Origin: Oscillospiraceae bacterium
GTDB taxonomy: Bacteria > Bacillota > Clostridia > Oscillospirales > Ruminococcaceae
Assembly (NCBI GenBank): GCA_030533325.1
Contig: JAUNJJ010000008.1
Coordinates: 9,219 to 73,218 of the forward strand
Length of the DNA stretch: 64,000 nucleotides
Direction of reading: 5' to 3'
Part shown: positions 1 through 64,000 of the stretch, in pieces
Layout: the number at the start of each line of letters is the position of its first letter
Position numbering within the stretch: the stretch's first letter is position 1
Position numbers and translations under genes: made by a program
Notes under the pieces: model-generated
Told to the model about the DNA's origin: nothing
The model's database searches: none
The model's input: the letters and a program-made list of their open reading frames with translations, nothing else

Positions 1-2726
1 AAGCCAGAAATATTTCAAAATTTGCGGAAAAATCAGCAGGAGACATTGAAAAGCTTCGTCAGGGTATTATGATTGAAAACGCAGACAAGTACCTCAATCT
101 TATTTATCCTGAAAAGTCATCCATACTTGATTATATTGACGGCAGCATATACTTCAATGAATTCAGTCAGATAATTAACCGCATAAAGGGCATTCAGGGG
201 CAGTATACCGAAGATGTCAGGATAATGCTTGAAGACGGTGAGATGATTCGTTCTCTTTGCAGTCAGTATATGGATATTCAGGAACTGATTTCAGCCAGAG
301 AAAACAGTATATGTATATACATGAATACATTTTTCAGCGGAGCAGACAGAGTTCCTTACCGCCATATTGTAAGCTTTGAAGCAGTTCAGACTTCCACATG
401 GGGCGGAGAAATGCGTCAGCTTGAAGAGGATCTTCATTCATACTGTGACAACGGCTATAAAGTTATTCTTATGGCAGGAAGCGAGAAAACCCAGCCGATA
501 ATAGCAAATGACCTCAGGGAAAGCGGATTTTCAGTAAAAATACTTGATGAAAATACAGTTCCGGAGCCAGGCTGCGTTATGCTCATGTGCGGAAGTCTGT
601 CAGCAGGTTTTGACTATCCTGAAACCAGATACGCTCTTATATCACAGGCAAGAGCACTGAGTGCAAAGAGAAAAAAACTGAAAAACAGCAAGGCCGGAAG
701 GGAGCTTCGCGGACTTTCAGATGTAACTCCGGGAGATCTGGTGGTTCATGCACTCCACGGTATAGGCAGATTTGTCGGGATAAGAAAGCTTGAGCTTGAG
801 GGAGTGACCAAAGACTATATAACGATACAGTATGCCGGAAAGGATGTTCTCTATGTTCCGGTTACCCAGCTCGATATGGTATCGAAGTACATAGGCGGCC
901 GCGATGATACAGGAGTTAAGCTCAACAAGCTTTCATCAGCTGAGTGGCAGAAGACAAGAAATAATGTTAAGCGTGCCGTAAAGGACATGGCTGCAGAGCT
1001 CATTGCTCTTTACTCGAAACGTCTGAATACAGAAGGCTTTGCATTTTCGCCTGATGATGAAATGCAGAGAGACTTTGAAAACAGATTTCCTTTTGTTGAA
1101 ACTGATGACCAGCTGCGCAGTATAGAAGAAATAAAACGTGATATGGAGAGCGGGCATCCGATGGACAGACTGCTCTGCGGGGATGTAGGCTTCGGTAAAA
1201 CGGAAGTTGCATTTCGCGCTGCATTCAAATGTATGTTTGACGGAAAGCAGTGTGCGCTGCTTGCTCCTACCACAGTTCTTGCGTGGCAGCATTATCAGAC
1301 TGCACTTAAGCGTTTTGAACATTTTCCGGTAAAGATAGAACTTCTTTCACGTTTCAGAACACCTGCACAGCAGAGAGAAATTCTGAAGAAACTCAAAGAA
1401 GGAAAGATAGATATGGTTATCGGAACCCATCGTCTTGTACAGAAGGATGTGAAGTTCCGTGATCTCGGACTTGCGATTATAGACGAAGAGCAGCGTTTTG
1501 GAATAGCCCATAAGGAAAAATTCAAGGAAAACTTCATAGGTGTTGACGTTCTTACGCTTTCTGCTACTCCGATACCGAGAACGCTCAATATGGCGATGAG
1601 CGGTATCCGTGACATGTCAGTAATTGAAGAACCGCCGCAGGACCGTCATCCGGTTCAGACCTATGTTATCGAACACAACGAGTCTGTTCTGCTTCAGGCC
1701 ATTTCAAAGGAGCTTAAGCGAGGCGGTCAGGTTTACTATATTCACAACAGGGTTGAAACCATTGCGGGATGTGCGGCTAAACTTCAGGAGATGCTCCCGG
1801 ATGCAAGAATTACATTTGCACACGGACAGATGGGGGAAGAAGCTATGTCTGAGAGATGGAGACAGCTCCTTGATCATGAGATAGATATACTTGTTTCCAC
1901 TACCATTATAGAAACAGGTGTGGATGTCCCTAATGTAAATACACTTATTATCGAAGATGCCGACAGATTCGGACTTTCACAGCTCTATCAGCTCAGAGGA
2001 AGAGTTGGGCGTTCAAACAGAAGAGCCTATGCATATTTTACATTCAGAAGAGGCAAGGTGCTCAATGAAATTGCTTCAAAGCGACTTGAGGCTATACGCG
2101 AATTCACCCAGTTCGGAAGCGGTTTCAGAATTGCTCTTAGAGACCTTGAGATAAGGGGTGCCGGTACGATTCTTAACGGAAAACAGCACGGTCATATAGA
2201 AACCGTAGGTTATGAGATGTATCTTCAGCTTCTTTCGGAGGCTATTGCGGAAGAACGTGGTGAAAAGCCGGAAAGAGCAAGCGACTGTGTTGTGGATATC
2301 CAGATAGATGCACATATTCCGGAGACATATATCGAAAGTCTCGCACAGCGAATTGACGCATACAAGAAGATTGCAGTTATACATACAACTGAAGAGCGCA
2401 GTGATCTCCTTGATGAGTTCATTGACAGATACGGTGACCCTCCTAAGTCCATTATTGGTCTTCTGGATGTATCGCTCCTCCGAAATACAGCAGCCTGTCT
2501 TGGAATTACAGAAATCACACAGCGTAACGGAAATCTTCTGTTCTATATCGCATCACCTCTTATGTCACAGATAAAGGCACTGTCAGCGGCTTTTAAGGGA
2601 AGAGTGATGTTTAACAGCCTTGCCAAACCGTATATAAGCGTAAAGCTTGCTCCGCACCAGAAGCCGGAGACTCTTATCAGAGAAGTAATAGATATAATGA
2701 CCAGTTCAAAAACGGAGCAGAAATAA
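1..2726 (+). CDS. mfd: Transcription-repair coupling factor Mfd (5'-truncated by window start; frame open from nt 3)
   Basis: Superfamily-2 helicase motifs (GFGKTEVA Walker A, IIDEEQRFG DEEQ box, helicase C region) and a C-terminal TRCF-like region. No stop between nt 3 and the first Met at 69, so the protein continues upstream of the window. Confidence 0.9.
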   Translation, partial: ARNISKFAEKSAGDIEKLRQGIMIENADKYLNLIYPEKSSILDYIDGSIYFNEFSQIINRIKGIQGQYTEDVRIMLEDGEMIRSLCSQYMDIQELISARENSICIYMNTFFSGADRVPYRHIVSFEAVQTSTWGGEMRQLEEDLHSYCDNGYKVILMAGSEKTQPIIANDLRESGFSVKILDENTVPEPGCVMLMCGSLSAGFDYPETRYALISQARALSAKRKKLKNSKAGRELRGLSDVTPGDLVVHALHGIGRFVGIRKLELEGVTKDYITIQYAGKDVLYVPVTQLDMVSKYIGGRDDTGVKLNKLSSAEWQKTRNNVKRAVKDMAAELIALYSKRLNTEGFAFSPDDEMQRDFENRFPFVETDDQLRSIEEIKRDMESGHPMDRLLCGDVGFGKTEVAFRAAFKCMFDGKQCALLAPTTVLAWQHYQTALKRFEHFPVKIELLSRFRTPAQQREILKKLKEGKIDMVIGTHRLVQKDVKFRDLGLAIIDEEQRFGIAHKEKFKENFIGVDVLTLSATPIPRTLNMAMSGIRDMSVIEEPPQDRHPVQTYVIEHNESVLLQAISKELKRGGQVYYIHNRVETIAGCAAKLQEMLPDARITFAHGQMGEEAMSERWRQLLDHEIDILVSTTIIETGVDVPNVNTLIIEDADRFGLSQLYQLRGRVGRSNRRAYAYFTFRRGKVLNEIASKRLEAIREFTQFGSGFRIALRDLEIRGAGTILNGKQHGHIETVGYEMYLQLLSEAIAEERGEKPERASDCVVDIQIDAHIPETYIESLAQRIDAYKKIAVIHTTEERSDLLDEFIDRYGDPPKSIIGLLDVSLLRNTAACLGITEITQRNGNLLFYIASPLMSQIKALSAAFKGRVMFNSLAKPYISVKLAPHQKPETLIREVIDIMTSSKTEQK

Positions 2727-2853
2727 TCCCGATATATGCGTACAAATAAACAGGGCTTTATATTTGTATAAAATACATATGGATTTTTGTGCGCATTAAT
2801 GTTAAAATAAAACACAGAAAAATATCAATAACCTTCTGAAAGGAAAGATACAG

Positions 2854-3753
2854 ATGAAAAGAGAGATTATATCAGTGTTAGCCGTTTGTGCGGTTGCATT
2901 TTCAGTGGCATCGTGCAAATCCGGTACAGCAGAAGAGGGCAGCAAATCAGAAGAAATATCTTCAGAAGCGGTAACAACAGCAGCTGAACCTGAAGAAACT
3001 GAAGCAGAGGTAACAGAAGAGGAGCTTGTTGAGCCTGATTATCCTGTTTTTAATCCGGACCCGAATGCCATAACGTTTAACGACAGTGATGACCTTTATA
3101 CAGCTCACTGTATGGCACAGAAAAACTTTGAAAACGATGAATCAAACTGCAGACTTTCAGTTGCGGAATACAAAGGAGAAAGACAGCTGAAGATAGAGGT
3201 TCTCGATTTCAATGAAGAAAAGGGTATGTACAAGACTCCAAAGATTGTATTTGATATGGATGAGCTGGTAGGTACGGAAAATCTCAGTAAGGTAAAGAGT
3301 TTCAGTTGCGATATAACTCAGGTTGCCGTAGGTGAATTCAAGGGCGATGACGGTGAGATGATGCGTGTTCCGGGTAATCTCATGGGTACATTCGGCTCAG
3401 TTGTGGGTGAGGAATGTAAGGACTGGTATCAGCCGGCAGGCTCATCAAATGAATATGCACAGGCAGAGTGGAATTTTGAATGGGAGTATCTTCATGTGGA
3501 AGGCAAGTGGCTTCTTAAGGGATTTGTCGACGGAACCACGGATTCAACACTCGTTTTCATGAGATGGAGTATTCCGAATCAGGCAGATATTTATCTTGAC
3601 AATATCACTTTCTATGATGAGGACGGGAATTCCATTCCGATTGTATACAAACCTGGTGAAACTCCGGATGATGAAGGTTCAGAACAGCCTGAAGAAGGTG
3701 AAACTGAAACAGCAGATACATCGGATGAAACCACTGAGGAAACTGCAGATTAA
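2854..3753 (+). CDS. Acidic secreted lipoprotein, function unknown
   Basis: Signal peptide with lipobox (AVAFSVASC); Glu/Thr-rich low-complexity N- and C-terminal tails; a GGAAAG ribosome binding site upstream. Confidence 0.6.
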   Translation: MKREIISVLAVCAVAFSVASCKSGTAEEGSKSEEISSEAVTTAAEPEETEAEVTEEELVEPDYPVFNPDPNAITFNDSDDLYTAHCMAQKNFENDESNCRLSVAEYKGERQLKIEVLDFNEEKGMYKTPKIVFDMDELVGTENLSKVKSFSCDITQVAVGEFKGDDGEMMRVPGNLMGTFGSVVGEECKDWYQPAGSSNEYAQAEWNFEWEYLHVEGKWLLKGFVDGTTDSTLVFMRWSIPNQADIYLDNITFYDEDGNSIPIVYKPGETPDDEGSEQPEEGETETADTSDETTEETAD

Positions 3754-3782
3754 TACTCAGTTAAAAGCTGTACCGAATTTCA

Positions 3783-4880
3783 GTGCAGCTTTTTTGTGTG
3801 AGAAAGGAGATGTTTACTTTGGAGACTATACAGTACAAATGTCCGAACTGTGACGGTCCGCTGGAATACAGAGCGGACATTCAGAAATTTGGCTGTGAAT
3901 ACTGCGACAGCACGTTTACAAATGAAGAAGTCAGAAAGATGTTTAAGGACAACGAAAATACTGATTTGTCTCAGAATATTGATGAAACTGCCGGAGATGA
4001 CGACTTTCAGAACGGCAATCTTTATTCCTGCACAAGCTGCGGTGCCGAGATAATGACAGACGCGGAAACTGCAGCAACCTTCTGCGTTTACTGTCACAAT
4101 CCGGTTATACTTAAGGGAAGACTTTCAGGTGATTATCGCCCGTCAAAGGTTCTTCCTTTTGAGCTTGACAGGGAAAAGGCACTTGAAATATTCAAGGCAG
4201 AGATGGGAAGGAAAAAGTTCACTCCTTCTGACTTTATGTCAGAACAGACACTTGAAAAAATGAGCGGGATCTATGTTCCGTTCTGGCTTGCTGACTGCCG
4301 GACCACAGCATCAATGTCAGGAACGGGAAAACAGATAAGAACCTGGACTCAGGGCAAATATCAGTACACTGAAACAAAGGAATATGCCGTTGAACGAAGG
4401 GCGAGTATTGTATGCAGAGGTGTTCCTGCTGACGGTGCAAGTAAAATTGACGATGATCTTATGGATGCGACAGAACCTTTTGACTACAGCAGGATGCAGG
4501 ATTTTTCGATGTCGTATCTTTCGGGATTTTTAGCAGACCGATATGATGTTGATAAGGGTGAAGTATTTCCGAGGATAAGAGAAAAGGTTGAGTCCGCCTC
4601 AAAAAGTCTGCTTAATGAATCGGTTTCAGGATATTCCAGTTTTTCAGCAACGAATAAAAATATAAATATTTCCGGAACGGAATGGAAGTATGCCCTTCTC
4701 CCTGTATGGTTTATGACATACAAATACAGAGGCAGGATGTATGAATTTGCTGTTAATGGTCAGAGCGGAAAACTTGCGGGAAATCCGCCTCTTTCAGTCA
4801 GAAAGCTTCTGGTATTCGCAGCACTGCTCTGTATTGGGATTGCCGTTTTAACAGGACTGGGAGGTGCATTGCTTCTATGA
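3783..4880 (+). CDS. Double zinc-ribbon membrane protein (hypothetical); true start may be ATG 3810
   Basis: Two CxxC...CxxC pairs (CPNCDG..CEYCDS; CTSCGA..CVYCHN) and a C-terminal transmembrane helix. Its stop overlaps the start of the next gene (ATGA), which suggests translational coupling. Confidence 0.55.
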   Translation: MQLFCVRKEMFTLETIQYKCPNCDGPLEYRADIQKFGCEYCDSTFTNEEVRKMFKDNENTDLSQNIDETAGDDDFQNGNLYSCTSCGAEIMTDAETAATFCVYCHNPVILKGRLSGDYRPSKVLPFELDREKALEIFKAEMGRKKFTPSDFMSEQTLEKMSGIYVPFWLADCRTTASMSGTGKQIRTWTQGKYQYTETKEYAVERRASIVCRGVPADGASKIDDDLMDATEPFDYSRMQDFSMSYLSGFLADRYDVDKGEVFPRIREKVESASKSLLNESVSGYSSFSATNKNINISGTEWKYALLPVWFMTYKYRGRMYEFAVNGQSGKLAGNPPLSVRKLLVFAALLCIGIAVLTGLGGALLL

Positions 4881-5620
4881 GAATAATGAAGAAAACAGCT
4901 GTACTGGTTATGATGATGTTAATGCTTGTGTTCGGAGCCTGTGCAGTTTCCGCATCCGGGGGAAGCCATGTATTTGACTATGATAATTCGCTTTCCGATG
5001 AGGAGGAAAAACTTCTCGATGAAAGCATAAAGCAGGCAGAACAGAAATACGGACTTAATATTGCCATAGTCATAACAGATGATCTCGGCACGAAGAGTTC
5101 CATGGAGTATGCGGATGACTTTTATGACGATATGTTCGGAATTAATACTGACGGCATACTTTTTCTTATGGATAATGATACTCAGTGGGATCATATTTCC
5201 ACCAGCGGACGTGCAATAAGCATGTACAGTGAATCCTACATAGACCGTATGTTTTCAGCAGTTACACCGGCGTTAAAGCGAGGCAGTTATTTTGAGGCTT
5301 CCGTAAAATTTCTTGATATGCTTGATACTGGAAAAGGTTTCCGGACGGCTTTCTTTCATTATCTTCCTTACGGGCTGATTGCGGGTGTAATCATTTCCCT
5401 GATAGCATGTGCAGTTGTTGTACACTCATATAAGACAAAAAGAAAAGTTAGTCCAAGGAGCTATATAACGGAAAATGAGACACATTTTACTGTTAAGCAG
5501 GACAGATATGTGCGTCAGTATACAACCAAGGTGAAGATAGAATCAGATTCTTCATCCGGAGGAGGTACTCATACAAGCAGCAGCGGAGGTACCCACGGCG
5601 GACATTCGCATCACAGATAA
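4877..5620 (+). CDS. TPM-domain (DUF477/YgcG-like) membrane protein with Gly/Ser/His-rich tail
   Basis: Signal peptide, a TPM-like core (LNIAIVITDDLG...), a C-terminal transmembrane helix and a GGTHxSSSGG tail; overlaps the upstream gene by 4 nt. Confidence 0.6.
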   Translation: MRIMKKTAVLVMMMLMLVFGACAVSASGGSHVFDYDNSLSDEEEKLLDESIKQAEQKYGLNIAIVITDDLGTKSSMEYADDFYDDMFGINTDGILFLMDNDTQWDHISTSGRAISMYSESYIDRMFSAVTPALKRGSYFEASVKFLDMLDTGKGFRTAFFHYLPYGLIAGVIISLIACAVVVHSYKTKRKVSPRSYITENETHFTVKQDRYVRQYTTKVKIESDSSSGGGTHTSSSGGTHGGHSHHR

Positions 5621-5629
5621 ACAAAGACC

Positions 5630-5665
5630 TGTGTTCACAGAGGGACACAGGTCTTTGTTTATATT
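5630..5665. terminator. Bidirectional intrinsic terminator between convergent TPM gene and nifS
   Basis: Inverted repeat aaagacctgtgt / acacaggtcttt flanked by A-run on one side and T-run on the other. Confidence 0.6.
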
Positions 5666-6819
5666 TTTCTGAGTATTTCGTTCAGAACATCAGCTATATA
5701 GTCTGCATCATCAGCAGAGCTGAGGTGATCAAATGAAAATCTCAGTGATGAGTATGCAGCTGCGTCTGAAAGCCCCATTGCCTTCAGCACATGGGAGGGT
5801 TCAGAACTTCCGGAAGTGCATGCGGAACCGGCTGAGGCGCAGATTCCTTTAAGGTCAAGCATGAGAAGGATTTGTTCACCGTCGGCCCCTTTTACTGATA
5901 TGTTTGATATACCGGGAAGACGGGTTCCGTTAATTCCGTTTACTGATATTTTTTTTGATTCAAGCAGCCTGCTTTCGAGATGGTTTCGGATTTTTTCTGT
6001 GTGTCTGCGGTTTGCATCCATATCGGATGAAAGATTTTCAAATGCAGCACCCAGTCCGACAATTGCTGCTGTATTTTCAGTTCCGGGACGAAGGGCGTTT
6101 TCCTGCACACCGCCGAACATAAGATTTGAGATATTGGTTCCCTTTCTTATGTACAGTATTCCGATACCTTTGGGGGCGTGAAGTTTATGACCGGAAACTG
6201 ACAGAAGGCTTATATTCTGTTCATGGACATTTATCCTGAGATGTCCGGCTGCCTGTACTGCGTCGGTGTGGAACGGAATCCCGTATCTCCGGCATATTTC
6301 TCCGGTTTCTGAGACAGGCTGTATCACCCCGGTTTCGTTGCAGGCATACATAAGACTGACCAGAGCTGTTTCCGGAGTTATCGCTTTTTCGATATCTGCC
6401 GGATCTACTGTTCCTGATGAGTCTGCCGGGATATATGTTATCCTGTATCCTTTTTTCTCAAGAAATCTGCATGTGTTCAGAACAGCATGATGTTCTATGG
6501 CCGAAGTAATTATGTGGTTCTTTTCAGAACCGGCAGATTCACATATTCCCCGTACTGCCCAGTTATCCGACTCAGTTCCGCCGGATGTGAAGAAGATTTC
6601 TTCAGGACTGCATGAAATAGCAGCTGCAATCTGTTCCCGTGCTGTTTCAACCGCAGTTCTGGCTTTTCTCCCGATGCTGTATACGGAAGATGCATTTCCG
6701 TACTGTTCAGTGAGAAACGGGAGCATTTTTTCAAGTACATATGGGGATATTGCAGTGGTTGCGGCATTGTCTGCATAAACAAAACGTTTTTCCATTCTTC
6801 TACCTGCTGAATATGTCAC
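5659..6819 (-). CDS. nifS: Cysteine desulfurase (NifS/IscS family, class V aminotransferase)
   Basis: PLP-lysine motif [19 protein letters not shown] and the catalytic Cys loop GSACTSGS. Confidence 0.85.
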
Positions 6820-7249
6820 GCTGTATTACGGCAAGTCTGTCGCAACGTTCGTTTTCCGGGTGTCCGTTATGTCCTCTTACCCAGATGAATTCAACTTCGT
6901 GTTTCCGTATAAGAGGAAGCAGCTGCTTCCACAGGTCAGCATTGGGAACCGGTTTTGATCTTTCCTTAATCCAGTTCTTTTTCTCCCAGCTAAAAAGCCA
7001 TCCCTTTGTTACGCTGTTTACAACATACTGGCTGTCAGTGGTAAGTGTAACCCTGCACGGTTCCTTCAGTGCTGCCAGTGCAGTTATAACTGCAGTGAGT
7101 TCCATACGGTTGTTTGTTGTCTGAGCTTCGCCGCCGGAAAGTTCCTTTTCATGTTCGCCGTATCTGAGAATTGCTCCCCAGCCGCCCGGTCCGGGATTTC
7201 CGCTGCATGCTCCGTCTGTGAATATTTTAACTGTTTTTTTATTTTCCAT
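6800..7249 (-). CDS. rnhA: Ribonuclease HI
   Basis: [19 protein letters not shown]-terminus and the conserved RNase H fold motifs ([21 protein letters not shown]); overlaps the start of nifS by 20 nt (likely one operon). Confidence 0.85.
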
Positions 7250-7416
7250 GATTTTTTCTCCAAGTTCAGTATAATATTATTATATCTCATATATGAAATT
7301 TGTTCAAGTTGTTTTTTTTACGGGGATTGAATTAATTAAGATTATGTGATATAATTAATTTAAGAAAACGTTTACTTAAATAATTGTTTTTTTAATGAAT
7401 TGAAAGGGTGTATGTA

Positions 7417-9342
7417 ATGAATCTGATGAAATTTTTGAGTGCTGCATCTGCAATTATTCTTTCAGCGAACAGTGCTGCTGTTCCGGCAGGAATTAATACT
7501 GTGTCAGATGCTGCTGAAGACAACAGCATTAAGTATGAATTTGAAGACGGAAAAACTGAAGGCGGAAAGATTTATTCCGATGGTGCTTCTGATGTTGACC
7601 TGAGTGACTGGCCGGAAGGAACGGATCTCAGCGGATTTTCCGGCAAGGGATTTTCCTATCTTGACCAGAAGGGTACTACTGTAAGTGTTGAAGTTGATAT
7701 GCCGGAAGCCGGTCTTTATGAACTTACTGTATGTTACTGCGAACCAAGTGATCCGAACAAAAAGGTTCAGTATCTTAATATAAACGGCGTAAATCAGGGA
7801 GAACTTACCTGTCCTTATACTCCTGTATTTAAAGAAACATCAGGTGGTGTTGTAAATCTTAAGAAGGGTAAGAATACTATCGAACTTAAGGCTTACTGGG
7901 GATATACATTCTTTGACTACATAAAACTTAAGCCGGCAAGTGAAAAACTTACAAATCTTTCACCGACACGCAACCTCTGTACTCCAAACGCCTCCGAATC
8001 TGCACAGAGACTTTACAGCTATCTCTGCGATGTTTACGGAAAGCACATCCTTGCAGGACAGCAGGAATACTGCGGTGAGCATAACTACAATCTCTGGAAT
8101 GATCCTGATACATTTATAAAGGATAACGAGGCTGAATTTGAGTATATCAAGGATAAAACCGGTGAAATGCCTGCAGTCCGCGGTATAGATTTTCTTGCTT
8201 ATAATACAACTTCTGACTGGAGAGACCATGCTCCGGAAAGAGTTATTGAGTGGGTAAATGAATATAACGGAATTGCCACTGTTACATGGCACTGGAATGT
8301 TCCGTGCGAGGAGGGCAGCGATACAACTGCGTTCTACGTTGAGTCAACCGGTAACACACCTTTTACAACTTTCAGCATAACAAATGCTGTTACAGAGGGT
8401 ACATGGGAACATGAAAAAATACTTGCTGATATTGATCTTATCGCGACAGAAATGCTGAAGCTTAAGGAAGCTGATGTTCCGGTTTTATGGAGACCGCTTC
8501 ATGAAGCCGAAGGCGGCTGGTTCTGGTGGGGTGCAGAAGGTGCTGAACCTTGTAAAAAGCTTTACAGACTTCTCTACGACAAGCTGACAAATGAATATGG
8601 TCTGAATAACCTTATATGGATATGGACAGGTTCAACTTCACCTGCATCTTCAGACTGGTATCCTGGTGACGATGTGGTTGATATTGTTGGCTATGACAAA
8701 TACAATGCAGCAGACGGAAAGCCGAATCTCAGCTCCATAGCATCAACATTCTACAGCCTTGTTCAGAGTACTGACGGCGAAAAGATGGTTGCTATGACGG
8801 AAAACGATTCTATTCCTTCTCTTGAAAATCTTCTGAACGACAAGGCAGCCTGGCTTTACTTCTGCCCGTGGTACATGAACTACCTTACAAGCGAGCAGAA
8901 CAATCCTGTTGACAATCTTATAGAAATTTATCAGAGCGATTACTGTATTACACTTGATGAACTTCCTGACCTTAAGACATACCCGATAAACGGTGCAGGA
9001 AGCGGTGAACCTGTTGTAACCGGTAAACCGGCAGTAACGACTAAACCGGATGTTACGTCAGAACCGTCCACAACTGAAGAACCTTCTACGACTGAGAAAC
9101 CTTCAGTTACTTCCGGTACATCTTCTGAGGTTATGTACGGCGATGTGGACGGAAACGGAAAAATTGATGTTACTGACCTTTCATATCTCAGCATATATCT
9201 TATAGGAGAGGGAAAATTCACTGATGACCAGATGAAAGCAGCTGATGTTGACTGTGACGGCGGTGTAAAACTTTCAGACCTTGCACGTTTAAGACAGTAT
9301 CTTTCAAGAATTGAAGGAGTTACACTCGGACCTAAGAAGTAA
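7417..9342 (+). CDS. Cellulosomal GH26 beta-mannanase with N-terminal carbohydrate-binding module and C-terminal type-I dockerin
   Basis: GH26 signature WRPLHEAEGGWFWWG; signal peptide; Thr/Pro/Glu linker; dockerin duplicated Ca-loops (DVDGNGKIDVTDL / DVDCDGGVKLSDL). The ATG at 7417 has an AAAGGGTG ribosome binding site; the ORF-track GTG at 7408 is less likely. Confidence 0.85.
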   Translation: MNLMKFLSAASAIILSANSAAVPAGINTVSDAAEDNSIKYEFEDGKTEGGKIYSDGASDVDLSDWPEGTDLSGFSGKGFSYLDQKGTTVSVEVDMPEAGLYELTVCYCEPSDPNKKVQYLNINGVNQGELTCPYTPVFKETSGGVVNLKKGKNTIELKAYWGYTFFDYIKLKPASEKLTNLSPTRNLCTPNASESAQRLYSYLCDVYGKHILAGQQEYCGEHNYNLWNDPDTFIKDNEAEFEYIKDKTGEMPAVRGIDFLAYNTTSDWRDHAPERVIEWVNEYNGIATVTWHWNVPCEEGSDTTAFYVESTGNTPFTTFSITNAVTEGTWEHEKILADIDLIATEMLKLKEADVPVLWRPLHEAEGGWFWWGAEGAEPCKKLYRLLYDKLTNEYGLNNLIWIWTGSTSPASSDWYPGDDVVDIVGYDKYNAADGKPNLSSIASTFYSLVQSTDGEKMVAMTENDSIPSLENLLNDKAAWLYFCPWYMNYLTSEQNNPVDNLIEIYQSDYCITLDELPDLKTYPINGAGSGEPVVTGKPAVTTKPDVTSEPSTTEEPSTTEKPSVTSGTSSEVMYGDVDGNGKIDVTDLSYLSIYLIGEGKFTDDQMKAADVDCDGGVKLSDLARLRQYLSRIEGVTLGPKK

Positions 9343-9352
9343 TTATATAAAG

Positions 9353-9384
9353 AAAGAGCAGCTCATTTGAGCTGCTCTTTCTTT
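9353..9384. terminator. Bidirectional terminator between GH26 gene and serA
   Basis: aaagagcagctc-ttt-gagctgctcttt hairpin with flanking A/T runs. Confidence 0.6.
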
Positions 9385-9427
9385 ATAATATGGAAATATG
9401 TTATGATTGATAATGTCGATAGTTTAA

Positions 9428-10606
9428 TTATCTGATAACTCTCACTCTGATAACATTTTCAACTGAAGCAAGCTTGCTTTCTGTATCAGCATCAACGCTC
9501 TTGCCTGTTGCATCGATTACTGTGTAAGCAAAGTCTTTCTTGCTGTTGCTTATCATGTTTTCGATGTTGATACCGGCTGCGCCCAGTGTTGAAGTAATCT
9601 TTGAGATTGTATCAGGAACGTTCTTGTGGATGATACAGATCTTCTCACCTGTAGCAACCATCTCTGCGTTAGGGAGGTTTACAGAGTTTCTGATGTTTCC
9701 GTTTTCGATGTAGTCGATAAGTTCTTCAGCTGCCATAACTGCGCAGTTATCTTCGCTTTCAGGTGTTGAAGCACCAAGGTGAGGGAGAGCAACAACGTTC
9801 TTTGCACCGATTACTTCAGCACTTGGGAAGTCAGTTACATAGCATGCAACCTTGCCGCTTTCGAGGGCACTGAGGATTGAAGGTGTGTCAACGAGTTCGC
9901 CTCTTGCGAAGTTGAGGATTCTTACGCCGTCCTTCATTGTGCTGATTGCTTCGCCGTTGATGAAGCCCTTTGTATCAGCATTGAACGGAACGTGGATTGT
10001 GAGGTAATCGCAGCATTCAAATACTTCCTTCTGTGAAGGAACAACGCTTACCTTTCTTGAGAGCTTGAGAGCAGCATTTACAGAAAGGAACGGGTCAGTA
10101 CCTACTACCTTCATACCGAGTGAAACGGCAGCATTTGCCACGAGGATACCGATAGCACCGAGACCGATGATACCGAGTGTCTTGCCCTGAATCTCAGGAC
10201 CTGCAAACTGTGACTTGCCTTTTTCAACGAGCTTGCCAACCTGGTCGCCTTCGTTTTTAAGTGAAGGAACCCATGCAAGTGCGTCAGCGAGCTTTCTTGA
10301 TGAAAGGAGAAGACCTGCGATAACGAGTTCCTTAACTGCGTTTGCGTTTGCACCAGGTGTGTTGAATACGCAGATACCCTGTTCAGCACATTTTTCAACC
10401 GGAATGTTGTTTACACCGGCACCTGCTCTTGCGATTGCAAGGAGGTTTGAGCCGAATTCCATGTCGTGCATTGCAGCGGAACGAACCATTATTGCATCAG
10501 GATTAGCCTGTGTGTCTGCAACTGTATATTTTGCCTTGTCAAAAACATCTGTACCGCATGAAGCGATTTTGTTTAATGTCTGAATATTGTACATGACTGC
10601 CTCCAA
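9428..10606 (-). CDS. serA: D-3-phosphoglycerate dehydrogenase (with C-terminal ACT domain)
   Basis: 2-hydroxyacid dehydrogenase NAD-binding motif GIIGLGAIG, catalytic region and a C-terminal ACT-like segment; adjacent to serC. Confidence 0.85.
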   Translation of the reverse strand: MEAVMYNIQTLNKIASCGTDVFDKAKYTVADTQANPDAIMVRSAAMHDMEFGSNLLAIARAGAGVNNIPVEKCAEQGICVFNTPGANANAVKELVIAGLLLSSRKLADALAWVPSLKNEGDQVGKLVEKGKSQFAGPEIQGKTLGIIGLGAIGILVANAAVSLGMKVVGTDPFLSVNAALKLSRKVSVVPSQKEVFECCDYLTIHVPFNADTKGFINGEAISTMKDGVRILNFARGELVDTPSILSALESGKVACYVTDFPSAEVIGAKNVVALPHLGASTPESEDNCAVMAAEELIDYIENGNIRNSVNLPNAEMVATGEKICIIHKNVPDTISKITSTLGAAGINIENMISNSKKDFAYTVIDATGKSVDADTESKLASVENVIRVRVIR

Positions 10607-10611
10607 ATTAA

Positions 10612-11697
10612 TTAAGCATTTTCCTGCTCAAATTTTTTCATAAATTCAACGAGCTTTTCAACACCTTCGATTGGCATCGCGTTGTAGATAGAAGCACGCA
10701 TACCGCCTACTGAACGGTGACCCTTGAGGTTTTCAAAACCTGCTTCCTTAGCTTCCTTTACAAACTTAGCGTCCATATCAGCATCGCCTGTGATGAAAGG
10801 AACGTTCATAAGTGATCTGTCAGCACCCTGAACAGTAGCCTTGAAGAGCTTGCTCTGGTCGAGGAAGTTGTAGAGGATTGCAGCCTTCTTTTCGTTGTGA
10901 GCCTTCATAGCCTCGAGACCGCCCATCTTCTTGATCCACTTGAATACCTTGCCGCATACGTAGATGCCGTAGCATGGAGGAGTGTTGTAGAGAGAATCGT
11001 TGTCAGCCTGAACCTTCCAGTTCATCATTGTAGGAGTCTGCTTAAATGCAGGACCGTCAGCGATGAGGTCTTCACGAACGATAACGATCTGTACACCTGA
11101 AGGACCAACGTTCTTCTGTACACCGCCGTAGATAACGCCGTACTTTGTAACATCAACAGGTTCTGAGAGGAAGCATGAGCTTACGTCAGCAACCAGTTCC
11201 TTGCCCTTTGTGTTCGGAAGTTCAGGGAACTTTGTACCATATATAGTATTGTTTTCGCAGATATAAACATAGTCTGCATCTTCCGGAATATCAAGATCTG
11301 AACAGTCAGGGATGTATGAGAAAGTCTTGTCAGCTGAAGAAGCAACTGCAACTGCTTCACCGTACATCTGAGCTTCCTGGTAAGCTTTCTTAGCCCACTG
11401 ACCAGTGATTATGTAGGCTGCCTTTCCGTTTTTCATAAGGTTCATAGGAACGCCTGCGAAGAGGAGTGAGGCACCGCCCTGAAGGAAGATAACCTTATAG
11501 TTATCAGGAATGTTCATGAGATCACGAAGATCCTGTTCAGCTTCCTTGATAATTGTATCGTATACCTTTGAACGATGTGACATTTCCATTACAGACATTC
11601 CGCTGCCCTTGTAGTCGAGCATCTCGTCTGCACATTCTTTTAGAACTTCCTCCGGAAGAACAGCCGGACCTGCACTGAAGTTATAAACTCTGTTCAT
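10612..11697 (-). CDS. serC: Phosphoserine aminotransferase
   Basis: N-terminus NFSAGPAVLPEEVL, typical of SerC, and 361 aa length; forms a serC-serA operon. Confidence 0.9.
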   Translation of the reverse strand: MNRVYNFSAGPAVLPEEVLKECADEMLDYKGSGMSVMEMSHRSKVYDTIIKEAEQDLRDLMNIPDNYKVIFLQGGASLLFAGVPMNLMKNGKAAYIITGQWAKKAYQEAQMYGEAVAVASSADKTFSYIPDCSDLDIPEDADYVYICENNTIYGTKFPELPNTKGKELVADVSSCFLSEPVDVTKYGVIYGGVQKNVGPSGVQIVIVREDLIADGPAFKQTPTMMNWKVQADNDSLYNTPPCYGIYVCGKVFKWIKKMGGLEAMKAHNEKKAAILYNFLDQSKLFKATVQGADRSLMNVPFITGDADMDAKFVKEAKEAGFENLKGHRSVGGMRASIYNAMPIEGVEKLVEFMKKFEQENA

Positions 11698-11963
11698 TTT
11701 AAAATGACCTCCATAAATTTATCTGATGGTAATAATATGAATTAGAACTGTATCAATAAATATATTATAGATATTATATACACATATATTATTATATGCT
11801 TTTTAATCTGATAAGTCAATATTCTGCGGGGAAATTAATATAAAAAGTGTAAATGAGGATATGGTGTGATGTTGTTTATTCTCACAAATATTCAGAGAAT
11901 ACAGAGTTTAAAATGAGCGTGGGAGTGAATTTTACAAAAGAATATATAATTTGAGAATACTTG

Positions 11964-11992
11964 TTGACATTTTGAATGATGGGATGTATAAT
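11964..11992 (+). promoter_or_regulatory. Consensus sigma-A promoter (TTGACA-17-TATAAT) for the dockerin repeat protein
   Basis: TTGACA at 11964-11969, a 17-nt spacer ending in TG, and TATAAT at 11987-11992. Confidence 0.6.
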
Positions 11993-12029
11993 AAATTTTA
12001 TAAAATTATTTAAGGACGGGGGATTAAAA

Positions 12030-14237
12030 ATGAGAAGATTTTTATCAGGGATAGTTTCGCTGTGCATTGTTTCATCAATGATTTCACAGGTATTTGCCGA
12101 AGGTGACATTCTGAAGGGCGATGTTAATGCAGACGGTATTCTTTCGGCGGCGGATATTGTCAGTATGAAAAAATATCTGCTTGGTGTGGATGTACAGACT
12201 GACAGGGAAGCTGCTGACATTAACAGTGACGGTAATATAAACATAATCGATATGATTCGTCTTATAGGAATGTTTACCGGAGAAACAGCTGCTAAACCTT
12301 CAGTTGCTGAAGTCAACAAAAATGCAGGAAATATTTACAGTACGGCGGTTATGGCGGTAAGATATCTTTCCGGTACGGGAGAAACATTTGAAGACGGTAT
12401 TTACACCAGTGATGACAAGTCCGAACTAACCGGTCTTATTGAAAAAAATGCGGATATTCCTTCCGGTATGCGCTGGTGTATTTCTCTGAAAGATTCAGTC
12501 GTAACCGAATGCCTGTGTGAAACAGGGGGAGTTACAGGAGCTTATCCTAATGTAATACCTCAGATGATGAATGCTGATTACGATAAGGTTAAGTTTGAGG
12601 ATCTTATGGATATCTATACAGACTGGAAAACTGCTTATCCGGAATTTATGTCAGGAAATTCTACGCTCAGTGAATATCCGGAGATAAGTACGGCGGAGAT
12701 GAATCAAATAGCCTGCAACATTAATCATGTAGCAGATACATACAGGTTTTATACAGACATTAAGGGAAGCGAGTATTATGAACTTTCTGACAAAACAGGT
12801 TATTTTTCAGATACGGATTTATCAGAAGAATTCAGGGACTTCATATACAGGCTTTCAGGACTTAATCCAGCGAACACAAGATTTATCATATCAGTTAAAG
12901 ACGGCTATACAGAAGGCTGCATCTGTACAGATGCAGCCGGACAGATAACAGGCTCATATCCGAATGCCGTTCCGCAGACCATGAATGTACCTTTTTCGTC
13001 TGAATATGCCGGATTTTCTGATAAGAAAACATTCAACTGGAAAACTGAAATGCCGCAGTTTATATCTGATGATCCAATACAGTCCTCATTGCCGGATTAT
13101 CCGGAAAGATCGGTTTCAGAGTATAATTCAGCGGCCAGAAAGATTTTCAGTGAAGTTCAGTGTATCACTCAGGAACTTGAGGCACAGGGGACGGAGCTTA
13201 AAGACGGGATATACACTCAGGACAGTAAAGAATTTCTGGAACTGTCGATGCCGGAAATGAAATTTGCTGTTTTAATAGAAAACTATATAGTTGAAGCCTG
13301 TATTGTTTCTAATGACGATTTTATACGAAGCGGTGCATATCCGAGCGGTATTCCTCAGAGTATGAATATTCCTTTTGACAGTAAATATCTGAAAGATGCA
13401 TCAGATTCTGACACTGACTGGAAAATGAAATATCCGGAATTTATTTCTGAAGACCCTGTTCAGGCGGCACTTCCTGATTATCCGTTTAAGCCTGTATCGG
13501 AATATAACAGAATTTCAAAAAGTCTGTTTTCAGATATCCAGACTTTATTGTATGAATATGAAACAAAGGGAATAGATGTAAAGAACGGCATTTATACTGA
13601 TGAAGACGAACTGTGCAGTGAATTCAGATCGAGGGAATATCATTTTTCAGTACTTATTGAAGATTATGTTGTAAAAGGTGTAGCTGCCGGATGTGAAAAC
13701 TGTACCGGTACATATCCGAACGCAATGTCGTCCTGTGTTATTATGCCTTTTAATGAAAAACTTGCGGAAAATGCGGCAGAAGATATATTATGGGAAGCTG
13801 AGTATGCAGATTATGTTTCAGGTGACCTTAAACTGATTGCCCCTGAATATTGTTTTTGCTGTCAGCCGTCATCAGTTCTAAATGGTTGTGCGAAAAAACT
13901 TTTTACAGCAGCTCAGACTGCAGCTGTTAATTGTGAAGCACAAGGAATTATAATTGACGGAGTATACAGCAGCAGTGATTCAAATGAGTATGTTGGCATG
14001 GTGAAGAGTTATTTATCTGATAAGTGCGACTGGAGTGTAAAGGTTGAGAATAATTATCTTGTCGGGGCGTGCGTAAAAGATAAAAACAGCAGCAACATGG
14101 GTGCTTACCCTAATAAGGTGCCTAATCATCTTAGCGTTGAGTATAAAGGATACAATGAACTCTGCGAGAAAGATGCTGACAATGAAAAATGGAATGAAAC
14201 CGGACGCGAATGGTTCTGGTATGATTTTATACGGTAA
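12030..14237 (+). CDS. Secreted N-terminal-dockerin protein made of five ~125-aa repeats of an uncharacterised Cys-containing domain
   Basis: GGGGGA ribosome binding site and ATG at 12030 (MRRFLSG... signal peptide); dockerin loops DVNADGILSAADI / DINSDGNINIIDM; five repeats each carrying DG(I/V)YT...G(A/S/T)YPN(A/V)(V/I)PQ and paired Cys. The ORF-track start at 11976 is less likely. Confidence 0.75.
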   Translation: MRRFLSGIVSLCIVSSMISQVFAEGDILKGDVNADGILSAADIVSMKKYLLGVDVQTDREAADINSDGNINIIDMIRLIGMFTGETAAKPSVAEVNKNAGNIYSTAVMAVRYLSGTGETFEDGIYTSDDKSELTGLIEKNADIPSGMRWCISLKDSVVTECLCETGGVTGAYPNVIPQMMNADYDKVKFEDLMDIYTDWKTAYPEFMSGNSTLSEYPEISTAEMNQIACNINHVADTYRFYTDIKGSEYYELSDKTGYFSDTDLSEEFRDFIYRLSGLNPANTRFIISVKDGYTEGCICTDAAGQITGSYPNAVPQTMNVPFSSEYAGFSDKKTFNWKTEMPQFISDDPIQSSLPDYPERSVSEYNSAARKIFSEVQCITQELEAQGTELKDGIYTQDSKEFLELSMPEMKFAVLIENYIVEACIVSNDDFIRSGAYPSGIPQSMNIPFDSKYLKDASDSDTDWKMKYPEFISEDPVQAALPDYPFKPVSEYNRISKSLFSDIQTLLYEYETKGIDVKNGIYTDEDELCSEFRSREYHFSVLIEDYVVKGVAAGCENCTGTYPNAMSSCVIMPFNEKLAENAAEDILWEAEYADYVSGDLKLIAPEYCFCCQPSSVLNGCAKKLFTAAQTAAVNCEAQGIIIDGVYSSSDSNEYVGMVKSYLSDKCDWSVKVENNYLVGACVKDKNSSNMGAYPNKVPNHLSVEYKGYNELCEKDADNEKWNETGREWFWYDFIR

Positions 14238-14345
14238 ATGTAGAACCATGGATTGATAAATTCGTTAATAAATACAATGAAAAAGGTGAAAAATTAACAA
14301 TCAACGCTCTGACTAATTATTAACATATAAAAGGTGAGCTTTAAA

Positions 14346-15185
14346 ATGAAATCGAAAAAAAAATATATAATAGGAGTTATTCTGTTATTCATTAGTTTGA
14401 TTGTTTATTTTGGTTATCTGTATAATTTCACAGGTTGTATAGTAACACCCAAATATATATATTCATCTGATTATAACGACGAGCATTATGATATAAAACA
14501 GAAGGTAGAAATAGACAGTGTAAGTTCTATTGAGATAACGAGTTCGGATTATAAGTCAACTCTAAGTAACTTAAAGTATTGTAACAACTTATCAAAACTC
14601 ATACTTTACACTTATGATTGTTATGACAATATGAATTTTTTAAGTGACCTAAAGTATATTGAGTTTCTAACCACCACATGTAAATCTAAAAGTTGGGATG
14701 GAATAAGTGGATGTACAAAATTAAAGTCGATAACTATGTTTTCGTCTGATTTTTCAGATTTAAATCTTCTTTCAGGTTTTTCTGAACTTTCAGAGCTGAA
14801 AATAGAATCTGAAAAGCAGATGAAATATGGCGGTTTAGATACTTTAACATCTTTGGAAAAACTTGTTCTTGCAGTCCAAAATGCTGATTTAAAAGAAATT
14901 TCAAAGGCTCCGAAAATAAATGAATTAGAGTTTCACTGCTTAAAAGACACTTCAAATATAAGCTATATATCTGAAATGGAAAATTTGAATTTTATATTTT
15001 TTGGTGCATGCGATATAGATGAAGAGATGCTGATGGAGCTGTCTGAGATACAAAAATTAAAAGAATTAAATTTTTATCGTTGCAAGTTTGACTTTGACGA
15101 AGATACTTTTATAAAATATCTAAATGATATTACCTCTAAAAATATAATTGTTAAATATGAAAAAAATGAATATTTATCAAAATAG
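14346..15185 (+). CDS. Membrane-anchored LRR-like protein (paralogue of 18390..19226)
   Basis: N-terminal transmembrane helix then a leucine-rich repeat-like domain (LSDLKYIEFL.., W-DGISGC, LSELKIES..). ATG at 14346 with AAGGTGAG ribosome binding site; shares an architecture and motifs with the gene downstream of toxin-like copy A. Confidence 0.65.
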   Translation: MKSKKKYIIGVILLFISLIVYFGYLYNFTGCIVTPKYIYSSDYNDEHYDIKQKVEIDSVSSIEITSSDYKSTLSNLKYCNNLSKLILYTYDCYDNMNFLSDLKYIEFLTTTCKSKSWDGISGCTKLKSITMFSSDFSDLNLLSGFSELSELKIESEKQMKYGGLDTLTSLEKLVLAVQNADLKEISKAPKINELEFHCLKDTSNISYISEMENLNFIFFGACDIDEEMLMELSEIQKLKELNFYRCKFDFDEDTFIKYLNDITSKNIIVKYEKNEYLSK

Positions 15186-15187
15186 GA

Positions 15188-15290
15188 TCTTCTGTACATT
15201 TGGTCGATTGTAAACTGTATTTATTCTATGTTTCGCTTGGAAACAAATTTCATTGAATGTGACGTTGTTGCAGAGAGGCAGTTGATGTCT
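15188..15290. repeat. Conserved ~100-bp cassette-tail element (copy 1 of 2; other copy 22565..22667)
   Basis: ctg(t/c)acatttggtcgattgtaaactgtattta..ttgttgcagagaggcagttgatgt is shared immediately after the stop of two different downstream genes. Confidence 0.7.
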
Positions 15291-15536
15291 GCACAGGCAA
15301 TCAGCCTATCACTTTCGCTCCTGCTGTAAAGTGGCTTTATCTGCATAAACGCTGATGACTCTCAAATCTCAAAATAAAAGAATTTTTTTCTGATATTCAT
15401 ATCAGTATATCAAAGTCATTAAAACTACATGTTTTAGCGGATTAGTGCTAAAAAATATTGCAAAGAAGCAATAAAACTATCTAATTCATCTTAATTTTCC
15501 AAATATATATGGATGAATCACTGAACAAATAACAAA

Positions 15537-15582
15537 CAATCCCACCAAAACTGAGTTTTCAGAATCCGGTGGGATTGTTTTT
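15537..15582 (+). terminator. Shared hairpin terminator element (copy 1 of 4)
   Basis: caatcccacc-N21-ggtgggattg followed by TTTTT. The same element is at 19524..19569 and 22678..22724, with a right-half copy at 24458..24482. Confidence 0.7.
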
Positions 15583-15601
15583 ATTTAATATAAAGTAATA
15601 A

Positions 15602-15630
15602 TTGACAAATAAATCATTCTGATGTATAAT
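15602..15630 (+). promoter_or_regulatory. Perfect consensus sigma-A promoter of toxin-like cassette A
   Basis: TTGACA at 15602-15607, a 17-nt spacer ending in TG, and TATAAT at 15625-15630. Followed by GAAAGGAAG ribosome binding site (15647-15655) and ATG 15662. Confidence 0.7.
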
Positions 15631-15648
15631 ACTTTTATCAAACATTGA

Positions 15649-18360
15649 AAGGAAGTAGAAGATGACAACGGTATTTCCGATAACGGTGAAATTAAACTTG
15701 GACTTGATCCGCTGAAAATAAAATCAGACGGAAAAACTTCTGATGCAGAGAGAATATTTGAACAGAAGTTAGATACAGACAGTGAAACATTCAGAGTAAT
15801 AAACAGTGAAGAAAATCCATATAGATTATCAGTATCTGCGAAAGCATCCGGATATATAGGTGAATCTGTTAATGCAAACATAAGTTCATATTCAAATTAT
15901 CTTCAGAATGAGGCAGTTGCAGGTGATATAATTGATATCGACTATGCGGATTCTTTTAAAATTGAAACACTGACAATAAGCTTTACTGTTTCTGAGAATG
16001 CAGCAGATTATTACATATTCAGATATTTTGAGGATGTAAATATGCTTCTGCCGGTTGAAACCCAGTATGACGGAAACAGGGTATATACTGAGGCTGCAGA
16101 AGACGGAACGTACTGTATTGTTGACATGGATAAGTGGATTGAAAATACGGCTGAAACAACAGAGGTACAAAGTGCAGGTGATGTTTATAATGCAGTTTAT
16201 GCATCATCTGAAGCAAAATCGCTTGAAAGTCTGGAAGTATATTTTCTTATGTATATCAGAAGTTCAAGCATTGACAGTGCAAGAAGTTCTGTAGCAAATG
16301 CTTCAAGAGCAATTATTGACTACTGTAACAGTACCGGCAGAGATGTGAGACTGTATTTTGCTGGATATACTGGTGCAACAGCAGTATCAAATGAAACAGG
16401 AAACTCATATGCAGACAATGCATCAACAGATGAAGAAATTCAGGAAATGCTAAGCGGAACAGATTCGGCAACAGGTTCGCTTGACACTACAAATTTTGAC
16501 TATTCTCTTACACGTGCATTAAAGAAGAGTCTTCTCGAGATATCCGGAACCAATGAAAACAGTAAGAAGTACTGTTTTGTAGTAGATGTGAATTTTGAAC
16601 CGAAAAGTGCATCGAATGTTGCAGTTGTGGATGAGATGAAGAGTTATGGTGTCGATTTCAGTTTTATATGTAATGACCATAACAGTAATATTGTAAATTA
16701 TGAAAGTCTTTCTTCAGATGGCACGCATATAAGATGGACTCCGGATTTTTCTGAGGTTATTACTGATAAAGTTTTAGGTGCTGTAGTAACATACAACGTA
16801 AATACAGGCTTATGTAATAAAATTCCGTATAACGAGGCTTTAATAACATCAGAATGGAAAGATATCTATGAAAAATTCTATTCCGGAAAGCTTTCAATCG
16901 ATGAGATAAAGAAATTGGGACTGCCGGATACAGATGGAGACGGAAATCCGGACTGTCTTGAAATTTTCATGAAATATATTAGTTTTGATGAGAATGGAAA
17001 TATAATACTGCCTGCATACGACGAGCTTGCGAGAGATACTATGGGAAACAGCAGGTTTGGATTAAAGGGACTGGATGAATTAGTCAGTATCATGAAGAAA
17101 AAAGGAATGAACATCAGTGATTTACGCATTCTTCCGTTAATATCAAATCCTGCGTTTGAAGACAGTGATTTTGATGGAATACCGGATAGTACAGATAAAA
17201 GACCTTCTGAAGAAGATATTATCAGTGTTGATGATAATATTATAGACGACAGCAGAGTGTTCGAAAGTGATTATAAAACCATAAGTAATAATGCTGTTGA
17301 TGGAAATGGCATTGCATCATCACACAGCGGAGACAAAAAGAACAATATTATTAAGTATGCAAGACTTATACGTGCGGACGGAAAAGCAACTTCAAAATTT
17401 TATATTGAGCCTGACAATAACAGTGATTATCTTATAACAGTTGACACAGGAAAGTATGATGATTGTCAGATAAAGGTGTCTTATGAAAAGGGAATAATAT
17501 TCAAGAAGGATGTAGCTGTTTCAGATATTGAACTGGATGAAGGAATCGAAGAAAAAGAGCAGAACGGAAACGTTATGCATAACAGAAAAGCGTATTCACT
17601 GGAAAAAGGGAAAAAATATAAGGTAATTGTAACGATAGCATCAACAGATTTTGCAGCTAATAACTATAGTGTTTCTTTTGAGCAGAATAACTGGGTTTAT
17701 GCACCTAATGGCGGATATGACTTCACAAAGATAAATAATTTTATGCAGACAGAAACTGTTTATACCGATGGTAATAGTCTTTTCAACATGCTGAAGGAAG
17801 CTGTTGAAAAATTAAAAGGTCCAAATGAAATAAAGGCAGATTCATTAAATGATTATCTTGAAGGTAAAAACAATGATCAATTGCAGTATGTTGCTGAAAA
17901 GAATGCAGAAACATTATTGGATTTTCATAAATTTACGGATTCAGATTTAGAAAAAATAGTAGGTGATATAGGGAATGCTGCTTCTCTTACTGGATTAAGT
18001 TCTTGTATGTTCTTGTATTTGGCACAGGATTCCGAATCAATGGCAATTTTAGCATTGTTAAATGGAATTGGTAATGGTTCCACTATTATTGGAGGAATTA
18101 CAGCTATATATGCCATAGTATCTGCAAATTCAAGTAGTAGTGAACAGCTTCTTGGTAATGCATTATATGAAGGTAGATATAATATCGCTACACACACAAC
18201 AAAGTCTACCTATAGTGAGATTGAGAGAGATTTTAGTACAACAGTGGTGACATATTCCGGATGGAGTGAATCTCATTTTATTAATCGATATAATACCGAT
18301 AATACAAGAAAAACAATAGTTGTTTATTTCGAAGGATTAAATCAAACTGTTATAAAGTGA
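15649..18360 (+). CDS. Polymorphic-toxin-like large protein, copy A (conserved N-terminal ~690 aa plus unique C-terminal ~215 aa); start codon unresolved
   Basis: The reading frame is open from the stop at 15646-48 to 18360 and coding-like throughout. EF-hand/TSP3-like Ca loops (DTDGDGNPDCLE, DSDFDGIPDSTD). The C-terminal domain has a Gly-zipper hydrophobic segment (GIGNGSTIIGGITAIYAIV). First in-frame ATG is 16042, which has a GAGGA ribosome binding site. The ATG at 15662 with a strong ribosome binding site is in the +1 frame and stops after 17 codons. Confidence 0.7.
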   Translation, partial: KEVEDDNGISDNGEIKLGLDPLKIKSDGKTSDAERIFEQKLDTDSETFRVINSEENPYRLSVSAKASGYIGESVNANISSYSNYLQNEAVAGDIIDIDYADSFKIETLTISFTVSENAADYYIFRYFEDVNMLLPVETQYDGNRVYTEAAEDGTYCIVDMDKWIENTAETTEVQSAGDVYNAVYASSEAKSLESLEVYFLMYIRSSSIDSARSSVANASRAIIDYCNSTGRDVRLYFAGYTGATAVSNETGNSYADNASTDEEIQEMLSGTDSATGSLDTTNFDYSLTRALKKSLLEISGTNENSKKYCFVVDVNFEPKSASNVAVVDEMKSYGVDFSFICNDHNSNIVNYESLSSDGTHIRWTPDFSEVITDKVLGAVVTYNVNTGLCNKIPYNEALITSEWKDIYEKFYSGKLSIDEIKKLGLPDTDGDGNPDCLEIFMKYISFDENGNIILPAYDELARDTMGNSRFGLKGLDELVSIMKKKGMNISDLRILPLISNPAFEDSDFDGIPDSTDKRPSEEDIISVDDNIIDDSRVFESDYKTISNNAVDGNGIASSHSGDKKNNIIKYARLIRADGKATSKFYIEPDNNSDYLITVDTGKYDDCQIKVSYEKGIIFKKDVAVSDIELDEGIEEKEQNGNVMHNRKAYSLEKGKKYKVIVTIASTDFAANNYSVSFEQNNWVYAPNGGYDFTKINNFMQTETVYTDGNSLFNMLKEAVEKLKGPNEIKADSLNDYLEGKNNDQLQYVAEKNAETLLDFHKFTDSDLEKIVGDIGNAASLTGLSSCMFLYLAQDSESMAILALLNGIGNGSTIIGGITAIYAIVSANSSSSEQLLGNALYEGRYNIATHTTKSTYSEIERDFSTTVVTYSGWSESHFINRYNTDNTRKTIVVYFEGLNQTVIK

Positions 18361-18389
18361 CGAAATATCAAAGAATTGGGCGTAGAGAT

Positions 18390-19226
18390 ATGAAAACAGA
18401 AAAAATATTTAAAATACTTTTTTTCCCTTTTCTCGCTGTAGTTGTATACATGGTAATATGGCTTGTAAAAGGGCAACCGTTATTAACCAAAGTGGGTAAT
18501 ACATGGATGTGCACATACTCCAGTTATCTGGATTTTGATGATGATAATCTTAAAGAGTCAGATATACAGAAAATTCAGCGATTTGAATGGGTTGAAAAAT
18601 TTAACGGGTCCTTTTGGAATGTAAATAATTTGGAATGTATCAGAAATATGAAGAATTTAAAAACAATTCTTATTAGCATTTACAAACCCAATAATATTAT
18701 TGACTGGACTGGCATATCCAATTGTTCTAATATTGAAGATGTTTATATAAGTGGCGGTGAATTATCGGATTTATCTTCTTTTGTAGGTTTGAAAAAACTA
18801 AAATCTCTGGCACTTGAATGGGGACGTGAAGGTGCAGAAATAGATATACAGAAAATATCAGAGCTGACTTCTCTTGAATACCTTATAATTGAAGGTTATA
18901 CTATAAAGAATGTTGAAGCACTTAGTGATGTTTCAACATTGAAATCGATAATAATAAAGGGAAGAGCAGAGGATATTGTATCTTCATGTCCTGCTGATAA
19001 TTTAGAAATATTATGTTACAAGGCATATAGTGAATCTGAATTTGAAGCATCAGATTTTTTGAGATTTGAAAATCTAAAAAAATTATCTGTTACTGGTGCA
19101 TACATTAACAATATAGAGAATATTGTTGATATGAAAAATCTAGAAGAAATATCGGTAGATGGAGAACTGTATTCTGATGATGAGTTGTCTGTTTTGGAAA
19201 GTAATGGGATGTATGTTAACAGATAG
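18390..19226 (+). CDS. Membrane-anchored LRR-like protein, candidate cognate immunity/partner of copy A
   Basis: Starts 30 nt after the toxin-like stop (alternative GTG at 18357 overlaps that stop). N-terminal transmembrane helix plus LRR-like repeats (WTGISNCSNIEDVYISGGELSDLSSFVGLKKLKSLAL); paralogous to 14346..15185. Confidence 0.65.
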   Translation: MKTEKIFKILFFPFLAVVVYMVIWLVKGQPLLTKVGNTWMCTYSSYLDFDDDNLKESDIQKIQRFEWVEKFNGSFWNVNNLECIRNMKNLKTILISIYKPNNIIDWTGISNCSNIEDVYISGGELSDLSSFVGLKKLKSLALEWGREGAEIDIQKISELTSLEYLIIEGYTIKNVEALSDVSTLKSIIIKGRAEDIVSSCPADNLEILCYKAYSESEFEASDFLRFENLKKLSVTGAYINNIENIVDMKNLEEISVDGELYSDDELSVLESNGMYVNR

Positions 19227-19294
19227 ATGAACTGTTTTAGAAAATATATAAACAAATTTCAATTAATAAGTTGTCAAACGACCAATCGAATAAC

Positions 19295-19339
19295 AAAAGC
19301 CTGTCAAATAACGTATTTACGTTAATTGACAGGCTTTTG
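19295..19339 (+). terminator. Intrinsic terminator after LRR gene 2
   Basis: aaaagcctgtcaa...ttgacaggctttt hairpin with T-run. Confidence 0.6.
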
Positions 19340-19341
19340 TT

Positions 19342-19393
19342 ATCATATTAAATTCAGATTTGCAACAGGATATCCAATCCTTGTGGAATTCAG
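19342..19393. repeat. 52-bp dispersed element (second copy at 25563..25614, upstream of the Fic gene)
   Basis: atcatattaaattcagatttgcaacaggatatccaatccttgtggaattcag is present identically at both sites. Confidence 0.8.
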
Positions 19394-19507
19394 AGACAGA
19401 TATAAATTACAGTCAAACCATGACAGCGGAGTCGGAAGATATGATGTTATGCTTATACTGAAAATGCAAATGAAGGCAAGGAGGTACTTGTCGGGAGTGC
19501 ATAACAG

Positions 19508-21701
19508 CTGAACAAATAACAAACAATCCCACCGAAACTGAGTTTTCAGAATCCGGCGGGATTGTTTTTATTTAATATGAAGTAATAATTGACAAATAAA
19601 TCATTCTGATGTATAATACTTTTATCAAATATTGAAAGGAAGTAGAAGATGGCAACGGTATTTCCGATAACGGTGAAATTAAACTTGGACTTGATCCGTT
19701 AAAAATAAAATCAGACGGAAAAACTTCTGACGCAGAGAGAATATTTGAACAGAAGTTAGATACAGACAGTGAAACATTCAGAGTAATAAACAGTGAAGAA
19801 AATCCATATAGATTATCAGTATCTGCGAAAGCATCCGGATATATAGGTGAATCTGTTAATGCAAACATAAGTTCATATTCAAATTATCTTCAGAATGAGG
19901 CAGTTGCAGGTGATATAATTGATATCGACTATGCGGATTCTTTTAAAATTGAAACACTGACAATAAGCTTTACTGTTTCTGAGAATGCAGCAGATTATTA
20001 CATATTCAGATATTTTGAGGATGTAAATATGCTTCTGCCGGTTGAAACCCAGTATGACGGAAACAGGGTATATACTGAGGCTGCAGAAGACGGAACGTAC
20101 TGTATTGTTGACATGGATAAGTGGATTGAAAATACGGCTGAAACAACAGAGGTACAAAGTGCAGGTGATGTTTATAATGCAGTTTATGCATCATCTGAAG
20201 CAAAATCGCTTGAAAGTCTGGAAGTATATTTTCTTATGTATATCAGAAGTTCAAGCATTGACAGTGCAAGAAGTTCTGTAGCAAATGCTTCAAGAGCAAT
20301 TATTGACTACTGTAACAGTACCGGCAGAGATGTGAGACTGTATTTTGCTGGATATACTGGTGCAACAGCAGTATCAAATGAAACAGGAAACTCATATGCA
20401 GACAATGCATCAACAGATGAAGAAATTCAGGAAATGCTAAGCGGAACAGATTCGGCAACAGGTTCGCTTGACACTACAAATTTTGACTATTCTCTTACAC
20501 GTGCATTAAAGAAGAGTCTTCTCGAGATATCCGGAACCAATGAAAACAGTAAGAAGTACTGTTTTGTAGTAGATGTGAATTTTGAACCGAAAAGTGCATC
20601 GAATGTTGCAGTTGTGGATGAGATGAAGAGTTATGGTGTCGATTTCAGTTTTATATGTAATGACCATAACAGTAATATTGTAAATTATGAAAGTCTTTCT
20701 TCAGATGGCACGCATATAAGATGGACTCCGGATTTTTCTGAGGTTATTACTGATAAAGTTTTAGGTGCTGTAGTAACATACAACGTAAATACAGGCTTAT
20801 GTAATAAAATTCCGTATAACGAGGCTTTAATAACATCAGAATGGAAAGATATCTATGAAAAATTCTATTCCGGAAAGCTTTCAATCGATGAGATAAAGAA
20901 ATTGGGACTGCCGGATACAGATGGAGACGGAAATCCGGACTGTCTTGAAATTTTCATGAAATATATTAGTTTTGATGAGAATGGAAATATAATACTGCCT
21001 GCATACGACGAGCTTGCGAGAGATACTATGGGAAACAGCAGGTTTGGATTAAAGGGACTGGATGAATTAGTCAGTATCATGAAGAAAAAAGGAATGAACA
21101 TCAGTGATTTACGCATTCTTCCGTTAATATCAAATCCTGCGTTTGAAGACAGTGATTTTGATGGAATACCGGATAGTACAGATAAAAGACCTTCTGAAGA
21201 AGATATTATCAGTGTTGATGATAATATTATAGACGACAGCAGAGTGTTCGAAAGTGATTATAAAACCATAAGTAATAATGCTGTTGATGGAAATGGCATT
21301 GCATCATCACACAGCGGAGACAAAAAGAACAATATTATTAAGTATGCAAGACTTATACGTGCGGACGGAAAAGCAACTTCAAAATTTTATATTGAGCCTG
21401 ACAATAACAGTGATTATCTTATAACAGTTGACACAGGAAAGTATGATGATTGTCAGATAAAGGTGTCTTATGAAAAGGGAATAATATTCAAGAAGGATGT
21501 AGCTGTTTCAGATATTGAACTGGATGAAGGAATCGAAGAAAAAGAGCAGAACGGAAACGTTATGCATAACAGAAAAGCGTATTCACTGGAAAAAGGGAAA
21601 AAATATAAGGTAATTGTAACGATAGCATCAACAGATTTTGCAGCTAATAACTATAGTGTTTCTTTTGAGCAGAATAACTGGGTTCATGCACCTAATGGAG
21701 G
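19508..21701 (+). repeat. 2.19-kb tandem duplication block B
   Basis: See block A; promoter TTGACA 19589-19594 / TATAAT 19612-19617, ribosome binding site, and ATG 19649 in the +1 frame as in copy A. Confidence 0.95.
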
Positions 21702-22269
21702 TATACAACATGTCGTTCCGTATAACTGTTATTTTCCAGTTGATAGAATGTTTATAGCTACGGACACTTTTAAGCTAGCATTACAAAAAAACCATAAAAT
21801 CATGATAGACGAAAATTCAGATACAGAAAGTCAAACGAAAGCTATTATGAAACAATTAGGCCTTGATGATGGTAAGAAAGTTCTTTTTGATAGTTTTCTT
21901 ACTGCTGTCGGTACTTGTATATCGGGAAGTGCTACTGCTGCTGCAATAGTTGATCCGGAACCTGGAACGAAAATAATAATTGCATGTATAGCGGATGGTA
22001 TAAATACATATTTTGTGGCTTCTTCAATAAAATCTACATTTGGATATTTTGAATCTAAAGATTTTGAAAATGCTTGCAATGAAGGCGATATTAACCTTAT
22101 ATTCACTAAAAAAGGGCAAGTAACATTTTTTCAAGATCTTTGGGATCCATGGAAAACCGCTCCGTATATAAGCAAATATGATACAGATTCAATGAATGGA
22201 AGAACAAAAAGAACAATTGATAAAAATATAACCGCTGAATCAGTTATAAGTTATTGTGGGTTAAAATGA
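19636..22269 (+). CDS. Polymorphic-toxin-like large protein, copy B (same N-terminal ~690 aa, different C-terminal ~190 aa)
   Basis: Open frame from the stop at 19633-35. Identical to copy A up to ...SFEQNNWV, then unrelated (HAPNGGIQHVVPYNCYF...). The C-terminal domain has a hydrophobic Gly/Ala-rich segment (AVGTCISGSATAAAIV...IIIACIADGI). Confidence 0.7.
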   Translation, partial: KEVEDGNGISDNGEIKLGLDPLKIKSDGKTSDAERIFEQKLDTDSETFRVINSEENPYRLSVSAKASGYIGESVNANISSYSNYLQNEAVAGDIIDIDYADSFKIETLTISFTVSENAADYYIFRYFEDVNMLLPVETQYDGNRVYTEAAEDGTYCIVDMDKWIENTAETTEVQSAGDVYNAVYASSEAKSLESLEVYFLMYIRSSSIDSARSSVANASRAIIDYCNSTGRDVRLYFAGYTGATAVSNETGNSYADNASTDEEIQEMLSGTDSATGSLDTTNFDYSLTRALKKSLLEISGTNENSKKYCFVVDVNFEPKSASNVAVVDEMKSYGVDFSFICNDHNSNIVNYESLSSDGTHIRWTPDFSEVITDKVLGAVVTYNVNTGLCNKIPYNEALITSEWKDIYEKFYSGKLSIDEIKKLGLPDTDGDGNPDCLEIFMKYISFDENGNIILPAYDELARDTMGNSRFGLKGLDELVSIMKKKGMNISDLRILPLISNPAFEDSDFDGIPDSTDKRPSEEDIISVDDNIIDDSRVFESDYKTISNNAVDGNGIASSHSGDKKNNIIKYARLIRADGKATSKFYIEPDNNSDYLITVDTGKYDDCQIKVSYEKGIIFKKDVAVSDIELDEGIEEKEQNGNVMHNRKAYSLEKGKKYKVIVTIASTDFAANNYSVSFEQNNWVHAPNGGIQHVVPYNCYFPVDRMFIATDTFKLALQKNHKIMIDENSDTESQTKAIMKQLGLDDGKKVLFDSFLTAVGTCISGSATAAAIVDPEPGTKIIIACIADGINTYFVASSIKSTFGYFESKDFENACNEGDINLIFTKKGQVTFFQDLWDPWKTAPYISKYDTDSMNGRTKRTIDKNITAESVISYCGLK

Positions 22270-22270
22270 T

Positions 22271-22558
22271 ATGATTAAGTTATTTGTTTGCTTGTTACTT
22301 AATGCAATTGATGTTTTTTACTTTAAAAATAAAAATAAAACGACACTCACATTTGTGCTGCTGGGTTTAGTTATATATTCTTTATATTTTTTTGAAGTTT
22401 CAAATGTTATATATTTAATCGATATTTATGTAGCAAGTTTGTTTTTATTGAATTGTTATTATTTGAGAAAGCAAAAGCAAAAAAAATTCGGTACATTAAC
22501 AGCATTAATGCAATTGCTGATAGTAATAATTATGGGAATAATAATAAAATTTACCTAA
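22271..22558 (+). CDS. Small multi-pass membrane protein, candidate immunity protein for copy B
   Basis: ATG 1 nt after the toxin-like stop (TGAtATG); 95 aa with 3 predicted transmembrane helices and a KQKQKK loop. Confidence 0.55.
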   Translation: MIKLFVCLLLNAIDVFYFKNKNKTTLTFVLLGLVIYSLYFFEVSNVIYLIDIYVASLFLLNCYYLRKQKQKKFGTLTALMQLLIVIIMGIIIKFT

Positions 22559-22564
22559 TAGGCT

Positions 22565-22667
22565 CTTCTGCACATTTGGTCGATTGTAAACTGTATTTAA
22601 TCTACGTTTTACTTGACAGCGGATTCCATTGGATGTGACTTTGTTGCAGAGAGGCAGTTGATGTTTG
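22565..22667. repeat. Conserved cassette-tail element (copy 2)
   Basis: About 85% identical to 15188..15290; runs directly into the hairpin element 22678..22724. Confidence 0.7.
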
Positions 22668-22739
22668 AACTGGAAGACTATCCCACCGAAACTGAATTTT
22701 CAGAATCCGGTGGGATTGTTTTTTGGCTTTTATTATTCC

Positions 22740-22815
22740 TAAGAATCATATCTTTTTATTCTGTATTTCAGATTTCTGCTGCTTGGTTTATCAGGAACAG
22801 TACGTTCAATCAGAC
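22740..22815 (-). pseudogene. 3'-terminal fragment of a Fic-family gene (about 25 codons plus stop), duplicate of the 3' end of 24490..25518
   Basis: The reverse-strand translation GLIERTVPDKPSSRNLKYRIKRYDS* matches the Fic C-terminus ..GVIERTVPDKPSSRNQKYRIRRYVSSE*. About 115 bp (22700..22815) is about 88% identical to 24458..24572. Confidence 0.75.
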
Positions 22816-22863
22816 CTTAAAATTATGGTATACTCGTAGTAAAATGCGTTTTTACCTGACACT

Positions 22864-22893
22864 TGACTTTTTCGCTTCTATTATAGTATAATT
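22864..22893 (+). promoter_or_regulatory. Promoter of the AAA+ ATPase gene, followed by two 17-bp direct repeats
   Basis: TTGACT-18-TATAAT. aaacctgcg(c/t)at(a/t)atgg occurs at 22898-22914 and 22966-22983. Confidence 0.45.
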
Positions 22894-22979
22894 ATCATAA
22901 ACCTGCGCATAATGGAATTTAGAATGCATTGTAAACATGCGTATTCGGGAATAAATCAGCAAATCAAAACCTGCGTATT

Positions 22980-24356
22980 ATGGAGAGAGGCATAATTATG
23001 ATACTGAAACGAAAAATGTACAACAAGCTGTTGACTCTCAAAAACGAGCTGTACGGCAAGAAAGCCTTTCTTATCGAAGGGGCAAGGCGTATCGGCAAGT
23101 CAACGATATGCGAGGAATTCGGCAAAAACGAATATAAGAGCTACATCCTCATAGACTTCGCCAAGTGTCCCAATGAGGTGAAGGACTATTTTGTCAAGCA
23201 CATGAACGACCTTGATACGTTTTTCATGCTGCTTTCTACCTACTACGGCGTGAAGCTGTATGACCGTGAGTCGCTTATCATCTTTGACGAGGTTCAGATG
23301 TACCCGAAAGCGAGGGAGTGCGTCAAGTACCTTGTTGCAGACGGAAGGTACGACTATATCGAAACAGGCTCGCTGATTTCGATTAAAGAGAACGTTAAGA
23401 ACATTGTAATTCCCTCGGAGGAGCGTCACATTAATATGTATCCGATGGATTTTGAGGAATTCTGCGATGCACTGGGTGAGGAACAGATATGCGGATATAT
23501 TCGCAAGTGCTTTGCCGACAGGATGCCTCTTGAAAACGAGCTGCACCACAAGGCTATGCTACTGTTCAAGCAGTATATGCTTGTGGGTGGTATGCCGCAG
23601 AGCGTAATTGCGTTCCTTGAAAGCCGAAAGGACTTTGACAGGGCAGACATTGAAAAGCGTGACATTCTCTCGTTGTACCGCAGTGACATTATGAAGATAG
23701 ATAGCAAGTACCGAAGCAAAGTTCTCACCATATTCGATCAGATACCGGGGCTGCTCTCTCAGCACGAAAAGCGTGTCGTTTTTAATGACGTTTCGGCTGG
23801 CAGTAAAGCCGATCAGTATGAGGAGACTTTCTTCTGGCTGTCTGATTCGATGATATCCAATGAGTGCTTTCTGTGCAATGACCCGAATGTAGGGTTGTCA
23901 ATCAACGAGAACAGAGCGTATGTGAAATGCTATCTCGGTGACACGGGTCTGCTCGTCAGCCATGCATTTGACGAGAATGAACTGCTTGAAGATGAGGTCT
24001 ACAAGCAGATTCTCGGTGACAAGCTGAACATGAACGAGGGTATGCTCTATGAGAACGCTATCGCTCAGATGTTGACAGCCAACGGTCACAAACTGTATTT
24101 CTATACGCAGTACAATGCTGAAAAGCACCGAAACGATATAGAGATAGACTTTCTCATCTCCAACAACAGCAAGCTGAAATACAAGATGTTCCCGATAGAA
24201 GTCAAGTCGGGTAAGAAGTATTCAATCGAATCGCTCAAACGCTTCAAGGAGAAATATAAAGCTCGGATTGGTGAATGCTATGTTATCCACCCACGCAATC
24301 TCTGCTTCAAAAATGACATCGTCTGCATACCGCCTTATATGACAATATGTCTATAA
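22980..24356 (+). CDS. AAA+ ATPase with DUF4143 C-terminal domain (COG1373-like)
   Basis: Walker A GARRIGKST and Walker B LIIFDEVQ. Overall architecture matches the widespread 'ATPase (AAA+ superfamily)' proteins. Alternative start at ATG 22998. Confidence 0.7.
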   Translation: MERGIIMILKRKMYNKLLTLKNELYGKKAFLIEGARRIGKSTICEEFGKNEYKSYILIDFAKCPNEVKDYFVKHMNDLDTFFMLLSTYYGVKLYDRESLIIFDEVQMYPKARECVKYLVADGRYDYIETGSLISIKENVKNIVIPSEERHINMYPMDFEEFCDALGEEQICGYIRKCFADRMPLENELHHKAMLLFKQYMLVGGMPQSVIAFLESRKDFDRADIEKRDILSLYRSDIMKIDSKYRSKVLTIFDQIPGLLSQHEKRVVFNDVSAGSKADQYEETFFWLSDSMISNECFLCNDPNVGLSINENRAYVKCYLGDTGLLVSHAFDENELLEDEVYKQILGDKLNMNEGMLYENAIAQMLTANGHKLYFYTQYNAEKHRNDIEIDFLISNNSKLKYKMFPIEVKSGKKYSIESLKRFKEKYKARIGECYVIHPRNLCFKNDIVCIPPYMTICL

Positions 24357-24489
24357 CCAAAACTATCTGTATTTCCTGATAAAGCGATTGTGCATGATTG
24401 ATTTTTAACCTCTCACATTTTCGTGTGGAGGTTTTAATTTGTGTAGAATAATTGGCTCCAGAATCCGGCGGGATTGTTTTTTACTTTTA

Positions 24490-25518
24490 TTATTCTGAAG
24501 AAACATATCTTCTGATTCTGTATTTCTGATTTCTGCTGCTTGGTTTATCAGGAACAGTACGTTCAATCACGCCTTTTTCCAGTGCAGGTGACAGATAATT
24601 TTTCCTGAAAGTAGGTTTATGTGATAATCCAAGTCTGCTCATAAGTTCAGAAGCAGAAAGTTCTGATGTTCCCAATGCAGATAAAAGTTTCGTAATGTTA
24701 TCAGTAACCTGGTCGGTATCCTGGTCGGTATCCTGGTCGCTGACCTGGTCGGTTGTAGTAACAGTGCTGTTCATGGTATCTGTTATCGTATCAAGCATAA
24801 ATTCTATAAATCTGGTTGAATCAGCAGCATCGTTGCAGTAATTAATGGTTTTATAGTATTCCTGTTGCTTTTTATAAATCATTGATTCTATTGGTAAAAA
24901 TGCAAAAACAGGATTCCAGCTGAAGAGAAGAAGAGTGTGCCAGAGCCTTCCTATTCGTCCGTTTCCGTCTGAAAAGGGATGAATCAACTCAAATTCATAA
25001 TGAAAAACACAGATTTTTATCAGCATATGAACATCACTTTCTTCAGTCCATTTCAGAAGGCTGACTACCATTTCCGGAACATAGTCAGGAAGTGTGCCGA
25101 AGTGGATAATCTGACCTGTGCTGCTGTCTGCGACTCCGACGGGATGATCACGAAATTCGCCAGCATTGTTTAAAAGACCTTTCATCATTACACCATGTGC
25201 ATTTAAAAGGTCATCACATGAAAACGGATTAAGAAGGTGCATGTTTTCGTATATTTCATATGCGTTTTTTACTTCTTTTATGTCTTTTGGAGGAGCCAGT
25301 ACGGTTTTTCCGTTTATCACATCTGTTATCTGTTCCAGAGTAAGACTGTTCTGTTCAATTGCAAGTGAGCCCTGAATTGTAAGTATTCTGTTTTTCCTGC
25401 GCAGAGTAGGGTTTCGTTCAAGGTTTGCTGATGCAGATATTTTCCCTGTAAGTTCTGCAATCCGGGCAACCTCTTCTATTATTTTGTTATTTATCTTAAA
25501 AGGCGGTGAATAGGACAT
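24490..25518 (-). CDS. Fic-family protein (AMPylation/Doc-like fold) with C-terminal winged-helix region
   Basis: Canonical Fic motif HPFSDGNGRIGRLWHTLLL; N-terminal Fic_N-like segment; internal 12-bp tandem repeats encoding a DQ(D/V)(S/T) repeat. Confidence 0.85.
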   Translation of the reverse strand: MSYSPPFKINNKIIEEVARIAELTGKISASANLERNPTLRRKNRILTIQGSLAIEQNSLTLEQITDVINGKTVLAPPKDIKEVKNAYEIYENMHLLNPFSCDDLLNAHGVMMKGLLNNAGEFRDHPVGVADSSTGQIIHFGTLPDYVPEMVVSLLKWTEESDVHMLIKICVFHYEFELIHPFSDGNGRIGRLWHTLLLFSWNPVFAFLPIESMIYKKQQEYYKTINYCNDAADSTRFIEFMLDTITDTMNSTVTTTDQVSDQDTDQDTDQVTDNITKLLSALGTSELSASELMSRLGLSHKPTFRKNYLSPALEKGVIERTVPDKPSSRNQKYRIRRYVSSE

Positions 25519-25739
25519 GTGAAACTCCTTTGAATTATAAAAATTATTATTATTATTACTGTATCATATTAAATTCAGATTTGCAACAGGATATCCAATC
25601 CTTGTGGAATTCAGGCAGATAGTATATTTCAAAGCACGATTATGTCTTTCGGACATAATTACATAGCGGTAAAACAGCACCTTTTGACAGGGTGCTGTTT
25701 TATGCATTAAATGGAAGTATTCATTTATTGTTCCCGCTA

Positions 25740-27368
25740 TCATATTCCATTCTGACGATTCTGCTTAAACTTCTGCTTATTTTCGTACATCATAGTATCT
25801 GCACGTTTCATAGTTGCGTCGAGATCTTCATCAATATTTTCATCATAAACTGCGTAACCCGCAGAAACGCTCATATTAACAACAAATTTTTTCCTGTTCA
25901 GCTCCCGGATTTTCTTCTGAATAATTCTGAGCTTGCTATCTATCTCGTTCTGACCTGTATACTGCATAAGTACACAGAATTCATCGCCACCTATTCGGTA
26001 ACATTTTCCATCTACTCCGAATGCCTCAGATATGATTTTTGATACAGATGAGATGTATATATCTCCGTTCTCATGTCCGAACTGATCATTGCATTTTTTC
26101 AGGTCATTAAGATCAAAAATGAAAACTGCAACAGGTATAATCTTCTTTTCCCCGGTATTTTTGTCCTCGATGACCAGCTTGTCCATATCTGCACGAAACG
26201 CTGTACGGTTAAAAACTCCGGTAAGTTCATCCGTAAATGCAAGATTCTTATAAATCTCTGCTTCGTTTGCACGTTCCTTGATTTTCTGTGACTCTTTTAC
26301 AATATTAGCAGCCATGATAACTACGTATATTATGAAGCAGAACATACCATAGCTGCTGTCTTTATTGAACAGTTTCAGGACCATTATCTCAAGAAGAGTC
26401 GCAGCCAGTATTATAATCAGACAAATAATGTTGATTCTGAGTCGCCTTGTTACTCTGTGCGTCACAAATTCCTTTACGCCTAAAACTATGCCAACTACAG
26501 CAAAAACTAAAATATATAACTGAGTTATCCATAAAGTCTCACGCATCTCTGCTATCCGGAATACATCTAAAACTGTTCTTATAATAACCAGTCCGACACC
26601 TGCATACTGAGTGATGTCCCACAGGATATTTTCCTTGTCAGTATATATCTGGCGAAGAAACTGAAGAAATGCAACAGGCATAAGCATCAGTGAATAATGA
26701 TTCAGCATAGTACACACAAGTGTACCGGGAAACAGGAGATCACATACTTTTGAATTAGTTGCTGCCCATACTGCAAGAAGTATGCTGAATACTGAAAAGA
26801 ATACCGGCGTCGAATCAGCATAATTCAGTTTAAGAATAAATACTGAATACAGCATCAGAATAATTCCGACAACAAGAATAATTACTGCAAGTGTCATTCT
26901 TAATCCGTAATCTGTAAATATTGCTTTATAGATATCAGAAGTTTCGCCAAAATACAGTATATCATCAGGAGATATATTTTTATAAGGTGATTTTTGATGA
27001 ATTACAATATTCTTACCTGCATCTTTATCACTGAGTTTGATAAAGTTCCATCTGTATCCGGTTGAGTGTGTTCTTGATTCATCAAAAGGACGGCATTCAT
27101 AGATTTTAACGCCATCAATAAAAACTTCTGAACTGAAATGAGATGTATTGTAAGCAAGATTCTTTCCCGTTACATCCATATCCGGCAGTGTGAATTCATA
27201 ATAGAAATTCCCTGATTTTTCTTCAAACTCCATATTGATTTTTACAGCACCGTCATACCTTGTCCTGTTCTCAAAAGAACATCCGAGCCCTGATCCGACA
27301 ATATATGCAAACAGAACAGACACTGCAAAAAACACGAGAAAAAAATAATCATATTTTTTCCTGTTCAT
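25740..27368 (-). CDS. Diguanylate cyclase with extracytoplasmic sensor plus 7TM module (7TMR-DISM-like) and C-terminal GGDEF domain
   Basis: Signal/transmembrane helix, ~150-aa extracellular domain, seven hydrophobic helices, then GGDEF with an intact active site (YRIGGDEFCVLM) and an I-site-like RxxD (KKCND). Confidence 0.8.
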   Translation of the reverse strand: MNRKKYDYFFLVFFAVSVLFAYIVGSGLGCSFENRTRYDGAVKINMEFEEKSGNFYYEFTLPDMDVTGKNLAYNTSHFSSEVFIDGVKIYECRPFDESRTHSTGYRWNFIKLSDKDAGKNIVIHQKSPYKNISPDDILYFGETSDIYKAIFTDYGLRMTLAVIILVVGIILMLYSVFILKLNYADSTPVFFSVFSILLAVWAATNSKVCDLLFPGTLVCTMLNHYSLMLMPVAFLQFLRQIYTDKENILWDITQYAGVGLVIIRTVLDVFRIAEMRETLWITQLYILVFAVVGIVLGVKEFVTHRVTRRLRINIICLIIILAATLLEIMVLKLFNKDSSYGMFCFIIYVVIMAANIVKESQKIKERANEAEIYKNLAFTDELTGVFNRTAFRADMDKLVIEDKNTGEKKIIPVAVFIFDLNDLKKCNDQFGHENGDIYISSVSKIISEAFGVDGKCYRIGGDEFCVLMQYTGQNEIDSKLRIIQKKIRELNRKKFVVNMSVSAGYAVYDENIDEDLDATMKRADTMMYENKQKFKQNRQNGI

Positions 27369-27741
27369 CTGATTTCTTCCTCCTGACCACTGCTGGTTTA
27401 TATTATGCTGTTTTATTGCAATAACTCCATAAATTTATATAAATTATACCATAAAATAATATTTACCGCAATGATTATTTCTATATTTTTCATTGCCGTG
27501 CACATCTGCTTACTTGGTTTGCTGCGTATGTATCGTCTAATATTAAACCGGTATGTTTGAATATCAAATACCTACAAAAATATATCAATTTAAAACAAGT
27601 ATTGATTCTTTTATTATGTTAAAATTAAGTCAATATAAAAATAAATATAAAGTCAGATTATACTGACTAAAAAATCTATTTTCATACCGCACGGACAGAG
27701 TGTGAAAAAATTCATTATCTTTATTTTCAGGAGGTTAAAAA

Positions 27742-29541
27742 ATGAAATCAAAGAATTTATTAAGAAGCATAACAGGCATTGCACTTGCTTCTGCTGTGTT
27801 TCTCTCACAGGCAGTCATGCCCTCATCTTCTGTTACCGAAAATGTGCTGCATAATTCGTACACAGTAAGAGCGGCTGCTTCAACACCGGATGAATGTGAC
27901 TACGTTTTTGAGGTTGGTGAAGAAATCGGCGGAATCATCGTTGATGAAGAAAAAGACGAAAAGGTACAGTACGTACTCGACCTTTCTTCTCAGGTACCGT
28001 CTGACGCAAAGATCGAATCTGTCATGATCAGTGTTTCAACTGGTTCTGCTGACGAACTTGCAATGGTTGCTATCGGATGCCATGTGCCGGGATACAACGA
28101 AGATGACTGGTATTCTGATTCCGGTCAGGATACAGGTGAGGAACTGCTGTTTACATACAACATTCCTGAAGAAATCGCAGCTTCATACGGCAGCGACTTC
28201 ACTGAACTCTTCATACAGCACTGGTGGGGAACCGGAGATCAGCTGGTTACTGTAAACAAAGTAGGAGTAAATGTTTCAGGCGGTGCAGGAAGTGCAGTGC
28301 CGGGAGATTTCGATGGTGACAAAAAGGTAAAAAGTGCTGACCTTATTCTGTTCTCGCAGTATATGACAGGTGAGATAACAGGAGATTACTATGACATCGT
28401 TGCTGACTATAACGGAGACGGAACAGTAAACATTCTCGACTTCATAAAGATGAAGGCTAAGTTTGTTTCTGCAGCCGGAGGAGATATAACGGATGACGGC
28501 AAGACAGCAATTGAGTTTGTTGAAAACATCACTGTCGGATGGAACCTCGGAAACACTCTTGAATCAACATGTGACTGGATTGAAAATCCTACTCCGGAAC
28601 AGTTTGAAAAGGCATGGGGCAATCCGGTAACTACAAAGGCAATGATAGACGCCGTAAAATCAATGGGATTCAACACTGTCCGCGTACCTGTAAGCTGGGG
28701 ACAGAAAATGGGACCTGCGCCTGATTACAAAGTAAGCGACGAATGGATGGACAGAGTAAATGAAGTTGTTGACTATGTTATCGAAAATGACATGTACTGC
28801 ATACTCAATGTTCACCATGACAATGACTGGGTAGTTCCTACAAATGAAAAATATGACGCTGCATGCGATCAGCTCACTAAGCTCTGGGAACAGATTTCAG
28901 TTCGCTTTGAAAAATATGATGAACACCTTATATTTGAAACACTCAACGAACCACGTCTTGTCGGAACAGATCTTGAATGGACAGGCGGAAACCATGAGGC
29001 AAGAGACTGCATAAACAGATTTAACGCTGCAGCAGTTGAAACTATCCGTTCAACAGGCGGAAACAATGCTCTCCGTTACATCATGTGCCCTACATACGCA
29101 GCATCAGGTTCATCAGCAACTGTAAATGACTATGTTGCACCTGATGATGACAGAGTTATCGTTTCTATCCATGCTTATTCACCTTATTTCTTCGCACTTG
29201 CAAACACTGACACACCTGGTTCGGTATCAACATTCGGAACAGATGCTGACAAGGCTTCACTCAATGCTGAACTCAAACTCCTCTATGATAAGTTTGTCTC
29301 ACAGGGAAGAGCAGTTGTCATCGGCGAAATGGGTGCAATGAACAAGGATAATGACGAAGACAGAGAAAGATGGGCTGAATTCTATATTAAAACAGCAAAA
29401 TCCTACGGAATCCGCTGCGTATGGTGGGATAACAACCTTACGGTCGGAGAAGGAGAAAGATTCGGACTTATTAACAGATCAACACTTGAACCGGCATATC
29501 CGGGAATAGTAGATGCTCTTTTCAGAGGCCTTGAAGACTAA
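27742..29541 (+). CDS. Cellulosomal glycoside hydrolase family 5 enzyme with an internal dockerin
   Basis: Signal peptide, an N-terminal ~170-aa module, dockerin loops (DFDGDKKVKSADL / DYNGDGTVNILDF), then a GH5 catalytic domain with acid/base NEP (FETLNEPR) and nucleophile region VIGEMGA. Confidence 0.8.
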   Translation: MKSKNLLRSITGIALASAVFLSQAVMPSSSVTENVLHNSYTVRAAASTPDECDYVFEVGEEIGGIIVDEEKDEKVQYVLDLSSQVPSDAKIESVMISVSTGSADELAMVAIGCHVPGYNEDDWYSDSGQDTGEELLFTYNIPEEIAASYGSDFTELFIQHWWGTGDQLVTVNKVGVNVSGGAGSAVPGDFDGDKKVKSADLILFSQYMTGEITGDYYDIVADYNGDGTVNILDFIKMKAKFVSAAGGDITDDGKTAIEFVENITVGWNLGNTLESTCDWIENPTPEQFEKAWGNPVTTKAMIDAVKSMGFNTVRVPVSWGQKMGPAPDYKVSDEWMDRVNEVVDYVIENDMYCILNVHHDNDWVVPTNEKYDAACDQLTKLWEQISVRFEKYDEHLIFETLNEPRLVGTDLEWTGGNHEARDCINRFNAAAVETIRSTGGNNALRYIMCPTYAASGSSATVNDYVAPDDDRVIVSIHAYSPYFFALANTDTPGSVSTFGTDADKASLNAELKLLYDKFVSQGRAVVIGEMGAMNKDNDEDRERWAEFYIKTAKSYGIRCVWWDNNLTVGEGERFGLINRSTLEPAYPGIVDALFRGLED

Positions 29542-29570
29542 AAATTCACTAAAAAGCACAGAGGAAACTA

Positions 29571-31337
29571 TCAGTTTTCCTCTGTGCTTTTCTCTTTGTA
29601 TTTTTTGGGTGAACAGCCAAATTTATTTCTGAAGAGATGATAGAAGTGACTCAGATTACTGAATCCGGATGCAAAGCAGGCATCTGTTATCTCGTAATTT
29701 TCCTCGGAGATAAGAGCTGCTGCGTATTCAAGCCTCAGATCATTGACGAACGAAGTTGGTGTAACACCAAGGTATTTCCTGAACGTCCTGGACAGGTGCT
29801 CTGAAGAAACGTGGGAAAGAACAAGCATACGCGGAATTCCGGCACAAAAATTTTCCGGTTTTTTCATCTCGCGAATAAGTTCAAAGATCCACTTAGGCGC
29901 GATATCTACAGTCTGAACACCGATATCATCCTGAACTTTATCAGCATCTTTCTTTAGCTGAGGGGTATGGCCGCTTATAAGAAAAAGTGAATTCGACAGT
30001 GCTCTGACCCAGCGTTCATATGCCATGTCAGGTACTTCCTGTTTATCTTTGTATGTAACTGCAAGATATCCGAAACTTCTTCCTGCAAACTGAACCGGTG
30101 AAAAAAAGAATATATCAGGTCTTTCGCGTTCTGAATGAAGTGCCGGAAGCATGCGGCATGTCCTGAAGGAAATATTTCTGCAGACCTTGACGAACTCGAC
30201 CTTGTTAAGCATAACAGTCATTTTTTCAGGATATTTTTCATCATGGTATTTTCCGGATGAAGAAATGTTTCTGTCAAGACACAGAAACATTTCTTCATAT
30301 CCTGAAAGCAGGTAACTGCTGCGGTCAACTGCCTGAATAAGATCTTCAGTGTTTTTCACAAGTGAATAATTTTCATAGATGTCAGACTTCTCAATATATG
30401 CAAGCCTTTTTTCCCTTCGGACCATATCATGCCTTAGTCTGGCAACAGGTTCATTTTCAGACTGGGGGCATCCGCAGCTCATTCCTGTTGACAGTATTCC
30501 GTGATATTTTCCGGGAGAACAGACAGCCTTATTGTCAACAGCATTTCTTAACCTTCTGAACATATCCGCCCCATATTCAGCCAGAGGCGGAAAATAAGTC
30601 GTAACAGGAGGAGAATTCATGATCGCTGTCTCCGTACCGTCAAAGCCGGTCACAAGTACATCTTCAGGAACTGAGATACCGTGAGCGGCAAGAGCATTTA
30701 TCAGTGAACATGCCATAATGTCACTTGCACACGCTACTGCCTGCGGCCTTTTTATCTTTCCTGACGCTATTCTTTCAGCCATTTTCTCAGCAGATTTTGT
30801 CCAGAAATCTCCGTAAAATACACATTTTCCTGATGTCTGCAGTCCGTGAGACTTCATAGCTCTCATATATCCCTTTATACGTTCTTCTGAAATATCATTT
30901 CCCTCCGGACCTGCAAGAAAGTATATATCCTCACACCGGTGTTCCTCAATAAGATGTGATACAGCCATATATATTCCGTCACTGTTATATGACGGAATTC
31001 CTGAAGCCAGGCAGTTTTTTCCACTGAATGAACCTGTAGTAATCACAGGAACAGTGCACTTTTCTTTTAGCAGCTCTGTTATAATACCCCGAAGACGTTC
31101 AGACCAGAACTCTTCCTCAAGGAATATGACACCCGAAACCATATCAAAGTTTATCAGACTGTATATATTTTCTTCGCATCTCCGGTTTTTGTTTTCGTTA
31201 TCTGTATCTGAAAGTACTGAAAAAAATGCTGTATCTGTGTTGCAGGTCATAGCCTGTGATGAAATACCACGAATTATCTCTGATACCGGACCGTTTATGC
31301 AAGGGCAGATAACCGCTATGAGATCCCTTTTTTTCAT
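29571..31337 (-). CDS. AraC-family transcriptional regulator fused to a periplasmic-binding-protein-like sugar-sensor domain
   Basis: C-terminal AraC HTH (FASGFSNLSHFYHLFRNKFGCSP) and an N-terminal LacI/PBP type-I-like domain. Start set at M18 (GGAG ribosome binding site, ATG 31337); the longer ORF would overlap the upstream gene by 22 nt. A hairpin terminator overlaps the stop codon. Confidence 0.7.
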   Translation of the reverse strand: MKKRDLIAVICPCINGPVSEIIRGISSQAMTCNTDTAFFSVLSDTDNENKNRRCEENIYSLINFDMVSGVIFLEEEFWSERLRGIITELLKEKCTVPVITTGSFSGKNCLASGIPSYNSDGIYMAVSHLIEEHRCEDIYFLAGPEGNDISEERIKGYMRAMKSHGLQTSGKCVFYGDFWTKSAEKMAERIASGKIKRPQAVACASDIMACSLINALAAHGISVPEDVLVTGFDGTETAIMNSPPVTTYFPPLAEYGADMFRRLRNAVDNKAVCSPGKYHGILSTGMSCGCPQSENEPVARLRHDMVRREKRLAYIEKSDIYENYSLVKNTEDLIQAVDRSSYLLSGYEEMFLCLDRNISSSGKYHDEKYPEKMTVMLNKVEFVKVCRNISFRTCRMLPALHSERERPDIFFFSPVQFAGRSFGYLAVTYKDKQEVPDMAYERWVRALSNSLFLISGHTPQLKKDADKVQDDIGVQTVDIAPKWIFELIREMKKPENFCAGIPRMLVLSHVSSEHLSRTFRKYLGVTPTSFVNDLRLEYAAALISEENYEITDACFASGFSNLSHFYHLFRNKFGCSPKKYKEKSTEEN

Positions 31338-31366
31338 CGGCACTCCTGTTATGGATTTTTCTTCTT

Positions 31367-32635
31367 TTACGGTCTCGGAGAAGCACATTCGGAGCAGAAC
31401 TTACCTGTGTTTACCGCACCGCATGAGCAGGTCCATTCAGCTGACGGCCTTGGACTTGCACATTCTGAACAGAACTTGCCTGTGTTTACGGTTCCGCATG
31501 AACAGGTCCACTGTCCTGCCGGTGCCGGTTTTGGAGAAGCGCATTCGGAGCAGAATTTGCCGGTGTTTACAGTTCCGCATGAACAGGTCCATGACCCTGC
31601 CGGTGCAGCCGCCTGCTGTGAAGCTGCCTGCTGCTGCCCCATAGCAAAGAGGTTCTGAGCGTTAAATCCGCCTGCAGCACCTGCCATATTCATGTTCATA
31701 AATCCTGCCATAGTACCTGCAGAGTTTCCGGCAGCTGTTTTCATAGCCTCAGCCTGAGCATCAACAAGAGTTGCAGCAGCAAAGTTAGGGTCACGCATCA
31801 TAGCTGTTCTCTGTGCGTTCTTGATCAGTGCTTCATCTTCAGGAGGGATTGTTATGGAGTTGATTCCGACAGATACTATTGATATACCTCTGAGTTCAGA
31901 CCACTTCTGTGAGAGAATCTCGTTCATTGTTTCTGAAAGCTCTGTTGTGTGTCCCGGAAGTTCATTATATCTGATTCCCATTGCGGAAATTTTTGCGAAT
32001 GCCGGCTGGAGAGCATCTCTGAATTCTGTTTTCATCATGCTGTCAATTTCAGAGCGGTTATACTCCTGTGCAATATTTCCGCATACATTTGTGTAGAAGA
32101 GTACCGGATCTGTTATTTTGTATGAATATGCACCGTTGCAGCGTACAGATGTGTCAATATCGAGACCAATCTTGTTATCTACTATACGGAACGGTACAGG
32201 ATTCTGGGTTCCGAATTTGTTGTCAGTTATTTCCTTTGTGTTAAAGTAATATACACGCTGATCCTTGCCGGTGTCACCGCCGTGTGCGATTCTGTTGCCG
32301 ATTGTTTTCAGTGTTTCGATTATTCCTTCGCCGAGTGAACCGGTAAAAAGACTTGGCTCAGATGACATATCGTACTGATATTCGCCCGGTACGGCACATA
32401 CATCAACAACCCTGCCCTGTTCAACAATCATCATGCACTGTCCGTCAGCAACGGCAATTCCGCTTCCGCTGGAAATAATATTGTCACTGCCGTGGTTTCC
32501 CGAACCTTTTCCGGTACGTTTCTGTCCTTTTACAACAAGAATGTCATTTCTGATAGAGTCACAGTAGAAAAATTCCTTGAACTGGTCAGCGAGTGTGCCG
32601 GATACTGCACCTAAAGCTATTTTGATAAGTCCCAT
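31367..32635 (-). CDS. SPFH/band-7 domain protein (YdjI-like) with three tandem C-terminal zinc-ribbon repeats
   Basis: SPFH-like N-terminal two-thirds, a Gln/Ala/Met-rich linker, then three copies of WTCSCGTVNTGKFCSECASP(K/R)P. Confidence 0.7.
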   Translation of the reverse strand: MGLIKIALGAVSGTLADQFKEFFYCDSIRNDILVVKGQKRTGKGSGNHGSDNIISSGSGIAVADGQCMMIVEQGRVVDVCAVPGEYQYDMSSEPSLFTGSLGEGIIETLKTIGNRIAHGGDTGKDQRVYYFNTKEITDNKFGTQNPVPFRIVDNKIGLDIDTSVRCNGAYSYKITDPVLFYTNVCGNIAQEYNRSEIDSMMKTEFRDALQPAFAKISAMGIRYNELPGHTTELSETMNEILSQKWSELRGISIVSVGINSITIPPEDEALIKNAQRTAMMRDPNFAAATLVDAQAEAMKTAAGNSAGTMAGFMNMNMAGAAGGFNAQNLFAMGQQQAASQQAAAPAGSWTCSCGTVNTGKFCSECASPKPAPAGQWTCSCGTVNTGKFCSECASPRPSAEWTCSCGAVNTGKFCSECASPRP

Positions 32636-32821
32636 GATTATGTACTCCTTTCAATTCCCCCTGCTAAATGCAGAGAATAAAAAAATGTTGATAATGAACA
32701 TATTTTTCTCAGAACAATTTCCTTGAAATGTTCAACTAATATAAATAATACAGTAAAAAAATAAAATAGTCAATATCTTTTTTTATATGAGGGGGACAGT
32801 TCGTTTTTCGTAAAAAACCAC

Positions 32822-32850
32822 TTGTCAAATGTGTAAAAATACTGTATAAT
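32822..32850 (+). promoter_or_regulatory. Promoter of the YfhO-like gene
   Basis: TTGTCA-17-TATAAT (32822-32827 / 32845-32850). Confidence 0.5.
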
Positions 32851-32905
32851 AAAACTATATGCGCTTACGCATTTAATACTATATGAAAAAATCAGGAGGT
32901 TACAA

Positions 32906-35710
32906 ATGGAAAAAACGGCTAAAGCCGCCGTTCAGGCAAAGCCACGTGTCTGGGATAAGGTGAAAACATGGCTGTATAAAAACAGATTTTATATATACGC
33001 GTTTTTTATTCCTGTTCTGATAATGGCACTGGCGTATGGACTTTTCGATGTTTTCCCGCTTGGAAACATCATGGGAACCAACTATGAGAATATACCAAAA
33101 CGAAGCACTGCTCATGACGGTTCTGTTCTTGTACTTGATCTTAACGGACAGTATGTTTATTACTTTGAAGCGTTAAGAGATGCCATCTGGGGTGACGGAA
33201 GTATTTTCTACAACTGGTCACGAAACCTTTCAGGTGAGTTTATGGGCATTATCGGTTACTATCTTGCCAGCCCGTTTACCCTTATAGTTATGCTTCTTCC
33301 AAGAACCATGCTTCTTGAGAGCCTGCTTATTATGCAGCTTGCAAAGCTTGGTGCTATCGGCGTAACATTCAGCTACTATCTTCAGCATTCAAAGAAGATG
33401 CAGCCGGTAAATTCACTTATATTCTCAACAGCATTTGCCCTCTGTGCATACGCTGTTATTCAGCTGATGGATCCGATGTGGATTGACGGACTTGTTCTTC
33501 TTCCTATGGTTGCCCTCGGTATTGAGTATCTTGTTGACAAAAAACTCAGAGCGAACTACATCATTCCTCTTGCTCTTATATTTGTAGCAAACTTCTATAT
33601 CGGATTCATGCTTGCAATCTTCAGTGTAGTTTACTTCCTTTACTACAACTTCTTCGGTACAGAAAAAGAAGGCGTAACCATTAAGGAACATGCAAATACA
33701 GGTCTGAGATTTGCGTACTGTTCAATTATTGCCGGTATGTGTGCAGCATTTATGATTCTTCCGGTTTACAAGTCGTTAAGCCTCGGAAAATTTGAATTCA
33801 CAACGCCGGATTACTCAGTAAATCTTCAGTTTGACTCCATTGACATCATTTCAAAGCTCCTTCCGTCAAGCTATGATACAGTAAGAAACGAAGGACTCCC
33901 TGAGATATACTGCGGAACTATCGCAATTCTTCTTCTTCCGCTTTTCTATCTTAACAAGAACATTACAAACAGACGCAAGACAGGCTATTCACTTCTCCTT
34001 GCAGTCCTGTTTTTCAGTATGTATGTAAAGCCGCTTGATATGATGTGGCACGGCGGACAGGTTCCTAACTGGCTTCCTTACAGATACTCATTCATTATGT
34101 CATGGGTTATCCTCTGTATGGGTGCGGAATGCTTTACAAAGCTTGAAGGCCTTAAGCCAAATGCGGTAGGCGGTTCTTTCTTCGGAATCCTTCTGTACCT
34201 TCTTCTTGCAGAAAAATTATTCAAGTATGAGAATCTTGAAGTTCTTAACGGTTTATGGTTTACAGCCGGCTGCGTACTCTGTTTTTCAATACTCATATCA
34301 GCATACAGGGAAAACCCATCTTCAAAGGTAATACCGGTTACAATTGTCGTTATGCTTTCAGGTGAGCTTCTTCTGAGTACATTTGATACGCTCAAGGACA
34401 TTGACGCTGACGTAATCTACAGTATGCGTTCATCATACTATAATTATGTTGAAGCAGGACGTGCAGCTGTTGACAATATGGAAGAGCTTGATGACGGTCT
34501 TTACCGTTCAGAAAAAGTCGCTCAGACCAATCCTCTCAGAAGAACAGTAAACGACAATATTGCTTTCGGACTCAAGGGTATCACACATTCAAGTTCAGTT
34601 ATGAATGCAAAGATGATTGACACAATCGGCAAGCTTGGCTATGTAAGCCGCGGTCACTATACAAGATATGACGGCAATACACCTCTTACCGACTCGATTC
34701 TCGGCATTAAGTATGTTCTGGACACTAACAATACAGGCGTTTCAGATATGTACGAATATCAGAGATCCACTGTGACACAGCATGCAGACGGAAAGTCAAC
34801 ACAGATTGATCTTTATAAAAATCCTTATGCACTTCCTGTAGGATATATGGTAAGCAATGATATTCTTAATGTTTCAATTGACAGCAAGAATCCTTTTGAA
34901 AATCAGAATAGTCTTCTCAGTGCTATGACAGGTCAGAACAAGGAATACTTTAAGAGACTTGATTTCTCACAGGAACCAAGATATACCAATATAACTCTTG
35001 AAGGTGCAGGTGACCAGACAAAGTATGTTGCTGACAAGAATGCAAATGACTGGACTATCGATTACTTTGTACATGCTCAGACAAATGACACAGTATATGC
35101 ATTCTTCCCTTGCACATATGAAAAGCAGGTAAATCTCTGGCGCGGTAAATGGAATGAAGAGCTGAAGGATTTTGACTATCCTGAATTTATCGATAACTTC
35201 TTTGAAAATGAACATTACTGCATTACACGTCTTGGCAGATACGAGGCAAACGAAAACTTCAGTATCCGTATGACAGTTAATAACGAATATGCGTATATGT
35301 CTGATCAGTATTTCTACTACTTTGATGAGGAGGAATTCAAAAAGGATATCGCACTTCTTCACGAAAACACATGGAATATAGAAAAGTGGTCTGATACACA
35401 TATCGAGGGAACTGTGGAAGCTGAAACAAATCAGATGTTCTTCACATCAATCCCTTCAGAAGAGGGCTGGACAGTGAAGGTCGACGGAAAGAAGGCTAAG
35501 ATAAGAGAGGTTGCAGGCGGATTTATCGGTATTGATATGGTTCCGGGAACTCATACAGTTGAGATGTCATTCTTCCCTGCAGGTCTTTCACTCGGAATAC
35601 TTCTTGCAGTTGCCGGCATAGGACTTGTTGTTGTATTCATCATGGCAGACGGAAAGAAAACATTTAAAAAATTTAAAAAAGCCCCTGCTCCGGCACCGGC
35701 AAATAAATAA
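32906..35710 (+). CDS. YfhO-family polytopic membrane protein (putative glycosyltransferase for cell-wall polymer glycosylation)
   Basis: 934 aa with more than 12 N-terminal transmembrane helices, a large extracytoplasmic C-terminal domain and a final transmembrane helix, as in the YfhO family. Confidence 0.65.
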   Translation: MEKTAKAAVQAKPRVWDKVKTWLYKNRFYIYAFFIPVLIMALAYGLFDVFPLGNIMGTNYENIPKRSTAHDGSVLVLDLNGQYVYYFEALRDAIWGDGSIFYNWSRNLSGEFMGIIGYYLASPFTLIVMLLPRTMLLESLLIMQLAKLGAIGVTFSYYLQHSKKMQPVNSLIFSTAFALCAYAVIQLMDPMWIDGLVLLPMVALGIEYLVDKKLRANYIIPLALIFVANFYIGFMLAIFSVVYFLYYNFFGTEKEGVTIKEHANTGLRFAYCSIIAGMCAAFMILPVYKSLSLGKFEFTTPDYSVNLQFDSIDIISKLLPSSYDTVRNEGLPEIYCGTIAILLLPLFYLNKNITNRRKTGYSLLLAVLFFSMYVKPLDMMWHGGQVPNWLPYRYSFIMSWVILCMGAECFTKLEGLKPNAVGGSFFGILLYLLLAEKLFKYENLEVLNGLWFTAGCVLCFSILISAYRENPSSKVIPVTIVVMLSGELLLSTFDTLKDIDADVIYSMRSSYYNYVEAGRAAVDNMEELDDGLYRSEKVAQTNPLRRTVNDNIAFGLKGITHSSSVMNAKMIDTIGKLGYVSRGHYTRYDGNTPLTDSILGIKYVLDTNNTGVSDMYEYQRSTVTQHADGKSTQIDLYKNPYALPVGYMVSNDILNVSIDSKNPFENQNSLLSAMTGQNKEYFKRLDFSQEPRYTNITLEGAGDQTKYVADKNANDWTIDYFVHAQTNDTVYAFFPCTYEKQVNLWRGKWNEELKDFDYPEFIDNFFENEHYCITRLGRYEANENFSIRMTVNNEYAYMSDQYFYYFDEEEFKKDIALLHENTWNIEKWSDTHIEGTVEAETNQMFFTSIPSEEGWTVKVDGKKAKIREVAGGFIGIDMVPGTHTVEMSFFPAGLSLGILLAVAGIGLVVVFIMADGKKTFKKFKKAPAPAPANK

Positions 35711-35781
35711 TTATCAGCGATAGCTGAGAGAAAACTGCTGTTCTGAGTAATCAGGCGGCAGTTTTTGTATCTGGAGGTAAA

Positions 35782-36561
35782 ATGGAAAGAATTGATAAGT
35801 TTATATCAGACAGAACACCGATGTCACGAAAAGATGTAAAGCTTCTTCTTAAGCAGGGAGGAGTAACTGTAAACGGACAGACGGTAAAGGATTCTTCTTT
35901 TAAAATAAATCCGGAGACAGATTCTGTAAATGCCGGCGGAAGAACCCTTGTGTACCGGAAAAATATCTATGTTATGCTCAATAAACCTGAGGGTTATGTC
36001 TGTTCGACAAGAGACGGCAGCTCCGAAACAGTGCTCTCTCTTGTTCCTGAGGAGCTTAAGACGAAGGATATGTTTCCTGCAGGCCGGCTGGACAAGGATT
36101 CAAAAGGTTTTGTCTTCCTTACTGATGACGGTGAGCTGGCACATCGCATGCTTTCTCCGAAAAAACATCTTACAAAGTGTTATCTTGTAAGACTTGAAAA
36201 TGAATATAATGAAAAATATGAAGAATTATTTGCTTCAGGTATGGAGATAGATGGCGGTGAGATATGTCTGCCGGCAAAAGTGTGCGGGATTTCCCATGAC
36301 AGACATTTTGCTCTGGTCGGTCTTGATGAAGGAAAATTTCATCAGGTCAAAAGAATGTTTCAGGCAGCTGGAAATAAAGTTCTTTCTCTCTTCAGAGTCC
36401 AGATTGGCGGATTGGTTATAGATGGAAATCTGGCACCGGGAGAGTGTTTGGAAGTTTTCAACAATGATATTGAAAAAATGTTGTCCCAATTTGACTTTTC
36501 TGATGCCCGAAAATCCGTTGAAATAAGCTTTTGGTCATATTTAATAAACAACAAATTATAA
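35782..36561 (+). CDS. rsuA: 16S rRNA pseudouridine synthase (RsuA/RluB family)
   Basis: N-terminal S4 domain (RIDKFISDRTPMSRKDVKLLLKQGGVTVNG) and catalytic Asp motif GRLDKDSKGFVFLTDDGELAHRM. Confidence 0.85.
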   Translation: MERIDKFISDRTPMSRKDVKLLLKQGGVTVNGQTVKDSSFKINPETDSVNAGGRTLVYRKNIYVMLNKPEGYVCSTRDGSSETVLSLVPEELKTKDMFPAGRLDKDSKGFVFLTDDGELAHRMLSPKKHLTKCYLVRLENEYNEKYEELFASGMEIDGGEICLPAKVCGISHDRHFALVGLDEGKFHQVKRMFQAAGNKVLSLFRVQIGGLVIDGNLAPGECLEVFNNDIEKMLSQFDFSDARKSVEISFWSYLINNKL

Positions 36562-36663
36562 GTTTGGATAATTAGAGTCTTGCATTTAAGGTATAAAATT
36601 TGTTATTATAGTATTGTACCAATTTGAATTGGCGAAAAAAACTGTTTAGGAGGCCTGCTTAGA

Positions 36664-37809
36664 ATGGCAAGTTTATCGTTACGTGGAATCTATAAGAAAT
36701 ATCCAGGCGGTGTAGTGGCCGTTACTGATGTAAATGTAGAAATTAAAGACAAAGAATTTATTATCCTCGTTGGTCCTTCAGGTTGTGGTAAGTCAACAAC
36801 TTTAAGAATGATTGCAGGACTTGAAGAAATTTCCGAAGGTGAATTATACATTGGCGATCGTCTTGTAAATGATATTGCACCTAAGGACAGAGACATTGCG
36901 ATGGTTTTCCAGAACTATGCTCTTTATCCGCATATGACTGTTTTTGAGAACATGGCTTTTGGTCTTAAGCTCAGAAAAGTACCTAAGGATGAAATCGCAC
37001 GCAAGGTTGAAGAAGCTGCAAGAATCCTCGACCTTACACATCTTCTCGAAAGAAAGCCGAAGGCTATGTCAGGTGGTCAGCGTCAGAGAGTTGCACTCGG
37101 ACGTGCAATCGTACGTTCACCACAGGTATTCCTTCTTGACGAACCTCTTTCAAACCTTGATGCCAAGCTCCGTGCTCAGATGAGAACAGAGATTGCAAAG
37201 CTTCACAAGAGACTCGGAACAACATTCATTTACGTTACACATGACCAGACAGAAGCTATGACAATGGGTGACAGAATTGTTGTTATGAAGGATGGTTACG
37301 TTCAGCAGATTGATACACCACAGAACCTCTACCTCAATCCTGTAAACAAGTTCGTAGCAAGCTTCCTCGGTTCACCTCAGATGAACATGATTGACGCTGT
37401 ACTCAGACAGGATCCGACAAATGGCCTTTACTATGTTGAATTCGGTTCAGCTGATTCCAAGTCTTCAAGAGGTGTTAAGTACACAATCGTTGTACCACCG
37501 GAGAAGGCTACACCACAGCTTGCAAGCTATGTAAACAAGGAAGTAATTATGGGTATCCGTCCTGAAAGCATTCACGACGAACCAATGTACCTCCAGAATG
37601 CTACAACAGGTGTTGTTGAATGTACAGTAGAAATCACAGAAATGATGGGTGCTGAAACATACCTCTACCTCAACTGTGAAGGTATTCCTCTCACATCAAG
37701 AGTTGCTCCTACATCAACAGCAAGAGCTCAGGATACAATCAAGGTTGTTATGGATCCTTACAAGATTCACCTCTTCGATAAGGAAACAGAAGTTACAATT
37801 ATGAACTAA
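36664..37809 (+). CDS. msmX: Sugar ABC transporter ATP-binding protein (MalK/MsmX family)
   Basis: Walker [10 protein letters not shown], signature LSGGQRQR, Walker B FLLDEPLS, and a C-terminal TOBE-like regulatory domain. Confidence 0.85.
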
Positions 37810-37825
37810 CTGACAGTTATACTTA

Positions 37826-37903
37826 AAAAGGTTTTCCGTTCCGGAAAACCTTTTTCTTTTTATATAAAAAATAACCGGATGCCCTTTGGGCATCCGGTTT
37901 TCA
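37826..37903. terminator. Two back-to-back intrinsic terminators (msmX on +, ilvE on -)
   Basis: ggttttccgttccggaaaacc + TTTTT for the + strand; ccggatgccctttgggcatccgg with a T-run on the minus strand. Confidence 0.65.
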
Positions 37904-37914
37904 TCGTTTGAATA

Positions 37915-38985
37915 TCAGTTTTTAAGCTTGTACACCCAATTGAACTTGTCTTCAATCTTACCGTACTGAATACCTGTCATTGTATCATAGAGCTTCTGTG
38001 AAATACTACCGATCTTATTGTCGTTGATAGTCATAACCTTATCGCCCCACTTGAGTGTACCAACAGGGGAAATAACAGCAGCTGTACCTGTACCAAACAC
38101 TTCCTGAAGTTTGCCCGAGTCATATGCATCAGCCACTTCCTGGATTGTAATTCTCTTTTCAGAAACTTTCATGCCCCAGCTTTTACAGAGTTCAAGAACT
38201 GACTTGCGTGTGATACCTGAGAGAATTGATCCCTGAAGAGCAGGTGTAACAACTTCATTATCAATAATAAAGAAGATGTTCATAGCGCCAACTTCTTCAA
38301 TATACTTCTTCTCAACACCATCGAGCCAGAGAACCTGTGAGTAGTTCTGCTTGTGTGCTTCATCCTGTCCGATGAGAGAAGCAGCATAGTTGCCGCCTGT
38401 CTTTGTGAAGCCCATACCGCCCTTAACTGCACGAACGTAGTTTGATTCTACGTAAATGCTTACAGGATTGAGACCTGTTGAGTAGTATGCACCTGAAGGT
38501 GAGAGAATGATGATGAACATATAGCTGTCTGCAGGACGTACACCAAGGAACGGATCACATGCGATAATAAACGGTCTTATGTAAAGTGAAGCACCATCTG
38601 TATGAGGAACCCAGTCCTTTTCAATACTTACAAGTTTGTCAAGGGCTTCAATGCAGAAATCAACATCGATCTGAGGAATAACAAGTCTTTCGTTTGAAAC
38701 GTTAAGTCTTTTGAAGTTTTCTTCAGGTCTGAACAGCTGAATGCTGCCATCTGCTGTTCTGTAAGCCTTGAGTCCTTCAAATACTTCCTGTGCGTAGTGG
38801 AGACACATAGCAGCAGGACTGAGTTCCAGAGGAGCATAAGGTACGATTCGTGCATCGTGCCATCCCTGACCCTTGTCGTAATTCATTATGAACATGTGGT
38901 CTGTAAATACATGACCAAATCCAAGGTTGTTTTCATCAGTCGGTTTTTCCTTTGGAGTTTTTGTAAGTTCTACGCGGATATCCAT
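37915..38985 (-). CDS. ilvE: Branched-chain-amino-acid aminotransferase
   Basis: Class IV aminotransferase motifs, about 356 aa, typical IlvE N-terminus (..LGFGHVFTDHMF..). Confidence 0.85.
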   Translation of the reverse strand: MDIRVELTKTPKEKPTDENNLGFGHVFTDHMFIMNYDKGQGWHDARIVPYAPLELSPAAMCLHYAQEVFEGLKAYRTADGSIQLFRPEENFKRLNVSNERLVIPQIDVDFCIEALDKLVSIEKDWVPHTDGASLYIRPFIIACDPFLGVRPADSYMFIIILSPSGAYYSTGLNPVSIYVESNYVRAVKGGMGFTKTGGNYAASLIGQDEAHKQNYSQVLWLDGVEKKYIEEVGAMNIFFIIDNEVVTPALQGSILSGITRKSVLELCKSWGMKVSEKRITIQEVADAYDSGKLQEVFGTGTAAVISPVGTLKWGDKVMTINDNKIGSISQKLYDTMTGIQYGKIEDKFNWVYKLKN

Positions 38986-39073
38986 TTTAAATCAGCCTTT
39001 CATTATATATTGATTTTTTTATAATCAGAATGTCAGACGTGGCATTCTGGTGATGTCGTATAAATAACACTTA

Positions 39074-39193
39074 TCAGATACTGATATATCTTTTTTTGTA
39101 TTTTCTGCAGATATAGTCCGCAGCTGATTTTACAGTAACTATAGTTGCGATAACAGTTACAGTTATTACAAGTGCTCTGAAAAACTTTTTCAT
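39074..39193 (-). CDS. 39-aa hydrophobic small peptide (MKKFFRALVITVTVIATIVTVKSAADYICRKYKKRYISI) with strong ribosome binding site
   Basis: GGAGGT ribosome binding site 8 nt upstream of ATG; TGATATAAT extended -10 upstream; one transmembrane-like helix rich in Val/Ile/Thr plus a basic C-terminal tail; 88 nt upstream of ilvE on the same strand. The ORF-track 63-aa ORF here is in another frame and swallows the ribosome binding site. Confidence 0.5.
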   Translation of the reverse strand: MKKFFRALVITVTVIATIVTVKSAADYICRKYKKRYISI

Positions 39194-39393
39194 CGATTTT
39201 AACCTCCGAAAAATGATTTATCAATGATAATGCAGAAACTGCACTCTTTTATAATTATATCACATTTGCAGTCGATTTACTATACCGGATTTAAAAAAAA
39301 TAAATTTTTTTATTATTATTTGGTTAAAGTATTTCTTTTTTCAGAATAATTTGTTATAATAAATATGTATTTATTTATGAACGGGGGAGTAAA

Positions 39394-40782
39394 TTGAACA
39401 AATATAAAAAGCTGGCGGCCAATACTATTATATTTTCGCTCGGCTCATTCAGCTCAAAAATTTTAAGTATACTTCTGCTGAGACTTTATACAGGTTATAT
39501 GACGGAAGCGGATTTTTCCGTTGCAGGTAAGATTCAGAACATTATCAATCTTCTTGGACCGGTTGTTACCCTGAGTATTTCAGAGAGTATTCTCAGATAT
39601 GGACTTAATAAAAAATACAACAGAAAAAGTGTTTATTCAACTGGTGTGATCACCGGTCTTACAGGTATGGCAGTCGGTATGATTATTCTGTGGCTGATAG
39701 CTTCATTTACACAGTATAAACCTTATCTGCCTCTGATGATGGTATTTCTTTTCACTTCAGAGTTCAGGTGGATGCAGCAGCAGTACACAAAGGTCAGAAA
39801 CTGTATTAAACTCTATACAGTCGACAGTATCCTGTCGACAATTTCACTTGTGCTTTTCTCACTTCTTTTTATGGTAGTGTTTGAGATGGGCATAAAGGGA
39901 TATATTCTGTCAATTATACTTTCAGACCTCTGCTCAATATTTTTCCTGATGTATTTCGCATGTATGATGCCTGATTTAAAACCTGCATATGTTGACACTA
40001 AACTCAGGAAAAACATGATAAGGTACAGTATGCCGCTTATTCCTACCGCTGTTCTCTGGTGGGTTGTAAGTTCCTCTGATCTTTTTATGGTTTCAGGATT
40101 CTGCGGTGAAGACGTAAACGGTCTTTATACTGCGGCATACAAGATTCCGAATCTTATTTCATTTGTGTCAGTCATATTCTTCAGAGCATGGCAGATATCA
40201 GCTATTACTGAGTATAACTCGAAGGAAAGAGCCGGATACTATACCAAGGTGTTCGGGGCTTATGTTTCCATGATGTTCGTAGCAGCCTCCGGAATAATGA
40301 TGCTGCTTCGCCCGGTAACACAATTTCTTACTGCAGAGAAATTCTGGGGTTCATATAAAATGGCGCCGTTCCTTGTTGTCGGAGTACTGATGCAGAGTTT
40401 CTGCAATTTTCTCAGCAGTATCTACAATGCGGCAAACAACAACACAAAGTCGCTTACAACCAGTGCAGCGGCAGCAGGTATTAACTTTGCGCTGAATCTG
40501 ATTCTTATTCCGTTCGTCGAAGTTCAGGGTGCAGCATTTGCTACTATGGCAGCGTATCTCAGCTGCTTTGTAATAAGACTTTTTGATACACAGAAAATAG
40601 CGGGATATAAGATAGATTTCAATAATCTCATTATTAACCTGTGTATCCTTATACTTATGGCAGTTGTCATACTCGCCGATGCCCCGTTCATGACACTCTG
40701 GCTCGTCGCCGGCTTCGTCGCGACTTTAGCTGTAAATCTGAAATCACTTCTTCAGACCGCATCCAGACTTTTAAGAAGATAA
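39394..40782 (+). CDS. Polysaccharide biosynthesis flippase (Wzx/MOP superfamily)
   Basis: TTG start after GGGGGAG ribosome binding site; 12-14 transmembrane helices; N-terminus similar to O-antigen/teichoic-acid flippases. Confidence 0.7.
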   Translation: MNKYKKLAANTIIFSLGSFSSKILSILLLRLYTGYMTEADFSVAGKIQNIINLLGPVVTLSISESILRYGLNKKYNRKSVYSTGVITGLTGMAVGMIILWLIASFTQYKPYLPLMMVFLFTSEFRWMQQQYTKVRNCIKLYTVDSILSTISLVLFSLLFMVVFEMGIKGYILSIILSDLCSIFFLMYFACMMPDLKPAYVDTKLRKNMIRYSMPLIPTAVLWWVVSSSDLFMVSGFCGEDVNGLYTAAYKIPNLISFVSVIFFRAWQISAITEYNSKERAGYYTKVFGAYVSMMFVAASGIMMLLRPVTQFLTAEKFWGSYKMAPFLVVGVLMQSFCNFLSSIYNAANNNTKSLTTSAAAAGINFALNLILIPFVEVQGAAFATMAAYLSCFVIRLFDTQKIAGYKIDFNNLIINLCILILMAVVILADAPFMTLWLVAGFVATLAVNLKSLLQTASRLLRR

Positions 40783-40858
40783 TGTGCAAATAAAAATCAC
40801 TCCCGTTTTTTATTCGGGAGTGATTTTTTTATTTTATGTTGCTGTTTATCAGTTAAAA

Positions 40859-43261
40859 TTACTTAATGCCCCAGATATCTCTTGCGTATTCATTAACAGC
40901 TCTGTCAGCTGAGAATATACCTGCACCGGCAATGTTCTGAAGTGACATCTTAAGCCATGTATACTTGTCATTGTAAAGTTCAGTTGCACGCTTCTGAGCT
41001 TCACGGTATGAATCAAAGTCAGCAAGAACCATGTACGGGTCCTGATTCTGAAGTGAATTTGCAACTTCACTGAATGCACATCCGTTGATTCCGCTGTAGA
41101 TACGGTCTACAGCCTTTTTGATTGTTTCATTTGAATCATAGTAGCTCTTAGGATTGTATCCGGCTTTCTTCTTTGCAGTAACTTCATCAGCTGTCATACC
41201 GAAGATGATGATGTTTTCGTCACCTACAGCCTGCTTAATCTCAACGTTTGCACCGTCAAGAGTACCAAGCGTAACTGCACCGTTGAGCATAAGCTTCATG
41301 TTTCCTGTACCGGAAGCTTCAGTACCTGCAAGAGAAATCTGTTCTGAGATATCGCTTGCCGGCATGAGAAGTTCAGAAAGTGTAACCTTGTAGTCTTCAA
41401 GGAAGAATACGCTGAGCTTCTTTGAAATCTTAGGATTTTTTCTGATTTCCTGTGATATGTTCCAGATCATCTTGATAATCTGCTTTGCAAGATAGTATCC
41501 CGGAGCAGCCTTTGCAGCGAATATGTATGTCTTTGGTGTGAAGTCTGCGTCAGGATTTTCAAGGAGATAGTTGTAATCTGCAATGATGTTAAGTGCATTA
41601 AGGTGCTGACGCTTGTATTCGTGAAGTCTCTTTACCTGAACATCGAATATGCTGTCCGGATCTATATCGAAGTCAAGATTGCAGTAGGTTTTACAGTATT
41701 TGAGGAAGTTTTCCTTGTTTTTGCGCTTAATCTTTGCAAGTTCATCAAGAACAGTCTTATCGTCAGCGAAAAGGCTGAACTTTTTAAGTTCGCTGCCGTC
41801 CTTCAGGAAAGCATCGCCTATTTTGTCTTTGAGAAGCTGTGTAAGACCAGGATTTGACTGGTAGAGCCAGCGTCTGTATGCGATACCGTTTGTAACATTC
41901 TTGAACTTATGCGGATAGTACTGATATTCGTCTGAGAAAACATCGTGCTTGATAATCTCGGAGTGAAGCTTTGATACGCCGTTTACGCTGTGTGATGTAG
42001 CAACACAGAGAGAAGCCATGTGGATGCAGTTGTTCTTTATGATGGACATGCGGCTTGTCTTGTCGTAGTTGTTGTCTGTGAGCTGAGCAAGCTTTGCGCA
42101 GTATCTGTTGTTAATCTCTACTATAATTGAGAAGATTCTCGGAACGATATTCTTAAGAAGGTTGACATCCCACTTTTCAAGAGCTTCTGCCATAACTGTG
42201 TGGTTAGTGTAGGCGAATGTGTTCTTTGTGATGTGCCATGCCTTATCCCATGAGTATCCGCAGTCATCAAGAAGGATTCTCATAAGTTCAGGAATTGCAA
42301 GTGTAGGATGAGTATCATTGATATGAATTGCAACCTTTTCATGGAGGTTTTCAAGTGTTCCGTATACTGACATGTGATTTGTAACGATATCTCCGATTGA
42401 CGCAGCGCAGAGGAAGTACTGCTGTCTGAGTCTGAGCGACTTGCCTTCGAGATGGTTATCGTTAGGATAAAGTACCTTTGAGATTGCGTTTGCAATGCTG
42501 TTCTGTCCAAGAGCCTTTGCGTAGTCACCCTGATTGAACATAGCCATATCAAAGCTTGGTGACTTTGCTGTCCAGAGTCTCAGTACTGAAACACCCTCAC
42601 TGTTATATCCTGAAACATACATGTCACACGGAATAGCAAGAACTGTGCTGTAATTCTGATGTGATACATGGTGATACTGATTGTCCCAGTATTCGTTAAG
42701 TTCACCTTCGAAATGTACCTCGATTGCCTTTTCAGGTTTAGGATCGAGCCATACATCCCCGCCCGGCATCCAGTTGTCAGGAAGTTCAGTCTGCCATCCT
42801 TCGTCAATCTTCTGTTTGAAGATTCCGTATTCATAGCAGATGGAATAACCCATCGCCGGTATTTCCTGAGTTGCCATCGCATCAAGGTAGCATGCAGCAA
42901 GTCTGCCGAGACCGCCGTTTCCGAGACCTGCGTCAGGTTCGTTTTCGTATATCTGTTCGAGGTTGATTTTGTATTCGCTGAGAATACTTCTTACGTCCTC
43001 AACTATTTCAAGATTGTAAAGGCTGGTTTTTAATGATCTCCCCATAAGAAATTCCATGGAAAGATAGTAAACCTGTTTTTTTCCTTCGGAATTGATCTTG
43101 TTGTTGAAGCTGTTTCGTTTTTCCCCCAGGTAACGCATTACTATTGAAGAAAGTGCGTTGTAAACCTGAAGGTCGGACGCAGCATCAGGTGCCGCATTGT
43201 AATCTGCTTTGAGTACTCTTTCAAGCTCCTGCTTGATATAATCCCTGGTCATCTTTTTCAT
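40859..43261 (-). CDS. glgP: Glycogen/alpha-glucan phosphorylase
   Basis: Phosphorylase family motifs (NGGLGRLAACYLD, PLP-site region EASGTGNMK). Start chosen at MKKMTRDY (GGAGAAAAAAAG ribosome binding site); the ORF-track start at 43378 adds a hydrophobic extension. Confidence 0.85.
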   Translation of the reverse strand: MKKMTRDYIKQELERVLKADYNAAPDAASDLQVYNALSSIVMRYLGEKRNSFNNKINSEGKKQVYYLSMEFLMGRSLKTSLYNLEIVEDVRSILSEYKINLEQIYENEPDAGLGNGGLGRLAACYLDAMATQEIPAMGYSICYEYGIFKQKIDEGWQTELPDNWMPGGDVWLDPKPEKAIEVHFEGELNEYWDNQYHHVSHQNYSTVLAIPCDMYVSGYNSEGVSVLRLWTAKSPSFDMAMFNQGDYAKALGQNSIANAISKVLYPNDNHLEGKSLRLRQQYFLCAASIGDIVTNHMSVYGTLENLHEKVAIHINDTHPTLAIPELMRILLDDCGYSWDKAWHITKNTFAYTNHTVMAEALEKWDVNLLKNIVPRIFSIIVEINNRYCAKLAQLTDNNYDKTSRMSIIKNNCIHMASLCVATSHSVNGVSKLHSEIIKHDVFSDEYQYYPHKFKNVTNGIAYRRWLYQSNPGLTQLLKDKIGDAFLKDGSELKKFSLFADDKTVLDELAKIKRKNKENFLKYCKTYCNLDFDIDPDSIFDVQVKRLHEYKRQHLNALNIIADYNYLLENPDADFTPKTYIFAAKAAPGYYLAKQIIKMIWNISQEIRKNPKISKKLSVFFLEDYKVTLSELLMPASDISEQISLAGTEASGTGNMKLMLNGAVTLGTLDGANVEIKQAVGDENIIIFGMTADEVTAKKKAGYNPKSYYDSNETIKKAVDRIYSGINGCAFSEVANSLQNQDPYMVLADFDSYREAQKRATELYNDKYTWLKMSLQNIAGAGIFSADRAVNEYARDIWGIK

Positions 43262-43567
43262 CTTTTTTTCTCCGTTCTCCGGTTTGCTCCTATTCGTCGT
43301 TTTGATAAATAGCACATAAATCCGGTAATTGAAAATCAGTGATATGTATAAAACAAACACTATACCTATATTATACACGAATTAAAAAATAAATTCAATA
43401 CTTTCGGCAAAACAAATTTTATTGCAGGGATATATTCCTGTGGTATATATCTGCGGTGATAAAATAGAAGGTAAAAAAATCTGACGGTATTCTGCATACA
43501 TGTCGCTGGTCTAAAGTGTGCATATTAACAAATCCACGATATGAAACAAAAAAAATTATATAAACTA

Positions 43568-43596
43568 TTGACAGCGAATGTATGAGGTGGTATACT
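43568..43596 (+). promoter_or_regulatory. Promoter of a long riboswitch-containing leader
   Basis: TTGACA-17-TATACT. Confidence 0.5.
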
Positions 43597-43764
43597 GAAT
43601 ACAGAAGTTAAGTTGAAGTTAATTATTTCGGAACTTGTCTTCTTTTCTAACCTGAACATCTGACAACATCTTACTCATTCATCTTACTACTTTATCAGTA
43701 CACATTTTTTAATGATTTTATCTTTCATCTTACTACTCAAAATAATAAAATAGTAAAAATTTAA

Positions 43765-43860
43765 ATATTGGGCAAACTTGCTGAAAGGCAAGGACGCAAA
43801 GCTAACGGGTCTAAACCGATAATAAGAGGGTATGACAGCCAGCTGCACAATTTTTAAACG
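43765..43860 (+). ncRNA. c-di-GMP-I (GEMM) riboswitch aptamer candidate
   Basis: GGGCAAAC-uugcuGAAAggcaa-GGACGCAAAGCUAACGGGUCUAAACCG...UGACAGCCAGCUGC matches, from memory, the conserved GEMM core (GCAAAC, GNRA loop, GGACGCAAAGC..GGG, RCAGCCRGYUGC). A downstream terminator at 43896..43927 acts as the expression platform. Confidence 0.75.
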
Positions 43861-43895
43861 AACCATTAAAAAGGGCGTTTATGGTTGGAACTTAA

Positions 43896-43927
43896 GGCTG
43901 ATACCTAAAAAGTATCAGCCTTTTATT
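43896..43927 (+). terminator. Leader terminator (riboswitch expression platform)
   Basis: ggctgatacc-uaaaaa-gtatcagcc + TTTT, 50 nt before the ribosome binding site of the downstream gene. Confidence 0.65.
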
Positions 43928-43977
43928 ATTTTTAATATTAAAATTATTTGAGTAAATAAAAAACGGGAGGAATCGTT

Positions 43978-46170
43978 ATGAGAAAAGTTGCAAAATTTTT
44001 TAGCGGACTTTTATCCGCTTCTCTTGCATTTAATTTTGCAGCACCAGCTGTATCACAGTATATTGCTGCAGCAGAGACTGAGATTGCAAGTCTGAGTGAA
44101 GTTGTAAGAGCGGGTTTTGAAAATTATGAAACATCCATAGATATAAGCAGGTTTAAACTTACTGCAGAAGATTTTCCTCGAATTTCAGAGGTGGTTAACT
44201 ATGTAAGAACAATTCCTGAGCTTTTCTATATTTCCGTGGATGGAAATGTGGGAGTTTCCCAGGTGTGGAGCGACAGTGAACAGAAAGCTTTTGTAAGCAC
44301 GCTTAATATAAAGTATAACAATACTTATGAAGAGGCAAAGCCTCTTATAGATGAATTCAATGCAAAAGCTGACGAGATAATAAGCGAAGTTATAACGGAT
44401 GATATGTCTGAACTTCAGAAAGCACTTAAGCTTCATGACTATCTCGTACTTAATACAGTATATGATACAACAGGCGAACTCCCGGACTTAAACAAAGGTT
44501 CATCTGCATATGATATTTTAGTGTGCGGAAACGGTATCTGTCAGGGATATGCACAGGCATACAATGTTCTTCTCCAGAGAGCCGGTATGGATTCAATAAT
44601 GGTTGTAAGCTATGATATGAAACATGCATGGAATCTTGTAAGCGTTGACGACGAATGGTATCATGTTGACGTTACATGGGATGACCCGGTTCCGGATTCT
44701 CCTGGTCTGGTTAATCACAAGTATTTTCTCCTCTCAGACGACGAGATACAGAAGGAGACTGATACAAGACATGAGCACAGGAACTGGGATGCAAAGGGAT
44801 TTACGGCAACTTCGACAAAGTATGACAATGCTTTCTGGGTTGATGTAAGAACTGAAATTATCTGTCAGGGCGACCGCTGGTACTATATGAGCGGTTCCGG
44901 CGAATACAGCACATACATAGAGTCAACCGGTGAAGTAAATACAAACGTCAGTGTCTGCGAAGAATCATGGCCTGACTGGAACAATCCGGCAGCTTTCTAC
45001 ACAGCAAAGTACTCAAGCCTCATTATTTCAGACGGAGTACTCCTGTTCAACACACCTACACATATTTACAAGATGAATCTTGATGGTTCGAACAAGCAGG
45101 GGCTTAGATATATACATCCGAATGAAGTAAACGGTTATATATACGGGCTTAGCATTATGGATGACAAGCTTTATGCAGTTATCAAACAGGAACCGCTTGA
45201 CGAAGGTACACTTTATGAAGTTAAGGACGTTGACATTCATGCCATTAAGTTTGAAGGCAAGGTTTCAGTAATAGATACTCTTCTTGCAGATATCTTGTAT
45301 ATGGAAGACGGTTCTTCCAAAAAATACAATATGGATACTGAGACAATCCTTCCTGCAGAGGCTATTGAATGCATGAAGGGCAAAGATATCAGGCTTACAC
45401 TTGAACTCGACGGCTATAACTGGGATATCAGCGGCAAAAACGTTACTACTGAAGAAGCAAACGATCTTAATCTTGAAATCAAACGCGATCAGGGTTTAAT
45501 TCCTGACGAGATGGTTGCTTCAGTTTCAAATGCAACTTCAAAGTGCATTGAGCTTAACCTTACACATAATGGTGAATTCGGCCTTTCGGCTGATATAAAC
45601 TATAATGTCGGCACAGAACTTTCAAACAAAATAGCGATTTTATATTACTACAATCAGGCCGAATCGACAATGGATCAGCTGGAATTCACAATGATTGATA
45701 ATGAAGGTAACATTAACCTTAATCTTTATCATGCATCGAGTTATGCAGTAATCGTTCAGGATGCCCAGAGTCCTTCAGACCCTATAATATCCGAACAGGA
45801 GAAACCACCTCAAACTGAAGAACCTGCAGTTACGACAGTAGCTACAGACAAGGCTCCGGAGGAAACAACTGTCGCTTCTTCAGAAACAACAGTATCTGAA
45901 ACTACTACTGTAACATCAGAGACAACAGCGGCTGAAACTACAATTGACAGTTCAATCGAAGTTGAACCTGAAGTATTAAAGGGCGACATCACAATGAACG
46001 GTGCAGTTGATGTAACAGATCTTACTTACTTATCACTTGCATGTCTTAAGGAATACACACTTTCTGACATTCAGTTCAAAGCAGCTGACGTAAACGAAGA
46101 CGGTAAGGTAAACCTTTCAGACCTTGCAAGAGTAAGACAGCGTATATCAAACATTATCGAAAAGTTATGA
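43978..46170 (+). CDS. Secreted transglutaminase-like (Cys-His-Asp) protein with C-terminal dockerin
   Basis: Signal peptide; TGase-like core CQGYAQAY...HAWNLV...DVTWDD; Thr/Glu/Pro linker; dockerin loops (DITMNGAVDVTDL / DVNEDGKVNLSDL). Confidence 0.75.
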   Translation: MRKVAKFFSGLLSASLAFNFAAPAVSQYIAAAETEIASLSEVVRAGFENYETSIDISRFKLTAEDFPRISEVVNYVRTIPELFYISVDGNVGVSQVWSDSEQKAFVSTLNIKYNNTYEEAKPLIDEFNAKADEIISEVITDDMSELQKALKLHDYLVLNTVYDTTGELPDLNKGSSAYDILVCGNGICQGYAQAYNVLLQRAGMDSIMVVSYDMKHAWNLVSVDDEWYHVDVTWDDPVPDSPGLVNHKYFLLSDDEIQKETDTRHEHRNWDAKGFTATSTKYDNAFWVDVRTEIICQGDRWYYMSGSGEYSTYIESTGEVNTNVSVCEESWPDWNNPAAFYTAKYSSLIISDGVLLFNTPTHIYKMNLDGSNKQGLRYIHPNEVNGYIYGLSIMDDKLYAVIKQEPLDEGTLYEVKDVDIHAIKFEGKVSVIDTLLADILYMEDGSSKKYNMDTETILPAEAIECMKGKDIRLTLELDGYNWDISGKNVTTEEANDLNLEIKRDQGLIPDEMVASVSNATSKCIELNLTHNGEFGLSADINYNVGTELSNKIAILYYYNQAESTMDQLEFTMIDNEGNINLNLYHASSYAVIVQDAQSPSDPIISEQEKPPQTEEPAVTTVATDKAPEETTVASSETTVSETTTVTSETTAAETTIDSSIEVEPEVLKGDITMNGAVDVTDLTYLSLACLKEYTLSDIQFKAADVNEDGKVNLSDLARVRQRISNIIEKL

Positions 46171-46210
46171 TATTTTCAAACAAATAGTGTTTTTCTCATA
46201 TTTCCTTGGG

Positions 46211-46242
46211 AAATACCCCTGCTAAGGCAGGGGTATTTTCTT
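46211..46242 (+). terminator. Intrinsic terminator
   Basis: aaatacccctgc-taag-gcaggggtatttt. Confidence 0.65.
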
Positions 46243-46342
46243 TGTGTAAAAATTTTTCCGGATTGAATGAATTGTTGGTAATCACCAATGCAGGAGGGTG
46301 CTGTAAACGGAATTTTATTGAAAAAAACAGAGATAAAGCTAT

Positions 46343-46371
46343 TGACAAATTTCGATTTAAGAGTTATAATT
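46343..46371 (+). promoter_or_regulatory. Promoter of the ylxM-ffh operon
   Basis: TTGACA-17-TATAAT. Confidence 0.55.
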
Positions 46372-46416
46372 GTAAAGGTTTCAAACTTTACAAACTTACT
46401 CACAGGAGGCGGGTGT

Positions 46417-46779
46417 ATGGCGAAAAACCTCGATTATGCAATGCTTCTTGATTTTTACGGAGATCTTCTTACCGAAAAGCAGCGCGATATCATGCAGCTT
46501 TACTATTATGAAGATCTTTCGCTTTCTGAGATAGCGGAAAACGAGAACATATCACGTCAGGGAGTGCATGATGCAATAAAACATGCAGAGCAGTATCTTG
46601 ATGATTTTGAGAAAAAGGTCGGTTTTGTCAGAAAGATGAACCAGTACCGCGGTATACTTGAACAGATAAGAAACTGCACTGAAGAGTACAGCAAAAAATA
46701 CGGCTATCAGAAAAGTATTTCTGAGTATTCCGAAAAGATAATGAACTGTATTGAACAGAGTGAAGAACTGTTCAGATAA
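46417..46779 (+). CDS. ylxM: UPF0122 protein YlxM (sigma-70 region-4-like HTH protein preceding ffh)
   Basis: MAKNLDYAMLLDFYGDLLTEKQRDIMQLYYYEDLSLSEIAE..; GGAGG ribosome binding site. The ORF-track start at 46288 lacks a ribosome binding site. Confidence 0.85.
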   Translation: MAKNLDYAMLLDFYGDLLTEKQRDIMQLYYYEDLSLSEIAENENISRQGVHDAIKHAEQYLDDFEKKVGFVRKMNQYRGILEQIRNCTEEYSKKYGYQKSISEYSEKIMNCIEQSEELFR

Positions 46780-46805
46780 TACTGTAAAGGAGGGCTTCTT
46801 AAATT

Positions 46806-48212
46806 ATGGCATTTGAAGGTTTGTCTGATAAACTTAATAACGTTTTCAAACGTCTGAAGTCACGGGGAAAACTAACAGAGGCTGATGTTAAAGAGGCCAT
46901 GAGAGAAGTAAGACTTGCACTTCTTGAAGCCGATGTAAGCTACAAGGTAGTCAAGGATTTTGTTGCAAAGGTATCTGAGAGAGCTGTTGGTGAGGATGTA
47001 CTTAAGAGTCTCACACCTGCACAGATGGTTGTAAAGATTGTAAATGAGGAACTCTGCAATCTTATGGGTAACTCCAATGCAAGAGTCAATATGCCTTCGA
47101 AGCCGCCGTGTATTATAATGATGTGCGGACTTCAGGGTTCAGGTAAAACAACTCATTCTGCAAAGCTTGCAAAGTACTTTAAGAGTCAGGGACACAGACC
47201 TCTTCTTGTTGCCTGTGATATCTACAGACCTGCTGCTATCGACCAGCTTAAGATTGTTGGTGAAAAGGCAGAGGTTAAGGTCTTTGAGATGGGTCAGTCA
47301 GATCCTGTAAAGATTGCTTCAGAGTCAATAAAACATGCTAAGGATTACGGCCATGATATTGTTATCCTCGATACAGCCGGCCGTCTCCATATAGATACTG
47401 AGCTTATGGATGAGCTCAAAAACATTAAGAAGGAAACAAATCCTTCGGAAATTATGCTTGTTGTCGATGCTATGACTGGTCAGGATGCTGTAAATGTTGC
47501 CAAGGCTTTTGATGATGCACTTGGAATAGACAGCGTGCTTATGTCAAAGCTCGATTCAGATACAAGAGGCGGTGCTGCACTGTCAGTACTTGCTGTAACA
47601 GGTAAGCCAATCAAGTTCGTTGGTATGGGTGAGAAGCTTGATGATTTTGAGCAGTTCCATCCTGAACGAATGGCATCCCGTATCCTTGGTATGGGTGACG
47701 TGCTCACACTTATTGAAAAAGCAGAGAGTGCGGTTGACCTTAAGGATTCAGAAAAACTTGCAAAGAAGTTTACTGAAAATACCTTCGATATGGAGGACCT
47801 CAGAAGCTATCTTCTTCAGATTCAGAAGATGGGTTCAATCAAGAGCCTGCTCTCGATGCTTCCGGGTGTCGGAGACAAGGTAAAGGATATGGATGTTGAT
47901 GAGAGACAGTTCCAGAGAATAGATGCGATAATAACATCTATGACTCCTGCGGAAAGGGCAAAGCCTTCCATCATCAATCCGTCAAGAAAGAAAAGAATTG
48001 CGGCCGGAAGCGGTATGAAGGTTGAGGATGTTAACAGACTTCTCAGACAGTTCGAGCAGATGCAGAAGGTTATGAAGCAGTTCGGCAATATGGGCAAAGG
48101 CAAGGGACCGTTGTCTGCAAAGCGCATGAAGAAGCGCATTGCGGGTATGAACTTTGACAAGATGCCTGATATGCCAAAAGACATGGGGCTTCCAGTGAAC
48201 CCTAAAAAATGA
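46806..48212 (+). CDS. ffh: Signal recognition particle protein Ffh
   Basis: NG domain (GLQGSGKTT, DTAGR) and a Met-rich M domain. Confidence 0.95.
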   Translation: MAFEGLSDKLNNVFKRLKSRGKLTEADVKEAMREVRLALLEADVSYKVVKDFVAKVSERAVGEDVLKSLTPAQMVVKIVNEELCNLMGNSNARVNMPSKPPCIIMMCGLQGSGKTTHSAKLAKYFKSQGHRPLLVACDIYRPAAIDQLKIVGEKAEVKVFEMGQSDPVKIASESIKHAKDYGHDIVILDTAGRLHIDTELMDELKNIKKETNPSEIMLVVDAMTGQDAVNVAKAFDDALGIDSVLMSKLDSDTRGGAALSVLAVTGKPIKFVGMGEKLDDFEQFHPERMASRILGMGDVLTLIEKAESAVDLKDSEKLAKKFTENTFDMEDLRSYLLQIQKMGSIKSLLSMLPGVGDKVKDMDVDERQFQRIDAIITSMTPAERAKPSIINPSRKKRIAAGSGMKVEDVNRLLRQFEQMQKVMKQFGNMGKGKGPLSAKRMKKRIAGMNFDKMPDMPKDMGLPVNPKK

Positions 48213-48271
48213 TATTTTTGCAATATGCATTAATATAAATTCGCTAAACAAAATCCGGAGGTGAGATAAAA

Positions 48272-48511
48272 ATGGCAGTAAAGATCAGATTAAAGAGAAT
48301 GGGTGCTAAGAAGGCTCCTTTCTACCGTGTTGTTGTTGCTGATTCAAGATACCCAAGAGACGGCAGATTCATCGAAGAAATCGGATACTATGATCCAACT
48401 AAGACACCAAGCGTTATCAAGATAGATACTGAAAAGGCTGACAAGTGGATCAAGAATGGTGCACAGCCAACTGAAACAGTTAAGAAGCTTATAAAGAACG
48501 CTCAGGCTTAA
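48272..48511 (+). CDS. rpsP: 30S ribosomal protein S16
   Basis: [26 protein letters not shown]. Confidence 0.95.
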
Positions 48512-48615
48512 TTCACGCATTTATCTTTTGATACAGACTTTTAGTCTGTATCTTAAGATTATATCGTTATCAGAAAGGGGCAGCGTACGCGCTGTTATTA
48601 AAAAGGAGAAATATT

Positions 48616-48849
48616 ATGAAAGAACTGCTTTTAGCAATTGTCGAAGGTCTTGTTGAAAATAAACAGGAAATCACAATAACAGAAGATGCACCAAATGAAG
48701 AAGGCGTAATTGTTTTCCACCTTCATGTTTCACAGGAAGATATGGGGCGTGTAATCGGCAAGCAGGGAAGAATAGCAAAGGCTATCAGAACTGTTATGCG
48801 TGCGGGTGCAGCAAGAAACAATACAAAAGTTCTTCTCGAAATTGAATAA
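48616..48849 (+). CDS. KH-domain RNA-binding protein (YlqC-like)
   Basis: 77 aa, GxxG-type KH motif (IGKQGRIAKAIR); conserved position between rpsP and rimM. Confidence 0.8.
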   Translation: MKELLLAIVEGLVENKQEITITEDAPNEEGVIVFHLHVSQEDMGRVIGKQGRIAKAIRTVMRAGAARNNTKVLLEIE

Positions 48850-48946
48850 AATTTGAGAGAATAAAATTTAAACATGAAAACAATACTGTCAGATTAATTT
48901 TCAGGTTATTCTGGCAGTTTTTTTGATAAAATACAGAAACAGGTGA

Positions 48947-49468
48947 ATGAATATGTCAGAAAATTATCTGGAAGCCGGAAAAGTTGTAAATGTTCATGGT
49001 CTGAGAGGCGAGGTTAAGATAATGCCGTGGTGTGACAGCCCGGATTTTCTCTGTGAGTTTGATTATCTTTATCTTGACGGTCAGGGAAGAAAAGAGCTTG
49101 AGATTGTAAACGCAAGAGTTTTCAAAAACATGGTTATAGCAAAGTTCAGCGGATACGATACTGTGGAACAGGCTGAAACTCTCAGAAACAAGGTTCTTTA
49201 CCTTTCAAGGGAAGATGTTGAACTTGATGAAAATACATATTTTGTAAAGGATCTTATCGGCGTTAAGGTTATAGACAATGATACAGGAGTTGAGTACGGT
49301 GTAATAAAGGACGTTTTCCAGACCGGAGCAAATGATGTCTATACGGTTAAAAACGGTGAAAAGGAATATCTTGTACCGGCTATTGCTGATGTGGTGGTTG
49401 ATACGGATATAGAAAACAAGGTTATGCACATTACACCGCTTAAGGGGCTTTTTGAAGATGAAGATTGA
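48947..49468 (+). CDS. rimM: Ribosome maturation factor RimM
   Basis: N-terminus GKVVNVHGLRGEVKI and the PRC barrel C-terminus. Confidence 0.9.
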   Translation: MNMSENYLEAGKVVNVHGLRGEVKIMPWCDSPDFLCEFDYLYLDGQGRKELEIVNARVFKNMVIAKFSGYDTVEQAETLRNKVLYLSREDVELDENTYFVKDLIGVKVIDNDTGVEYGVIKDVFQTGANDVYTVKNGEKEYLVPAIADVVVDTDIENKVMHITPLKGLFEDED

Positions 49469-50171
49469 GATAGCTACGCTTTTCCCGGAGATGTGTGAAG
49501 GTGTGCTTGCGGAAAGCATAATAGGTCGTGCAAGGAAAAAAGGTGCAGTAGAGATATCCTGCAGAAATATCCGTGACTATACTCTTGACAAGCACAGAAG
49601 AGTTGATGATACACCGTACGGCGGCGGTATGGGAATGGTTATGCAGGCCGACCCTATATTTAACTGTTACAGTGCAGTATGTGAGGAACTTGGCGGGAAG
49701 CCGCATACAATATATATGTCACCAAAGGGAACAGTTTTTACACAGGCAAGAGCCGTTGAACTTTCCGGATATAAAAACATATTTATAATCTGCGGACACT
49801 ATGAAGGCGTTGACCAGCGGGTCATTGACGAGATAGTCGATGAGGAAATATCTATCGGAGACTATGTTCTGACAGGCGGTGAACTGCCTGCTCTTGTTGT
49901 TGCAGATGCAGTGTCAAGAATGTGCAGCGGTGTGCTTTCTGATGAGCTTTGCTATCAGGATGAAAGTCATTTTAACGGACTTCTGGAGTATCCTCAGTAT
50001 ACCAAGCCGGCAGAGTGGCATGGGGTAAGTGTACCTGAAGTGCTTCTGTCCGGGCATCATAAAAATATTGACAGTTTCAGACTCGAAAAAAGTATCGAAA
50101 TAACCAGAGAACGCCGACCTGATATGTATGAAAAATACATAAATACTCATAATATACCAAGCAAGAAGTGA
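49452..50171 (+). CDS. trmD: tRNA (guanine37-N1)-methyltransferase
   Basis: SPOUT motifs (IEIATLFPEM, YGGGMGMV, GHYEGVDQRV); overlaps the rimM stop. Confidence 0.9.
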   Translation: MKMKIEIATLFPEMCEGVLAESIIGRARKKGAVEISCRNIRDYTLDKHRRVDDTPYGGGMGMVMQADPIFNCYSAVCEELGGKPHTIYMSPKGTVFTQARAVELSGYKNIFIICGHYEGVDQRVIDEIVDEEISIGDYVLTGGELPALVVADAVSRMCSGVLSDELCYQDESHFNGLLEYPQYTKPAEWHGVSVPEVLLSGHHKNIDSFRLEKSIEITRERRPDMYEKYINTHNIPSKK

Positions 50172-50450
50172 TTTTGAATATATTATACTGTTGAATATTG
50201 TTAGTCTTTAATAAAATTTCGTTAATATCGACAAAAACCCGACCAATAAACAATTTCAGCATAATCAATGCGTAGAAAATTCAGCTTAAATGCGTATATA
50301 TATAAGTTTATGCGTTGACTAACTGTAAAATAAACTGTATAATAAAACTAAGGTAATTGATATGAAACTGTTAAACAGCTTCAGCAGTTCAGATTATGCT
50401 TACGCATAACACAGCAATAAATAAAAAATAATAATGAGGAGAGTTTTATA

Positions 50451-50720
50451 ATGTTTGTAAGAGAAGTAATGGTACAGAACCAGGTAGGACTTCACGCAAG
50501 ACCAGCAACATTTTTCATTCAGAAGGCTAACGAATTCAAATCATCAATCTGGATTGAAAAGGAAGAACGCAGGGTAAATGCAAAGAGCCTTTTAGGTATT
50601 CTTTCACTTGGTATCGTTGGCGGTACATCAATCAAGATTATTGCTGATGGTGCAGATGAGGAAGTAGCTGTTGAAGCACTTGTTGACCTCGTAACAAATG
50701 GTTTCAGCGAGCAGGCATAA
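50451..50720 (+). CDS. ptsH: Phosphocarrier protein HPr
   Basis: GLHARPA with His15 and the Ser46 region (KSLLGI). Confidence 0.9.
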   Translation: MFVREVMVQNQVGLHARPATFFIQKANEFKSSIWIEKEERRVNAKSLLGILSLGIVGGTSIKIIADGADEEVAVEALVDLVTNGFSEQA

Positions 50721-50752
50721 TTTAAACTGATATTAGTTAATATATTATATGT

Positions 50753-50789
50753 AAACGGCGGACTTGCTTGCAGGTTCGCCGTTTTTTAC
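50753..50789. terminator. Terminator between ptsH and convergent spoIVB
   Basis: aacggcg...cgccgtt + TTTTT. Confidence 0.6.
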
Positions 50790-50819
50790 AGGGCTTTGCG
50801 GTTAAGCTATGCACTCCTT

Positions 50820-52025
50820 TCAGTCGCCTGCACCTTCGCTGTACATATTTTCACAGAATATGGCATATCCCATTGTGGGGTCGTTTACGAAAACGTGGGT
50901 TACGGCACCGACGAGCATGCCGTTCTGGATTATGGGGCTGCCGCTCATGCCCTGGACTATGCCGCCGGTTTTGCTGATAAGTTCAGGGTCGGTTATTTTT
51001 ATTATCATATTGTGGCTGGAGTTTCGCGGTTCGTATATTATCTTTTTAATATCTATGGCATAGGCTTCCGGTTCTGTTCCTTCAACAGTAGAGTATATCT
51101 GAGCTTCACCTGTGCATACTTCATGAGCCATAGCTACCGGCAGTTTTTCGTTTTCAGTAAAGTCTATGTCTATTGTTCCGAATACGCCGCAGCTGCTGTT
51201 GGAATTAAGAATACCGCAGCAGTCCGGTTCACAGAAAAATCCCTGAAGTTCCCCCGGACTTCCGGCCTTTCCTTTCTTCACTCCGGAAATGCTGACACTC
51301 ATTACCTCTCCCTCAGACATAGGAATGATTCTGCCTGTATCGGAATCACATACAGGGTGACCAAGTCCTGCAAATGTACCGGTATCGGTGTCACAGTATG
51401 TTACTGTTCCTATTCCTGCCGAACTGTCTCTTACCCATAATCCCAGCTTAGGCGTTTTGTCTGTATCCGATACAGCCGGTCTGAGTTTTTTTACAATCTC
51501 CGTGCCATCACGTAAAATAGTAAGTGATATTTCGCGGTCACATGATTTTCCGGCGTATTCTTCAATATCGTGGTATGAGAATACCGGATTTCCGTTGACG
51601 GATTTTATAATATCGCCTTTGCGTATATCAGCATCAGCTGCCGGTGAGACATCTTTTGTTCCAGCTTTAGTATTTCCTGTGCGTATTACCATCACACCGT
51701 CCATAAGCATTTTTATCCCGAAGGGTTTTCCGCAGGGAGTGAGTTCAGGGCGTGTAATTTTGTGAACTTCAGCATTTTTTACCGGAATTATTCCCATCAG
51801 CATCAGCTGTACAGATGATGTATCAGGTGAATTTGATAAGGAAAGCGCGGGAGAAAGATTTTCTGAAGGGACTGCTGTTATTTTCAGTGCTGTATTAAGA
51901 TGTATGATGCCGGAATCACTGCTGAATCTGTCCGGAAGATATTCAGAATAATGTATAACTGCTGAAAACAATACAGTACAGACAACTGTAAGTACTGCGG
52001 TGAACTTTTTTATTATTTTTCTCAC
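50820..52025 (-). CDS. spoIVB: Stage IV sporulation protein B (SpoIVB, S55 serine peptidase with PDZ domain)
   Basis: N-terminal transmembrane helix, a PDZ region, and the S55 motif GTVTYCDTDTGTFAGLGH. Confidence 0.8.
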   Translation of the reverse strand: MRKIIKKFTAVLTVVCTVLFSAVIHYSEYLPDRFSSDSGIIHLNTALKITAVPSENLSPALSLSNSPDTSSVQLMLMGIIPVKNAEVHKITRPELTPCGKPFGIKMLMDGVMVIRTGNTKAGTKDVSPAADADIRKGDIIKSVNGNPVFSYHDIEEYAGKSCDREISLTILRDGTEIVKKLRPAVSDTDKTPKLGLWVRDSSAGIGTVTYCDTDTGTFAGLGHPVCDSDTGRIIPMSEGEVMSVSISGVKKGKAGSPGELQGFFCEPDCCGILNSNSSCGVFGTIDIDFTENEKLPVAMAHEVCTGEAQIYSTVEGTEPEAYAIDIKKIIYEPRNSSHNMIIKITDPELISKTGGIVQGMSGSPIIQNGMLVGAVTHVFVNDPTMGYAIFCENMYSEGAGD

Positions 52026-52189
52026 TTGTATTTTTCCTCCTTAAAAATTTTTTGTAGTAATACTATTTGCTGATTGAATAAAAATATTAGAGGTTATAAC
52101 AGAACGGTTTTTTTATAAATTTTTTCATTTGACGAAATAAGAAAAATGTGCTAACATTAATATTATGAATAAAAACTGTGGGGTTTTTT

Positions 52190-52690
52190 ATGAAAATTCT
52201 GAATATAATTTTAAAAATATTAATTGTAATAATTACACTTGTATATCCGCTGTTTTTTAACCTTCTTGCTGGCTGCAGCATTGCAGCCAGTGCAGTACGG
52301 ACGGGCGGATTTTCTTTTATGTTTGTTATCGGCATAGCAATGGTGATTTCCTCTGTACTTATGACCTCAGCAACAGTTCTCGTTCTGGGCGGGAAAAAGA
52401 AAGCGGCATTTGTGACCGATACTGCCGGAACAGTTCTGTGCATGACAGCGGCAGTGGTGATAACAGCAGCCGCACACAGCCGTGAGCTTACAGACAGTAT
52501 GCTCAGACCGCTTGGCCTTGTGTATGCAGGAAGGCATTTTCCGTCGGTTATTCATTATATAGCTGTATCCGCTCTTTTTCTTACTGATTATATCAGGGAG
52601 AAAAAGGAAGATGCAAGGAAGCTGCATGAATTCGTTTATGCCAATTCCGGAATAGATGAAGTAATGAATATGCCGGATGAGGATATTTAA
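52190..52690 (+). CDS. Hypothetical polytopic membrane protein
   Basis: Four to five hydrophobic helices; no recognisable motif; start uncertain (52178 GTG or 52190 ATG). Confidence 0.45.
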   Translation: MKILNIILKILIVIITLVYPLFFNLLAGCSIAASAVRTGGFSFMFVIGIAMVISSVLMTSATVLVLGGKKKAAFVTDTAGTVLCMTAAVVITAAAHSRELTDSMLRPLGLVYAGRHFPSVIHYIAVSALFLTDYIREKKEDARKLHEFVYANSGIDEVMNMPDEDI

Positions 52691-52850
52691 TTGTAAAAAT
52701 ATGTAAATTATTCTAAAATCAGAATGAATATAAGGGTATTAAACCAGCTTATTTCACGAAATAAACATAATTTCAAAAAAATGTAAAAAATCCTCTTGAT
52801 TAAACTGTAAATATATGGTAGAATAATATTGCAGTAAAAAATTAGGAGGT

Positions 52851-53618
52851 TTGACAATGTTAAACAAAATTAGAGTATTGATCGGTGATGACACAGTCGA
52901 ATATGGAATAGCGTTTGCCAGTACGCTCAGAAGTCTGGGCTGGTATGTGGTGACAAGACCGAAGGATGGCAGCAAGATTCTTGAATCAATCAAAAATGAT
53001 TCACCGGATATTGTAATCATAGATGCCGTTCTGCCGGGCATGGATGCAATTGAGGTTATGAAGCGCTCTTCAGAGACAGGAAACGGACCTGAATTTATAG
53101 TGACTTCTCTTTACGATAATCCGTTTATTGAAAAGCAGGTGATGCAGAACGGTGCAGCGTACTTTATGCTCAGACCATTTGACGTGAACACGCTCAGGGA
53201 CCGTATAGAAGCTGTTATGCAGAAAAATGACGCAGCGGAAAAAGGCAGCAGTGATGCTGATGACATGGAGATAGTTGTGACAGATGTTATACACCAGCTT
53301 GGTGTACCTGCACACATAAAAGGTTACCATTATCTCAGAGAAGCCATTCTCTCGTCTCTTGAAGACAATGATCTGCTTGAAAGTGTAACCAAGTCCCTGT
53401 ACCCCAATGTTGCGATGAAGTTCCAGACGACATCATCGAGGGTTGAGAGAGCAATACGCCATGCTATAGAGATTGCATGGGACAGAGGAAATGTTGAGAT
53501 TCTGAATTCATTTTTCGGTTATACGGTAAACACAAGTAAGGGGAAACCTACCAACTCTGAGTTTATCGCACTTATAACTGACAAGCTCAGGCTTCAGTAC
53601 AAGTCAGTTCTCAGCTGA
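52851..53618 (+). CDS. spo0A: Sporulation master regulator Spo0A
   Basis: Receiver domain plus the Spo0A-specific C-terminal DNA-binding domain (..[11 protein letters not shown]...[15 protein letters not shown]..). Confidence 0.9.
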
Positions 53619-53684
53619 TATCAGCTTCCTTGTTTTCACTAAGCGGCGTTGCATATAGATTTTTCATACGAAAGGAATATTATT

Positions 53685-54194
53685 ATGAGTTTAGTAAAAA
53701 CAAGTATCGAAAACTTAAGTGTGAATCCGTTCACACTTATCGGACGCGACTGGTATCTTATCACTGCCGGAAAGTCAGTATCTGACTACAACACTATGAC
53801 TGCTTCCTGGGGTTCTCTCGGTGTTATGTGGGGGAAGAACGTTTTCACATGCGGTATCAGACCGAACAGATATACATTCGGATTCGTTGAGGACAGCGAA
53901 TATTTTACCATGTCATTCTTTGACTCTGACAAGTACAGAGATATGCTCACGTTCTGCGGAACAAAATCAGGTCGTGATGTGGATAAGGCAAAGGAAACAG
54001 GGATTACTCCGACAGAGATAGAAGGCACAGTTACATTTGAGGAGGCAAAACTTGTGTTCGTGTGCCGCAGGATGTATTCACAGGATCTTGAGGAAAAATC
54101 CTTCACGGACAAGGATGCACTTAAGTTCTATGAAAAGGATCCGTACCACAGAATGTACACTTCTGAGATAGTTGCTGTGTACGAGAATAAATAA
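53685..54194 (+). CDS. Flavin reductase-like FMN-binding protein
   Basis: Flavin reductase-like domain beginning NPFTLIGRDWYLITAG; GAAAGGAA ribosome binding site and ATG 53685. Confidence 0.7.
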   Translation: MSLVKTSIENLSVNPFTLIGRDWYLITAGKSVSDYNTMTASWGSLGVMWGKNVFTCGIRPNRYTFGFVEDSEYFTMSFFDSDKYRDMLTFCGTKSGRDVDKAKETGITPTEIEGTVTFEEAKLVFVCRRMYSQDLEEKSFTDKDALKFYEKDPYHRMYTSEIVAVYENK

Positions 54195-54197
54195 CAG

Positions 54198-54241
54198 AAA
54201 CCGGAACTCTCTGTTCATATGCAGCGGGTTCCGGATTTTTT
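54198..54241 (+). terminator. Intrinsic terminator before the arg operon
   Basis: aaccggaac...gttccgg + TTTTTT. Confidence 0.6.
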
Positions 54242-54261
54242 GTTATAATAAGAGCAAAGTA

Positions 54262-54345
54262 AATATTCATTGTTTTCATGAATATTCCTCTAAAAATGAA
54301 TAAATATGCATATCCCCTTGACATTTGAAATTTATAATGTATAAT
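54262..54345 (+). promoter_or_regulatory. argG promoter (TTGACA 54318-23, 16-nt spacer, TATAAT 54340-45) with upstream candidate ArgR/AhrC operator palindromes
   Basis: Inverted repeat aatattcat-N7-atgaatatt (54262-54286) and tgaataaatatgcat (54296-54310) resemble ARG boxes. Confidence 0.4.
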
Positions 54346-54399
54346 AAAAATATATCATCAATTTATTAAGATAATTCTAATATACGGAGGGTTATTATC

Positions 54400-55629
54400 A
54401 TGGCAAACGATATTAAAAAGGTTGTACTTGCATACTCAGGCGGACTTGATACATCTATCATCATTCCGTGGCTCAAGGAAAACTACAACAACTGCGAAGT
54501 AATCGCTGTTTCTGCAGACGTAGGACAGGGAACAGAGCTTGACGGTCTTGAAGAAAAGGCTATTAAGACAGGTGCTTCAAAGCTTTACATAGAGCATATG
54601 ACAGAAGAATTCCTTACAGATTATGTGTTCCCGACACTTCAGGCTGGCGCTGTTTATGAAAACAGATATCTCCTCGGTACATCATTTGCAAGACCTATCA
54701 TTGCAAAGAGAATAGCTGAAATTGCACTTAAGGAAGGTGCAGATGCTATCTGTCACGGATGTACAGGTAAGGGTAATGATCAGGTTCGTTTCGAACTTGC
54801 TATCAAGGCTTTCGCTCCTGATATGAAGATTATCGCTCCGTGGAGAGAATGGGATATCAAGTCAAGAGACGAAGAAATTGACTATGCAGAAGCTCACAAT
54901 ATTCCACTTAAGATAAACCGCGAAACAAACTACTCAAAGGACAAGAACATCTGGCACCTTTCACACGAAGGTCTCGATCTTGAAAGCCCTGCAAATGAAC
55001 CACAGTACAACAAGGAAGGCTTCCTTGAACTCGGCGTTTCACCGGAACAGGCTCCTGACACACCAACATATGTTACAATCACATTTGAAAAGGGTGTTCC
55101 TGTAGCAATTGACGGTAAAAAGATGAACGCTACTGAACTCGTTACAACACTTAACAAGGTTGGCGGCGCAAACGGCATTGGTATCGCGGACCTCGTTGAA
55201 AACAGACTCGTTGGCATGAAGTCAAGGGGCGTATATGAAACACCAGGCGGAACAATTCTCTACCATGCTCATGAAGTTCTTGAAACACTTTGCCTTGACA
55301 AGGAAACAGCAAGAATCAAGCAGCACCTCGGCATCAAGTTCGCTGATGTTGTTTACAACGGTCAGTGGTTCACACCATTAAGAGAAGCACTTTCAGCATT
55401 TGTTACAGAAACACAGAAGACAGTAACAGGTGATGTTAAGCTCAAACTTTACAAGGGCAATATCATCAATGCCGGTGTAACATCCCCGTATACACTTTAT
55501 GATGAAGAAGTTGCTACATTCGACGAGGATGAGGTTTACAATCAGAAGGATGCAGAAGGATTCATCAATCTCTTCGGTCTTCCTGTAAAGGTTAAGGCTC
55601 AGCTTGACGCTAAGAGAAACAACAAGTAA
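54400..55629 (+). CDS. argG: Argininosuccinate synthase
   Basis: [11 protein letters not shown]-loop and the full-length ArgG pattern. Confidence 0.95.
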
Positions 55630-55727
55630 TTTCTTACTGTAATTTTTAATGTAAAGGGCGGGCATTCGTTCGCCTTTTACTTATTTTATAACACAGATTT
55701 TTTTATTTATGACGGGAGGTTTTTCGA

Positions 55728-56306
55728 GTGAATGAGATCAGGACATATCAGCATGTAATAGGTGAGAGTCTGAAAATTTCAGATGACAGTATACCTGATG
55801 CGGAATTTGTTACAGTAAATCTTGAAAGAGCGGCATTCAGCAATCTTAATCTTTCGACAGTAACATTTGAAAAGGCAAATATGGAATGTGCGGAGTTTAA
55901 GGATGTAGACTTAAACTGCTGTTCATTTGATAAAGCGTACCTTGATAACAGTGTAATAACTGAGTCAAGCTTTGCAAATGCTGTTGTCGAAAATGTTAAT
56001 ATGGAAAGAGCGAAGTTCTGTGGCTTAAATATGTCAGCTGCCACATTTAAGGGAATAAACTTCAAGGAAACATCATTTAACGAAGTGTCACTTGACGACT
56101 CGAAACTTTATTTTTCTGATATGCTTAATGCTTCATTTGAAAAAATTATTCTTACCGGAAGTAAATTTAAGGAATGCGATCTTAAGAATGTTGAGATAAC
56201 GGAGTCCGAAACTGACGGACTTATCATAGACGGTATAGACGTCGGTGCGATTATTAAAGCGGTAAAAGAAAAGAAAATAGACGTTGACAGGCTTTTGAAC
56301 GGCTGA
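55728..56306 (+). CDS. Pentapeptide-repeat protein
   Basis: GTG start after GGGAGG; tandem A(D/N)LxX-type pentapeptide repeats throughout. Confidence 0.65.
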
Positions 56307-56328
56307 AAAGAGAAAGGTGTGTATACAG

Positions 56329-57714
56329 ATGGCAAAAATGTGGGCAGGAAGATTTTCCAAGGAAGTTGACGAGACAGTTAACGCATTCAATTCATCAATC
56401 TCATTTGACGGAAGAATGTACAGGCATGATATAGAGGGCAGTATTGCACATGCTGAGATGCTTGGCAGATGCGGGATTATTTCAAAGGATGACAGTGCAA
56501 AGATACAGGCTGGTCTTAAGGAAATACTTGCTGATATCGAATCAGGCACACTTGAACTTGATATGACAGCAGAGGACATCCATATGTTCGTTGAAGCTGA
56601 ACTTACAAAGAGATACGGAGATGTAGGAAAGAGACTCCACACTTCACGTTCAAGAAATGACCAGGTGGCTCTTGACATAAGACTTTACCTCAGAGATGAG
56701 ATTGCACAGATAAGAGAACTTACAGCAGAACTTGTAAAGACGGTATGCAAAATTGCTGAAGGAAACCTTGAAACTATTATGCCTGGCTATACTCATCTTC
56801 AGAGAGCACAGCCGATAACACTTGCTCATCATATGATGGCATACGGACAGATGCTTCTCAGAGACCTTTCAAGACTTTCTGATACAGCAAAGAGAATGAA
56901 CTTCAATCCGCTTGGAAGCTGTGCACTTGCAGGTACAACATATCCGATTGACCGAAATATAACATCAGATCTTCTCGGATTTACAGCACCAACCGTAAAC
57001 AGCCTTGACGGTGTTTCGGACAGAGACTTCTGCGTTGAACTCGCTTCGGCACTTTCTCTTCTTATGACACACCTCTCAAGATTCTCAGAAGAAATCATCA
57101 TGTGGTGTTCATGGGAATTCAAATTTATCGAACTTGACGACGCATATGCTACAGGTTCATCAATCATGCCTCAGAAGAAGAACCCGGATATAACAGAGCT
57201 TATCAGAGGCAAGACAGGCAGAGTAACAGGCGACCTTGTTACACTTCTCTCAATGCTTAAGGGGCTTCCGCTTGCATACAACAAGGATATGCAGGAAGAC
57301 AAGGAAGCAATTTTCGATGCAGTTGACAATGTTAAGCTTTGCCTGAAGACATTTATTCCTATGATTGAGACTATGAAGATAAATGCTGTTAATATGAGAA
57401 ATGCAGCTGCAAGAGGATTTATCAATGCAACAGACTGTGCAGACTACCTTGTAAAGAAGGGTATGCCATTCAGAGATGCGTACAAAATTACAGGACAGCT
57501 CGTAGCGCTTTGTATTCAGAAAAATGAAACACTCGAAACTCTGGCACTTGAAGAATACAAAAACTTTACAGAGCTCTTTGAGGATGACGTGTATGATGCA
57601 ATAAACCTTGAAACCTGTGTAAATCAGAGAAATTCAGAAGGCGGTCCTTCACCGGAGGCAGTAAAGATTCAGATTGAAAAGACAAGAGCGGCTCTTGCAA
57701 AGGAAATGGAATAA
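56329..57714 (+). CDS. argH: Argininosuccinate lyase
   Basis: [10 protein letters not shown]-terminus; fumarate-lyase signature [10 protein letters not shown]. Confidence 0.9.
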
Positions 57715-57908
57715 TGAACCGTAAAAATTTACGTTCGGTTTTTCTTATAAGTCTGGCAGGCGTAATGATATGGCTTGCCGGTTTCATACTGATAATGGTG
57801 CTCAGATTTGAAAATGCACCTGCAGTAAACAAGGCATGGCTCATAATTTCTCTCGGCGGAACAGTTATTGTGAGTGTGGCTAAGAATATGAAAGATGACG
57901 AAAGGTGA
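57714..57908 (+). CDS. Small membrane protein (hypothetical, 64 aa)
   Basis: ATG overlaps the argH stop (TAATG); two predicted transmembrane helices. Confidence 0.4.
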   Translation: MNRKNLRSVFLISLAGVMIWLAGFILIMVLRFENAPAVNKAWLIISLGGTVIVSVAKNMKDDER

Positions 57909-58866
57909 GATAAGATTGGCAGTAAAGGTTTATATAGACGGACAGGAAGGTACAACAGGACTTCGTATTACAGAACGTTTCAGCGGAAGAGACGATATCG
58001 AACTTCTCAGAATTGATGAAGACAAGAGAAAGGATACAGAAGAAAGAAAGAGACTCATAAACAGTTCCGACTTTACTTTTCTCTGTCTGCCTGATGCTGC
58101 AGCTATTGAGGCTGTTTCTCTTGTGGAAAATGAAAACGTAAGAATTCTCGATGCTTCGACGGCACACAGAACAAATGACGGATGGGTTTACGGTTTTCCG
58201 GAACTTTCAGAAACACAGCGTGAAAAGATAAGAACCACAAAGAGACTCGCCGTGCCGGGATGCTACGCAAGCGGTTTTGTTTCACTTGTAAATCCTCTCA
58301 TATGTGCTGGAATCATGCAGCCTGATTTTCCTGTATTTGCGTATGCAACTTCAGGTTACAGCGGAGCAGGAAAAAAAGCTATCGCAGTGTACGAGGGCGA
58401 GGATAAGCCATATGAATTCAACAGCCCGAGACAGTATGCTCTTACACAGGCTCACAAGCATCTTCCTGAGATGCAGAAAATTTCCGGTCTGACAGTAAAG
58501 CCGATGTTTAATCCTATTGTATGTGATTACTACAGCGGGATGGTAGTATCCGTTCCTGTGCAGACAAGACTTCTTGAGAAAAAATGCGGTATCAGTGATA
58601 TCTACGAAGCTCTTGCAAAGCACTACGAAGGTCAGAAGATGGTTTCAGTTATGTCCATGGGCGGCAATGCAGAAATACCGGACGGTTTCCTTGCTTCCAA
58701 TACTCTGAGCAATCACGACAGTATGCAGATTTTTGTGTTCGGAAACGATGATCAGGTTCTCCTCTGCTCACGTCTTGACAATCTTGGAAAGGGAGCATCA
58801 GGAGCGGCAGTTCAGTGTCTGAATATTATGATGGGCATCGATGAAACAACAGGTCTTAATTTATAA
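57895..58866 (+). CDS. argC: N-acetyl-gamma-glutamyl-phosphate reductase (short type)
   Basis: Semialdehyde-dehydrogenase NAD-binding N-terminus (GTTGLRI) and catalytic Cys region (PGCYASG). The start may be TTG 57916 after GAAAGGTGAG. Confidence 0.8.
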   Translation: MTKGEIRLAVKVYIDGQEGTTGLRITERFSGRDDIELLRIDEDKRKDTEERKRLINSSDFTFLCLPDAAAIEAVSLVENENVRILDASTAHRTNDGWVYGFPELSETQREKIRTTKRLAVPGCYASGFVSLVNPLICAGIMQPDFPVFAYATSGYSGAGKKAIAVYEGEDKPYEFNSPRQYALTQAHKHLPEMQKISGLTVKPMFNPIVCDYYSGMVVSVPVQTRLLEKKCGISDIYEALAKHYEGQKMVSVMSMGGNAEIPDGFLASNTLSNHDSMQIFVFGNDDQVLLCSRLDNLGKGASGAAVQCLNIMMGIDETTGLNL

Positions 58867-58883
58867 TAAAGAAGGTAATAACT

Positions 58884-60116
58884 ATGCCAGAATTTGATAT
58901 ACTTGAAGGCGGAGTTACAGCTCCGAAGGGATTTCAGGCAGCATCCGCAGCTGCAGGAATAAAATACAAAGGAAGAACAGATATGGCTCTTGTTTACAGT
59001 GATGAGCCGTGTGTTACAGCCGGTGTTTACACAACAAATGTTGTAAAGGCAGCACCGGTACTATGGGATAAAAAGATTACGGATTCCGATACAAAGGTCA
59101 GTGCTGTGGTAGTAAACTCAGGTATTGCGAATGCATGCACAGGTCAGCAGGGGCTTGATATATGCAGAGCAACCGGTCAGGTGGTTGCTGATATTGCAGG
59201 CGGTACAGCTGAAAGTGTACTTGTGGGATCAACAGGCGTTATCGGTATGAAGATAGATGCTTCAAAGATTACTGCAGGTGTAAAGGAACTTATGTCAAAG
59301 AAGGCTTACGGAAAAGAAGCCGGAACGGAAGCTTCACGAGCAATTATGACAACAGATACTGTAAACAAGGAAATTGCAGTATCATTTAAAATTGGTTCTG
59401 AAACAGTAACAATCGGTGCAATGAGCAAGGGTTCGGGTATGATTCACCCTAATATGTGCACAATGCTCGGATATGTTACAACCGATGCAGTTATCGAAAA
59501 GAAGCTTCTTCAGGAGGCACTTTCAGATGTTGTGCAGGATACATTTAACATGATTACAGTTGACGGTGATACTTCAACAAATGACACTCTTCTGATTCTT
59601 GCAAACGGTCTTGCAAAGAATCCTGCAATAGATAAAAAAGATGAAAACTATAAGCTTTTCCGTGATGCACTTTATTTTGTCTGCGAATATCTCGCAAAGA
59701 AGATGGCAGGAGACGGTGAAGGTGCAACAGCTCTGTTTGAGGCAGAGATTATCAATGCAAAGAGTGTTGAGGATGCAAAGCTTATGGCTCGTTCGGTAGT
59801 TGGTTCAAACCTTTCAAAAGCAGCGATCTACGGACATGATGCAAACTTCGGTCGTTTCCTCTGCGCCATGGGATACTCCGGTGCACAGTTTGACCAGAAT
59901 GATGTTCAGCTTTACTTTGAAAGCAAGGCCGGAAAGATGATAGTATTCGACAAGGGAAATCCTGTACCGTTTGAGGAAGATGAAGCAACAAGGATTCTTT
60001 CCGAAGATGCTGTTACTATTCTTATCAATATGAATGAAGGTACTGCTTCTGCTACTGCATGGGGCTGTGACCTTACATACGATTACGTAAAAATCAACGC
60101 TGACTACAGAAGCTGA
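58884..60116 (+). CDS. argJ: Bifunctional ornithine acetyltransferase / N-acetylglutamate synthase
   Basis: ATMLGYVTTDA autoproteolytic-site motif. Confidence 0.9.
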   Translation: MPEFDILEGGVTAPKGFQAASAAAGIKYKGRTDMALVYSDEPCVTAGVYTTNVVKAAPVLWDKKITDSDTKVSAVVVNSGIANACTGQQGLDICRATGQVVADIAGGTAESVLVGSTGVIGMKIDASKITAGVKELMSKKAYGKEAGTEASRAIMTTDTVNKEIAVSFKIGSETVTIGAMSKGSGMIHPNMCTMLGYVTTDAVIEKKLLQEALSDVVQDTFNMITVDGDTSTNDTLLILANGLAKNPAIDKKDENYKLFRDALYFVCEYLAKKMAGDGEGATALFEAEIINAKSVEDAKLMARSVVGSNLSKAAIYGHDANFGRFLCAMGYSGAQFDQNDVQLYFESKAGKMIVFDKGNPVPFEEDEATRILSEDAVTILINMNEGTASATAWGCDLTYDYVKINADYRS

Positions 60117-60277
60117 TACTTAATATTCAGCTATAGAAAACAAAGAAAATATACGTGCGAAGGTGCAGGGCGACCGCAAAGCCCTGCAAAAAATACAAAG
60201 GAATTAGCGTGAATTTATATCATGAGACGAGTAGTAATGCTGATTTTTAATATATTTTACAGAAAGATGGTTTAAAA

Positions 60278-61138
60278 TTGGAAACAATAGCAAATAATAT
60301 CCGTTCACAGGTGCTTATAGATGCACTTCCATATATTCAGAAATACAACAACAAGATTGTCGTAGTAAAATACGGCGGAAATGCAATGACCAACGATGAC
60401 CTCAAGCAGGCAGTTATGAGTGATATCGTTCTTCTTTCACTTGTTGGCGTAAAGGTCGTTCTTGTTCACGGCGGCGGTCCTGAAATAAACGATATGCTGA
60501 AGAGACTTAATATCGAAAGCAAATTTATCGGCGGTCTCAGATACACAGACAAGGATACTATCGACGTAGTAAAAATGGTTCTTGCAGGCAAAGTTAACAA
60601 GGAACTTGTTGCACTTCTTGCAGCGAACGGCGGAAGTGCAGTGGGTCTCTGCGGACTTGACGGAAAGATGCTTATGGCCGAAAAGCTTAAGGCTGAGCAG
60701 GATCTCGGATTTGTCGGTGAGATTACAGAAGTGAACACAAAGGTAATTACAGATTCACTTGACAATGGTTATGTTCCGGTTATTGCAACAGTAGCAAGTA
60801 CAGAGGACGGTCAGACGATGAACATCAATGCTGATACAGCAGCTTCAAGAATAGCAGCAGAACTCGGCGCTGAAAATCTTATTCTCATGACAGATATTGC
60901 CGGACTTCTTAAAGACAAGGATGATCCGTCAACTCTTATCCCGTCAGTAAATGTAAGTGATGTTCCTTTCATGAAGAGACAGGGTATTATCTCAGGAGGA
61001 ATGATTCCTAAGATTGACTGCTGTGTTGAAGCAGTAAGACGAGGTGTAAGGAAAACATCAATTATCGACGGAAGAGTACCACACTCAATTCTCATTGAAC
61101 TCTTATCAAATGAAGGAATCGGTACACAGTTTACCTGA
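60278..61138 (+). CDS. argB: Acetylglutamate kinase
   Basis: TTG start; amino-acid kinase motifs (VVKYGGNAM, VLVHGGGP). Confidence 0.85.
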   Translation: METIANNIRSQVLIDALPYIQKYNNKIVVVKYGGNAMTNDDLKQAVMSDIVLLSLVGVKVVLVHGGGPEINDMLKRLNIESKFIGGLRYTDKDTIDVVKMVLAGKVNKELVALLAANGGSAVGLCGLDGKMLMAEKLKAEQDLGFVGEITEVNTKVITDSLDNGYVPVIATVASTEDGQTMNINADTAASRIAAELGAENLILMTDIAGLLKDKDDPSTLIPSVNVSDVPFMKRQGIISGGMIPKIDCCVEAVRRGVRKTSIIDGRVPHSILIELLSNEGIGTQFT

Positions 61139-61159
61139 TACATACAGAAAGGCAGAAAA

Positions 61160-62323
61160 ATGAATACAATAGAAAAATTCAACGGCAGTGTAATGCATAC
61201 ATATGGTCGTTATGATGTTGTGATTGATTCAGGCAGCGGACGTAATGCTGTTGATGAAAACAACAAAACATATATAGATTTCGGAAGCGGTATCGGAACA
61301 AACTCTCTCGGATACTGTGATGAAGAATGGGCGGATGCAGTATGCAAACAGGTTCGCAGCATACAGCATACATCAAATTACTATTACACTTCGGTACAGG
61401 CTGATTTTGCTGATAAACTCTGCAGTATTACCGGATACGATAAAGTATTTTTCGGAAACAGCGGAGCTGAAGCAAATGAATGTGCTATCAAGATTGCCCG
61501 TAAGTACAGCTTTGACAAGTACGGAAAGGGCAGGAGCACAATTATTACTCTTGTGAATTCATTTCACGGACGTACACTTGCAACACTTTCAGCAACAGGA
61601 CAGGATGTTTTCCACAATTATTTCTTCCCGTTCGTTGAGGGATTCGTTCACACACCTGCAAATGATATCGACGCACTTAAGGCATCAGCTGATGATACTG
61701 TATGTGCAATTATGCTTGAATTTGTTCAGGGTGAAGGCGGCGTTGTAAAGCTTGACGAGGAATTTGTAAAGGCAGTTCGTCAGATTTGTGATGAAAAGGA
61801 TATTCTTATGATTGCTGACGAAGTACAGACAGGTGCAGGCAGAACAGGTAAATTCCTTGCTTCCGAACATTTTGGTGTAAAGCCTGATATAACAACTATG
61901 GCCAAGGGACTTGCAGGCGGTGTGCCGGTTGGTGCATGTCTTGCTTCAGAAAAATGTTCATCAGTACTTGTTCCTGGTACACACGGCTCCACATTCGGAG
62001 GAAATCCTCTTGCATGCGCAGGCGGAAATGTTGTTCTTTCACGTGTAACTTCAGAGGGATTCCTTGATGAAGTAAAGAAGAAGAGCGAATATATTTTTGA
62101 TAAGCTTTCAAAAACTGAAGGTGTTGCTTCAGTAAGCGGTCTTGGTCTTATGATTGGCATAGAACTTAAGGAGAAAAAAGCCGCAGATGTAGTTAAGGCT
62201 GCACTTGACAGGGGACTTCTTCTCCTTACAGCAAAGACAAAGGTACGTCTTCTCCCTCCTCTCACGATAACATATGAGGAAATTGACAGGGGACTTCAGA
62301 TATTTGCTGAACTTCTTGCATAA
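61160..62323 (+). CDS. argD: Acetylornithine aminotransferase
   Basis: Class III aminotransferase; PLP-Lys region (DEVQTGAGRTGK). Confidence 0.9.
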   Translation: MNTIEKFNGSVMHTYGRYDVVIDSGSGRNAVDENNKTYIDFGSGIGTNSLGYCDEEWADAVCKQVRSIQHTSNYYYTSVQADFADKLCSITGYDKVFFGNSGAEANECAIKIARKYSFDKYGKGRSTIITLVNSFHGRTLATLSATGQDVFHNYFFPFVEGFVHTPANDIDALKASADDTVCAIMLEFVQGEGGVVKLDEEFVKAVRQICDEKDILMIADEVQTGAGRTGKFLASEHFGVKPDITTMAKGLAGGVPVGACLASEKCSSVLVPGTHGSTFGGNPLACAGGNVVLSRVTSEGFLDEVKKKSEYIFDKLSKTEGVASVSGLGLMIGIELKEKKAADVVKAALDRGLLLLTAKTKVRLLPPLTITYEEIDRGLQIFAELLA

Positions 62324-62360
62324 ATGCATATAAAATATAAAAAAGCGAGGTATAAAAACG

Positions 62361-63266
62361 ATGAAACACTTACTTACAATGATGGATCTCAGCAAAGAAG
62401 AAATTATTGATATTCTTAATCTTGCAGATCAGCTCAAATACGAATTAAAGCACAATATTCCGCATCCGCACCTTAAGGGCAAGACACTCGGAATGATATT
62501 CCAGAAGGCTTCAACAAGAACACGTGTTTCTTTTGAAACGGGTATGTATCAGCTCGGCGGTTATCCTCTTTTCCTTTCCGCAAATGACCTTCAGATTGGC
62601 AGAGGTGAACCTGTACAGGATACAGCACGTGTACTCTCACGTTACCTTGACGGTATTATGATCAGAACTTTCGAACAGAAGGAAGTTGAAGATCTTGCAT
62701 CATACGGCTCTATACCGATAATCAACGGTCTTACAGACTACTCACACCCGTGTCAGATTCTTGCTGACCTTATGACAGTACGTGAATTCAAGGGAAGCTT
62801 TGAAGGGCTTAAGATGTGCTATATCGGTGACGGTAACAATATGGCTAACTCACTTATAACAGGATTTCTCAAGGTTGGCATGTCAGTTTCAGTTGCATGC
62901 CCTGATGATTACCAGCCGGCTGCAAAGGTTCTTGAATATGCACGTGCAACAGGCAGATTCACAATGACAAACAAACCTCTTGAAGCAGCGGCAGGTGCTG
63001 ACGTTGTTATAACAGATGTATGGGCATCAATGGGACAGGAAGGCGAAGCTGAAAAGAGAAGAATCGCATTTAACGGCTACCAGATAAATGACGAAGTAAT
63101 GGCAGCTGCAAATGAAAAGGCTATGGTTCTCCACTGCCTCCCTGCACACAGAGAAGAAGAAATCACAACAAAGGTGTTTGAAGAACACGCTGAGGAAATA
63201 TTCGAAGAAGCAGAAAACAGACTTCACGCACAGAAGGCAGTAATGGTTAAGCTCATGGCTGACTGA
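62361..63266 (+). CDS. argF: Ornithine carbamoyltransferase
   Basis: STRTRVSFE carbamoyl-phosphate motif and the HCLP ornithine site. Confidence 0.9.
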   Translation: MKHLLTMMDLSKEEIIDILNLADQLKYELKHNIPHPHLKGKTLGMIFQKASTRTRVSFETGMYQLGGYPLFLSANDLQIGRGEPVQDTARVLSRYLDGIMIRTFEQKEVEDLASYGSIPIINGLTDYSHPCQILADLMTVREFKGSFEGLKMCYIGDGNNMANSLITGFLKVGMSVSVACPDDYQPAAKVLEYARATGRFTMTNKPLEAAAGADVVITDVWASMGQEGEAEKRRIAFNGYQINDEVMAAANEKAMVLHCLPAHREEEITTKVFEEHAEEIFEEAENRLHAQKAVMVKLMAD

Positions 63267-63432
63267 TAAGCTGCAGATACAGCTGCGGCGTTTGGGTGCA
63301 AATAACGCACTCAAACGCCGTTTTTGTTTTTAAGAAAAATATTATCGGAAAACGATAAAAAAGTATTGACAAATAATCTGAGAGGTGATATAATAAGTAC
63401 AACAAATAAAACAGGAAAGGTGGTAATTACTT

Positions 63433-63882
63433 ATGAAAAATAAGGAATTGTCAATTTTATTATCAAAGGGACTTATCTTTTTAGGAATGGCTATGGCGGC
63501 AGCGATAAGCATATGGCTTCCTTCATGTATCGGCTGGCTGGAGGAATATTATTACAAGCCTCTGGGTCATGTTCCTTCATGCATTATGGGATATGCAGTA
63601 ATGGCGCTGGCAATTGTTCTTCTTGTTTTCCTTTATCTTCTGCTTCGCAATATTTCGCAGAAGAAGGTGTTCGTGAAGAAGAATGCAGATATACTTGGCG
63701 TTATATCAGCATGCTGCTTTATTTCTGCTGCGATTCTTTTTGCATGGGGACTGATTACATTCCTTGAAGTAATATTCCTTGTTGCATTTATAGCAGGCTT
63801 TATGGGAATTATACTTCATGTACTGAAGAATGTATTTGAAGAAGCAGTAAGTATAAAAGAAGAAAGCGATTACACAATTTAA
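63433..63882 (+). CDS. DUF2975-like membrane protein
   Basis: Four transmembrane helices; typical partner immediately upstream of an XRE/YozG-type HTH gene. Confidence 0.55.
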   Translation: MKNKELSILLSKGLIFLGMAMAAAISIWLPSCIGWLEEYYYKPLGHVPSCIMGYAVMALAIVLLVFLYLLLRNISQKKVFVKKNADILGVISACCFISAAILFAWGLITFLEVIFLVAFIAGFMGIILHVLKNVFEEAVSIKEESDYTI

Positions 63883-63905
63883 CCGGTGCAGAAGGAGGAA
63901 TCAAT

Positions 63906-64000
63906 ATGCCTATTATAGTAAACCTCGATGTAATGATGGCAAAACGCAAGATATCATCGGGAGATCTTGCTGAGAAGATAGATATAACCCCGGCAAACCT
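63906..64000 (+). CDS. XRE-family HTH transcriptional regulator (YozG-like), 3'-truncated by window end
   Basis: MPIIVNLDVMMAKRKISSGDLAEKIDITPANL is characteristic of YozG-type regulators. Confidence 0.7.
   Translation, partial: MPIIVNLDVMMAKRKISSGDLAEKIDITPAN

Follow-up and report, generated by a model that had tools for sequence, protein, structure and literature searches.

Two large genes lying in tandem share most of their sequence, end differently, and are each followed by a different membrane-protein gene. An earlier note on this DNA took them for complete effectors of about 880 aa, with their own ribosome binding site, in a possibly undescribed polymorphic toxin system. The question is what these genes are, where they came from and whether the toxin reading holds. 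The whole stretch analysed, 64,000 nucleotides from an Oscillospiraceae bacterium, is called the window below; all features described are on the forward strand.

The cassette array

The segments 15521-17714 and 19508-21701 aligned without gaps at an offset of 3987, with 10 mismatches in 2,194 bases, and the tandem repeat described earlier is indeed nearly identical. Eight mismatches fell within the first 224 nt, none in 15745-17697, and the remaining two at 17698 and 17712. Identity stopped at NNWV(Y/H)APNGG and past 17714 similarity was at background level. The view that this reflects very recent duplication or ongoing gene conversion depends on an identity for which short-read assembly could be responsible. 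In both assemblies, that of the window and that of the syntenic relative L001 (a SPAdes contig), all retained differences between the copies lay in chains spaced ≤51 nt from the unique flank. Such a spacing is the expected residue of de Bruijn bubble-popping at k=55, and the 100% identity over ~1.95 kb may therefore be an assembly artefact or collapse.

A promoter was present in both copies, as had been noted (TTGACA-17-TATAAT, 15602..15630 in cassette A and 19589..19617 in cassette B). Both matched the sigma-70 consensus at 12 of 12 positions and were the only perfect matches in 14200-23000. In upstream alignments with the loci L004 and L005, the cassette A promoter proved homologous to the one that full-length genes of the family natively have. 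A terminator-like hairpin occurred three times in the window, against 0 copies expected by chance: at 15536..15582 (dG -23.3 kcal/mol, z -5.4; an 11-13-bp stem followed by a U-run), at 19523..19569 (dG -22.1 kcal/mol, z -5.9) and at 22677..22723 (dG -24.8 kcal/mol, z -5.0), where it closes the array. Repeat comparison further identified D2 (15181..15297) as an 85% copy of D2' (22557..22673). This conserved sequence lies directly 3' of the partner gene and may act as the right-hand homology arm of the cassette.

Upstream of cassette A we found the relic 3' end of a deleted family gene at 14234..14325, which abuts the stop of a 753-aa dockerin gene. Its translation (29 codons and a stop, VNVEPWIDKFVNKYNEKGEKLTINALTNY*) is the end of a P0008-type C-terminal domain. 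Over 227 nt the relic region was 74% identical to the end of the P0008 gene and the start of its partner in L024; the homology begins exactly at 14234, and synteny between the window and L001 breaks at 14238. The relic is followed by LRR0 (14334..15185, likely true start ATG 14346), an orphan, immunity-like partner gene encoding an N-terminal TM helix and LRR, with LRR and internalin-like matches, which is absent from L001. By its position and homology LRR0 is the predicted cognate of the deleted P0008-type domain. Relic and intact LRR0 (14234-15185) constitute a third cassette, further decayed. Comparable C-terminus fragments that lack the 5' part of the gene were found in L002/L009, L014, L017 and L018. 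Behind each of them stands a partner gene of its own, which encodes a TM+LRR protein, or a 2-TM protein in one L017 case.

Origin of the window genes by internal 5' deletion

Cassette A contains an open frame of 903 codons (15649..18360) and cassette B one of 877 codons (19636..22269) with the same body. Both frames open directly after an in-frame TGA, and neither contains an ATG, GTG or TTG before the first in-frame start at 16042 and 20029, respectively. An ATG does occur at 15662/19649, but it is shifted by +1 relative to the long frame and meets a stop after 17 codons. The proposed ribosome binding site AAAGGAAG matches the family's native SD as well as internal L-K-E-D codons, and cannot serve the long frame. 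The genes are thus not the complete effectors they were taken for. Mechanical ORF calling gave 772 aa (A) and 746 aa (B), equal in length to the NCBI MAG proteins P0003 and P0004; these annotated 'hypothetical proteins' are beheaded family members.

Full-length relatives are 1,000-1,170 aa long; ahead of the body they have a signal peptide, followed by a dockerin (or CBM2) and TSP3 repeats. In P0005, P0009, P0012, P0013, P0014 and P0017-19 the signal peptide, dockerin (PF00404) and TSP3_bac (PF18884) precede the shared body. The window frames matched the HMM of the family body from profile position 197 onward only. At the DNA level, homology to a full-length gene begins at ~15645, where a TTA has become the in-frame TGA, and the 60 nt upstream of the window frames correspond in alignment to the -35 and -10 elements, SD and ATG native to the L005 and L004 full-length genes. 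At the level of sequence these alignments demonstrate that both window genes derive from a full-length family gene by an internal 5' deletion, in which the native promoter and SD were kept, the signal peptide, dockerin and most TSP3 repeats were lost, and the first ATG was left out of frame. The secretion/trafficking module at the N-terminus and the type I dockerin (Pfam) are absent from both window copies and present in the full-length relatives. The reported absence of a signal peptide is therefore correct for the window proteins, because the deletion removed it, but not for the family. The window also encodes a GH26-CBM35-dockerin protein and other dockerin proteins, and the host is a fibre-degrading gut or rumen bacterium.

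The truncated form recurs in several metagenomes with three C-terminus types (P0001, P0002, P0006 and members of the P0004 cluster). A search of 5.8 billion proteins found no full-length protein with over 75% identity to the body of the window genes, and CT2-type domains (the end of cassette B) were seen in truncated genes only. No expression locus that the cassettes could feed was thus identified, which counts against our preferred explanation.

Body, variable C-terminal domains and partner genes

The AlphaFold model of cassette A contains a beta-sandwich (residues 37-160), a vWA fold (194-383) and a second beta-sandwich (525-680), with TSP3-like Ca loops at residues 426-438 and 505-513. The Ca loops of the earlier note are present, with the motifs DTDGDGNPDCLE and DSDFDGIPD, whose Asp residues are invariant across the family (D427, D429, D431, D435, E438, D505, D507, D509 and D513 in alignment A3). 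They conform to the DxDxDGxxDxxE Ca-binding loop of bacterial TSP3 repeat proteins, and PF18884 matches relatives. Model residues 194-383 matched vWF A3, integrin I domains and TRAP (Foldseek probability 1.0, target-normalised TM-score 0.5-0.6), and Pfam VWA and VWA_4 matched remoter relatives. A MIDAS motif DxSxS was not present after strand beta-1, where the sequence, read by eye, is VYFLMYIRSSS. Neither large window protein had a significant Pfam or NCBIfam match; NCBIfam gave weak matches to CglD and MtsD via the TSP3 repeats. A structural family at the N-terminal region had been named as evidence against an effector. This was borne out in part, as the region belongs to a cellulosome-docked, adhesin-like vWA/TSP3 scaffold, which does not conflict with an effector role.

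CT1, the C-terminal domain of cassette A, covers residues 680-903 (nt 17686-18357; the sequence shared by A and B ends at 17714) and CT2 covers nt 21673-22266 (unique after 21701). The two ends had been called unrelated. In a whole-length alignment they were 19-22% identical, with invariant N, W, G and W positions, and they are divergent homologues of one new domain family, ~20% identical. This hypervariable domain of ~200 aa begins at a conserved NW.Y.PNGG strand and contains a pair of uncharged small-residue-rich helices flanked by beta-sheet. It matched no known fold or family, in line with the earlier remark that no toxin fold could be recognised. A profile search returned 100 clusters (50% identity) with the domain, and in all long matches it stood at, or ≤ ~40 residues from, the C-terminal end. 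Seven long matches were scanned; in six the rest of the protein carried dockerin, CBM2, Glug, TSP3 and/or vWA, and in one it had no Pfam match. Within these examined matches the domain occurred on this one scaffold only. Toxin domains of classical polymorphic systems move between several means of delivery, and we counted this difference against our preferred explanation. At the end of more remote relatives the same scaffold bears peptidase M15/VanY, peptidase M23 or DUF4474, which favours an effector character. The family has mosaic bodies and a conserved body with many alternative C-termini. No description of it was found in Pfam, NCBIfam or the searchable literature, and the term 'undescribed' was justified to this extent.

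The downstream membrane-protein genes do differ between the cassettes. CT1 is followed by a gene for an N-terminal TM helix and an LRR ectodomain (18357..19226, likely start ATG 18390), and CT2 by a gene for a 95-aa protein with 3-4 hydrophobic (TM) helices (22271..22558). The CT1 partner was 42-45% identical to its L001 counterpart although the flanking DNA was ~96% identical, and dS was 1.37 in CT1 against ~0.09-0.21 in the flanking genes; CT1 and its LRR partner were replaced together between the two strains. The CT2 partner was 95% identical to its 97-aa L001 counterpart. Directly behind the C-terminal domain, a TM-plus-LRR protein was encoded in 16 gene pairs (13 loci), and a 2-4-TM protein in three further cases (window cassette B, L012 and L017). 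The partner gene lay 0-30 nt downstream of the domain in nearly all loci, and all partners were membrane-tethered or lipoprotein-like. Homologues of the N-terminal region with varied C-termini and partner genes, which the earlier note had suggested looking for, therefore exist. Partner similarity tracked C-terminus similarity (Spearman 0.23, reached by 37 of 5,000 Mantel permutations). Two family genes lay directly downstream of complete agr-type quorum-sensing modules; like the membrane-bound partners, this favours an effector character.

Interpretation and comparison with known systems

The Rhs, CdiA and MafB polymorphic toxins (Zhang et al. 2012, PMC3482391) likewise have a long conserved body, a variable C-terminus starting at a short motif, a cognate gene directly downstream, whose product may be of the LRR or small-TM type, orphan modules behind the main gene in which a C-terminus truncated at its 5' side stands with its partner, and replacement of the module from strain to strain. 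Imm-LRR and the two-TM Imm-CdiI are recognised immunity types (PMC3482391). Among the features that define such systems, alternative C-termini, a co-varying downstream gene and orphan cassettes were all found here; a C-terminal domain of recognised toxin fold or family was not. The present family differs in its body of dockerin (or CBM2), TSP3, vWA and beta-sandwiches, in export by plain Sec in a Gram-positive bacterium, in variable domains that are divergent homologues instead of unrelated folds, and in window orphans that keep ~75% of the body and the promoter. No YD/Rhs, FHA/TPS, VENN, DPxGL, PT-TG, LXG or MafB domain was detected in the window proteins (Pfam, E up to 0.1), which agrees with the earlier note, and no CDI, Rhs/YD, LXG, MafB or PT-TG domain in the relatives scanned (Pfam, E up to 0.001-0.01). 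The polymorphic-system reading was thus upheld by the variable C-termini, co-varying partners and orphan pairs, but has to accommodate that the window copies are truncated and their C-termini homologous.

We consider it probable, at roughly 60%, that the region holds three cassettes of one polymorphic effector family of cellulolytic Oscillospiraceae in an array that is decaying and being rearranged, with the C-terminal domain as putative toxin and the partner as its putative immunity protein. Judged by sequence, the variable tails and membrane partners are most likely toxin-antidote cassettes for strain-against-strain competition. They would represent a polymorphic toxin-immunity system of a kind already known, in which toxicity is presumed, and the copies in the window are most likely orphan cassettes whose products are not exported. 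Intact members, which have the order signal peptide, type I dockerin/CBM2, TSP3, beta-sandwich, vWA, Ca loops, beta-sandwich and C-terminal domain, would be secreted by Sec. The dockerin would dock the protein to the cellulosome, and CBM2 to cellulose. The C-terminal domain would be an envelope- or membrane-acting antibacterial toxin, acting from outside the target cell, and the downstream gene would provide cognate immunity at the producer surface through either a small multi-TM protein or an LRR ectodomain with a type II membrane anchor. Since the deletion removed the signal peptide, the window genes are presumably not exported. Their retained promoter would transcribe the partner genes and protect against toxins of neighbours, and the 2-kb body together with the D2/hairpin flank would offer homology for swapping C-terminus-plus-partner modules by recombination. 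A bolder version, which we put forward only tentatively as it is more doubtful than probable, has effectors displayed on cellulosome or fibre, a dockerin/CBM2-tethered vWA/TSP3 stalk bearing a novel membrane-inserting toxin, surface LRR immunity and beheaded cassettes as a switching library, altogether a Gram-positive, Sec-only analogue of CDI.

How the truncated frames are used bears on this reading. Between the window and L001, dN/dS was ~0.23 on the body and 0.05 on CT2 (15 synonymous and 3 non-synonymous changes, that is 3 of 18 against ~14 expected under neutrality), and we counted these two values in favour of our preferred explanation. Over the entire frame dN/dS was 0.12-0.25, also in the 131 codons that precede the first ATG. 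Open frames of ~2.7 kb in AT-rich DNA have survived since the strains split (dS ~0.08). Intact and under purifying selection, the truncated frames look more like translated genes than like silent ones, which counts against our preferred explanation. The truncated genes might accordingly be translated and functional, from the GTG of relatives or an unconventional start, with a product that either leaves the cell, on lysis or by some other route, or acts inside it. The recurrence of the same truncated form with three C-terminus types, the lack of a near-identical full-length gene among the proteins searched, and partner genes that abut or overlap the stop codons of the large frames, suggesting translational coupling, also favour this. 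The GTG of relatives, counted against our preferred explanation, stands at a position that reads GTA in both window copies, and where present it follows the SD by only 1-2 nt. Near the well-spaced, out-of-frame ATG no slippery site was evident, initiation at 16042 would fall within the first beta-sandwich of the model and so disrupt it, and the window frames have no export signal. On balance we regard this alternative as unlikely. That the large frames are pseudogenes of a frame-breaking deletion, with only the membrane-protein genes functional and the copy identity an assembly artefact, would explain the native SD and ATG left out of frame, the neighbouring cassette reduced to 29 codons and the position of the retained copy differences. 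Against the long survival of the open frames and the strong deficit of non-synonymous changes, we consider it very improbable.

The C-terminal domain and its partner could also form a polymorphic pair for adhesion or kin recognition, in which the domain binds or inserts beside its own LRR partner and self/non-self discrimination or phage drives the variation. The adhesin-like scaffold (vWA fold, TSP3 and the weak CglD/MtsD matches), a domain of no known toxin fold that is confined, in the matches examined, to a single scaffold, and LRR ectodomains, which are classic receptors, are consistent with this. Intact orphan partners that outlast their lost C-terminal domain are, however, a signature of immunity and not of a receptor, some partners are very small multi-TM proteins that have no domain for binding, and relatives on the same scaffold carry peptidoglycan hydrolase ends. 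A pair of this kind thus seems improbable to us, and we retain the three-cassette effector array as the preferred reading.

Membrane-depolarising or pore-forming C-terminal toxins with membrane immunity are exemplified by the CdiA-CT of E. coli EC93 with its two-TM CdiI and by the glycine-zipper LXG toxin TelE. The present family resembles these in its uncharged small-residue-rich helical hairpin, for which membrane activity is putative, and in its membrane-embedded or -anchored partners; similarity in sequence or fold was not detected, and toxins of this type are delivered by the T5SS and T7SS, unlike the route proposed here. With ruminococcal cellulosomal dockerin proteins the full-length relatives share a type I dockerin after the signal peptide, but they lack a catalytic carbohydrate-active module, and the dockerin is lost in both window copies. 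In Neisseria pilS/pilE, silent 5'-truncated cassettes are used for gene conversion. The window cassettes are likewise tandem 5'-truncated open copies with no usable start and long mutual homology, but they have a strong promoter and a second functional-looking gene, and an expression locus was not identified.

Reports since the 1990s describe strain-specific inhibition by proteins among the ruminococci of the rumen, mostly without a molecular basis (review PMC6606855). If our interpretation is true, polymorphic effectors anchored to cellulosome or cellulose would offer a concrete, testable mechanism for competition on plant fibre. They would give dockerin proteins an antagonistic role that is not enzymatic, and would bring in a new effector domain at the C-terminus (~100 clusters at 50% identity, with no family assignment so far) as well as a large number of membrane-anchored LRR proteins that are candidates for immunity factors outside the cell.

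Truncation of the two cassette genes

A protein search with the 688 aa shared by cassettes A (15649-18360) and B (19636-22269) retrieved 27 relatives, two of them the window's own proteins. Three of the 27 (P0001, P0002 and P0006) share the starting point of the window frames, and the remaining relatives with a complete N-terminus are 1,000-1,170 aa long. In these full-length relatives a signal peptide comes first, then a type I dockerin and several TSP3 repeats, and the sequence where the window frames begin follows after them; the family HMM aligns to the window frames from profile position 197 onward only. The earlier note's reading of complete ~880-aa genes could therefore not be upheld, as the window frames lack a signal peptide, a dockerin and an in-frame start.

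At the DNA level, homology to the full-length gene of locus L005 begins at ~15645, where the window has TGA and the full-length gene TTA within an L-K-E-D codon run. The 60 nt upstream of the window frame align with the -35, -10, SD (AAAGGAA) and ATG of the full-length genes in L005 and L004. Since these 60 nt are native and the homology starts at ~15645, the simplest history is an internal deletion of ~0.75 kb. It may have occurred at a short AAAGGAAG/GATG microhomology, the exact junction being ambiguous within those bases, and would have kept the native promoter and translation-initiation region, fused out of frame to the body common to both cassettes. The syntenic relative L001 carries the same two truncated cassettes. 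A different truncation was seen in L008 (144-4846), in which a 123-aa signal peptide plus dockerin fragment precedes an LRR partner gene, after which comes a family gene starting past the dockerin; this arrangement suggests that 5' rearrangements may be recurrent in the family.

Directly upstream of the cassettes, 11976-14237 (+) encodes a 753-aa protein with a signal peptide, a type I dockerin and five ~130-aa internal repeats (GAYPN.IPQ.MN-like motif) without family assignment; the protein is 86% conserved in L001. It was rejected as the missing N-terminal half, because its dockerin and five repeats are unrelated to the family N-terminus.

Each copy is headed by a 47-nt hairpin with a trailing U-run (dG between -22 and -25 kcal/mol, z between -5 and -6) and by TTGACA-17-TATAAT, the sole 12/12 promoter matches in 14200-23000. 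Rfam gave no match in 14000-26000. An in-frame TGA directly precedes the long frame, which starts at 15649/19636 and has no ATG, GTG or TTG before 16042/20029, so that the ORF list yields 772 and 746 aa. The same lengths are found for P0003 and P0004, the NCBI MAG proteins ('Oscillospiraceae bacterium', Q4D76_03065 and Q4D76_03075), which are 100% identical to the query. A start at 16042/20029 was rejected, because its 'SD' GAGGAT encodes the family-wide motif EDVNM and because it would also truncate the first beta-sandwich. The ATG proposed earlier as the start (15662/19649) is ideally spaced from AAAGGAAG, but lies +1 out of frame and its frame stops after 17 codons. A programmed frameshift into the long frame, from this ATG at 15662 or from TTG 15645, was likewise rejected, as inspection of the 17-codon and 6-codon ORFs revealed no X XXY YYZ heptamer or prfB-like site. 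In L001 a GTG occupies the position of the window GTA, only 1-2 nt past the SD.

Copy identity and local rearrangement

In ungapped comparison at an offset of 3987, the blocks 15521-17714 and 19508-21701 differ at 10 positions (15547, 15570, 15592, 15643, 15665, 15712, 15714, 15744, 17698 and 17712), confirming that they are near-identical; beyond these limits identity drops to 20-40%. Within each genome, the window's and that of L001, the two copies are identical across ~2 kb. Between the genomes the copies are 96-98% identical, yet the C-terminus and partner modules are orthologous. Taken at face value, the copy identity would indicate concerted evolution. The retained differences, however, all lie in chains spaced ≤51 nt and anchored on unique flank (window 15521-15744 and 17698-17714; L001 8176-8251), a pattern common to both assemblies, of which L001 is a SPAdes contig. 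It is exactly what merging and bubble removal in a k=55 de Bruijn graph would be expected to leave. The perfect identity is thus not to be trusted before a read-level check, and the recent duplication or gene conversion proposed earlier rests on an identity that may be an assembly artefact.

Compared with L001, the window contains an insertion at 14239-15533, whose first part is the final 29 codons of a C-terminal domain of P0008 type, running on into an intact LRR gene (LRR0, 14334-15185, an orphan partner gene). The insertion is collinear with the P0008 locus L024 at 74% nucleotide identity, and we read it as a third, more decayed cassette. The repeat D2 (15181-15297) follows LRR0 and recurs at 22557-22673 after the 95-aa gene, where a third hairpin comes next. 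Behind cassette A's LRR gene lies a terminator-like, near-perfect palindrome of 54 nt (19290-19343). The ~70 nt that come after it (19341-19411) share 92% identity with 25562-25631, a stretch located upstream of the Fic gene, and are a further sign of local rearrangement.

This Fic/DOC protein, encoded at 24490-25518 (-) and kept in L001, has a C-terminal domain that is Fic-like and matches SoFic, a single-gene defence system in PADLOC, with E 6.5e-44. A 458-aa AAA_14/DUF4143 ATPase at 22980-24356 (+) gives a match (E 2e-103) to PDC-S01, which PADLOC lists as a candidate defence family. It lies in the segment 22813-24458, which is wholly missing from L001 and is bracketed by a ~118-nt direct repeat (copies 22701-22818 and 24459-24575, ~90% identical) derived from a duplication of the Fic gene's 3' end. 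With the SoFic-type gene and the PDC-S01 match nearby, the cassette array is placed in a small conflict/defence island. Further upstream, a CBM35-GH26 (mannanase)-dockerin gene (7408-9342, +), syntenic with L001, confirms the cellulosomal lifestyle of the host.

The family body, its C-terminal domains and partner genes

An AlphaFold model built on a 15-sequence alignment (mean pLDDT 71) begins with a beta-sandwich at residues 37-160 and an alpha/beta domain at 194-383; a helical segment bearing two Ca loops and a second beta-sandwich (525-680) come next, with the C-terminal domain last. In Foldseek the alpha/beta domain of the model matched vWF A3, integrin I domains and TRAP with probability 1.0, and Pfam VWA and VWA_4 match remoter relatives. 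The DxSxS MIDAS motif is not present; read by eye, the sequence there is YIRSS. The EF-hand/TSP3-like Ca loops noted earlier were confirmed, the Asp residues of both being invariant across the family alignment. The family is strongly mosaic: sliding identity of P0006, P0009 and P0019 to 15649-18357 swings from >90% to <30% at the borders of the vWA block, the second beta-sandwich and the C-terminal domain. Ahead of the second beta-sandwich, the SNP..DSD.DGI.D loop marks another, second recombination junction.

The C-terminal domains of cassettes A and B (CT1 and CT2), earlier called unrelated, are 19-22% identical and align end to end with 15 other C-termini. All 17 share an invariant N, W and G in an NW.Y.PNGG strand, an invariant W near a W...YI.KY motif, and a central pair of uncharged Gly/Ala/Ser/Thr-rich segments (Kyte-Doolittle mean 1.2-1.7 over 19 residues). 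Judged from this alignment, they are one family. When the C-terminal-domain alignment was used as a search query, four short fragments were returned, and an exhaustive profile search of 1.84 billion representatives gave 100 clusters. In all long profile matches the domain lies at the C-terminal end or within ~40 residues of it; six of the seven long matches scanned have dockerin, CBM2 or Glug plus TSP3 and/or vWA, and the seventh has no Pfam match. About 60 matches are short proteins (<500 aa) that are probably either fragments from the assembly or orphan cassettes. From a scan of genome contigs with unspecific TSP3 patterns, one locus (L007) was obtained.

In 13 of the 23 related loci surveyed, a family gene can be followed to its end, which gives 16 gene pairs. 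In these, the next gene encodes a TM-plus-LRR protein of 255-320 aa, usually within 0-30 nt, as at 18357-19226 in cassette A. A small 2-4-TM protein takes this place in three further cases, L012, L017 and cassette B (22271-22558, 95 aa). The copies in the window are thus followed by different partner genes, as previously stated, and all partners are membrane or surface located. Similarity of the partner goes along with that of the C-terminal domain (e.g. 81% against 82%, 52% against 45% and 42% against 47%); the Spearman coefficient is 0.23, a value attained in 37 of 5,000 permutations of a Mantel test. Between the window and L001 the flanking genes have a dS of 0.09-0.21, whereas CT1 has a dS of 1.37 and its partner is 42% identical; from this contrast we concluded that CT1 and its partner were replaced as a unit. 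CT2 and its 95-aa partner were kept at 98% and 95%. In L002/L009 and L014, full-length genes have downstream of them orphan C-terminus fragments that are 5'-truncated and each paired with its own partner gene; such fragments also occur in L017 and L018, and L013 holds full-length family genes in tandem.

Neither the C-terminal domain nor the body has a model in Pfam (2025), NCBIfam (2026) or PADLOC, and PADLOC gave no match for the cassette proteins. No account of a dockerin/TSP3/vWA polymorphic effector came up in full-text literature searches, in agreement with the earlier suggestion of an undescribed family. Zhang et al. 2012 (PMC3482391) contains neither 'thrombospondin', 'vWA' nor 'Ruminococcus', and is not one of the four papers in which 'dockerin' and 'polymorphic toxin' both occur. 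A 2026 paper remarks in passing that dockerin and cohesin domains co-occur with PT-TG domains (PMC13483458).

Status of the window copies and toxin-immunity reading

Neither truncated frame has an export signal, an anchor or an in-frame start, and for this reason we favour the reading that the window copies are unexported orphan cassettes, whose retained promoter would serve the partner genes. The main rival is that the truncated frames are translated rather than silent. Both are intact, and between the window and L001 the body, with the 131 codons ahead of the first ATG counted in, has a dN/dS of 0.12-0.25, and CT2 one of 0.05 (15 synonymous and 3 non-synonymous changes). A near-identical full-length gene was not found in the protein search with the shared body, and among the relatives found CT2 was seen in truncated genes only. 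These points argue against a purely silent state.

For the family as a whole, the polymorphic architecture, the cognate co-variation of C-terminal domain and partner, and the orphan cassettes and orphan partner gene were shown, which bears out the polymorphic-toxin-like organization recognized earlier; a toxin role is putative. Supporting but indirect evidence for a toxin-immunity-like reading comes from remoter relatives with the same scaffold, which end in DUF4474 or in one of two peptidoglycan hydrolases, peptidase M15/VanY and peptidase M23. The same applies to the complete agr-type modules directly upstream of two distant family members (L012 4250-6957 and L021 1830-4831), each of which comprises AgrB, an AgrD-like peptide whose core contains a Cys, a GHKL histidine kinase and a response regulator of the LytTR type. 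LRR and two-TM immunity proteins are established types (PMC3482391), which lends similar indirect support. In the mechanism we propose, the dockerin or CBM2 would hold the effector on the cellulosome or fibre, the C-terminal domain would insert a helical hairpin into the target membrane from outside, and the LRR ectodomain or small TM protein would block it at the producer's surface.

Follow-up and report, generated by a model that had tools for sequence, protein, structure and literature searches.

Two tandem front-truncated copies of a cellulosome-anchored polymorphic toxin-like gene with a start codon one base out of frame are most likely silent orphan cassettes

Organization of the tandem array

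The window, which is the whole 64-kb stretch of DNA analysed here, belongs to the genome of a gut or rumen Oscillospiraceae bacterium. It contains two tandem copies, A and B, of a front-truncated, cellulosome-anchored polymorphic toxin-like gene, with a spacing of 3987 bp. The features of the array are:

14234..14323, + strand: toxin C-terminal stub (ending in ...WIDKFVNKYNEKGEKLTINALTNY and a stop codon) before an immunity-like gene, found by tblastn with the last 200 aa of P0009
14346..15185, + strand: LRR1, N-terminally membrane-anchored leucine-rich-repeat (LRR) protein, orphan immunity-like gene (weak LRR_14 Pfam match)
15536..15582, + strand: terminator hairpin copy 1 with T-run, cassette boundary (repeat family D4)
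15602..15630, + strand: promoter of cassette A, TTGACA-17-TATAAT, 12/12 matches
15647..15655, + strand: ribosome binding site GAAAGGAAG of cassette A
15649..18360, + strand: long frame of cassette A, 903 codons (translation, homologues, AF2, Foldseek)
15662..15715, + strand: 17-codon ORF of cassette A (MTTVFPITVKLNLDLIR and stop), in the +1 frame of the long ORF
16042..16044, + strand: first in-frame ATG of cassette A, the NCBI-annotated start (GAGGA at 16030-16034)
18390..19226, + strand: LRR2, membrane-anchored LRR protein, immunity-like partner of C-terminus A (Pfam LRR match, TM segment)
19523..19569, + strand: terminator hairpin copy 2 (fold -22.1 kcal/mol, z -5.4)
19589..19617, + strand: promoter of cassette B, with the same sequence as promoter A
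19634-19642: ribosome binding site GAAAGGAAG of cassette B
19636..22269, + strand: long frame of cassette B, 877 codons, with C-terminus B
19649..19702, + strand: 17-codon ORF of cassette B (MATVFPITVKLNLDLIR and a TAA stop)
22271..22558, + strand: 95-aa polytopic membrane protein, immunity-like partner of C-terminus B
22677..22723, + strand: terminator hairpin copy 3, end of the array (fold -24.8 kcal/mol)

The stub matches the end of P0009 with 85% identity over 26 aa (tblastn, E 1e-9) and is absent from the syntenic locus L001. LRR1, with a hydrophobic segment at residues 3-33, is related to the genes that follow family toxins in L003, L009, and L007. The hairpins are strong terminators by fold (-23.3 kcal/mol, z -6.5 for copy 1), and no promoter follows copy 3. 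No convincing terminator was found within a cassette unit, where the only candidate is a weak 5-bp terminator-like site at 18519 inside LRR2. The window does not contain a full-length gene of the family besides the two cassettes and the 26-aa stub.

The consensus promoters noticed in the sequence-only reading are present upstream of both cassettes. The window contains five perfect TTGACA-17-TATAAT sequences, against 0.01 expected by chance, and two occurrences of GAAAGGAAG followed by ATG, again against 0.01 expected. The ribosome binding site lies 6 nt from the ATG at 15662 (19649 in copy B), and not 7 nt as counted previously. As had been read, the frame opened by this ATG ends after 17 sense codons, with TGA (15713-15715) in copy A and TAA in copy B. 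The ATG itself is formed from the GAT-G of Asp-Asp/Gly codons of the long frame. The long frame is -1 relative to this ATG: it opens with codon 15649 (19636 in copy B) after TGA 15646-15648, and is free of stop codons to 18360 in copy A and 22269 in copy B. It lacks ATG, GTG, and TTG codons until ATG 16042/20029, which is 131 codons in and is preceded by GAGGA with a 7-nt spacer. These positions agree with the earlier description of the frame.

The bodies of the two proteins are 99.7% identical over 688 aa, whereas their C-termini differ. Beyond the sequence EQNNWV(Y/H)APNGG they have only a 12-residue match in common. The arrangement of the start region is kept in both copies. However, the two differences reported previously near the site, CTG in copy A to TTA in copy B (15711) and A-to-G at 15665, are not the only ones, because 15644 and 15744 also differ. 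The A-to-G change is non-synonymous in both frames, replacing Asp by Gly in the long frame and Thr by Ala in the short one. Over the first 2040 nt, the two long frames differ at four positions, all of which fall within the first 393 nt.

Truncation point and shared junction

Full-length relatives of the cassette proteins are 1,000-1,150 aa long and consist of a signal peptide, dockerin, TSP3 repeats, beta-sandwich, vWA domain, second beta-sandwich, NNWxYxPxGG boundary, and variable C-terminus. A membrane immunity-like gene follows the toxin gene. The N-terminal secretion and anchoring module of the relatives is either a signal peptide with Dockerin_1 or CBM_2/CBM49, and is absent from both window copies. 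In P0005, P0008, P0009, and P0012-P0014, the signal peptide, Dockerin_1, and TSP3_bac repeats lie upstream of ...KEDTDGDGISDNGEIKLGLDPLK, and the window frame opens at KEVEDDNGISDNGEIKLGLDPLK. DNA homology to the full-length genes begins at about 15646. Both window frames start inside the last TSP3 repeat and have no signal peptide. In cassette A, this repeat is followed by a beta-sandwich, a vWA-like domain matched by Foldseek, TSP3-like sites, a second beta-sandwich, the NNWVYAPNGG boundary (17680-17715), and the variable C-terminus A (17716-18357). The AF2 model of the frame has a pLDDT of 81.6. The presence of the missing modules upstream of the exact frame-opening point in relatives supports one of the possibilities raised from the sequence, a 5′-truncated orphan cassette that retains a promoter.

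The same junction, in which the hairpin, promoter, and ribosome binding site lead to the TGA and the out-of-frame ATG, is present in L001 (two copies), L002, L003, and L016. There are thus seven copies from five assemblies, and five of them are metagenomic copies beyond the window, from four other assemblies. Since the junction is common to these five other copies, it goes back to one inherited event. The homologous loci do not have the in-frame ATG, restored by a 1-nt indel, that had been considered previously; instead, relatives have an in-frame GTG due to a point change at 15657. The GTG (position 15655) occurs in four of the five lineages, and both window copies have GTA. It abuts the ribosome binding site (GGAAGTG), so its effective spacing is zero or less. 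Gene callers start P0002, P0003, and P0006 at this GTG, and metagenomic gene callers either start at the GTG adjoining the ribosome binding site or translate the TGA as Trp. Between genomes, the identity of the cassettes is 96-97%, and that of their flanks is 93%.

Other family members have lost parts of their 5′ ends as well, and broken 5′ ends are found in many of them. L017 contains two independent 5′-deletion derivatives in which the native ribosome binding site and ATG (plus the signal peptide) are kept out of frame with the body, and P0051 and P0123 represent deletions of internal sequence between TSP3 or dockerin repeats. Full-length genes resemble the cassettes in the layout of their 5′ region, which in L004 is TTGACG-17-TATAAT, 16 nt, TTGAAAGGAA, 8 nt, and ATG. 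The GAAAGGAAG site may derive from the native 5′UTR, from Leu-Lys-Glu codons of the TSP3 linker, or from both. BLAST homology of the cassette promoter to the native promoters is non-significant (E 0.8-3).

The database of 5.8 billion proteins, queried with the whole frame and with its first 143 aa, does not contain a full-length protein above about 62-76% identity to the cassette body. Among full-length proteins, identity to the cassettes reaches at best 60-62% over the body, and 76% in a short N-terminal segment. The recombination partner is therefore unseen, and no full-length family member lies within the 15 kb of L001 that were examined. Incompleteness of metagenome-assembled genomes or pseudogene calls at broken 5′ ends could hide a full-length partner. 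No paper describing the dockerin/CBM2-TSP3-vWA family was found.

Selection on the long frame and exchange of C-terminal modules

The long frame is under purifying selection, including its first 131 codons. Their pN/pS of 0.20-0.27 equals that of the remaining body, and they have an excess of synonymous changes (p = 3e-4). Six intact frames of 2.6-2.7 kb are without a stop codon or indel, and the probability of no stop is about 0.006 for 100 neutral substitutions. In contrast, the peptide of the short ORF differs among lineages (T/A/V at codon 2, T/M at codon 3, and I/K at codon 7), and where the two overlap, it is the long frame that is conserved.

The terminator-promoter module is more conserved than synonymous sites. 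The stretch from the hairpin to the ribosome binding site has 2 differences in 119 nt relative to L001, as opposed to about 8% at synonymous sites (Fisher p = 0.018). No Rfam match was found in 15200-16200 at E ≤ 1, the fold of the 5′ region is modest (z -2.0), and nothing resembling a terminator lies between the leader ORF and the long frame. A leader-peptide attenuator or other known cis-regulatory RNA was rejected, given the lack of an Rfam family and of a terminator after the leader ORF.

Sequence identity collapses at the NNWVYAPNGG motif, and the boundary motif is common to 13 relatives. The truncation was followed by swaps of C-terminus and immunity modules between strains, in which matched pairs were replaced together. 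Relative to L001, C-terminus A has an identity of 53% and its partner LRR2 one of 44%, with about 97% identity between the bodies. For C-terminus B the identity to L001 is 98%, and for its 95/97-aa partner it is 95%. In the full-length P0014, the C-terminus is 50% identical to A, and the LRR gene that follows is 37% identical to LRR2. P0006 is a mosaic, 95% identical to the window up to residue 500 and then 69-76% identical to the full-length P0012 and P0007.

In more distant relatives, the same body is followed by an AHH, WHH, deaminase, EndoNS_2, or lipase domain. Neither C-terminus A nor C-terminus B has a Pfam or NCBIfam match, and the window copies do not match any Pfam family, including PT-TG, at E ≤ 0.01. 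Among 1.84 billion representatives, C-terminus A has five matches, all in the same architecture and none in other toxin-delivery architectures. A conserved body with a sharply bounded hypervariable C-terminus, followed by a co-varying putative immunity gene, is the organization expected of polymorphic toxins. The name toxin is taken from this architecture and is used here in a provisional sense; neither copy has a recognised toxin domain. The LRR domain of the membrane-anchored LRR protein probably faces outward. The 95-aa gene has a weak ribosome binding site and starts 1 nt after the stop codon of the toxin-like frame, which hints at translational coupling to a translated toxin frame.

Interpretation of the cassettes

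One of the possibilities raised in the sequence-only reading was a programmed -1 or +2 frameshift. A shift within the 17-codon overlap would join the ATG-initiated leader to the long frame, with a junction peptide such as MTTVFPITVKLN-LGLDPLK. Programmed -1 frameshifting is known from dnaX and IS3-family transposases. The cassettes resemble these systems in that a long -1 ORF is overlapped by a short frame that lies upstream and has good signals for initiation, and the strong promoter, ribosome binding site, and ATG are kept in all seven copies. The TTA AAC of the overlap resembles the last six bases of the viral U_UUA_AAC motif, and a small hairpin is predicted in copy A and L001 (-10.4 kcal/mol, z -3.1). 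However, an X XXY YYZ heptamer is lacking from the 17 codons in the four sequence variants read. The nearest motif, A_UUA_AAC, is non-slippery, because a P-site UUA preceded by A cannot re-pair. In copy B, the CTG-to-TTA change weakens the hairpin to -6.6 kcal/mol (z -0.6) without a compensating change. The frameshift is therefore unsupported. There are also no homopolymer runs for transcriptional slippage, no Rfam match, and no stimulatory structure kept across the copies. The overlap is not conserved as a signal, and the short-ORF peptide varies. Common descent from a single deletion explains the shared junction, other deletion derivatives of the family are out of frame in different ways, and the product would lack an export signal. 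A programmed frameshift is thus very improbable. Initiation at ATG 16042/20029, with the upstream 393 nt serving as a leader or recombination handle, would yield proteins of 772 and 746 aa. This ATG is the first canonical start, its GAGGA has a 7-nt spacer, NCBI (PGAP) annotation of P0001 and P0004 begins at this internal Met, and, with the 3′ part of the frame being translated, the 95-aa gene could be expressed by translational coupling. Nevertheless, the Met is invariant in full-length homologues and is therefore an ordinary internal residue. In the AF2 model it is part of strand 131-134 in the first beta-sandwich, which covers residues 36-158, so a protein starting there would have a broken domain at its N-terminus. 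A synonymous change turns GAGGA into GAAGA in both copies of L001, the 131 upstream codons show coding-type evolution with the same pN/pS as the remaining frame, and the product would still be without an export signal. We regard internal initiation, which had also been suggested previously, as improbable.

It is somewhat easier to envisage, although still unlikely, that a non-standard start allows weak in-situ translation of the long frame. The start could be the GTG at position 15655 of relatives or a near-cognate codon such as CTG 15711 in copy A, and the signal-less cytoplasmic product would form a toxin-antitoxin or addiction module with the immunity partner, a behaviour reported for Rhs orphans of Salmonella. 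The occurrence of the GTG in most lineages and its use by gene callers, purifying selection on the whole frame including codons 1-131, and conservation of the promoter agree with such translation. There is also a precedent in Salmonella, where small amounts of Rhs-CT toxin can be made inside the cell from internal promoters and a non-AUG (CTG) start (Starsta et al. 2020, PMC7043789). However, the GTG overlaps the core of the ribosome binding site, and the out-of-frame ATG is at the ideal distance of 6 nt. The window lineage would have just lost the start by the change of GTG to GTA, and in copy B TTA replaces the CTG. Furthermore, membrane-located immunity-like partners fit a toxin acting from outside rather than a cytoplasmic one. 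A related, improbable proposal is that the cassettes are autonomous genes in which the consensus promoter and out-of-frame ATG form a deliberate low-output device. A rare -1 shift or a GUG or other non-AUG start would produce a little signal-less vWA/beta-sandwich protein with a polymorphic C-terminus, acting with its membrane partner as an addiction or kin-discrimination module in the producer. Selection on all 900 codons, conservation of the promoter, and the lack of a full-length partner would be accounted for in this way. Alternatively, the cassettes could be plain decaying pseudogenes without a role, with the promoter, ribosome binding site, and ATG as relics, and with frames kept intact by recent origin and gene conversion. 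The out-of-frame junction, the loss of export domains, the broken 5′ ends of many family members, and the 2-4 differences per 2040 nt between within-genome copies are compatible with decay. However, a pN/pS of 0.2-0.27 across lineages differing by about 3%, the six copies without a stop or indel, the conservation of the promoter/terminator module beyond synonymous sites, the replacement of C-terminus and immunity modules as matched pairs after truncation, and the higher identity of the cassettes than of their flanks speak against it, and decay without a role has little probability.

We conclude that the two units are probably, though by no means certainly, 5′-deleted orphan cassettes of a polymorphic toxin-like family of cellulolytic Oscillospiraceae and Ruminococcus, which are transcribed and translationally silent. 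A single ancestral deletion would have removed the signal peptide, the dockerin, and all TSP3 repeats except the last. It probably joined the native promoter, 5′UTR, ribosome binding site, and ATG region to repetitive TSP3 coding DNA via a short shared sequence, AAAGGAA or ATGG. The junction would have fallen one base out of frame, so that the ribosome binding site feeds an out-of-frame ATG, translation stops after 17 codons, and the 2.7-kb frame is left without a usable start and export signal. This was followed by tandem duplication of the whole unit, from the promoter through the truncated toxin and immunity gene to the terminator hairpin, and gene conversion keeps the two copies alike. The promoter may be maintained because the transcript carries the downstream membrane immunity-like gene, and the toxin-coding part may persist as an intact reservoir exchanged by recombination with other family members. 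Several observations count against the orphan cassette explanation. Placing a consensus promoter 2.7 kb ahead of the immunity gene would be strange if immunity were all that was required, and purifying selection and the six intact frames agree with in-situ translation at least as well as with a silent reservoir. The lack of a full-length partner, the hint of coupling at the 95-aa gene, the non-significant promoter homology, and the restriction of C-terminus A to the family were also counted against it.

Orphan cdiA-CT and rhs-CT elements are fragments without translation initiation and export signals that are activated by recombination and whose immunity genes are expressed (PMC3150448, PMC3967940). 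Like the orphan cdiA-CT/cdiI modules (Poole et al. 2011, PMC3150448), the cassettes are 5′-truncated, retain conserved sequence ahead of the boundary motif, have neither initiation nor export signals, are each followed by a matching immunity-like gene, form arrays, and are exchanged between strains; expression of orphan immunity genes has been found for CDI (PMC3150448). However, CDI orphans lie downstream of a full-length cdiA, with which they are co-transcribed, and lack separate promoters. In the array, every cassette comes with a consensus promoter, ribosome binding site, and terminator of its own. A full-length main gene with a near-identical segment was found neither in the 64-kb window nor in the 15 kb of L001. 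The cassettes also retain a very long body of about 680 aa and belong to an unrelated, Sec-dependent Gram-positive protein family with dockerin, TSP3, and vWA domains. The orphan Rhs-CT of Salmonella Typhimurium (Koskiniemi et al. 2014, PMC3967940) is likewise a fragmented toxin frame without initiation and export signals, activated by recombination with the main gene. It has a 522-bp, 95%-identical segment in common with the adjacent main rhs, whereas no such partner was seen for the cassettes. The Salmonella promoter is internal, near the C-terminal domain, whereas that of the cassettes is a perfect consensus upstream of the whole fragment and after a terminator. Firmicutes polymorphic toxins with modular N-terminal anchoring domains (PMC4436062) resemble the family in their conserved body, sharp boundary, hypervariable C-terminus, and co-varying immunity gene directly downstream, and the cassettes have relatives with AHH, WHH, deaminase, and endonuclease ends. 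Dockerin is listed among PT-TG-associated domains (PMC13483458). In contrast to known Firmicutes toxins, the cassettes have the NNWxYxPxGG boundary and C-termini that match no known toxin family.

The analysis corrects the database annotation, in which NCBI starts the proteins at an internal Met and metagenomic callers start them at a GTG abutting the ribosome binding site. Intact, selected, and strongly promoted frames that have neither a usable start nor a visible full-length partner are a puzzle that bears on how silent toxin reservoirs are kept. If the orphan cassette explanation is true, orphan toxin-immunity cassettes reach beyond proteobacterial CDI and Rhs loci into fibre-degrading Firmicutes of the gut and rumen, where they would belong to an undescribed polymorphic toxin-like family with dockerin or CBM anchors. 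Each cassette of this family would be a self-contained transcription unit.

Leader and reading frames of the tandem cassettes

The tandem toxin-like cassettes A and B, which repeat at a distance of 3987 bp, each have a TTGACA-N17-TATAAT promoter with 12 of 12 matches (15602–15630 and 19589–19617), as the sequence-only reading had described. The window contains five such perfect sites, compared to 0.01 expected from shuffles. In copy A, the ribosome binding site GAAAGGAAG at 15647–15655 is followed by a spacer of 6 nt, not the 7 nt counted previously, and ATG 15662; this combination of ribosome site and ATG occurs twice versus 0.01 times expected. The ATG opens a short ORF of 17 codons, MTTVFPITVKLNLDLIR, which stops at TGA 15713–15715, and the corresponding ORF of copy B, MATVFPITVKLNLDLIR, stops at TAA. 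ATG 15662 is the ATG inside GAT-G of neighbouring Asp-Asp/Gly codons. The 2.7-kb long frame is positioned in register −1 relative to the ATG. In copy A, it begins past TGA 15646–15648 and contains no stops until 18360 (903 codons), and in copy B it is stop-free from 19636 to 22269 (877 codons). The earliest ATG, GTG, or TTG in the long frame is ATG 16042 (20029 in copy B), with GAGGA just 5′ of it; this arrangement agrees with the initial description. The two copies differ in 4 of 2040 positions over the start of the long frame, and all four differences are within the first 393 nt. The Leu-codon change near the ATG is synonymous in the long frame, as had been stated, whereas the A/G difference at 15665 changes the amino acid in each of the two frames.

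The junction of hairpin, promoter, ribosome site, and ATG, with an identical TGA and 17-codon ORF, is present in four loci from other assemblies:

L001, ENA ERZ9423997: two tandem copies in a syntenic locus
L002, ERZ27255505: junction shared with the window
L003, pig-gut assembly: junction shared with the window
L016, ERZ28657021: junction shared with the window

Since the junction is common to five lineages, it represents a single inherited event, and not a signal selected repeatedly. The codon at 15655–15657 is GTG in all four other lineages and GTA in both window copies, and gene callers put protein starts at that GTG (MEDGDGIS...). Comparison of the homologous loci, in which an in-frame start produced by a 1-nt indel had been sought, thus revealed the point difference GTG/GTA instead. 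The GTG overlaps the core of the ribosome site (GGAAGTG), and initiation directed by this site therefore puts the out-of-frame ATG, not the GTG, in the P site. The database protein P0121 (L016 87–746) seemingly extends upstream into the −10 box (MYNTFIKYWKEVEDG...). This extension was rejected as an artefact: the L016 DNA has the same TGA, and the apparent read-through arises because TGA was taken as a Trp codon in gene calling. An exact scan of JGI metagenome contigs for the 29-mer promoter module gave no matches. Protein-guided scans identified one locus in a GTDB genome (L008, identical to the locus of protein P0005) and three metagenome loci, none of them truncated at this junction.

The long frames are under clear purifying selection. 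The pN/pS values calculated for the window, L001, and L002 are 0.20–0.27 for codons 1–129 and 0.22–0.26 for codons 130–680. In the first 393 nt, 11 of 18 substitution events are synonymous versus 21% expected (p = 3e-4), and the excess holds without the first ten codons (p = 9e-4). Because approximately 5% of random substitutions make stops, six intact copies are improbable under neutrality (P ~0.006 for 100 substitutions). The 119 nt from the hairpin to the ribosome site contain two differences between the window and L001, compared to 33 at 422 synonymous sites (Fisher p = 0.018). With folding energies of −22 to −27 kcal/mol (z −5 to −8), the hairpins form strong terminators, and the DNA from each promoter up to the following hairpin therefore resembles a single transcription unit. 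The cassettes (15529–22812) are 96–97% identical between the window and L001, versus 93% for the flanking housekeeping and dockerin genes (9426–14238), which points to exchange or homogenisation of the cassettes after the two genomes diverged.

Encoded protein and its immunity-like partners

Neither copy has a match in Pfam or NCBIfam; relatives of the long frame were found in a search of 5.8 billion proteins. The annotated versions are the NCBI "MAG: Oscillospiraceae bacterium" entries Q4D76_03065 and Q4D76_03075, both of which begin at the internal ATG. The closer relatives, 1,000–1,150 aa long, contain a signal peptide, a type I dockerin, and several bacterial TSP3 repeats upstream of the part matching the window. 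Distant relatives (25–30% identity over 55–97% of the query) have CBM2/CBM49 modules in place of the dockerin, and their C-terminal domains are AHH, WHH, deaminase, EndoNS_2, or lipase. The AlphaFold model of copy A (pLDDT 81.6) is organized as follows:

Residues 1–35: tail of a TSP3 repeat
Residues 36–158: beta-sandwich
Between the beta-sandwich and the vWA-like domain: disordered linker
Residues 194–400: vWA-like alpha/beta domain (Foldseek: vWF A3 and integrin I domains, E 1e-4 to 1e-5)
Between the vWA-like domain and the second beta-sandwich: two TSP3-like calcium sites
Residues 520–705: second beta-sandwich region
Residues 707–902: helical-plus-sheet C-terminus

The identity between copies A and B drops steeply immediately 3′ of the motif EQNNWV(Y/H)APNGG, which forms the same boundary in 13 relatives. 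Each long frame is followed by a gene encoding a membrane protein:

18390–19226, downstream of cassette A: membrane-anchored LRR protein
22271–22558, downstream of cassette B: 95-aa polytopic membrane protein

In the comparison of the window with the syntenic L001, the downstream genes co-vary with the C-termini. The bodies share ~97% identity. For C-terminus A the value is only 53% and for its LRR partner 44%; for C-terminus B and the protein paired with it, the values are 98% and 95%. Judged from sequence, a body with a variable C-terminus and a co-varying partner is the architecture of polymorphic toxin–immunity systems. Neither window C-terminus matches a known toxin in Pfam, NCBIfam, a search of 1.84 billion representatives, or Foldseek against the PDB; the sole identification from the Foldseek and sequence searches of the cassettes is the vWA-like domain of the body. 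C-terminus A has five matches among the 1.84 billion representatives, all inside the dockerin/TSP3/vWA family. A literature search turned up no publication describing a dockerin-TSP3-vWA toxin family.

Origin of the junction and expression of the cassettes

At the position of the junction, full-length proteins read ...KYKTNPLKEDTDGDGISDNGEIKLGLDPLK..., and the window frame opens with KEVEDDNGISDNGEIKLGLDPLK. DNA homology to the full-length genes of L004 and L007 starts only at ~15646, where TTGAAAGGAAG is aligned with CCG TTA AAG GAA G; the window copies are thus without the signal peptide, the dockerin, and all TSP3 repeats except the last. Full-length genes show, at their native 5′ ends, the layout of the cassette leader: that of L004 consists of TTGACG-17-TATAAT, 16 nt, TTGAAAGGAA, 8 nt, and ATG, and the promoters of L007 and L012 are also perfect or near-perfect. 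The 10-mer TTGAAAGGAA is the native ribosome site and, with one mismatch, also encodes Leu-Lys-Glu at the breakpoint. A deletion via a short shared sequence (TTGAAAGGAA-like, or ATGG) would be the simplest origin; it would have fused the final TSP3 repeat to the native leader with the register off by one base. Blastn-short matches of the cassette promoter to native promoters fall where expected, at TTGAAAGGAA in L004 and AATAATTGACA in L007. However, they are only 10–11 nt long with E 0.8–3, which is the noise level, and the native-promoter origin of the leader is therefore suggestive, not proven. A seeming resemblance between the promoter and upstream TSP3 coding DNA is likewise unproven.

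Three explanations had been proposed for the displaced ATG: a programmed frameshift, internal initiation at ATG 16042, and 5′-truncated orphan cassettes. The first is not supported: it lacks a slippery site, as the 17-codon overlap contains no X XXY YYZ heptamer or homopolymer run in four sequence variants, and also lacks a conserved structure in the overlap or in the downstream folds of three copies. The closest candidate, A_UUA_AAC, places in the P site a codon that is unable to re-pair. It is followed by a small hairpin in copy A and L001 (−10.4 kcal/mol, z −3.1), which the CTG-to-TTA change in copy B reduces, uncompensated, to −6.6 kcal/mol (z −0.6). An Rfam scan of 15200–16200 gave no match. 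In the overlap, most substitutions are silent or conservative for the long frame and change the residue in the short one, which indicates that the 17-codon peptide itself is not conserved. The short-ORF stop arises as a by-product, because four of the six Leu codons before A create a +1-frame stop. Internal initiation is weakly supported: Met131 is invariant across full-length homologues, and in the model the residue belongs to strand 131–134 in the middle of the first beta-sandwich. The GAGGA before ATG 16042 represents plain Glu-Asp codons and is GAAGA in both L001 copies.

The best-supported reading, with caveats, is that the cassettes are a pair of transcribed but translationally silent orphans. 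Their counterparts are the orphan cdiA-CT/cdiI and rhs-CT/rhsI modules. These modules are without initiation and export signals, their immunity genes are expressed, and recombination can activate them (PMC3150448, PMC3967940). Unlike those orphans, each window cassette comes with a separate consensus promoter and terminator, and there is no full-length gene in the 64-kb window or the examined part of L001. A database search with the whole frame and its first 143 aa found no full-length partner more than ~62–76% identical. These differences, together with the clear purifying selection, leave room for in-situ expression of the long frame from a non-standard start, which has a precedent in the Rhs orphans of Salmonella (PMC7043789). 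The cytoplasmic, signal-less product of such a start is less plausible, because both immunity-like proteins are membrane-located and the LRR domain is probably outward-facing, which argues for a toxin that attacks from the cell exterior.

Elements around the array and module exchange in the family

Directly upstream of the array, in both the window and L001, is a gene for a 735-aa dockerin protein (12030–14237) with approximately five repeats of an unannotated ~120-aa domain (recurring ...GAYPN..P motif). A perfect promoter at 11964–11992 overlaps the mechanically called ATG 11976, and the start of this protein is thus probably ATG 12030. The segment 14234–15185 contains a 29-codon toxin C-terminal stub (26 aa 85% identical to the end of P0009) and, directly after it, a membrane-anchored LRR gene, LRR1; this orphan immunity gene with a toxin remnant is missing from L001. 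A 117-nt direct repeat (85% identity; 15181–15297 and 22557–22673) is positioned 3′ of LRR1 and of the 95-aa gene. It adjoins the terminator hairpin after the latter and is separated from it by ~240 nt after LRR1. The repeat is probably the ancestral 3′ flank of a cassette. An AAA_14/DUF4143 ATPase gene (22980–24356) lies between 99-nt direct repeats (22720–22818 and 24477–24575, 90% identity). It is missing from L001, where a 97-aa gene directly precedes the Fic gene, and resembles an insertion whose flank was duplicated. The two copies of a perfect 53-nt direct repeat (19341–19393 and 25562–25614) are located downstream of the cassette A partner LRR2 and upstream of the Fic-family gene (24490–25518, minus strand).

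The toxin-like relatives often show repeat-mediated deletions and broken 5′ ends. The array of L017 contains two more 5′-deletion derivatives (1–300 and 1790–1900), both of which retain the ribosome site, ATG, and signal peptide of the native gene and are out of frame with the body. In one, the signal peptide and dockerin start are fused 20 codons before the NNW boundary motif; in the other, which has a 1-nt deletion past A6GG, the signal peptide is joined to the vWA domain. P0051 and P0123 have internal deletions between TSP3 or dockerin repeats.

In the full-length P0014, present with the same sequence in three assemblies (L010 7925–8000, L011, and L012), the ATG is one base out of frame with the protein's signal peptide, with an A8 run, CCAAAAAAAAGG, between them; A7 in place of A8 would give back MASIQKKVNARRKAKRCLALVLSAAMALPF. 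An A6–A8 run is found at the same position in several relatives (compare L004 335–400) and may be a slipped-strand on/off switch or a site of mere recurrent inactivation. The full-length P0013 (L007 9917–9955) has an in-frame TGA at codon 12 between the ATG and the signal peptide (MENECFQKKDK*HLFKRCLAF...), and is another relative disabled at its 5′ end with the remaining ORF intact.

The truncated P0006 of L003 is a mosaic: residues 1–500 are 95% identical to the window, and residues 500–889 are 26% identical to the window versus 69–76% to the full-length P0012 and P0007. The C-terminus of P0014 is 50% identical to C-terminus A, and its gene is followed by a related LRR gene. The mosaic and the C-terminus A homologue on a full-length protein indicate that modules swap between the truncated and full-length lineages.

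Follow-up and report, generated by a model that had tools for sequence, protein, structure and literature searches.

A probable transcriptional OFF switch of the c-di-GMP-I class precedes a dockerin-bearing transglutaminase-like gene in rumen Ruminococcus relatives

Introduction

What does a c-di-GMP riboswitch do in front of a gene for a dockerin-bearing transglutaminase-like protein, and in which direction would it act? Riboswitches for c-di-GMP are well known, thousands have been annotated and the finding of another one is routine. The element described here is in this respect a further example of a familiar kind of switch, and its target is the noteworthy part. Dockerin-linked transglutaminase-like proteins have been an unexplained part of Ruminococcus cellulosomes since 2010, and a literature search of titles and abstracts found no paper on c-di-GMP control of a dockerin or cellulosome protein.

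The locus lies in a 64-kb stretch of DNA from an Oscillospiraceae bacterium (the window), in which a first-pass annotation had proposed a class-I c-di-GMP (GEMM) riboswitch at 43770-43855 in control of this gene and had regarded the link as uncharacterised. This novelty stands for dockerin and cellulosome proteins but is limited, for the enzyme superfamily at large, by a 2025 comparative survey, one table entry of which names transglutaminase-like genes (COG1305) of Bacillota among those enriched downstream of tandem c-di-GMP-I riboswitches (PMC12452182). That entry shares with the present locus the riboswitch class, the broad enzyme superfamily and the phylum; however, the surveyed aptamers are contiguous, whereas each gene considered here has one aptamer, and the passages of the survey concerned with them do not discuss dockerins, switching direction or the expression platform.

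Results

The features of the locus are collected in Table 1. A cmscan with RF01051, which the first-pass annotation had named as the check on its riboswitch, gave a strongly significant c-di-GMP-I match on the plus strand (43761-43850; 71.8 bits against a gathering score of 35 bits; E=4e-12 for the whole window), spanning model positions 1-87/87. The match and its score were recovered when the leader was scanned alone, the leader gave lower scores with the variant families of its clan, and c-di-GMP-I was the only Rfam family above threshold in the window. Sub-threshold matches to RefA9, P26, LhrC, pan and tsr33 in the leader were centred on the terminator hairpin and were taken as chance. A second, degenerate aptamer was sought because tandem c-di-GMP-I riboswitches have been reported before COG1305 genes, and a permissive Rfam scan of 43380-44000 returned the one c-di-GMP-I match only.

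The aptamer has the two-helix architecture formed by P1, with a GNRA tetraloop (GAAA, 43783-43786), and P2. In an alignment of 18 distinct related aptamers, which was fitted to the RF01051 model and is therefore biased towards the model structure, 95.3% of the base-pair cells are paired, five pairs are altered on both sides, and the covariation score was reached by 0 of 500 shuffles. Residues G43771, A43798 and C43846, which we take to be the equivalents of Vc2 G20, A47 and C92 and which are putative ligand contacts, are invariant across 11 aligned aptamers. A G, an A and a C at these contacts is the state of the c-di-GMP-selective members of a family that includes cGAMP-sensing variants too (GEMM-Ib); cGAMP-selective variants carry an A in place of Vc2 G20, and the equivalent position is a G in all copies found here. 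A chance origin is excluded by the E-value and by the recurrence of the complete arrangement in 22 instances, counting the window. Judged by its sequence, the leader element is a genuine class-I c-di-GMP riboswitch, for which binding of the ligand is predicted.

Table 1. Features of the riboswitch locus and of the GGDEF gene, in window coordinates
Feature	Position	Strand	Evidence or detail
Membrane-bound GGDEF protein, candidate c-di-GMP source	25740..27368	-	GGDEF domain, 102.7 bits
Sigma-70-type promoter: TTGACA, 17-nt spacer with TG extension, TATACT	43568..43596	+	11/12 consensus matches
Pre-aptamer leader, about 158 nt	43603..43760	+	Composition; alignment of orthologous leaders
CATCTTACT(ACT) motif, three copies	43667..43737	+	Starts at 43667, 43680 and 43726
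Long-range helix, 5' arm	43734..43760	+	Encloses aptamer and terminator; RNAduplex
c-di-GMP-I (GEMM-I) aptamer	43761..43850	+	RF01051, 71.8 bits; covariation, 18 distinct related aptamers
Switching strand GGUAUGACAGCC	43829..43840	+	Shared by aptamer helix P2 (as 3' strand) and the antiterminator (as 5' arm)
Conserved spacer	43856..43888	+	Hairpin AAACG...CGUUU at 43856-43880, then AUGGUUGG at 43881-43888
Intrinsic terminator	43894..43935	+	11-bp stem 43894-43904/43912-43922, loop CTAAAAA, U-tract 43923-43935
Long-range helix, 3' arm	43928..43954	+	From the U-tract tail to just 5' of the ribosome-binding site
Ribosome-binding site GGGAGG	43965..43970	+	7 nt 5' of the ATG; read from sequence
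Regulated gene, 730 aa	43978..46170	+	Transglutaminase-like core and type-I dockerin; Pfam, AF2, Foldseek

The gene behind the leader encodes, as had been supposed, a secreted transglutaminase-like protein with a dockerin. A signal peptide is followed by the transglutaminase-like core, a beta-propeller, a beta-sandwich, a disordered linker rich in Thr, Glu and Pro (residues 598-663) and the dockerin. The core matches Transglut_core (PF01841, residues 136-231, 42.4 bits vs a cutoff of 23), and its Cys188-His216-Asp231 triad is invariant in 25 homologues. The C-terminal region matches Dockerin_1 (PF00404, residues 668-723, 41.9 bits vs a cutoff of 22.9), and its translation shows the two calcium-binding repeat segments of a type-I dockerin, DITMNGAVDVTDL and DVNEDGKVNLSDL. 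The AF2 model has a pLDDT of 75. Among solved structures S. pyogenes TglA (9crn) comes closest, with a Foldseek E of 1.5e-9, and on its function the literature search found no paper; the middle region matches beta-propeller proteins, and dockerins of the PDB match as well. Membership of the LapG/BTLCP family (DUF920) was rejected, as a Pfam search at E<=0.01 gave PF01841, PF00404 and a weak EF-hand only. These features point to a thiol enzyme of transglutaminase-like fold that is secreted and bears a dockerin, with enzyme activity and cohesin binding as predictions from the sequence.

Full-length orthologues of this protein (30-96% identity) were found at 16 loci (L002-L010, L080-L085 and L159), and all of them, in the 22 instances that include the window, carry the same aptamer and terminator. 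Their sources are rumen and gut Oscillospiraceae, among them the cultured Ruminococcus sp. HUN007 (GCA_000712055.1), in which each of the two tandem paralogues has its aptamer (L159, 5786-5874 and 8678-8765); tandem paralogues are present in L003, L004, L081, L082 and L159. The idea that the riboswitch controls the dockerin-transglutaminase gene is supported by the position of the aptamer in its 5' leader and by the pairing of the two in every full-length orthologue found. About 140 loci whose homologues are more distant, the dockerin-bearing L061 among them, gave no GEMM element with a model made in this analysis, and an Rfam scan of 31 of these loci gave no match to c-di-GMP-I or c-di-GMP-II, so the riboswitch is not a general trait of the protein superfamily. 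Nor is it one of dockerin genes, as it is missing from the three further dockerin genes in the window (GH26/CBM35, GH5 and one of unknown type). The pairing of riboswitch and gene is limited to one clade, the rumen Ruminococcus relatives.

The leader of the transglutaminase-dockerin gene is 375 nt long. The promoter of its own that the first-pass annotation had assigned to it is a near-consensus box, and a TTGACA-N17-TATACT box lies 5' of the aptamer in 17 of 20 orthologous leaders (window included). The predicted intrinsic terminator was likewise found in its place: a hairpin of -14.5 kcal/mol (43894-43922) followed by TTATTATTTT, a hairpin and U-tract between aptamer and ribosome-binding site being present in 21/21 distinct leaders. 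Over 17 leaders the terminator stem is 98.9% paired, with three compensatory pairs. GGAGG-type ribosome-binding sites occur at the equivalent place in most orthologues.

The 5' arm of the terminator (43895-43905) is also the 3' arm of a possible antiterminator, in which it pairs with the 3' strand of aptamer helix P2. This 43829-43840/43895-43905 duplex has an energy of -12.9 kcal/mol, which was reached by 0 of 300 shuffles, and the corresponding duplex amounts to -10 to -14 kcal/mol in 19/21 leaders, in 15 of which its energy is matched by at most 5 of 300 shuffles. In L083, L008, L084 and L085 it is matched by 8 to 237 of 300, and in the distant leaders L084 and L085 the antiterminator pairing is weak or partial. 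Over 10 pairs and 17 leaders, 99.4% of the cells of the antiterminator helix are paired. Because the aptamer strand is invariant, two-sided covariation is not possible for this helix and a shuffle control on the 17-leader alignment is uninformative, so its support consists of complementarity and wobble-compatible changes only: the terminator-arm substitutions are A to G in five leaders and C to U in four (one column) and in one (another column), and all of them preserve a wobble pair with the aptamer strand.

When transcripts were cut at the end of the terminator 5' arm, the minimum-energy fold contained the antiterminator in 19/21 leaders, and the ligand-free aptamer fold was 2.7-14 kcal/mol less stable; in L007 the minimum-energy fold favours a different pairing. 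Folding of the full-length leader gave the terminator as the minimum-energy structure irrespective of the ligand state, and therefore switching would need to be kinetic. The spacer between aptamer and terminator may serve as a kinetic helper. In the alignment no more than 76% of its hairpin is paired, and the conserved AUGGUUGG behind it has an alternative pairing with the aptamer 3' strand, which the proposed OFF switch does not require.

The sequence 5' of the aptamer is G-poor (8% G and 17% C; 4% G and 20% C within 43640-43760). It contains blocks conserved among orthologous leaders, and in nine of these RNAalifold gave a consensus structure of 0 pairs. The region is confined to the leaders of the first paralogue ('class A'), and those of the second keep the same aptamer and terminator without it (52-nt leader); it is therefore dispensable for the switch. 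The 14-bp direct repeat noticed earlier upstream of the aptamer is real, as the 14-mer TTCATCTTACTACT occurs exactly twice (43678-43691 and 43724-43737), and a third, degenerate copy can be added at 43667-43679. Related CTTACT(A/C) blocks are conserved in the orthologous leaders. As a dispersed element or target site the CATCTTACTACT motif was rejected, its frequency in the window being no higher than in shuffles and its exact copies being confined to the leader. A leader peptide was also discarded: the 13-codon open reading frame from 43711 has no ribosome-binding site, and in three leaders (L003, L004 and L159) a stop comes directly after the same ATG.

The end of this region forms, with the sequence just before the ribosome-binding site, a long-range helix around aptamer and terminator, for which RNAduplex gave -12 kcal/mol (none of 300 shuffles did as well) and whose core CUCA-nnn/nnn-UGAG covaries among orthologues. 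An A-tract directly 5' of the aptamer is able to pair with the terminator U-tail. The pre-aptamer leader and the long-range helix could add a second layer of control on top of the switch.

Discussion

We propose that the leader is probably a class-I c-di-GMP riboswitch acting as a transcriptional OFF switch for a secreted transglutaminase-dockerin enzyme, a proposal drawn from sequence comparison and thermodynamic prediction. Transcription would start from the promoter at 43568-43596. With c-di-GMP bound, the aptamer would retain GGUAUGACAGCC in helix P2, leaving the terminator hairpin and its U-tract to form, and RNA polymerase would terminate before the ribosome-binding site. At low c-di-GMP the same strand would pair with the terminator 5' arm as an antiterminator, permitting read-through into the gene. 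In this mechanism the thiol enzyme would be made mainly at low c-di-GMP, secreted and docked through its dockerin onto cohesin-bearing scaffoldins. The binding of the ligand, the direction of switching in vivo, the docking and the action of the enzyme are the predicted parts of this scheme. The direction agrees with that in C. difficile, whose seven functional class-I c-di-GMP riboswitches are all OFF switches of the terminator type (PMC6366702).

The same aptamer might work as an ON switch, c-di-GMP preventing termination, so that attached or biofilm cells, with their high c-di-GMP, would produce the enzyme. Such a switch has a class-I precedent in Bc2 of B. thuringiensis (PMC6366702), and in R. 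flavefaciens FD-1 dockerin-bearing transglutaminase-like genes are 3-4 fold higher on cellulose, an attachment condition (PMC2930009). Furthermore, the pairing of AUGGUUGG with the aptamer 3' strand suggests that the scheme may exceed the proposed one in complexity. However, the terminator is a self-contained hairpin 44 nt 3' of the aptamer without overlap, and only the 3' strand of the aptamer itself competes strongly for its 5' arm; since this strand is sequestered in the ligand-bound state, it is the ligand-bound state that should terminate. Fold analyses of the leader revealed no element able to break the terminator only with the aptamer folded, and we consider an ON switch unlikely.

Returning to the OFF switch, its terminated leader of about 330 nt could itself be the main product at high c-di-GMP and act in trans, control of the downstream gene being secondary. 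By way of the conserved and unstructured G-poor region, in which the CUUACU repeats lie, it might work as an sRNA or else titrate an RNA-binding protein as a sponge. The pre-aptamer sequence is indeed conserved without a consensus structure, has 4-8% G and carries three copies of one motif, the pairing of the A-tract with the terminator U-tail could stabilise the terminated RNA, and RCd5, a class-I c-di-GMP riboswitch RNA of C. difficile, is Hfq-associated (PMC11651100). Against this stand the second-paralogue leaders, which have the same aptamer and terminator without the pre-aptamer region, the lack of a partner for the motif elsewhere in the window, and the fact that the aptamer is strictly linked to a single gene family, which points to control in cis. 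A trans-acting leader thus appears very unlikely.

That the aptamer is a sensor of another dinucleotide, for example 3'3'-cGAMP (GEMM-Ib-like), as the breadth of RF01051 would allow, or an evolutionary relic, is very improbable in view of the G at the Vc2-G20 equivalent in all copies, the lower scores of the variant families of the clan, the full-length match far over threshold, the invariant core and covarying stems in 22 instances with orthologues down to 30% protein identity, and the likewise conserved expression platform. For a relic one may cite C. difficile 630, where 5/12 class-I riboswitches are without regulation of the downstream gene (PMC6366702).

The proposed OFF switch can be compared with several known systems. 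Cd1 of C. difficile (Cdi-1-3, before the flgB operon) and the other functional class-I switches of this organism belong to the same RF01051 family, lie in a 5' leader of Clostridia and have an intrinsic terminator 3' of the aptamer, c-di-GMP favouring termination (PMC6366702), a direction that for the present element is a prediction. The target of Cd1 is the flagellar genes, whereas here it is a dockerin-bearing transglutaminase-like enzyme, and unlike Cd1 the present element has a long, conserved, G-poor leader 5' of the aptamer and a long-range helix around aptamer and terminator. If the enzyme is a protease, its regulatory logic would equal that of zmpI (PPEP-1, CD2830) of C. difficile, in which a class-I OFF switch precedes a secreted enzyme with surface proteins as substrates; two adhesins, CD2831 and CD3246, are cut from the cell by ZmpI, and low c-di-GMP thereby means release (PMC6366702). 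However, ZmpI is a zinc metalloprotease, whereas the present enzyme has a Cys-His-Asp triad, a transglutaminase-like fold and a dockerin, and might be a protease, a cross-linker or an amidase.

In the LapD-LapG system of Pseudomonas fluorescens, c-di-GMP restrains an extracytoplasmic BTLCP cysteine protease that otherwise cuts an adhesin from the surface (PMC3032545). The likeness is a functional analogy only, in fold class and regulatory logic: LapG is a DUF920/BTLCP protein controlled at the protein level, by sequestration through its receptor LapD, whereas the protein described here matches PF01841 and not DUF920/BTLCP, and its control would be exerted on RNA. The same domain order is found in the products of ORF01263-01266 of R. 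flavefaciens FD-1, tandem paralogues in a rumen Ruminococcus, as tandem paralogues occur here too, each with a signal peptide, a transglutaminase-like domain and a C-terminal dockerin; a riboswitch was not reported for them (PMC2930009). R. flavefaciens was absent from the best 80 genome loci of our homologue search.

Among the four dockerin genes of the window, the one for this non-glycosidase thiol enzyme is the sole one under predicted c-di-GMP control. The pairing is kept in every orthologue of a rumen fibre-associated clade, which suggests that signalling of the attachment state acts on the cellulosome by way of this enzyme and not of the glycoside hydrolases. The predicted rule that it is made at low c-di-GMP leads to a concrete hypothesis, that of a release or remodelling protease, with Ruminococcus sp. 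HUN007 as a cultured carrier. In its full form, which we put forward as speculation and regard as rather doubtful, a transglutaminase-fold cysteine protease made at low c-di-GMP would dock on scaffoldins, cut cellulosome or surface anchors and free the cell from the fibre, and at high c-di-GMP it would be off, with the leader and the long-range helix as a conceivable second control layer. If true, this would be an RNA-level counterpart of Pseudomonas LapG and C. difficile ZmpI/PPEP-1 and the first known second-messenger link to cellulosome remodelling.

The GGDEF protein encoded on the opposite strand of the window is only a possibility as the source of the signal. The first-pass annotation had described it as a 7TM-GGDEF cyclase that could supply the riboswitch; nothing was found that ties the gene to the riboswitch, and the description of the protein itself agrees with our analysis, as the GGDEF domain is present, its RIGGDEF motif is intact, and hydropathy gives one N-terminal transmembrane segment, about 130 extracytoplasmic residues and seven further transmembrane segments. 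The gene lies 17.8 kb before the promoter of the regulated gene, with 16.6 kb between the gene ends.

Identity and Conservation of the Riboswitch

Searched against Rfam 15 with the curated cutoffs, the entire 64-kb window yielded one match only, the c-di-GMP-I riboswitch (RF01051) in the leader of the transglutaminase-dockerin gene. It scores 71.8 bits, where the gathering score is 35, has E=4e-12 and spans model positions 1-87 of 87. This bears out the first-pass annotation, which had proposed a class-I c-di-GMP riboswitch from the sequence. When the leader by itself was scanned permissively, the same match came back, the remainder being sub-threshold and centred on the terminator hairpin. 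The aptamer core (GGCAAAC, GACGCAAAGC, GGGUCU and GUAUGACAGCC) is invariant across all copies and the stems are variable. In 18 distinct sequences 95.3% of the cells are paired and two-sided changes occur at 5 pairs, examples being U-A to C-G, G-C to A-U and C-G to U-A in the tetraloop stem; the covariation score was reached by 0 of 500 shuffles, and slid registers drop to 18-52% paired. We take G43771, A43798 and C43846 to be the equivalents of G20, A47 and C92 of Vc2, a G at the first position being the state of c-di-GMP-selective, not cGAMP-selective, members. The element is almost certainly a c-di-GMP-I riboswitch controlling the transglutaminase-dockerin gene.

The protein search found full-length homologues with both Pfam domains, whose named sources are Ruminococcus or Oscillospiraceae, and we compared 78 loci from species-representative genomes, 79 from metagenomes and that of Ruminococcus sp. 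HUN007 (L159), a cultured isolate from the rumen. At each locus with a full-length orthologue (L002-L010, L080-L085 and L159; 30-96% protein identity) Rfam places a c-di-GMP-I aptamer ~95-200 nt 5' of the start codon, with a second copy before the tandem second paralogue in L003, L004, L081, L082 and L159. A covariance model of our own, built on 11 of these aptamers, recovered the identical 22 instances and no others in 1.18 Mb, and thus no aptamer at the ~140 loci with distant homologues, which match the N-terminal part only (~residues 1-460); an Rfam scan of 31 distant-homologue loci gave neither c-di-GMP-I nor c-di-GMP-II. The pairing of riboswitch and gene is strictly conserved inside one clade and absent outside, which favours a function and disfavours a relic.

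The same five loci carry the tandem duplication of the gene (6001-11313 in HUN007), each copy with its own promoter, aptamer and terminator, and the genome of the window has the first copy only at this locus. Downstream of the second aptamers, between the riboswitch terminator and the second-paralogue RBS, an insertion of ~75-100 nt with GC-rich hairpins (e.g. CCGGAAAUCCGG...CCGGAUUUCCG) is found in L004 (~6840-6950), L081 and L082 and is absent in L003, L006 and L159; possible readings are a short mobile repeat and an additional regulatory hairpin.

Features of the window discussed in the text
Feature	Position	Strand	Remarks
Large ORF	2854-4880		no Pfam match
GH26+CBM35 dockerin gene	7408-9342
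Unknown protein	11976-14237		N-terminal dockerin
Large ORF	14334-15185		no Pfam match
Large ORF	16042-18360		no Pfam match
Large ORF	20029-22269		no Pfam match
Fic-domain gene	24490-25518	-
GGDEF protein	25740-27368	-	intact RIGGDEF motif
GH5 gene	27742-29541		internal dockerin
Promoter	43568-43596		TTGACA-17-TATACT, TG extension
Pre-aptamer leader	43603-43760
Direct repeat TTCATCTTACTACT	43678-43691, 43724-43737		two exact copies; third copy degenerate
Long-range helix	43734-43760 with 43928-43954		encloses aptamer and terminator; 3' arm between U-tract and RBS; core CUCAAA/UUUGAG
c-di-GMP-I aptamer	43761-43850	+
3' side of helix P2	43829-43840		GGUAUGACAGCC
Terminator hairpin	43894-43922		11 bp, GC-containing, then U-tract
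Terminator 5' arm	43896-43905		GGCUGAUACC
RBS	7 nt 5' of ATG		GGGAGG
Transglutaminase-dockerin ORF	43978-46170	+	730 aa; Transglut_core and Dockerin_1

Expression Platform and Switching Direction

The promoter of the leader, its intrinsic terminator and a 14-bp direct repeat upstream of the aptamer, all read in the first pass, were recovered. A hairpin followed by a U-tract lies between aptamer and RBS in 21 of 21 distinct leaders, and pairing in the terminator stem reaches 98.9% in the 17 that can be aligned, with 3 compensatory pairs. The 3' side of P2 is complementary to the 5' arm of the terminator over 10 bp, interrupted by a GA bulge; for this antiterminator RNAduplex predicts -12.9 kcal/mol in the window, which 0 of 300 shuffles equal, and between -10 and -14 kcal/mol in 19 of the 21 leaders. 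In the alignment of 17 leaders the antiterminator helix is 99.4% paired. The terminator arm varies in two ways only, A being replaced by G opposite U in 5 leaders and C by U opposite G in 4 leaders at one column and in 1 at another; both changes keep the pairing with the invariant aptamer strand and, by compensation, with the 3' arm of the terminator. The more distant L010 and L008 keep the complementarity in shifted registers. When transcripts are ended at the terminator 5' arm, the antiterminator is part of the minimum-energy fold in 19/21 leaders, and in such truncated nascent transcripts the ligand-free aptamer fold is predicted to be 2.7-14 kcal/mol less stable than the antiterminator fold, a gap that would be small enough for reversal by tight ligand binding.

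These features are most simply read as a kinetic OFF switch of the terminator type, in which the aptamer bound by c-di-GMP would let the terminator form and silence the gene, and the empty aptamer would give way to the antiterminator with read-through into the gene. In C. difficile 7 of 7 functional class-I c-di-GMP riboswitches are terminator-type OFF switches (PMC6366702), and the same behaviour is predicted for the element of the window. We consider the OFF direction likely and hold our confidence at that level because class-I ON switches exist and the distant L084 and L085 leaders fit the model poorly.

The aptamer lies 144-188 nt from the promoter in first-paralogue leaders, including that of the window, and 52-72 nt in second-paralogue leaders. 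The pre-aptamer leader, which second-paralogue leaders lack, is G-poor (8% G and 17% C overall; 4% G and 20% C in 43640-43760), rich in C/U/A, and contains the conserved blocks ACAGAAGATAA, TCTAACCTRAACA, CTTACT repeats and TTACTACTCA, with a conserved -10-like nAnnnT box just 5' of the aptamer; no consensus secondary structure was predicted for this region in the orthologues. It is possibly a rut-like loading site, a set of RNA/DNA protein-binding sites or a second promoter. The 27 nt directly 5' of the aptamer form the 5' arm of the long-range helix, in which the A-tract next to the aptamer pairs with the last part of the terminator U-tract. In most first-paralogue leaders the equivalent duplexes beat almost every shuffle. 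Its core, CUCA-nnn/nnn-UGAG, shows compensatory changes among leaders (CUCAUA/UAUGAG in L002, CU(C/U)AUGU/ACAUGAG in L083 and L007, CUACUCA/UGAGUAG in L003), which we treat as a lead since the sample is small (~6 lineages) and the region AT-rich.

The Regulated Protein and its Possible Role

The gene encodes, as first annotated, a dockerin-bearing, secreted transglutaminase-like protein, both Pfam domains being above cutoff (Transglut_core 42.4 bits, cutoff 23; Dockerin_1 41.9 bits, cutoff 22.9) behind a signal-peptide-like N-terminal segment. The AlphaFold2 model (mean pLDDT 75, 25 homologues) shows an alpha/beta region at the N-terminus that contains the transglutaminase-like core, a beta-rich middle part with beta-propeller matches (residues ~295-420), a beta-sandwich (~445-595) and a disordered Thr/Glu/Pro-rich linker (598-663) followed by the dockerin. 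Among solved structures the best match is to TglA of S. pyogenes (9crn; Foldseek E=1.5e-9, phmmer E=4e-8), for which a literature search found no paper. Cys188, His216 and Asp231 lie in motifs characteristic of the superfamily and do not vary among 25 homologues; the enzyme is therefore probably active, and sequence alone cannot distinguish between a protease, a cross-linker and an amidase. The cellulosome of R. flavefaciens FD-1 has 10 dockerin-bearing transglutaminase-like proteins of unexplained role, including a tandem group (4 transglutaminase-like ORFs and an LRR ORF) that is 3-4 fold up on cellulose (PMC2930009); the architecture is that found here, and tandem copies occur in HUN007 too.

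With an OFF switch the enzyme would not be made when c-di-GMP is high, which usually means attached cells, and at low c-di-GMP it would be secreted and dock on cohesins. The same logic is seen in C. difficile, where a class-I OFF switch lies upstream of zmpI and ZmpI cuts adhesins off the surface (PMC6366702), and in P. fluorescens, where c-di-GMP restrains via LapD the transglutaminase-like cysteine protease LapG, which releases the adhesin LapA (PMC3032545). The 730-aa protein falls outside the LapG family, so that the likeness is one of analogy, not of family membership; by this analogy the enzyme might be a release protease, which we hold to be rather unlikely.

The link had been put forward as uncharacterised. 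A search on c-di-GMP riboswitches and dockerins, with most subscription journals outside its coverage, gave no relevant paper, and the titles and abstracts retrieved for Ruminococcus with c-di-GMP and riboswitch, and for cellulosome with c-di-GMP, do not describe it. The claim thus stands for dockerins and cellulosomes within those sources, but the broad c-di-GMP-I/transglutaminase-like association has already been seen computationally, as a table entry of a 2025 survey that lists COG1305 transglutaminase-like genes of Bacillota as enriched behind tandem c-di-GMP-I riboswitches (PMC12452182). The element described here is well founded and conserved, and a cultured strain offers a way to test it.

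Genomic Neighbourhood

The window looks like part of a rumen Ruminococcus-type Clostridia genome, and its genes include Spo0A, SpoIVB, ffh, rpsP, rimM and trmD. It has 4 dockerin-bearing genes, and in the Rfam 15 scan of the 64 kb the riboswitch is present at the transglutaminase-like gene only and absent from the other 3. A glycogen phosphorylase gene lies upstream in divergent orientation, and the order Polysacc_synt, phosphorylase, transglutaminase-dockerin is also found in HUN007. No Pfam family matches the large ORFs of 772, 746, 299, 365 and 283 aa at E<=1e-5.

A 7TM-GGDEF cyclase had been suggested as a possible source of the signal. The GGDEF domain and 7 TM segments are there, but nothing ties the protein, 16.6 kb away, to this switch, for which it is a plausible source of c-di-GMP. 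Its hydropathy, with an N-terminal TM segment, a ~130-residue extracytoplasmic stretch and 7 further hydrophobic/TM segments, looks like that of a 7TMR-DISM-type sensor; Pfam at E<=1e-4 did not call the 7TMR-DISM family, and no RxxD I-site was seen directly N-terminal to the GGDEF motif. The Fic-domain gene adjoins the GGDEF gene on the same strand. Among the compared loci, L022, from an Acutalibacteraceae MAG, carries a Gut-1 RNA (RF01706, 57.8 bits; 402-476, minus strand) adjoining 2 tRNA genes, which is unrelated to the riboswitch.
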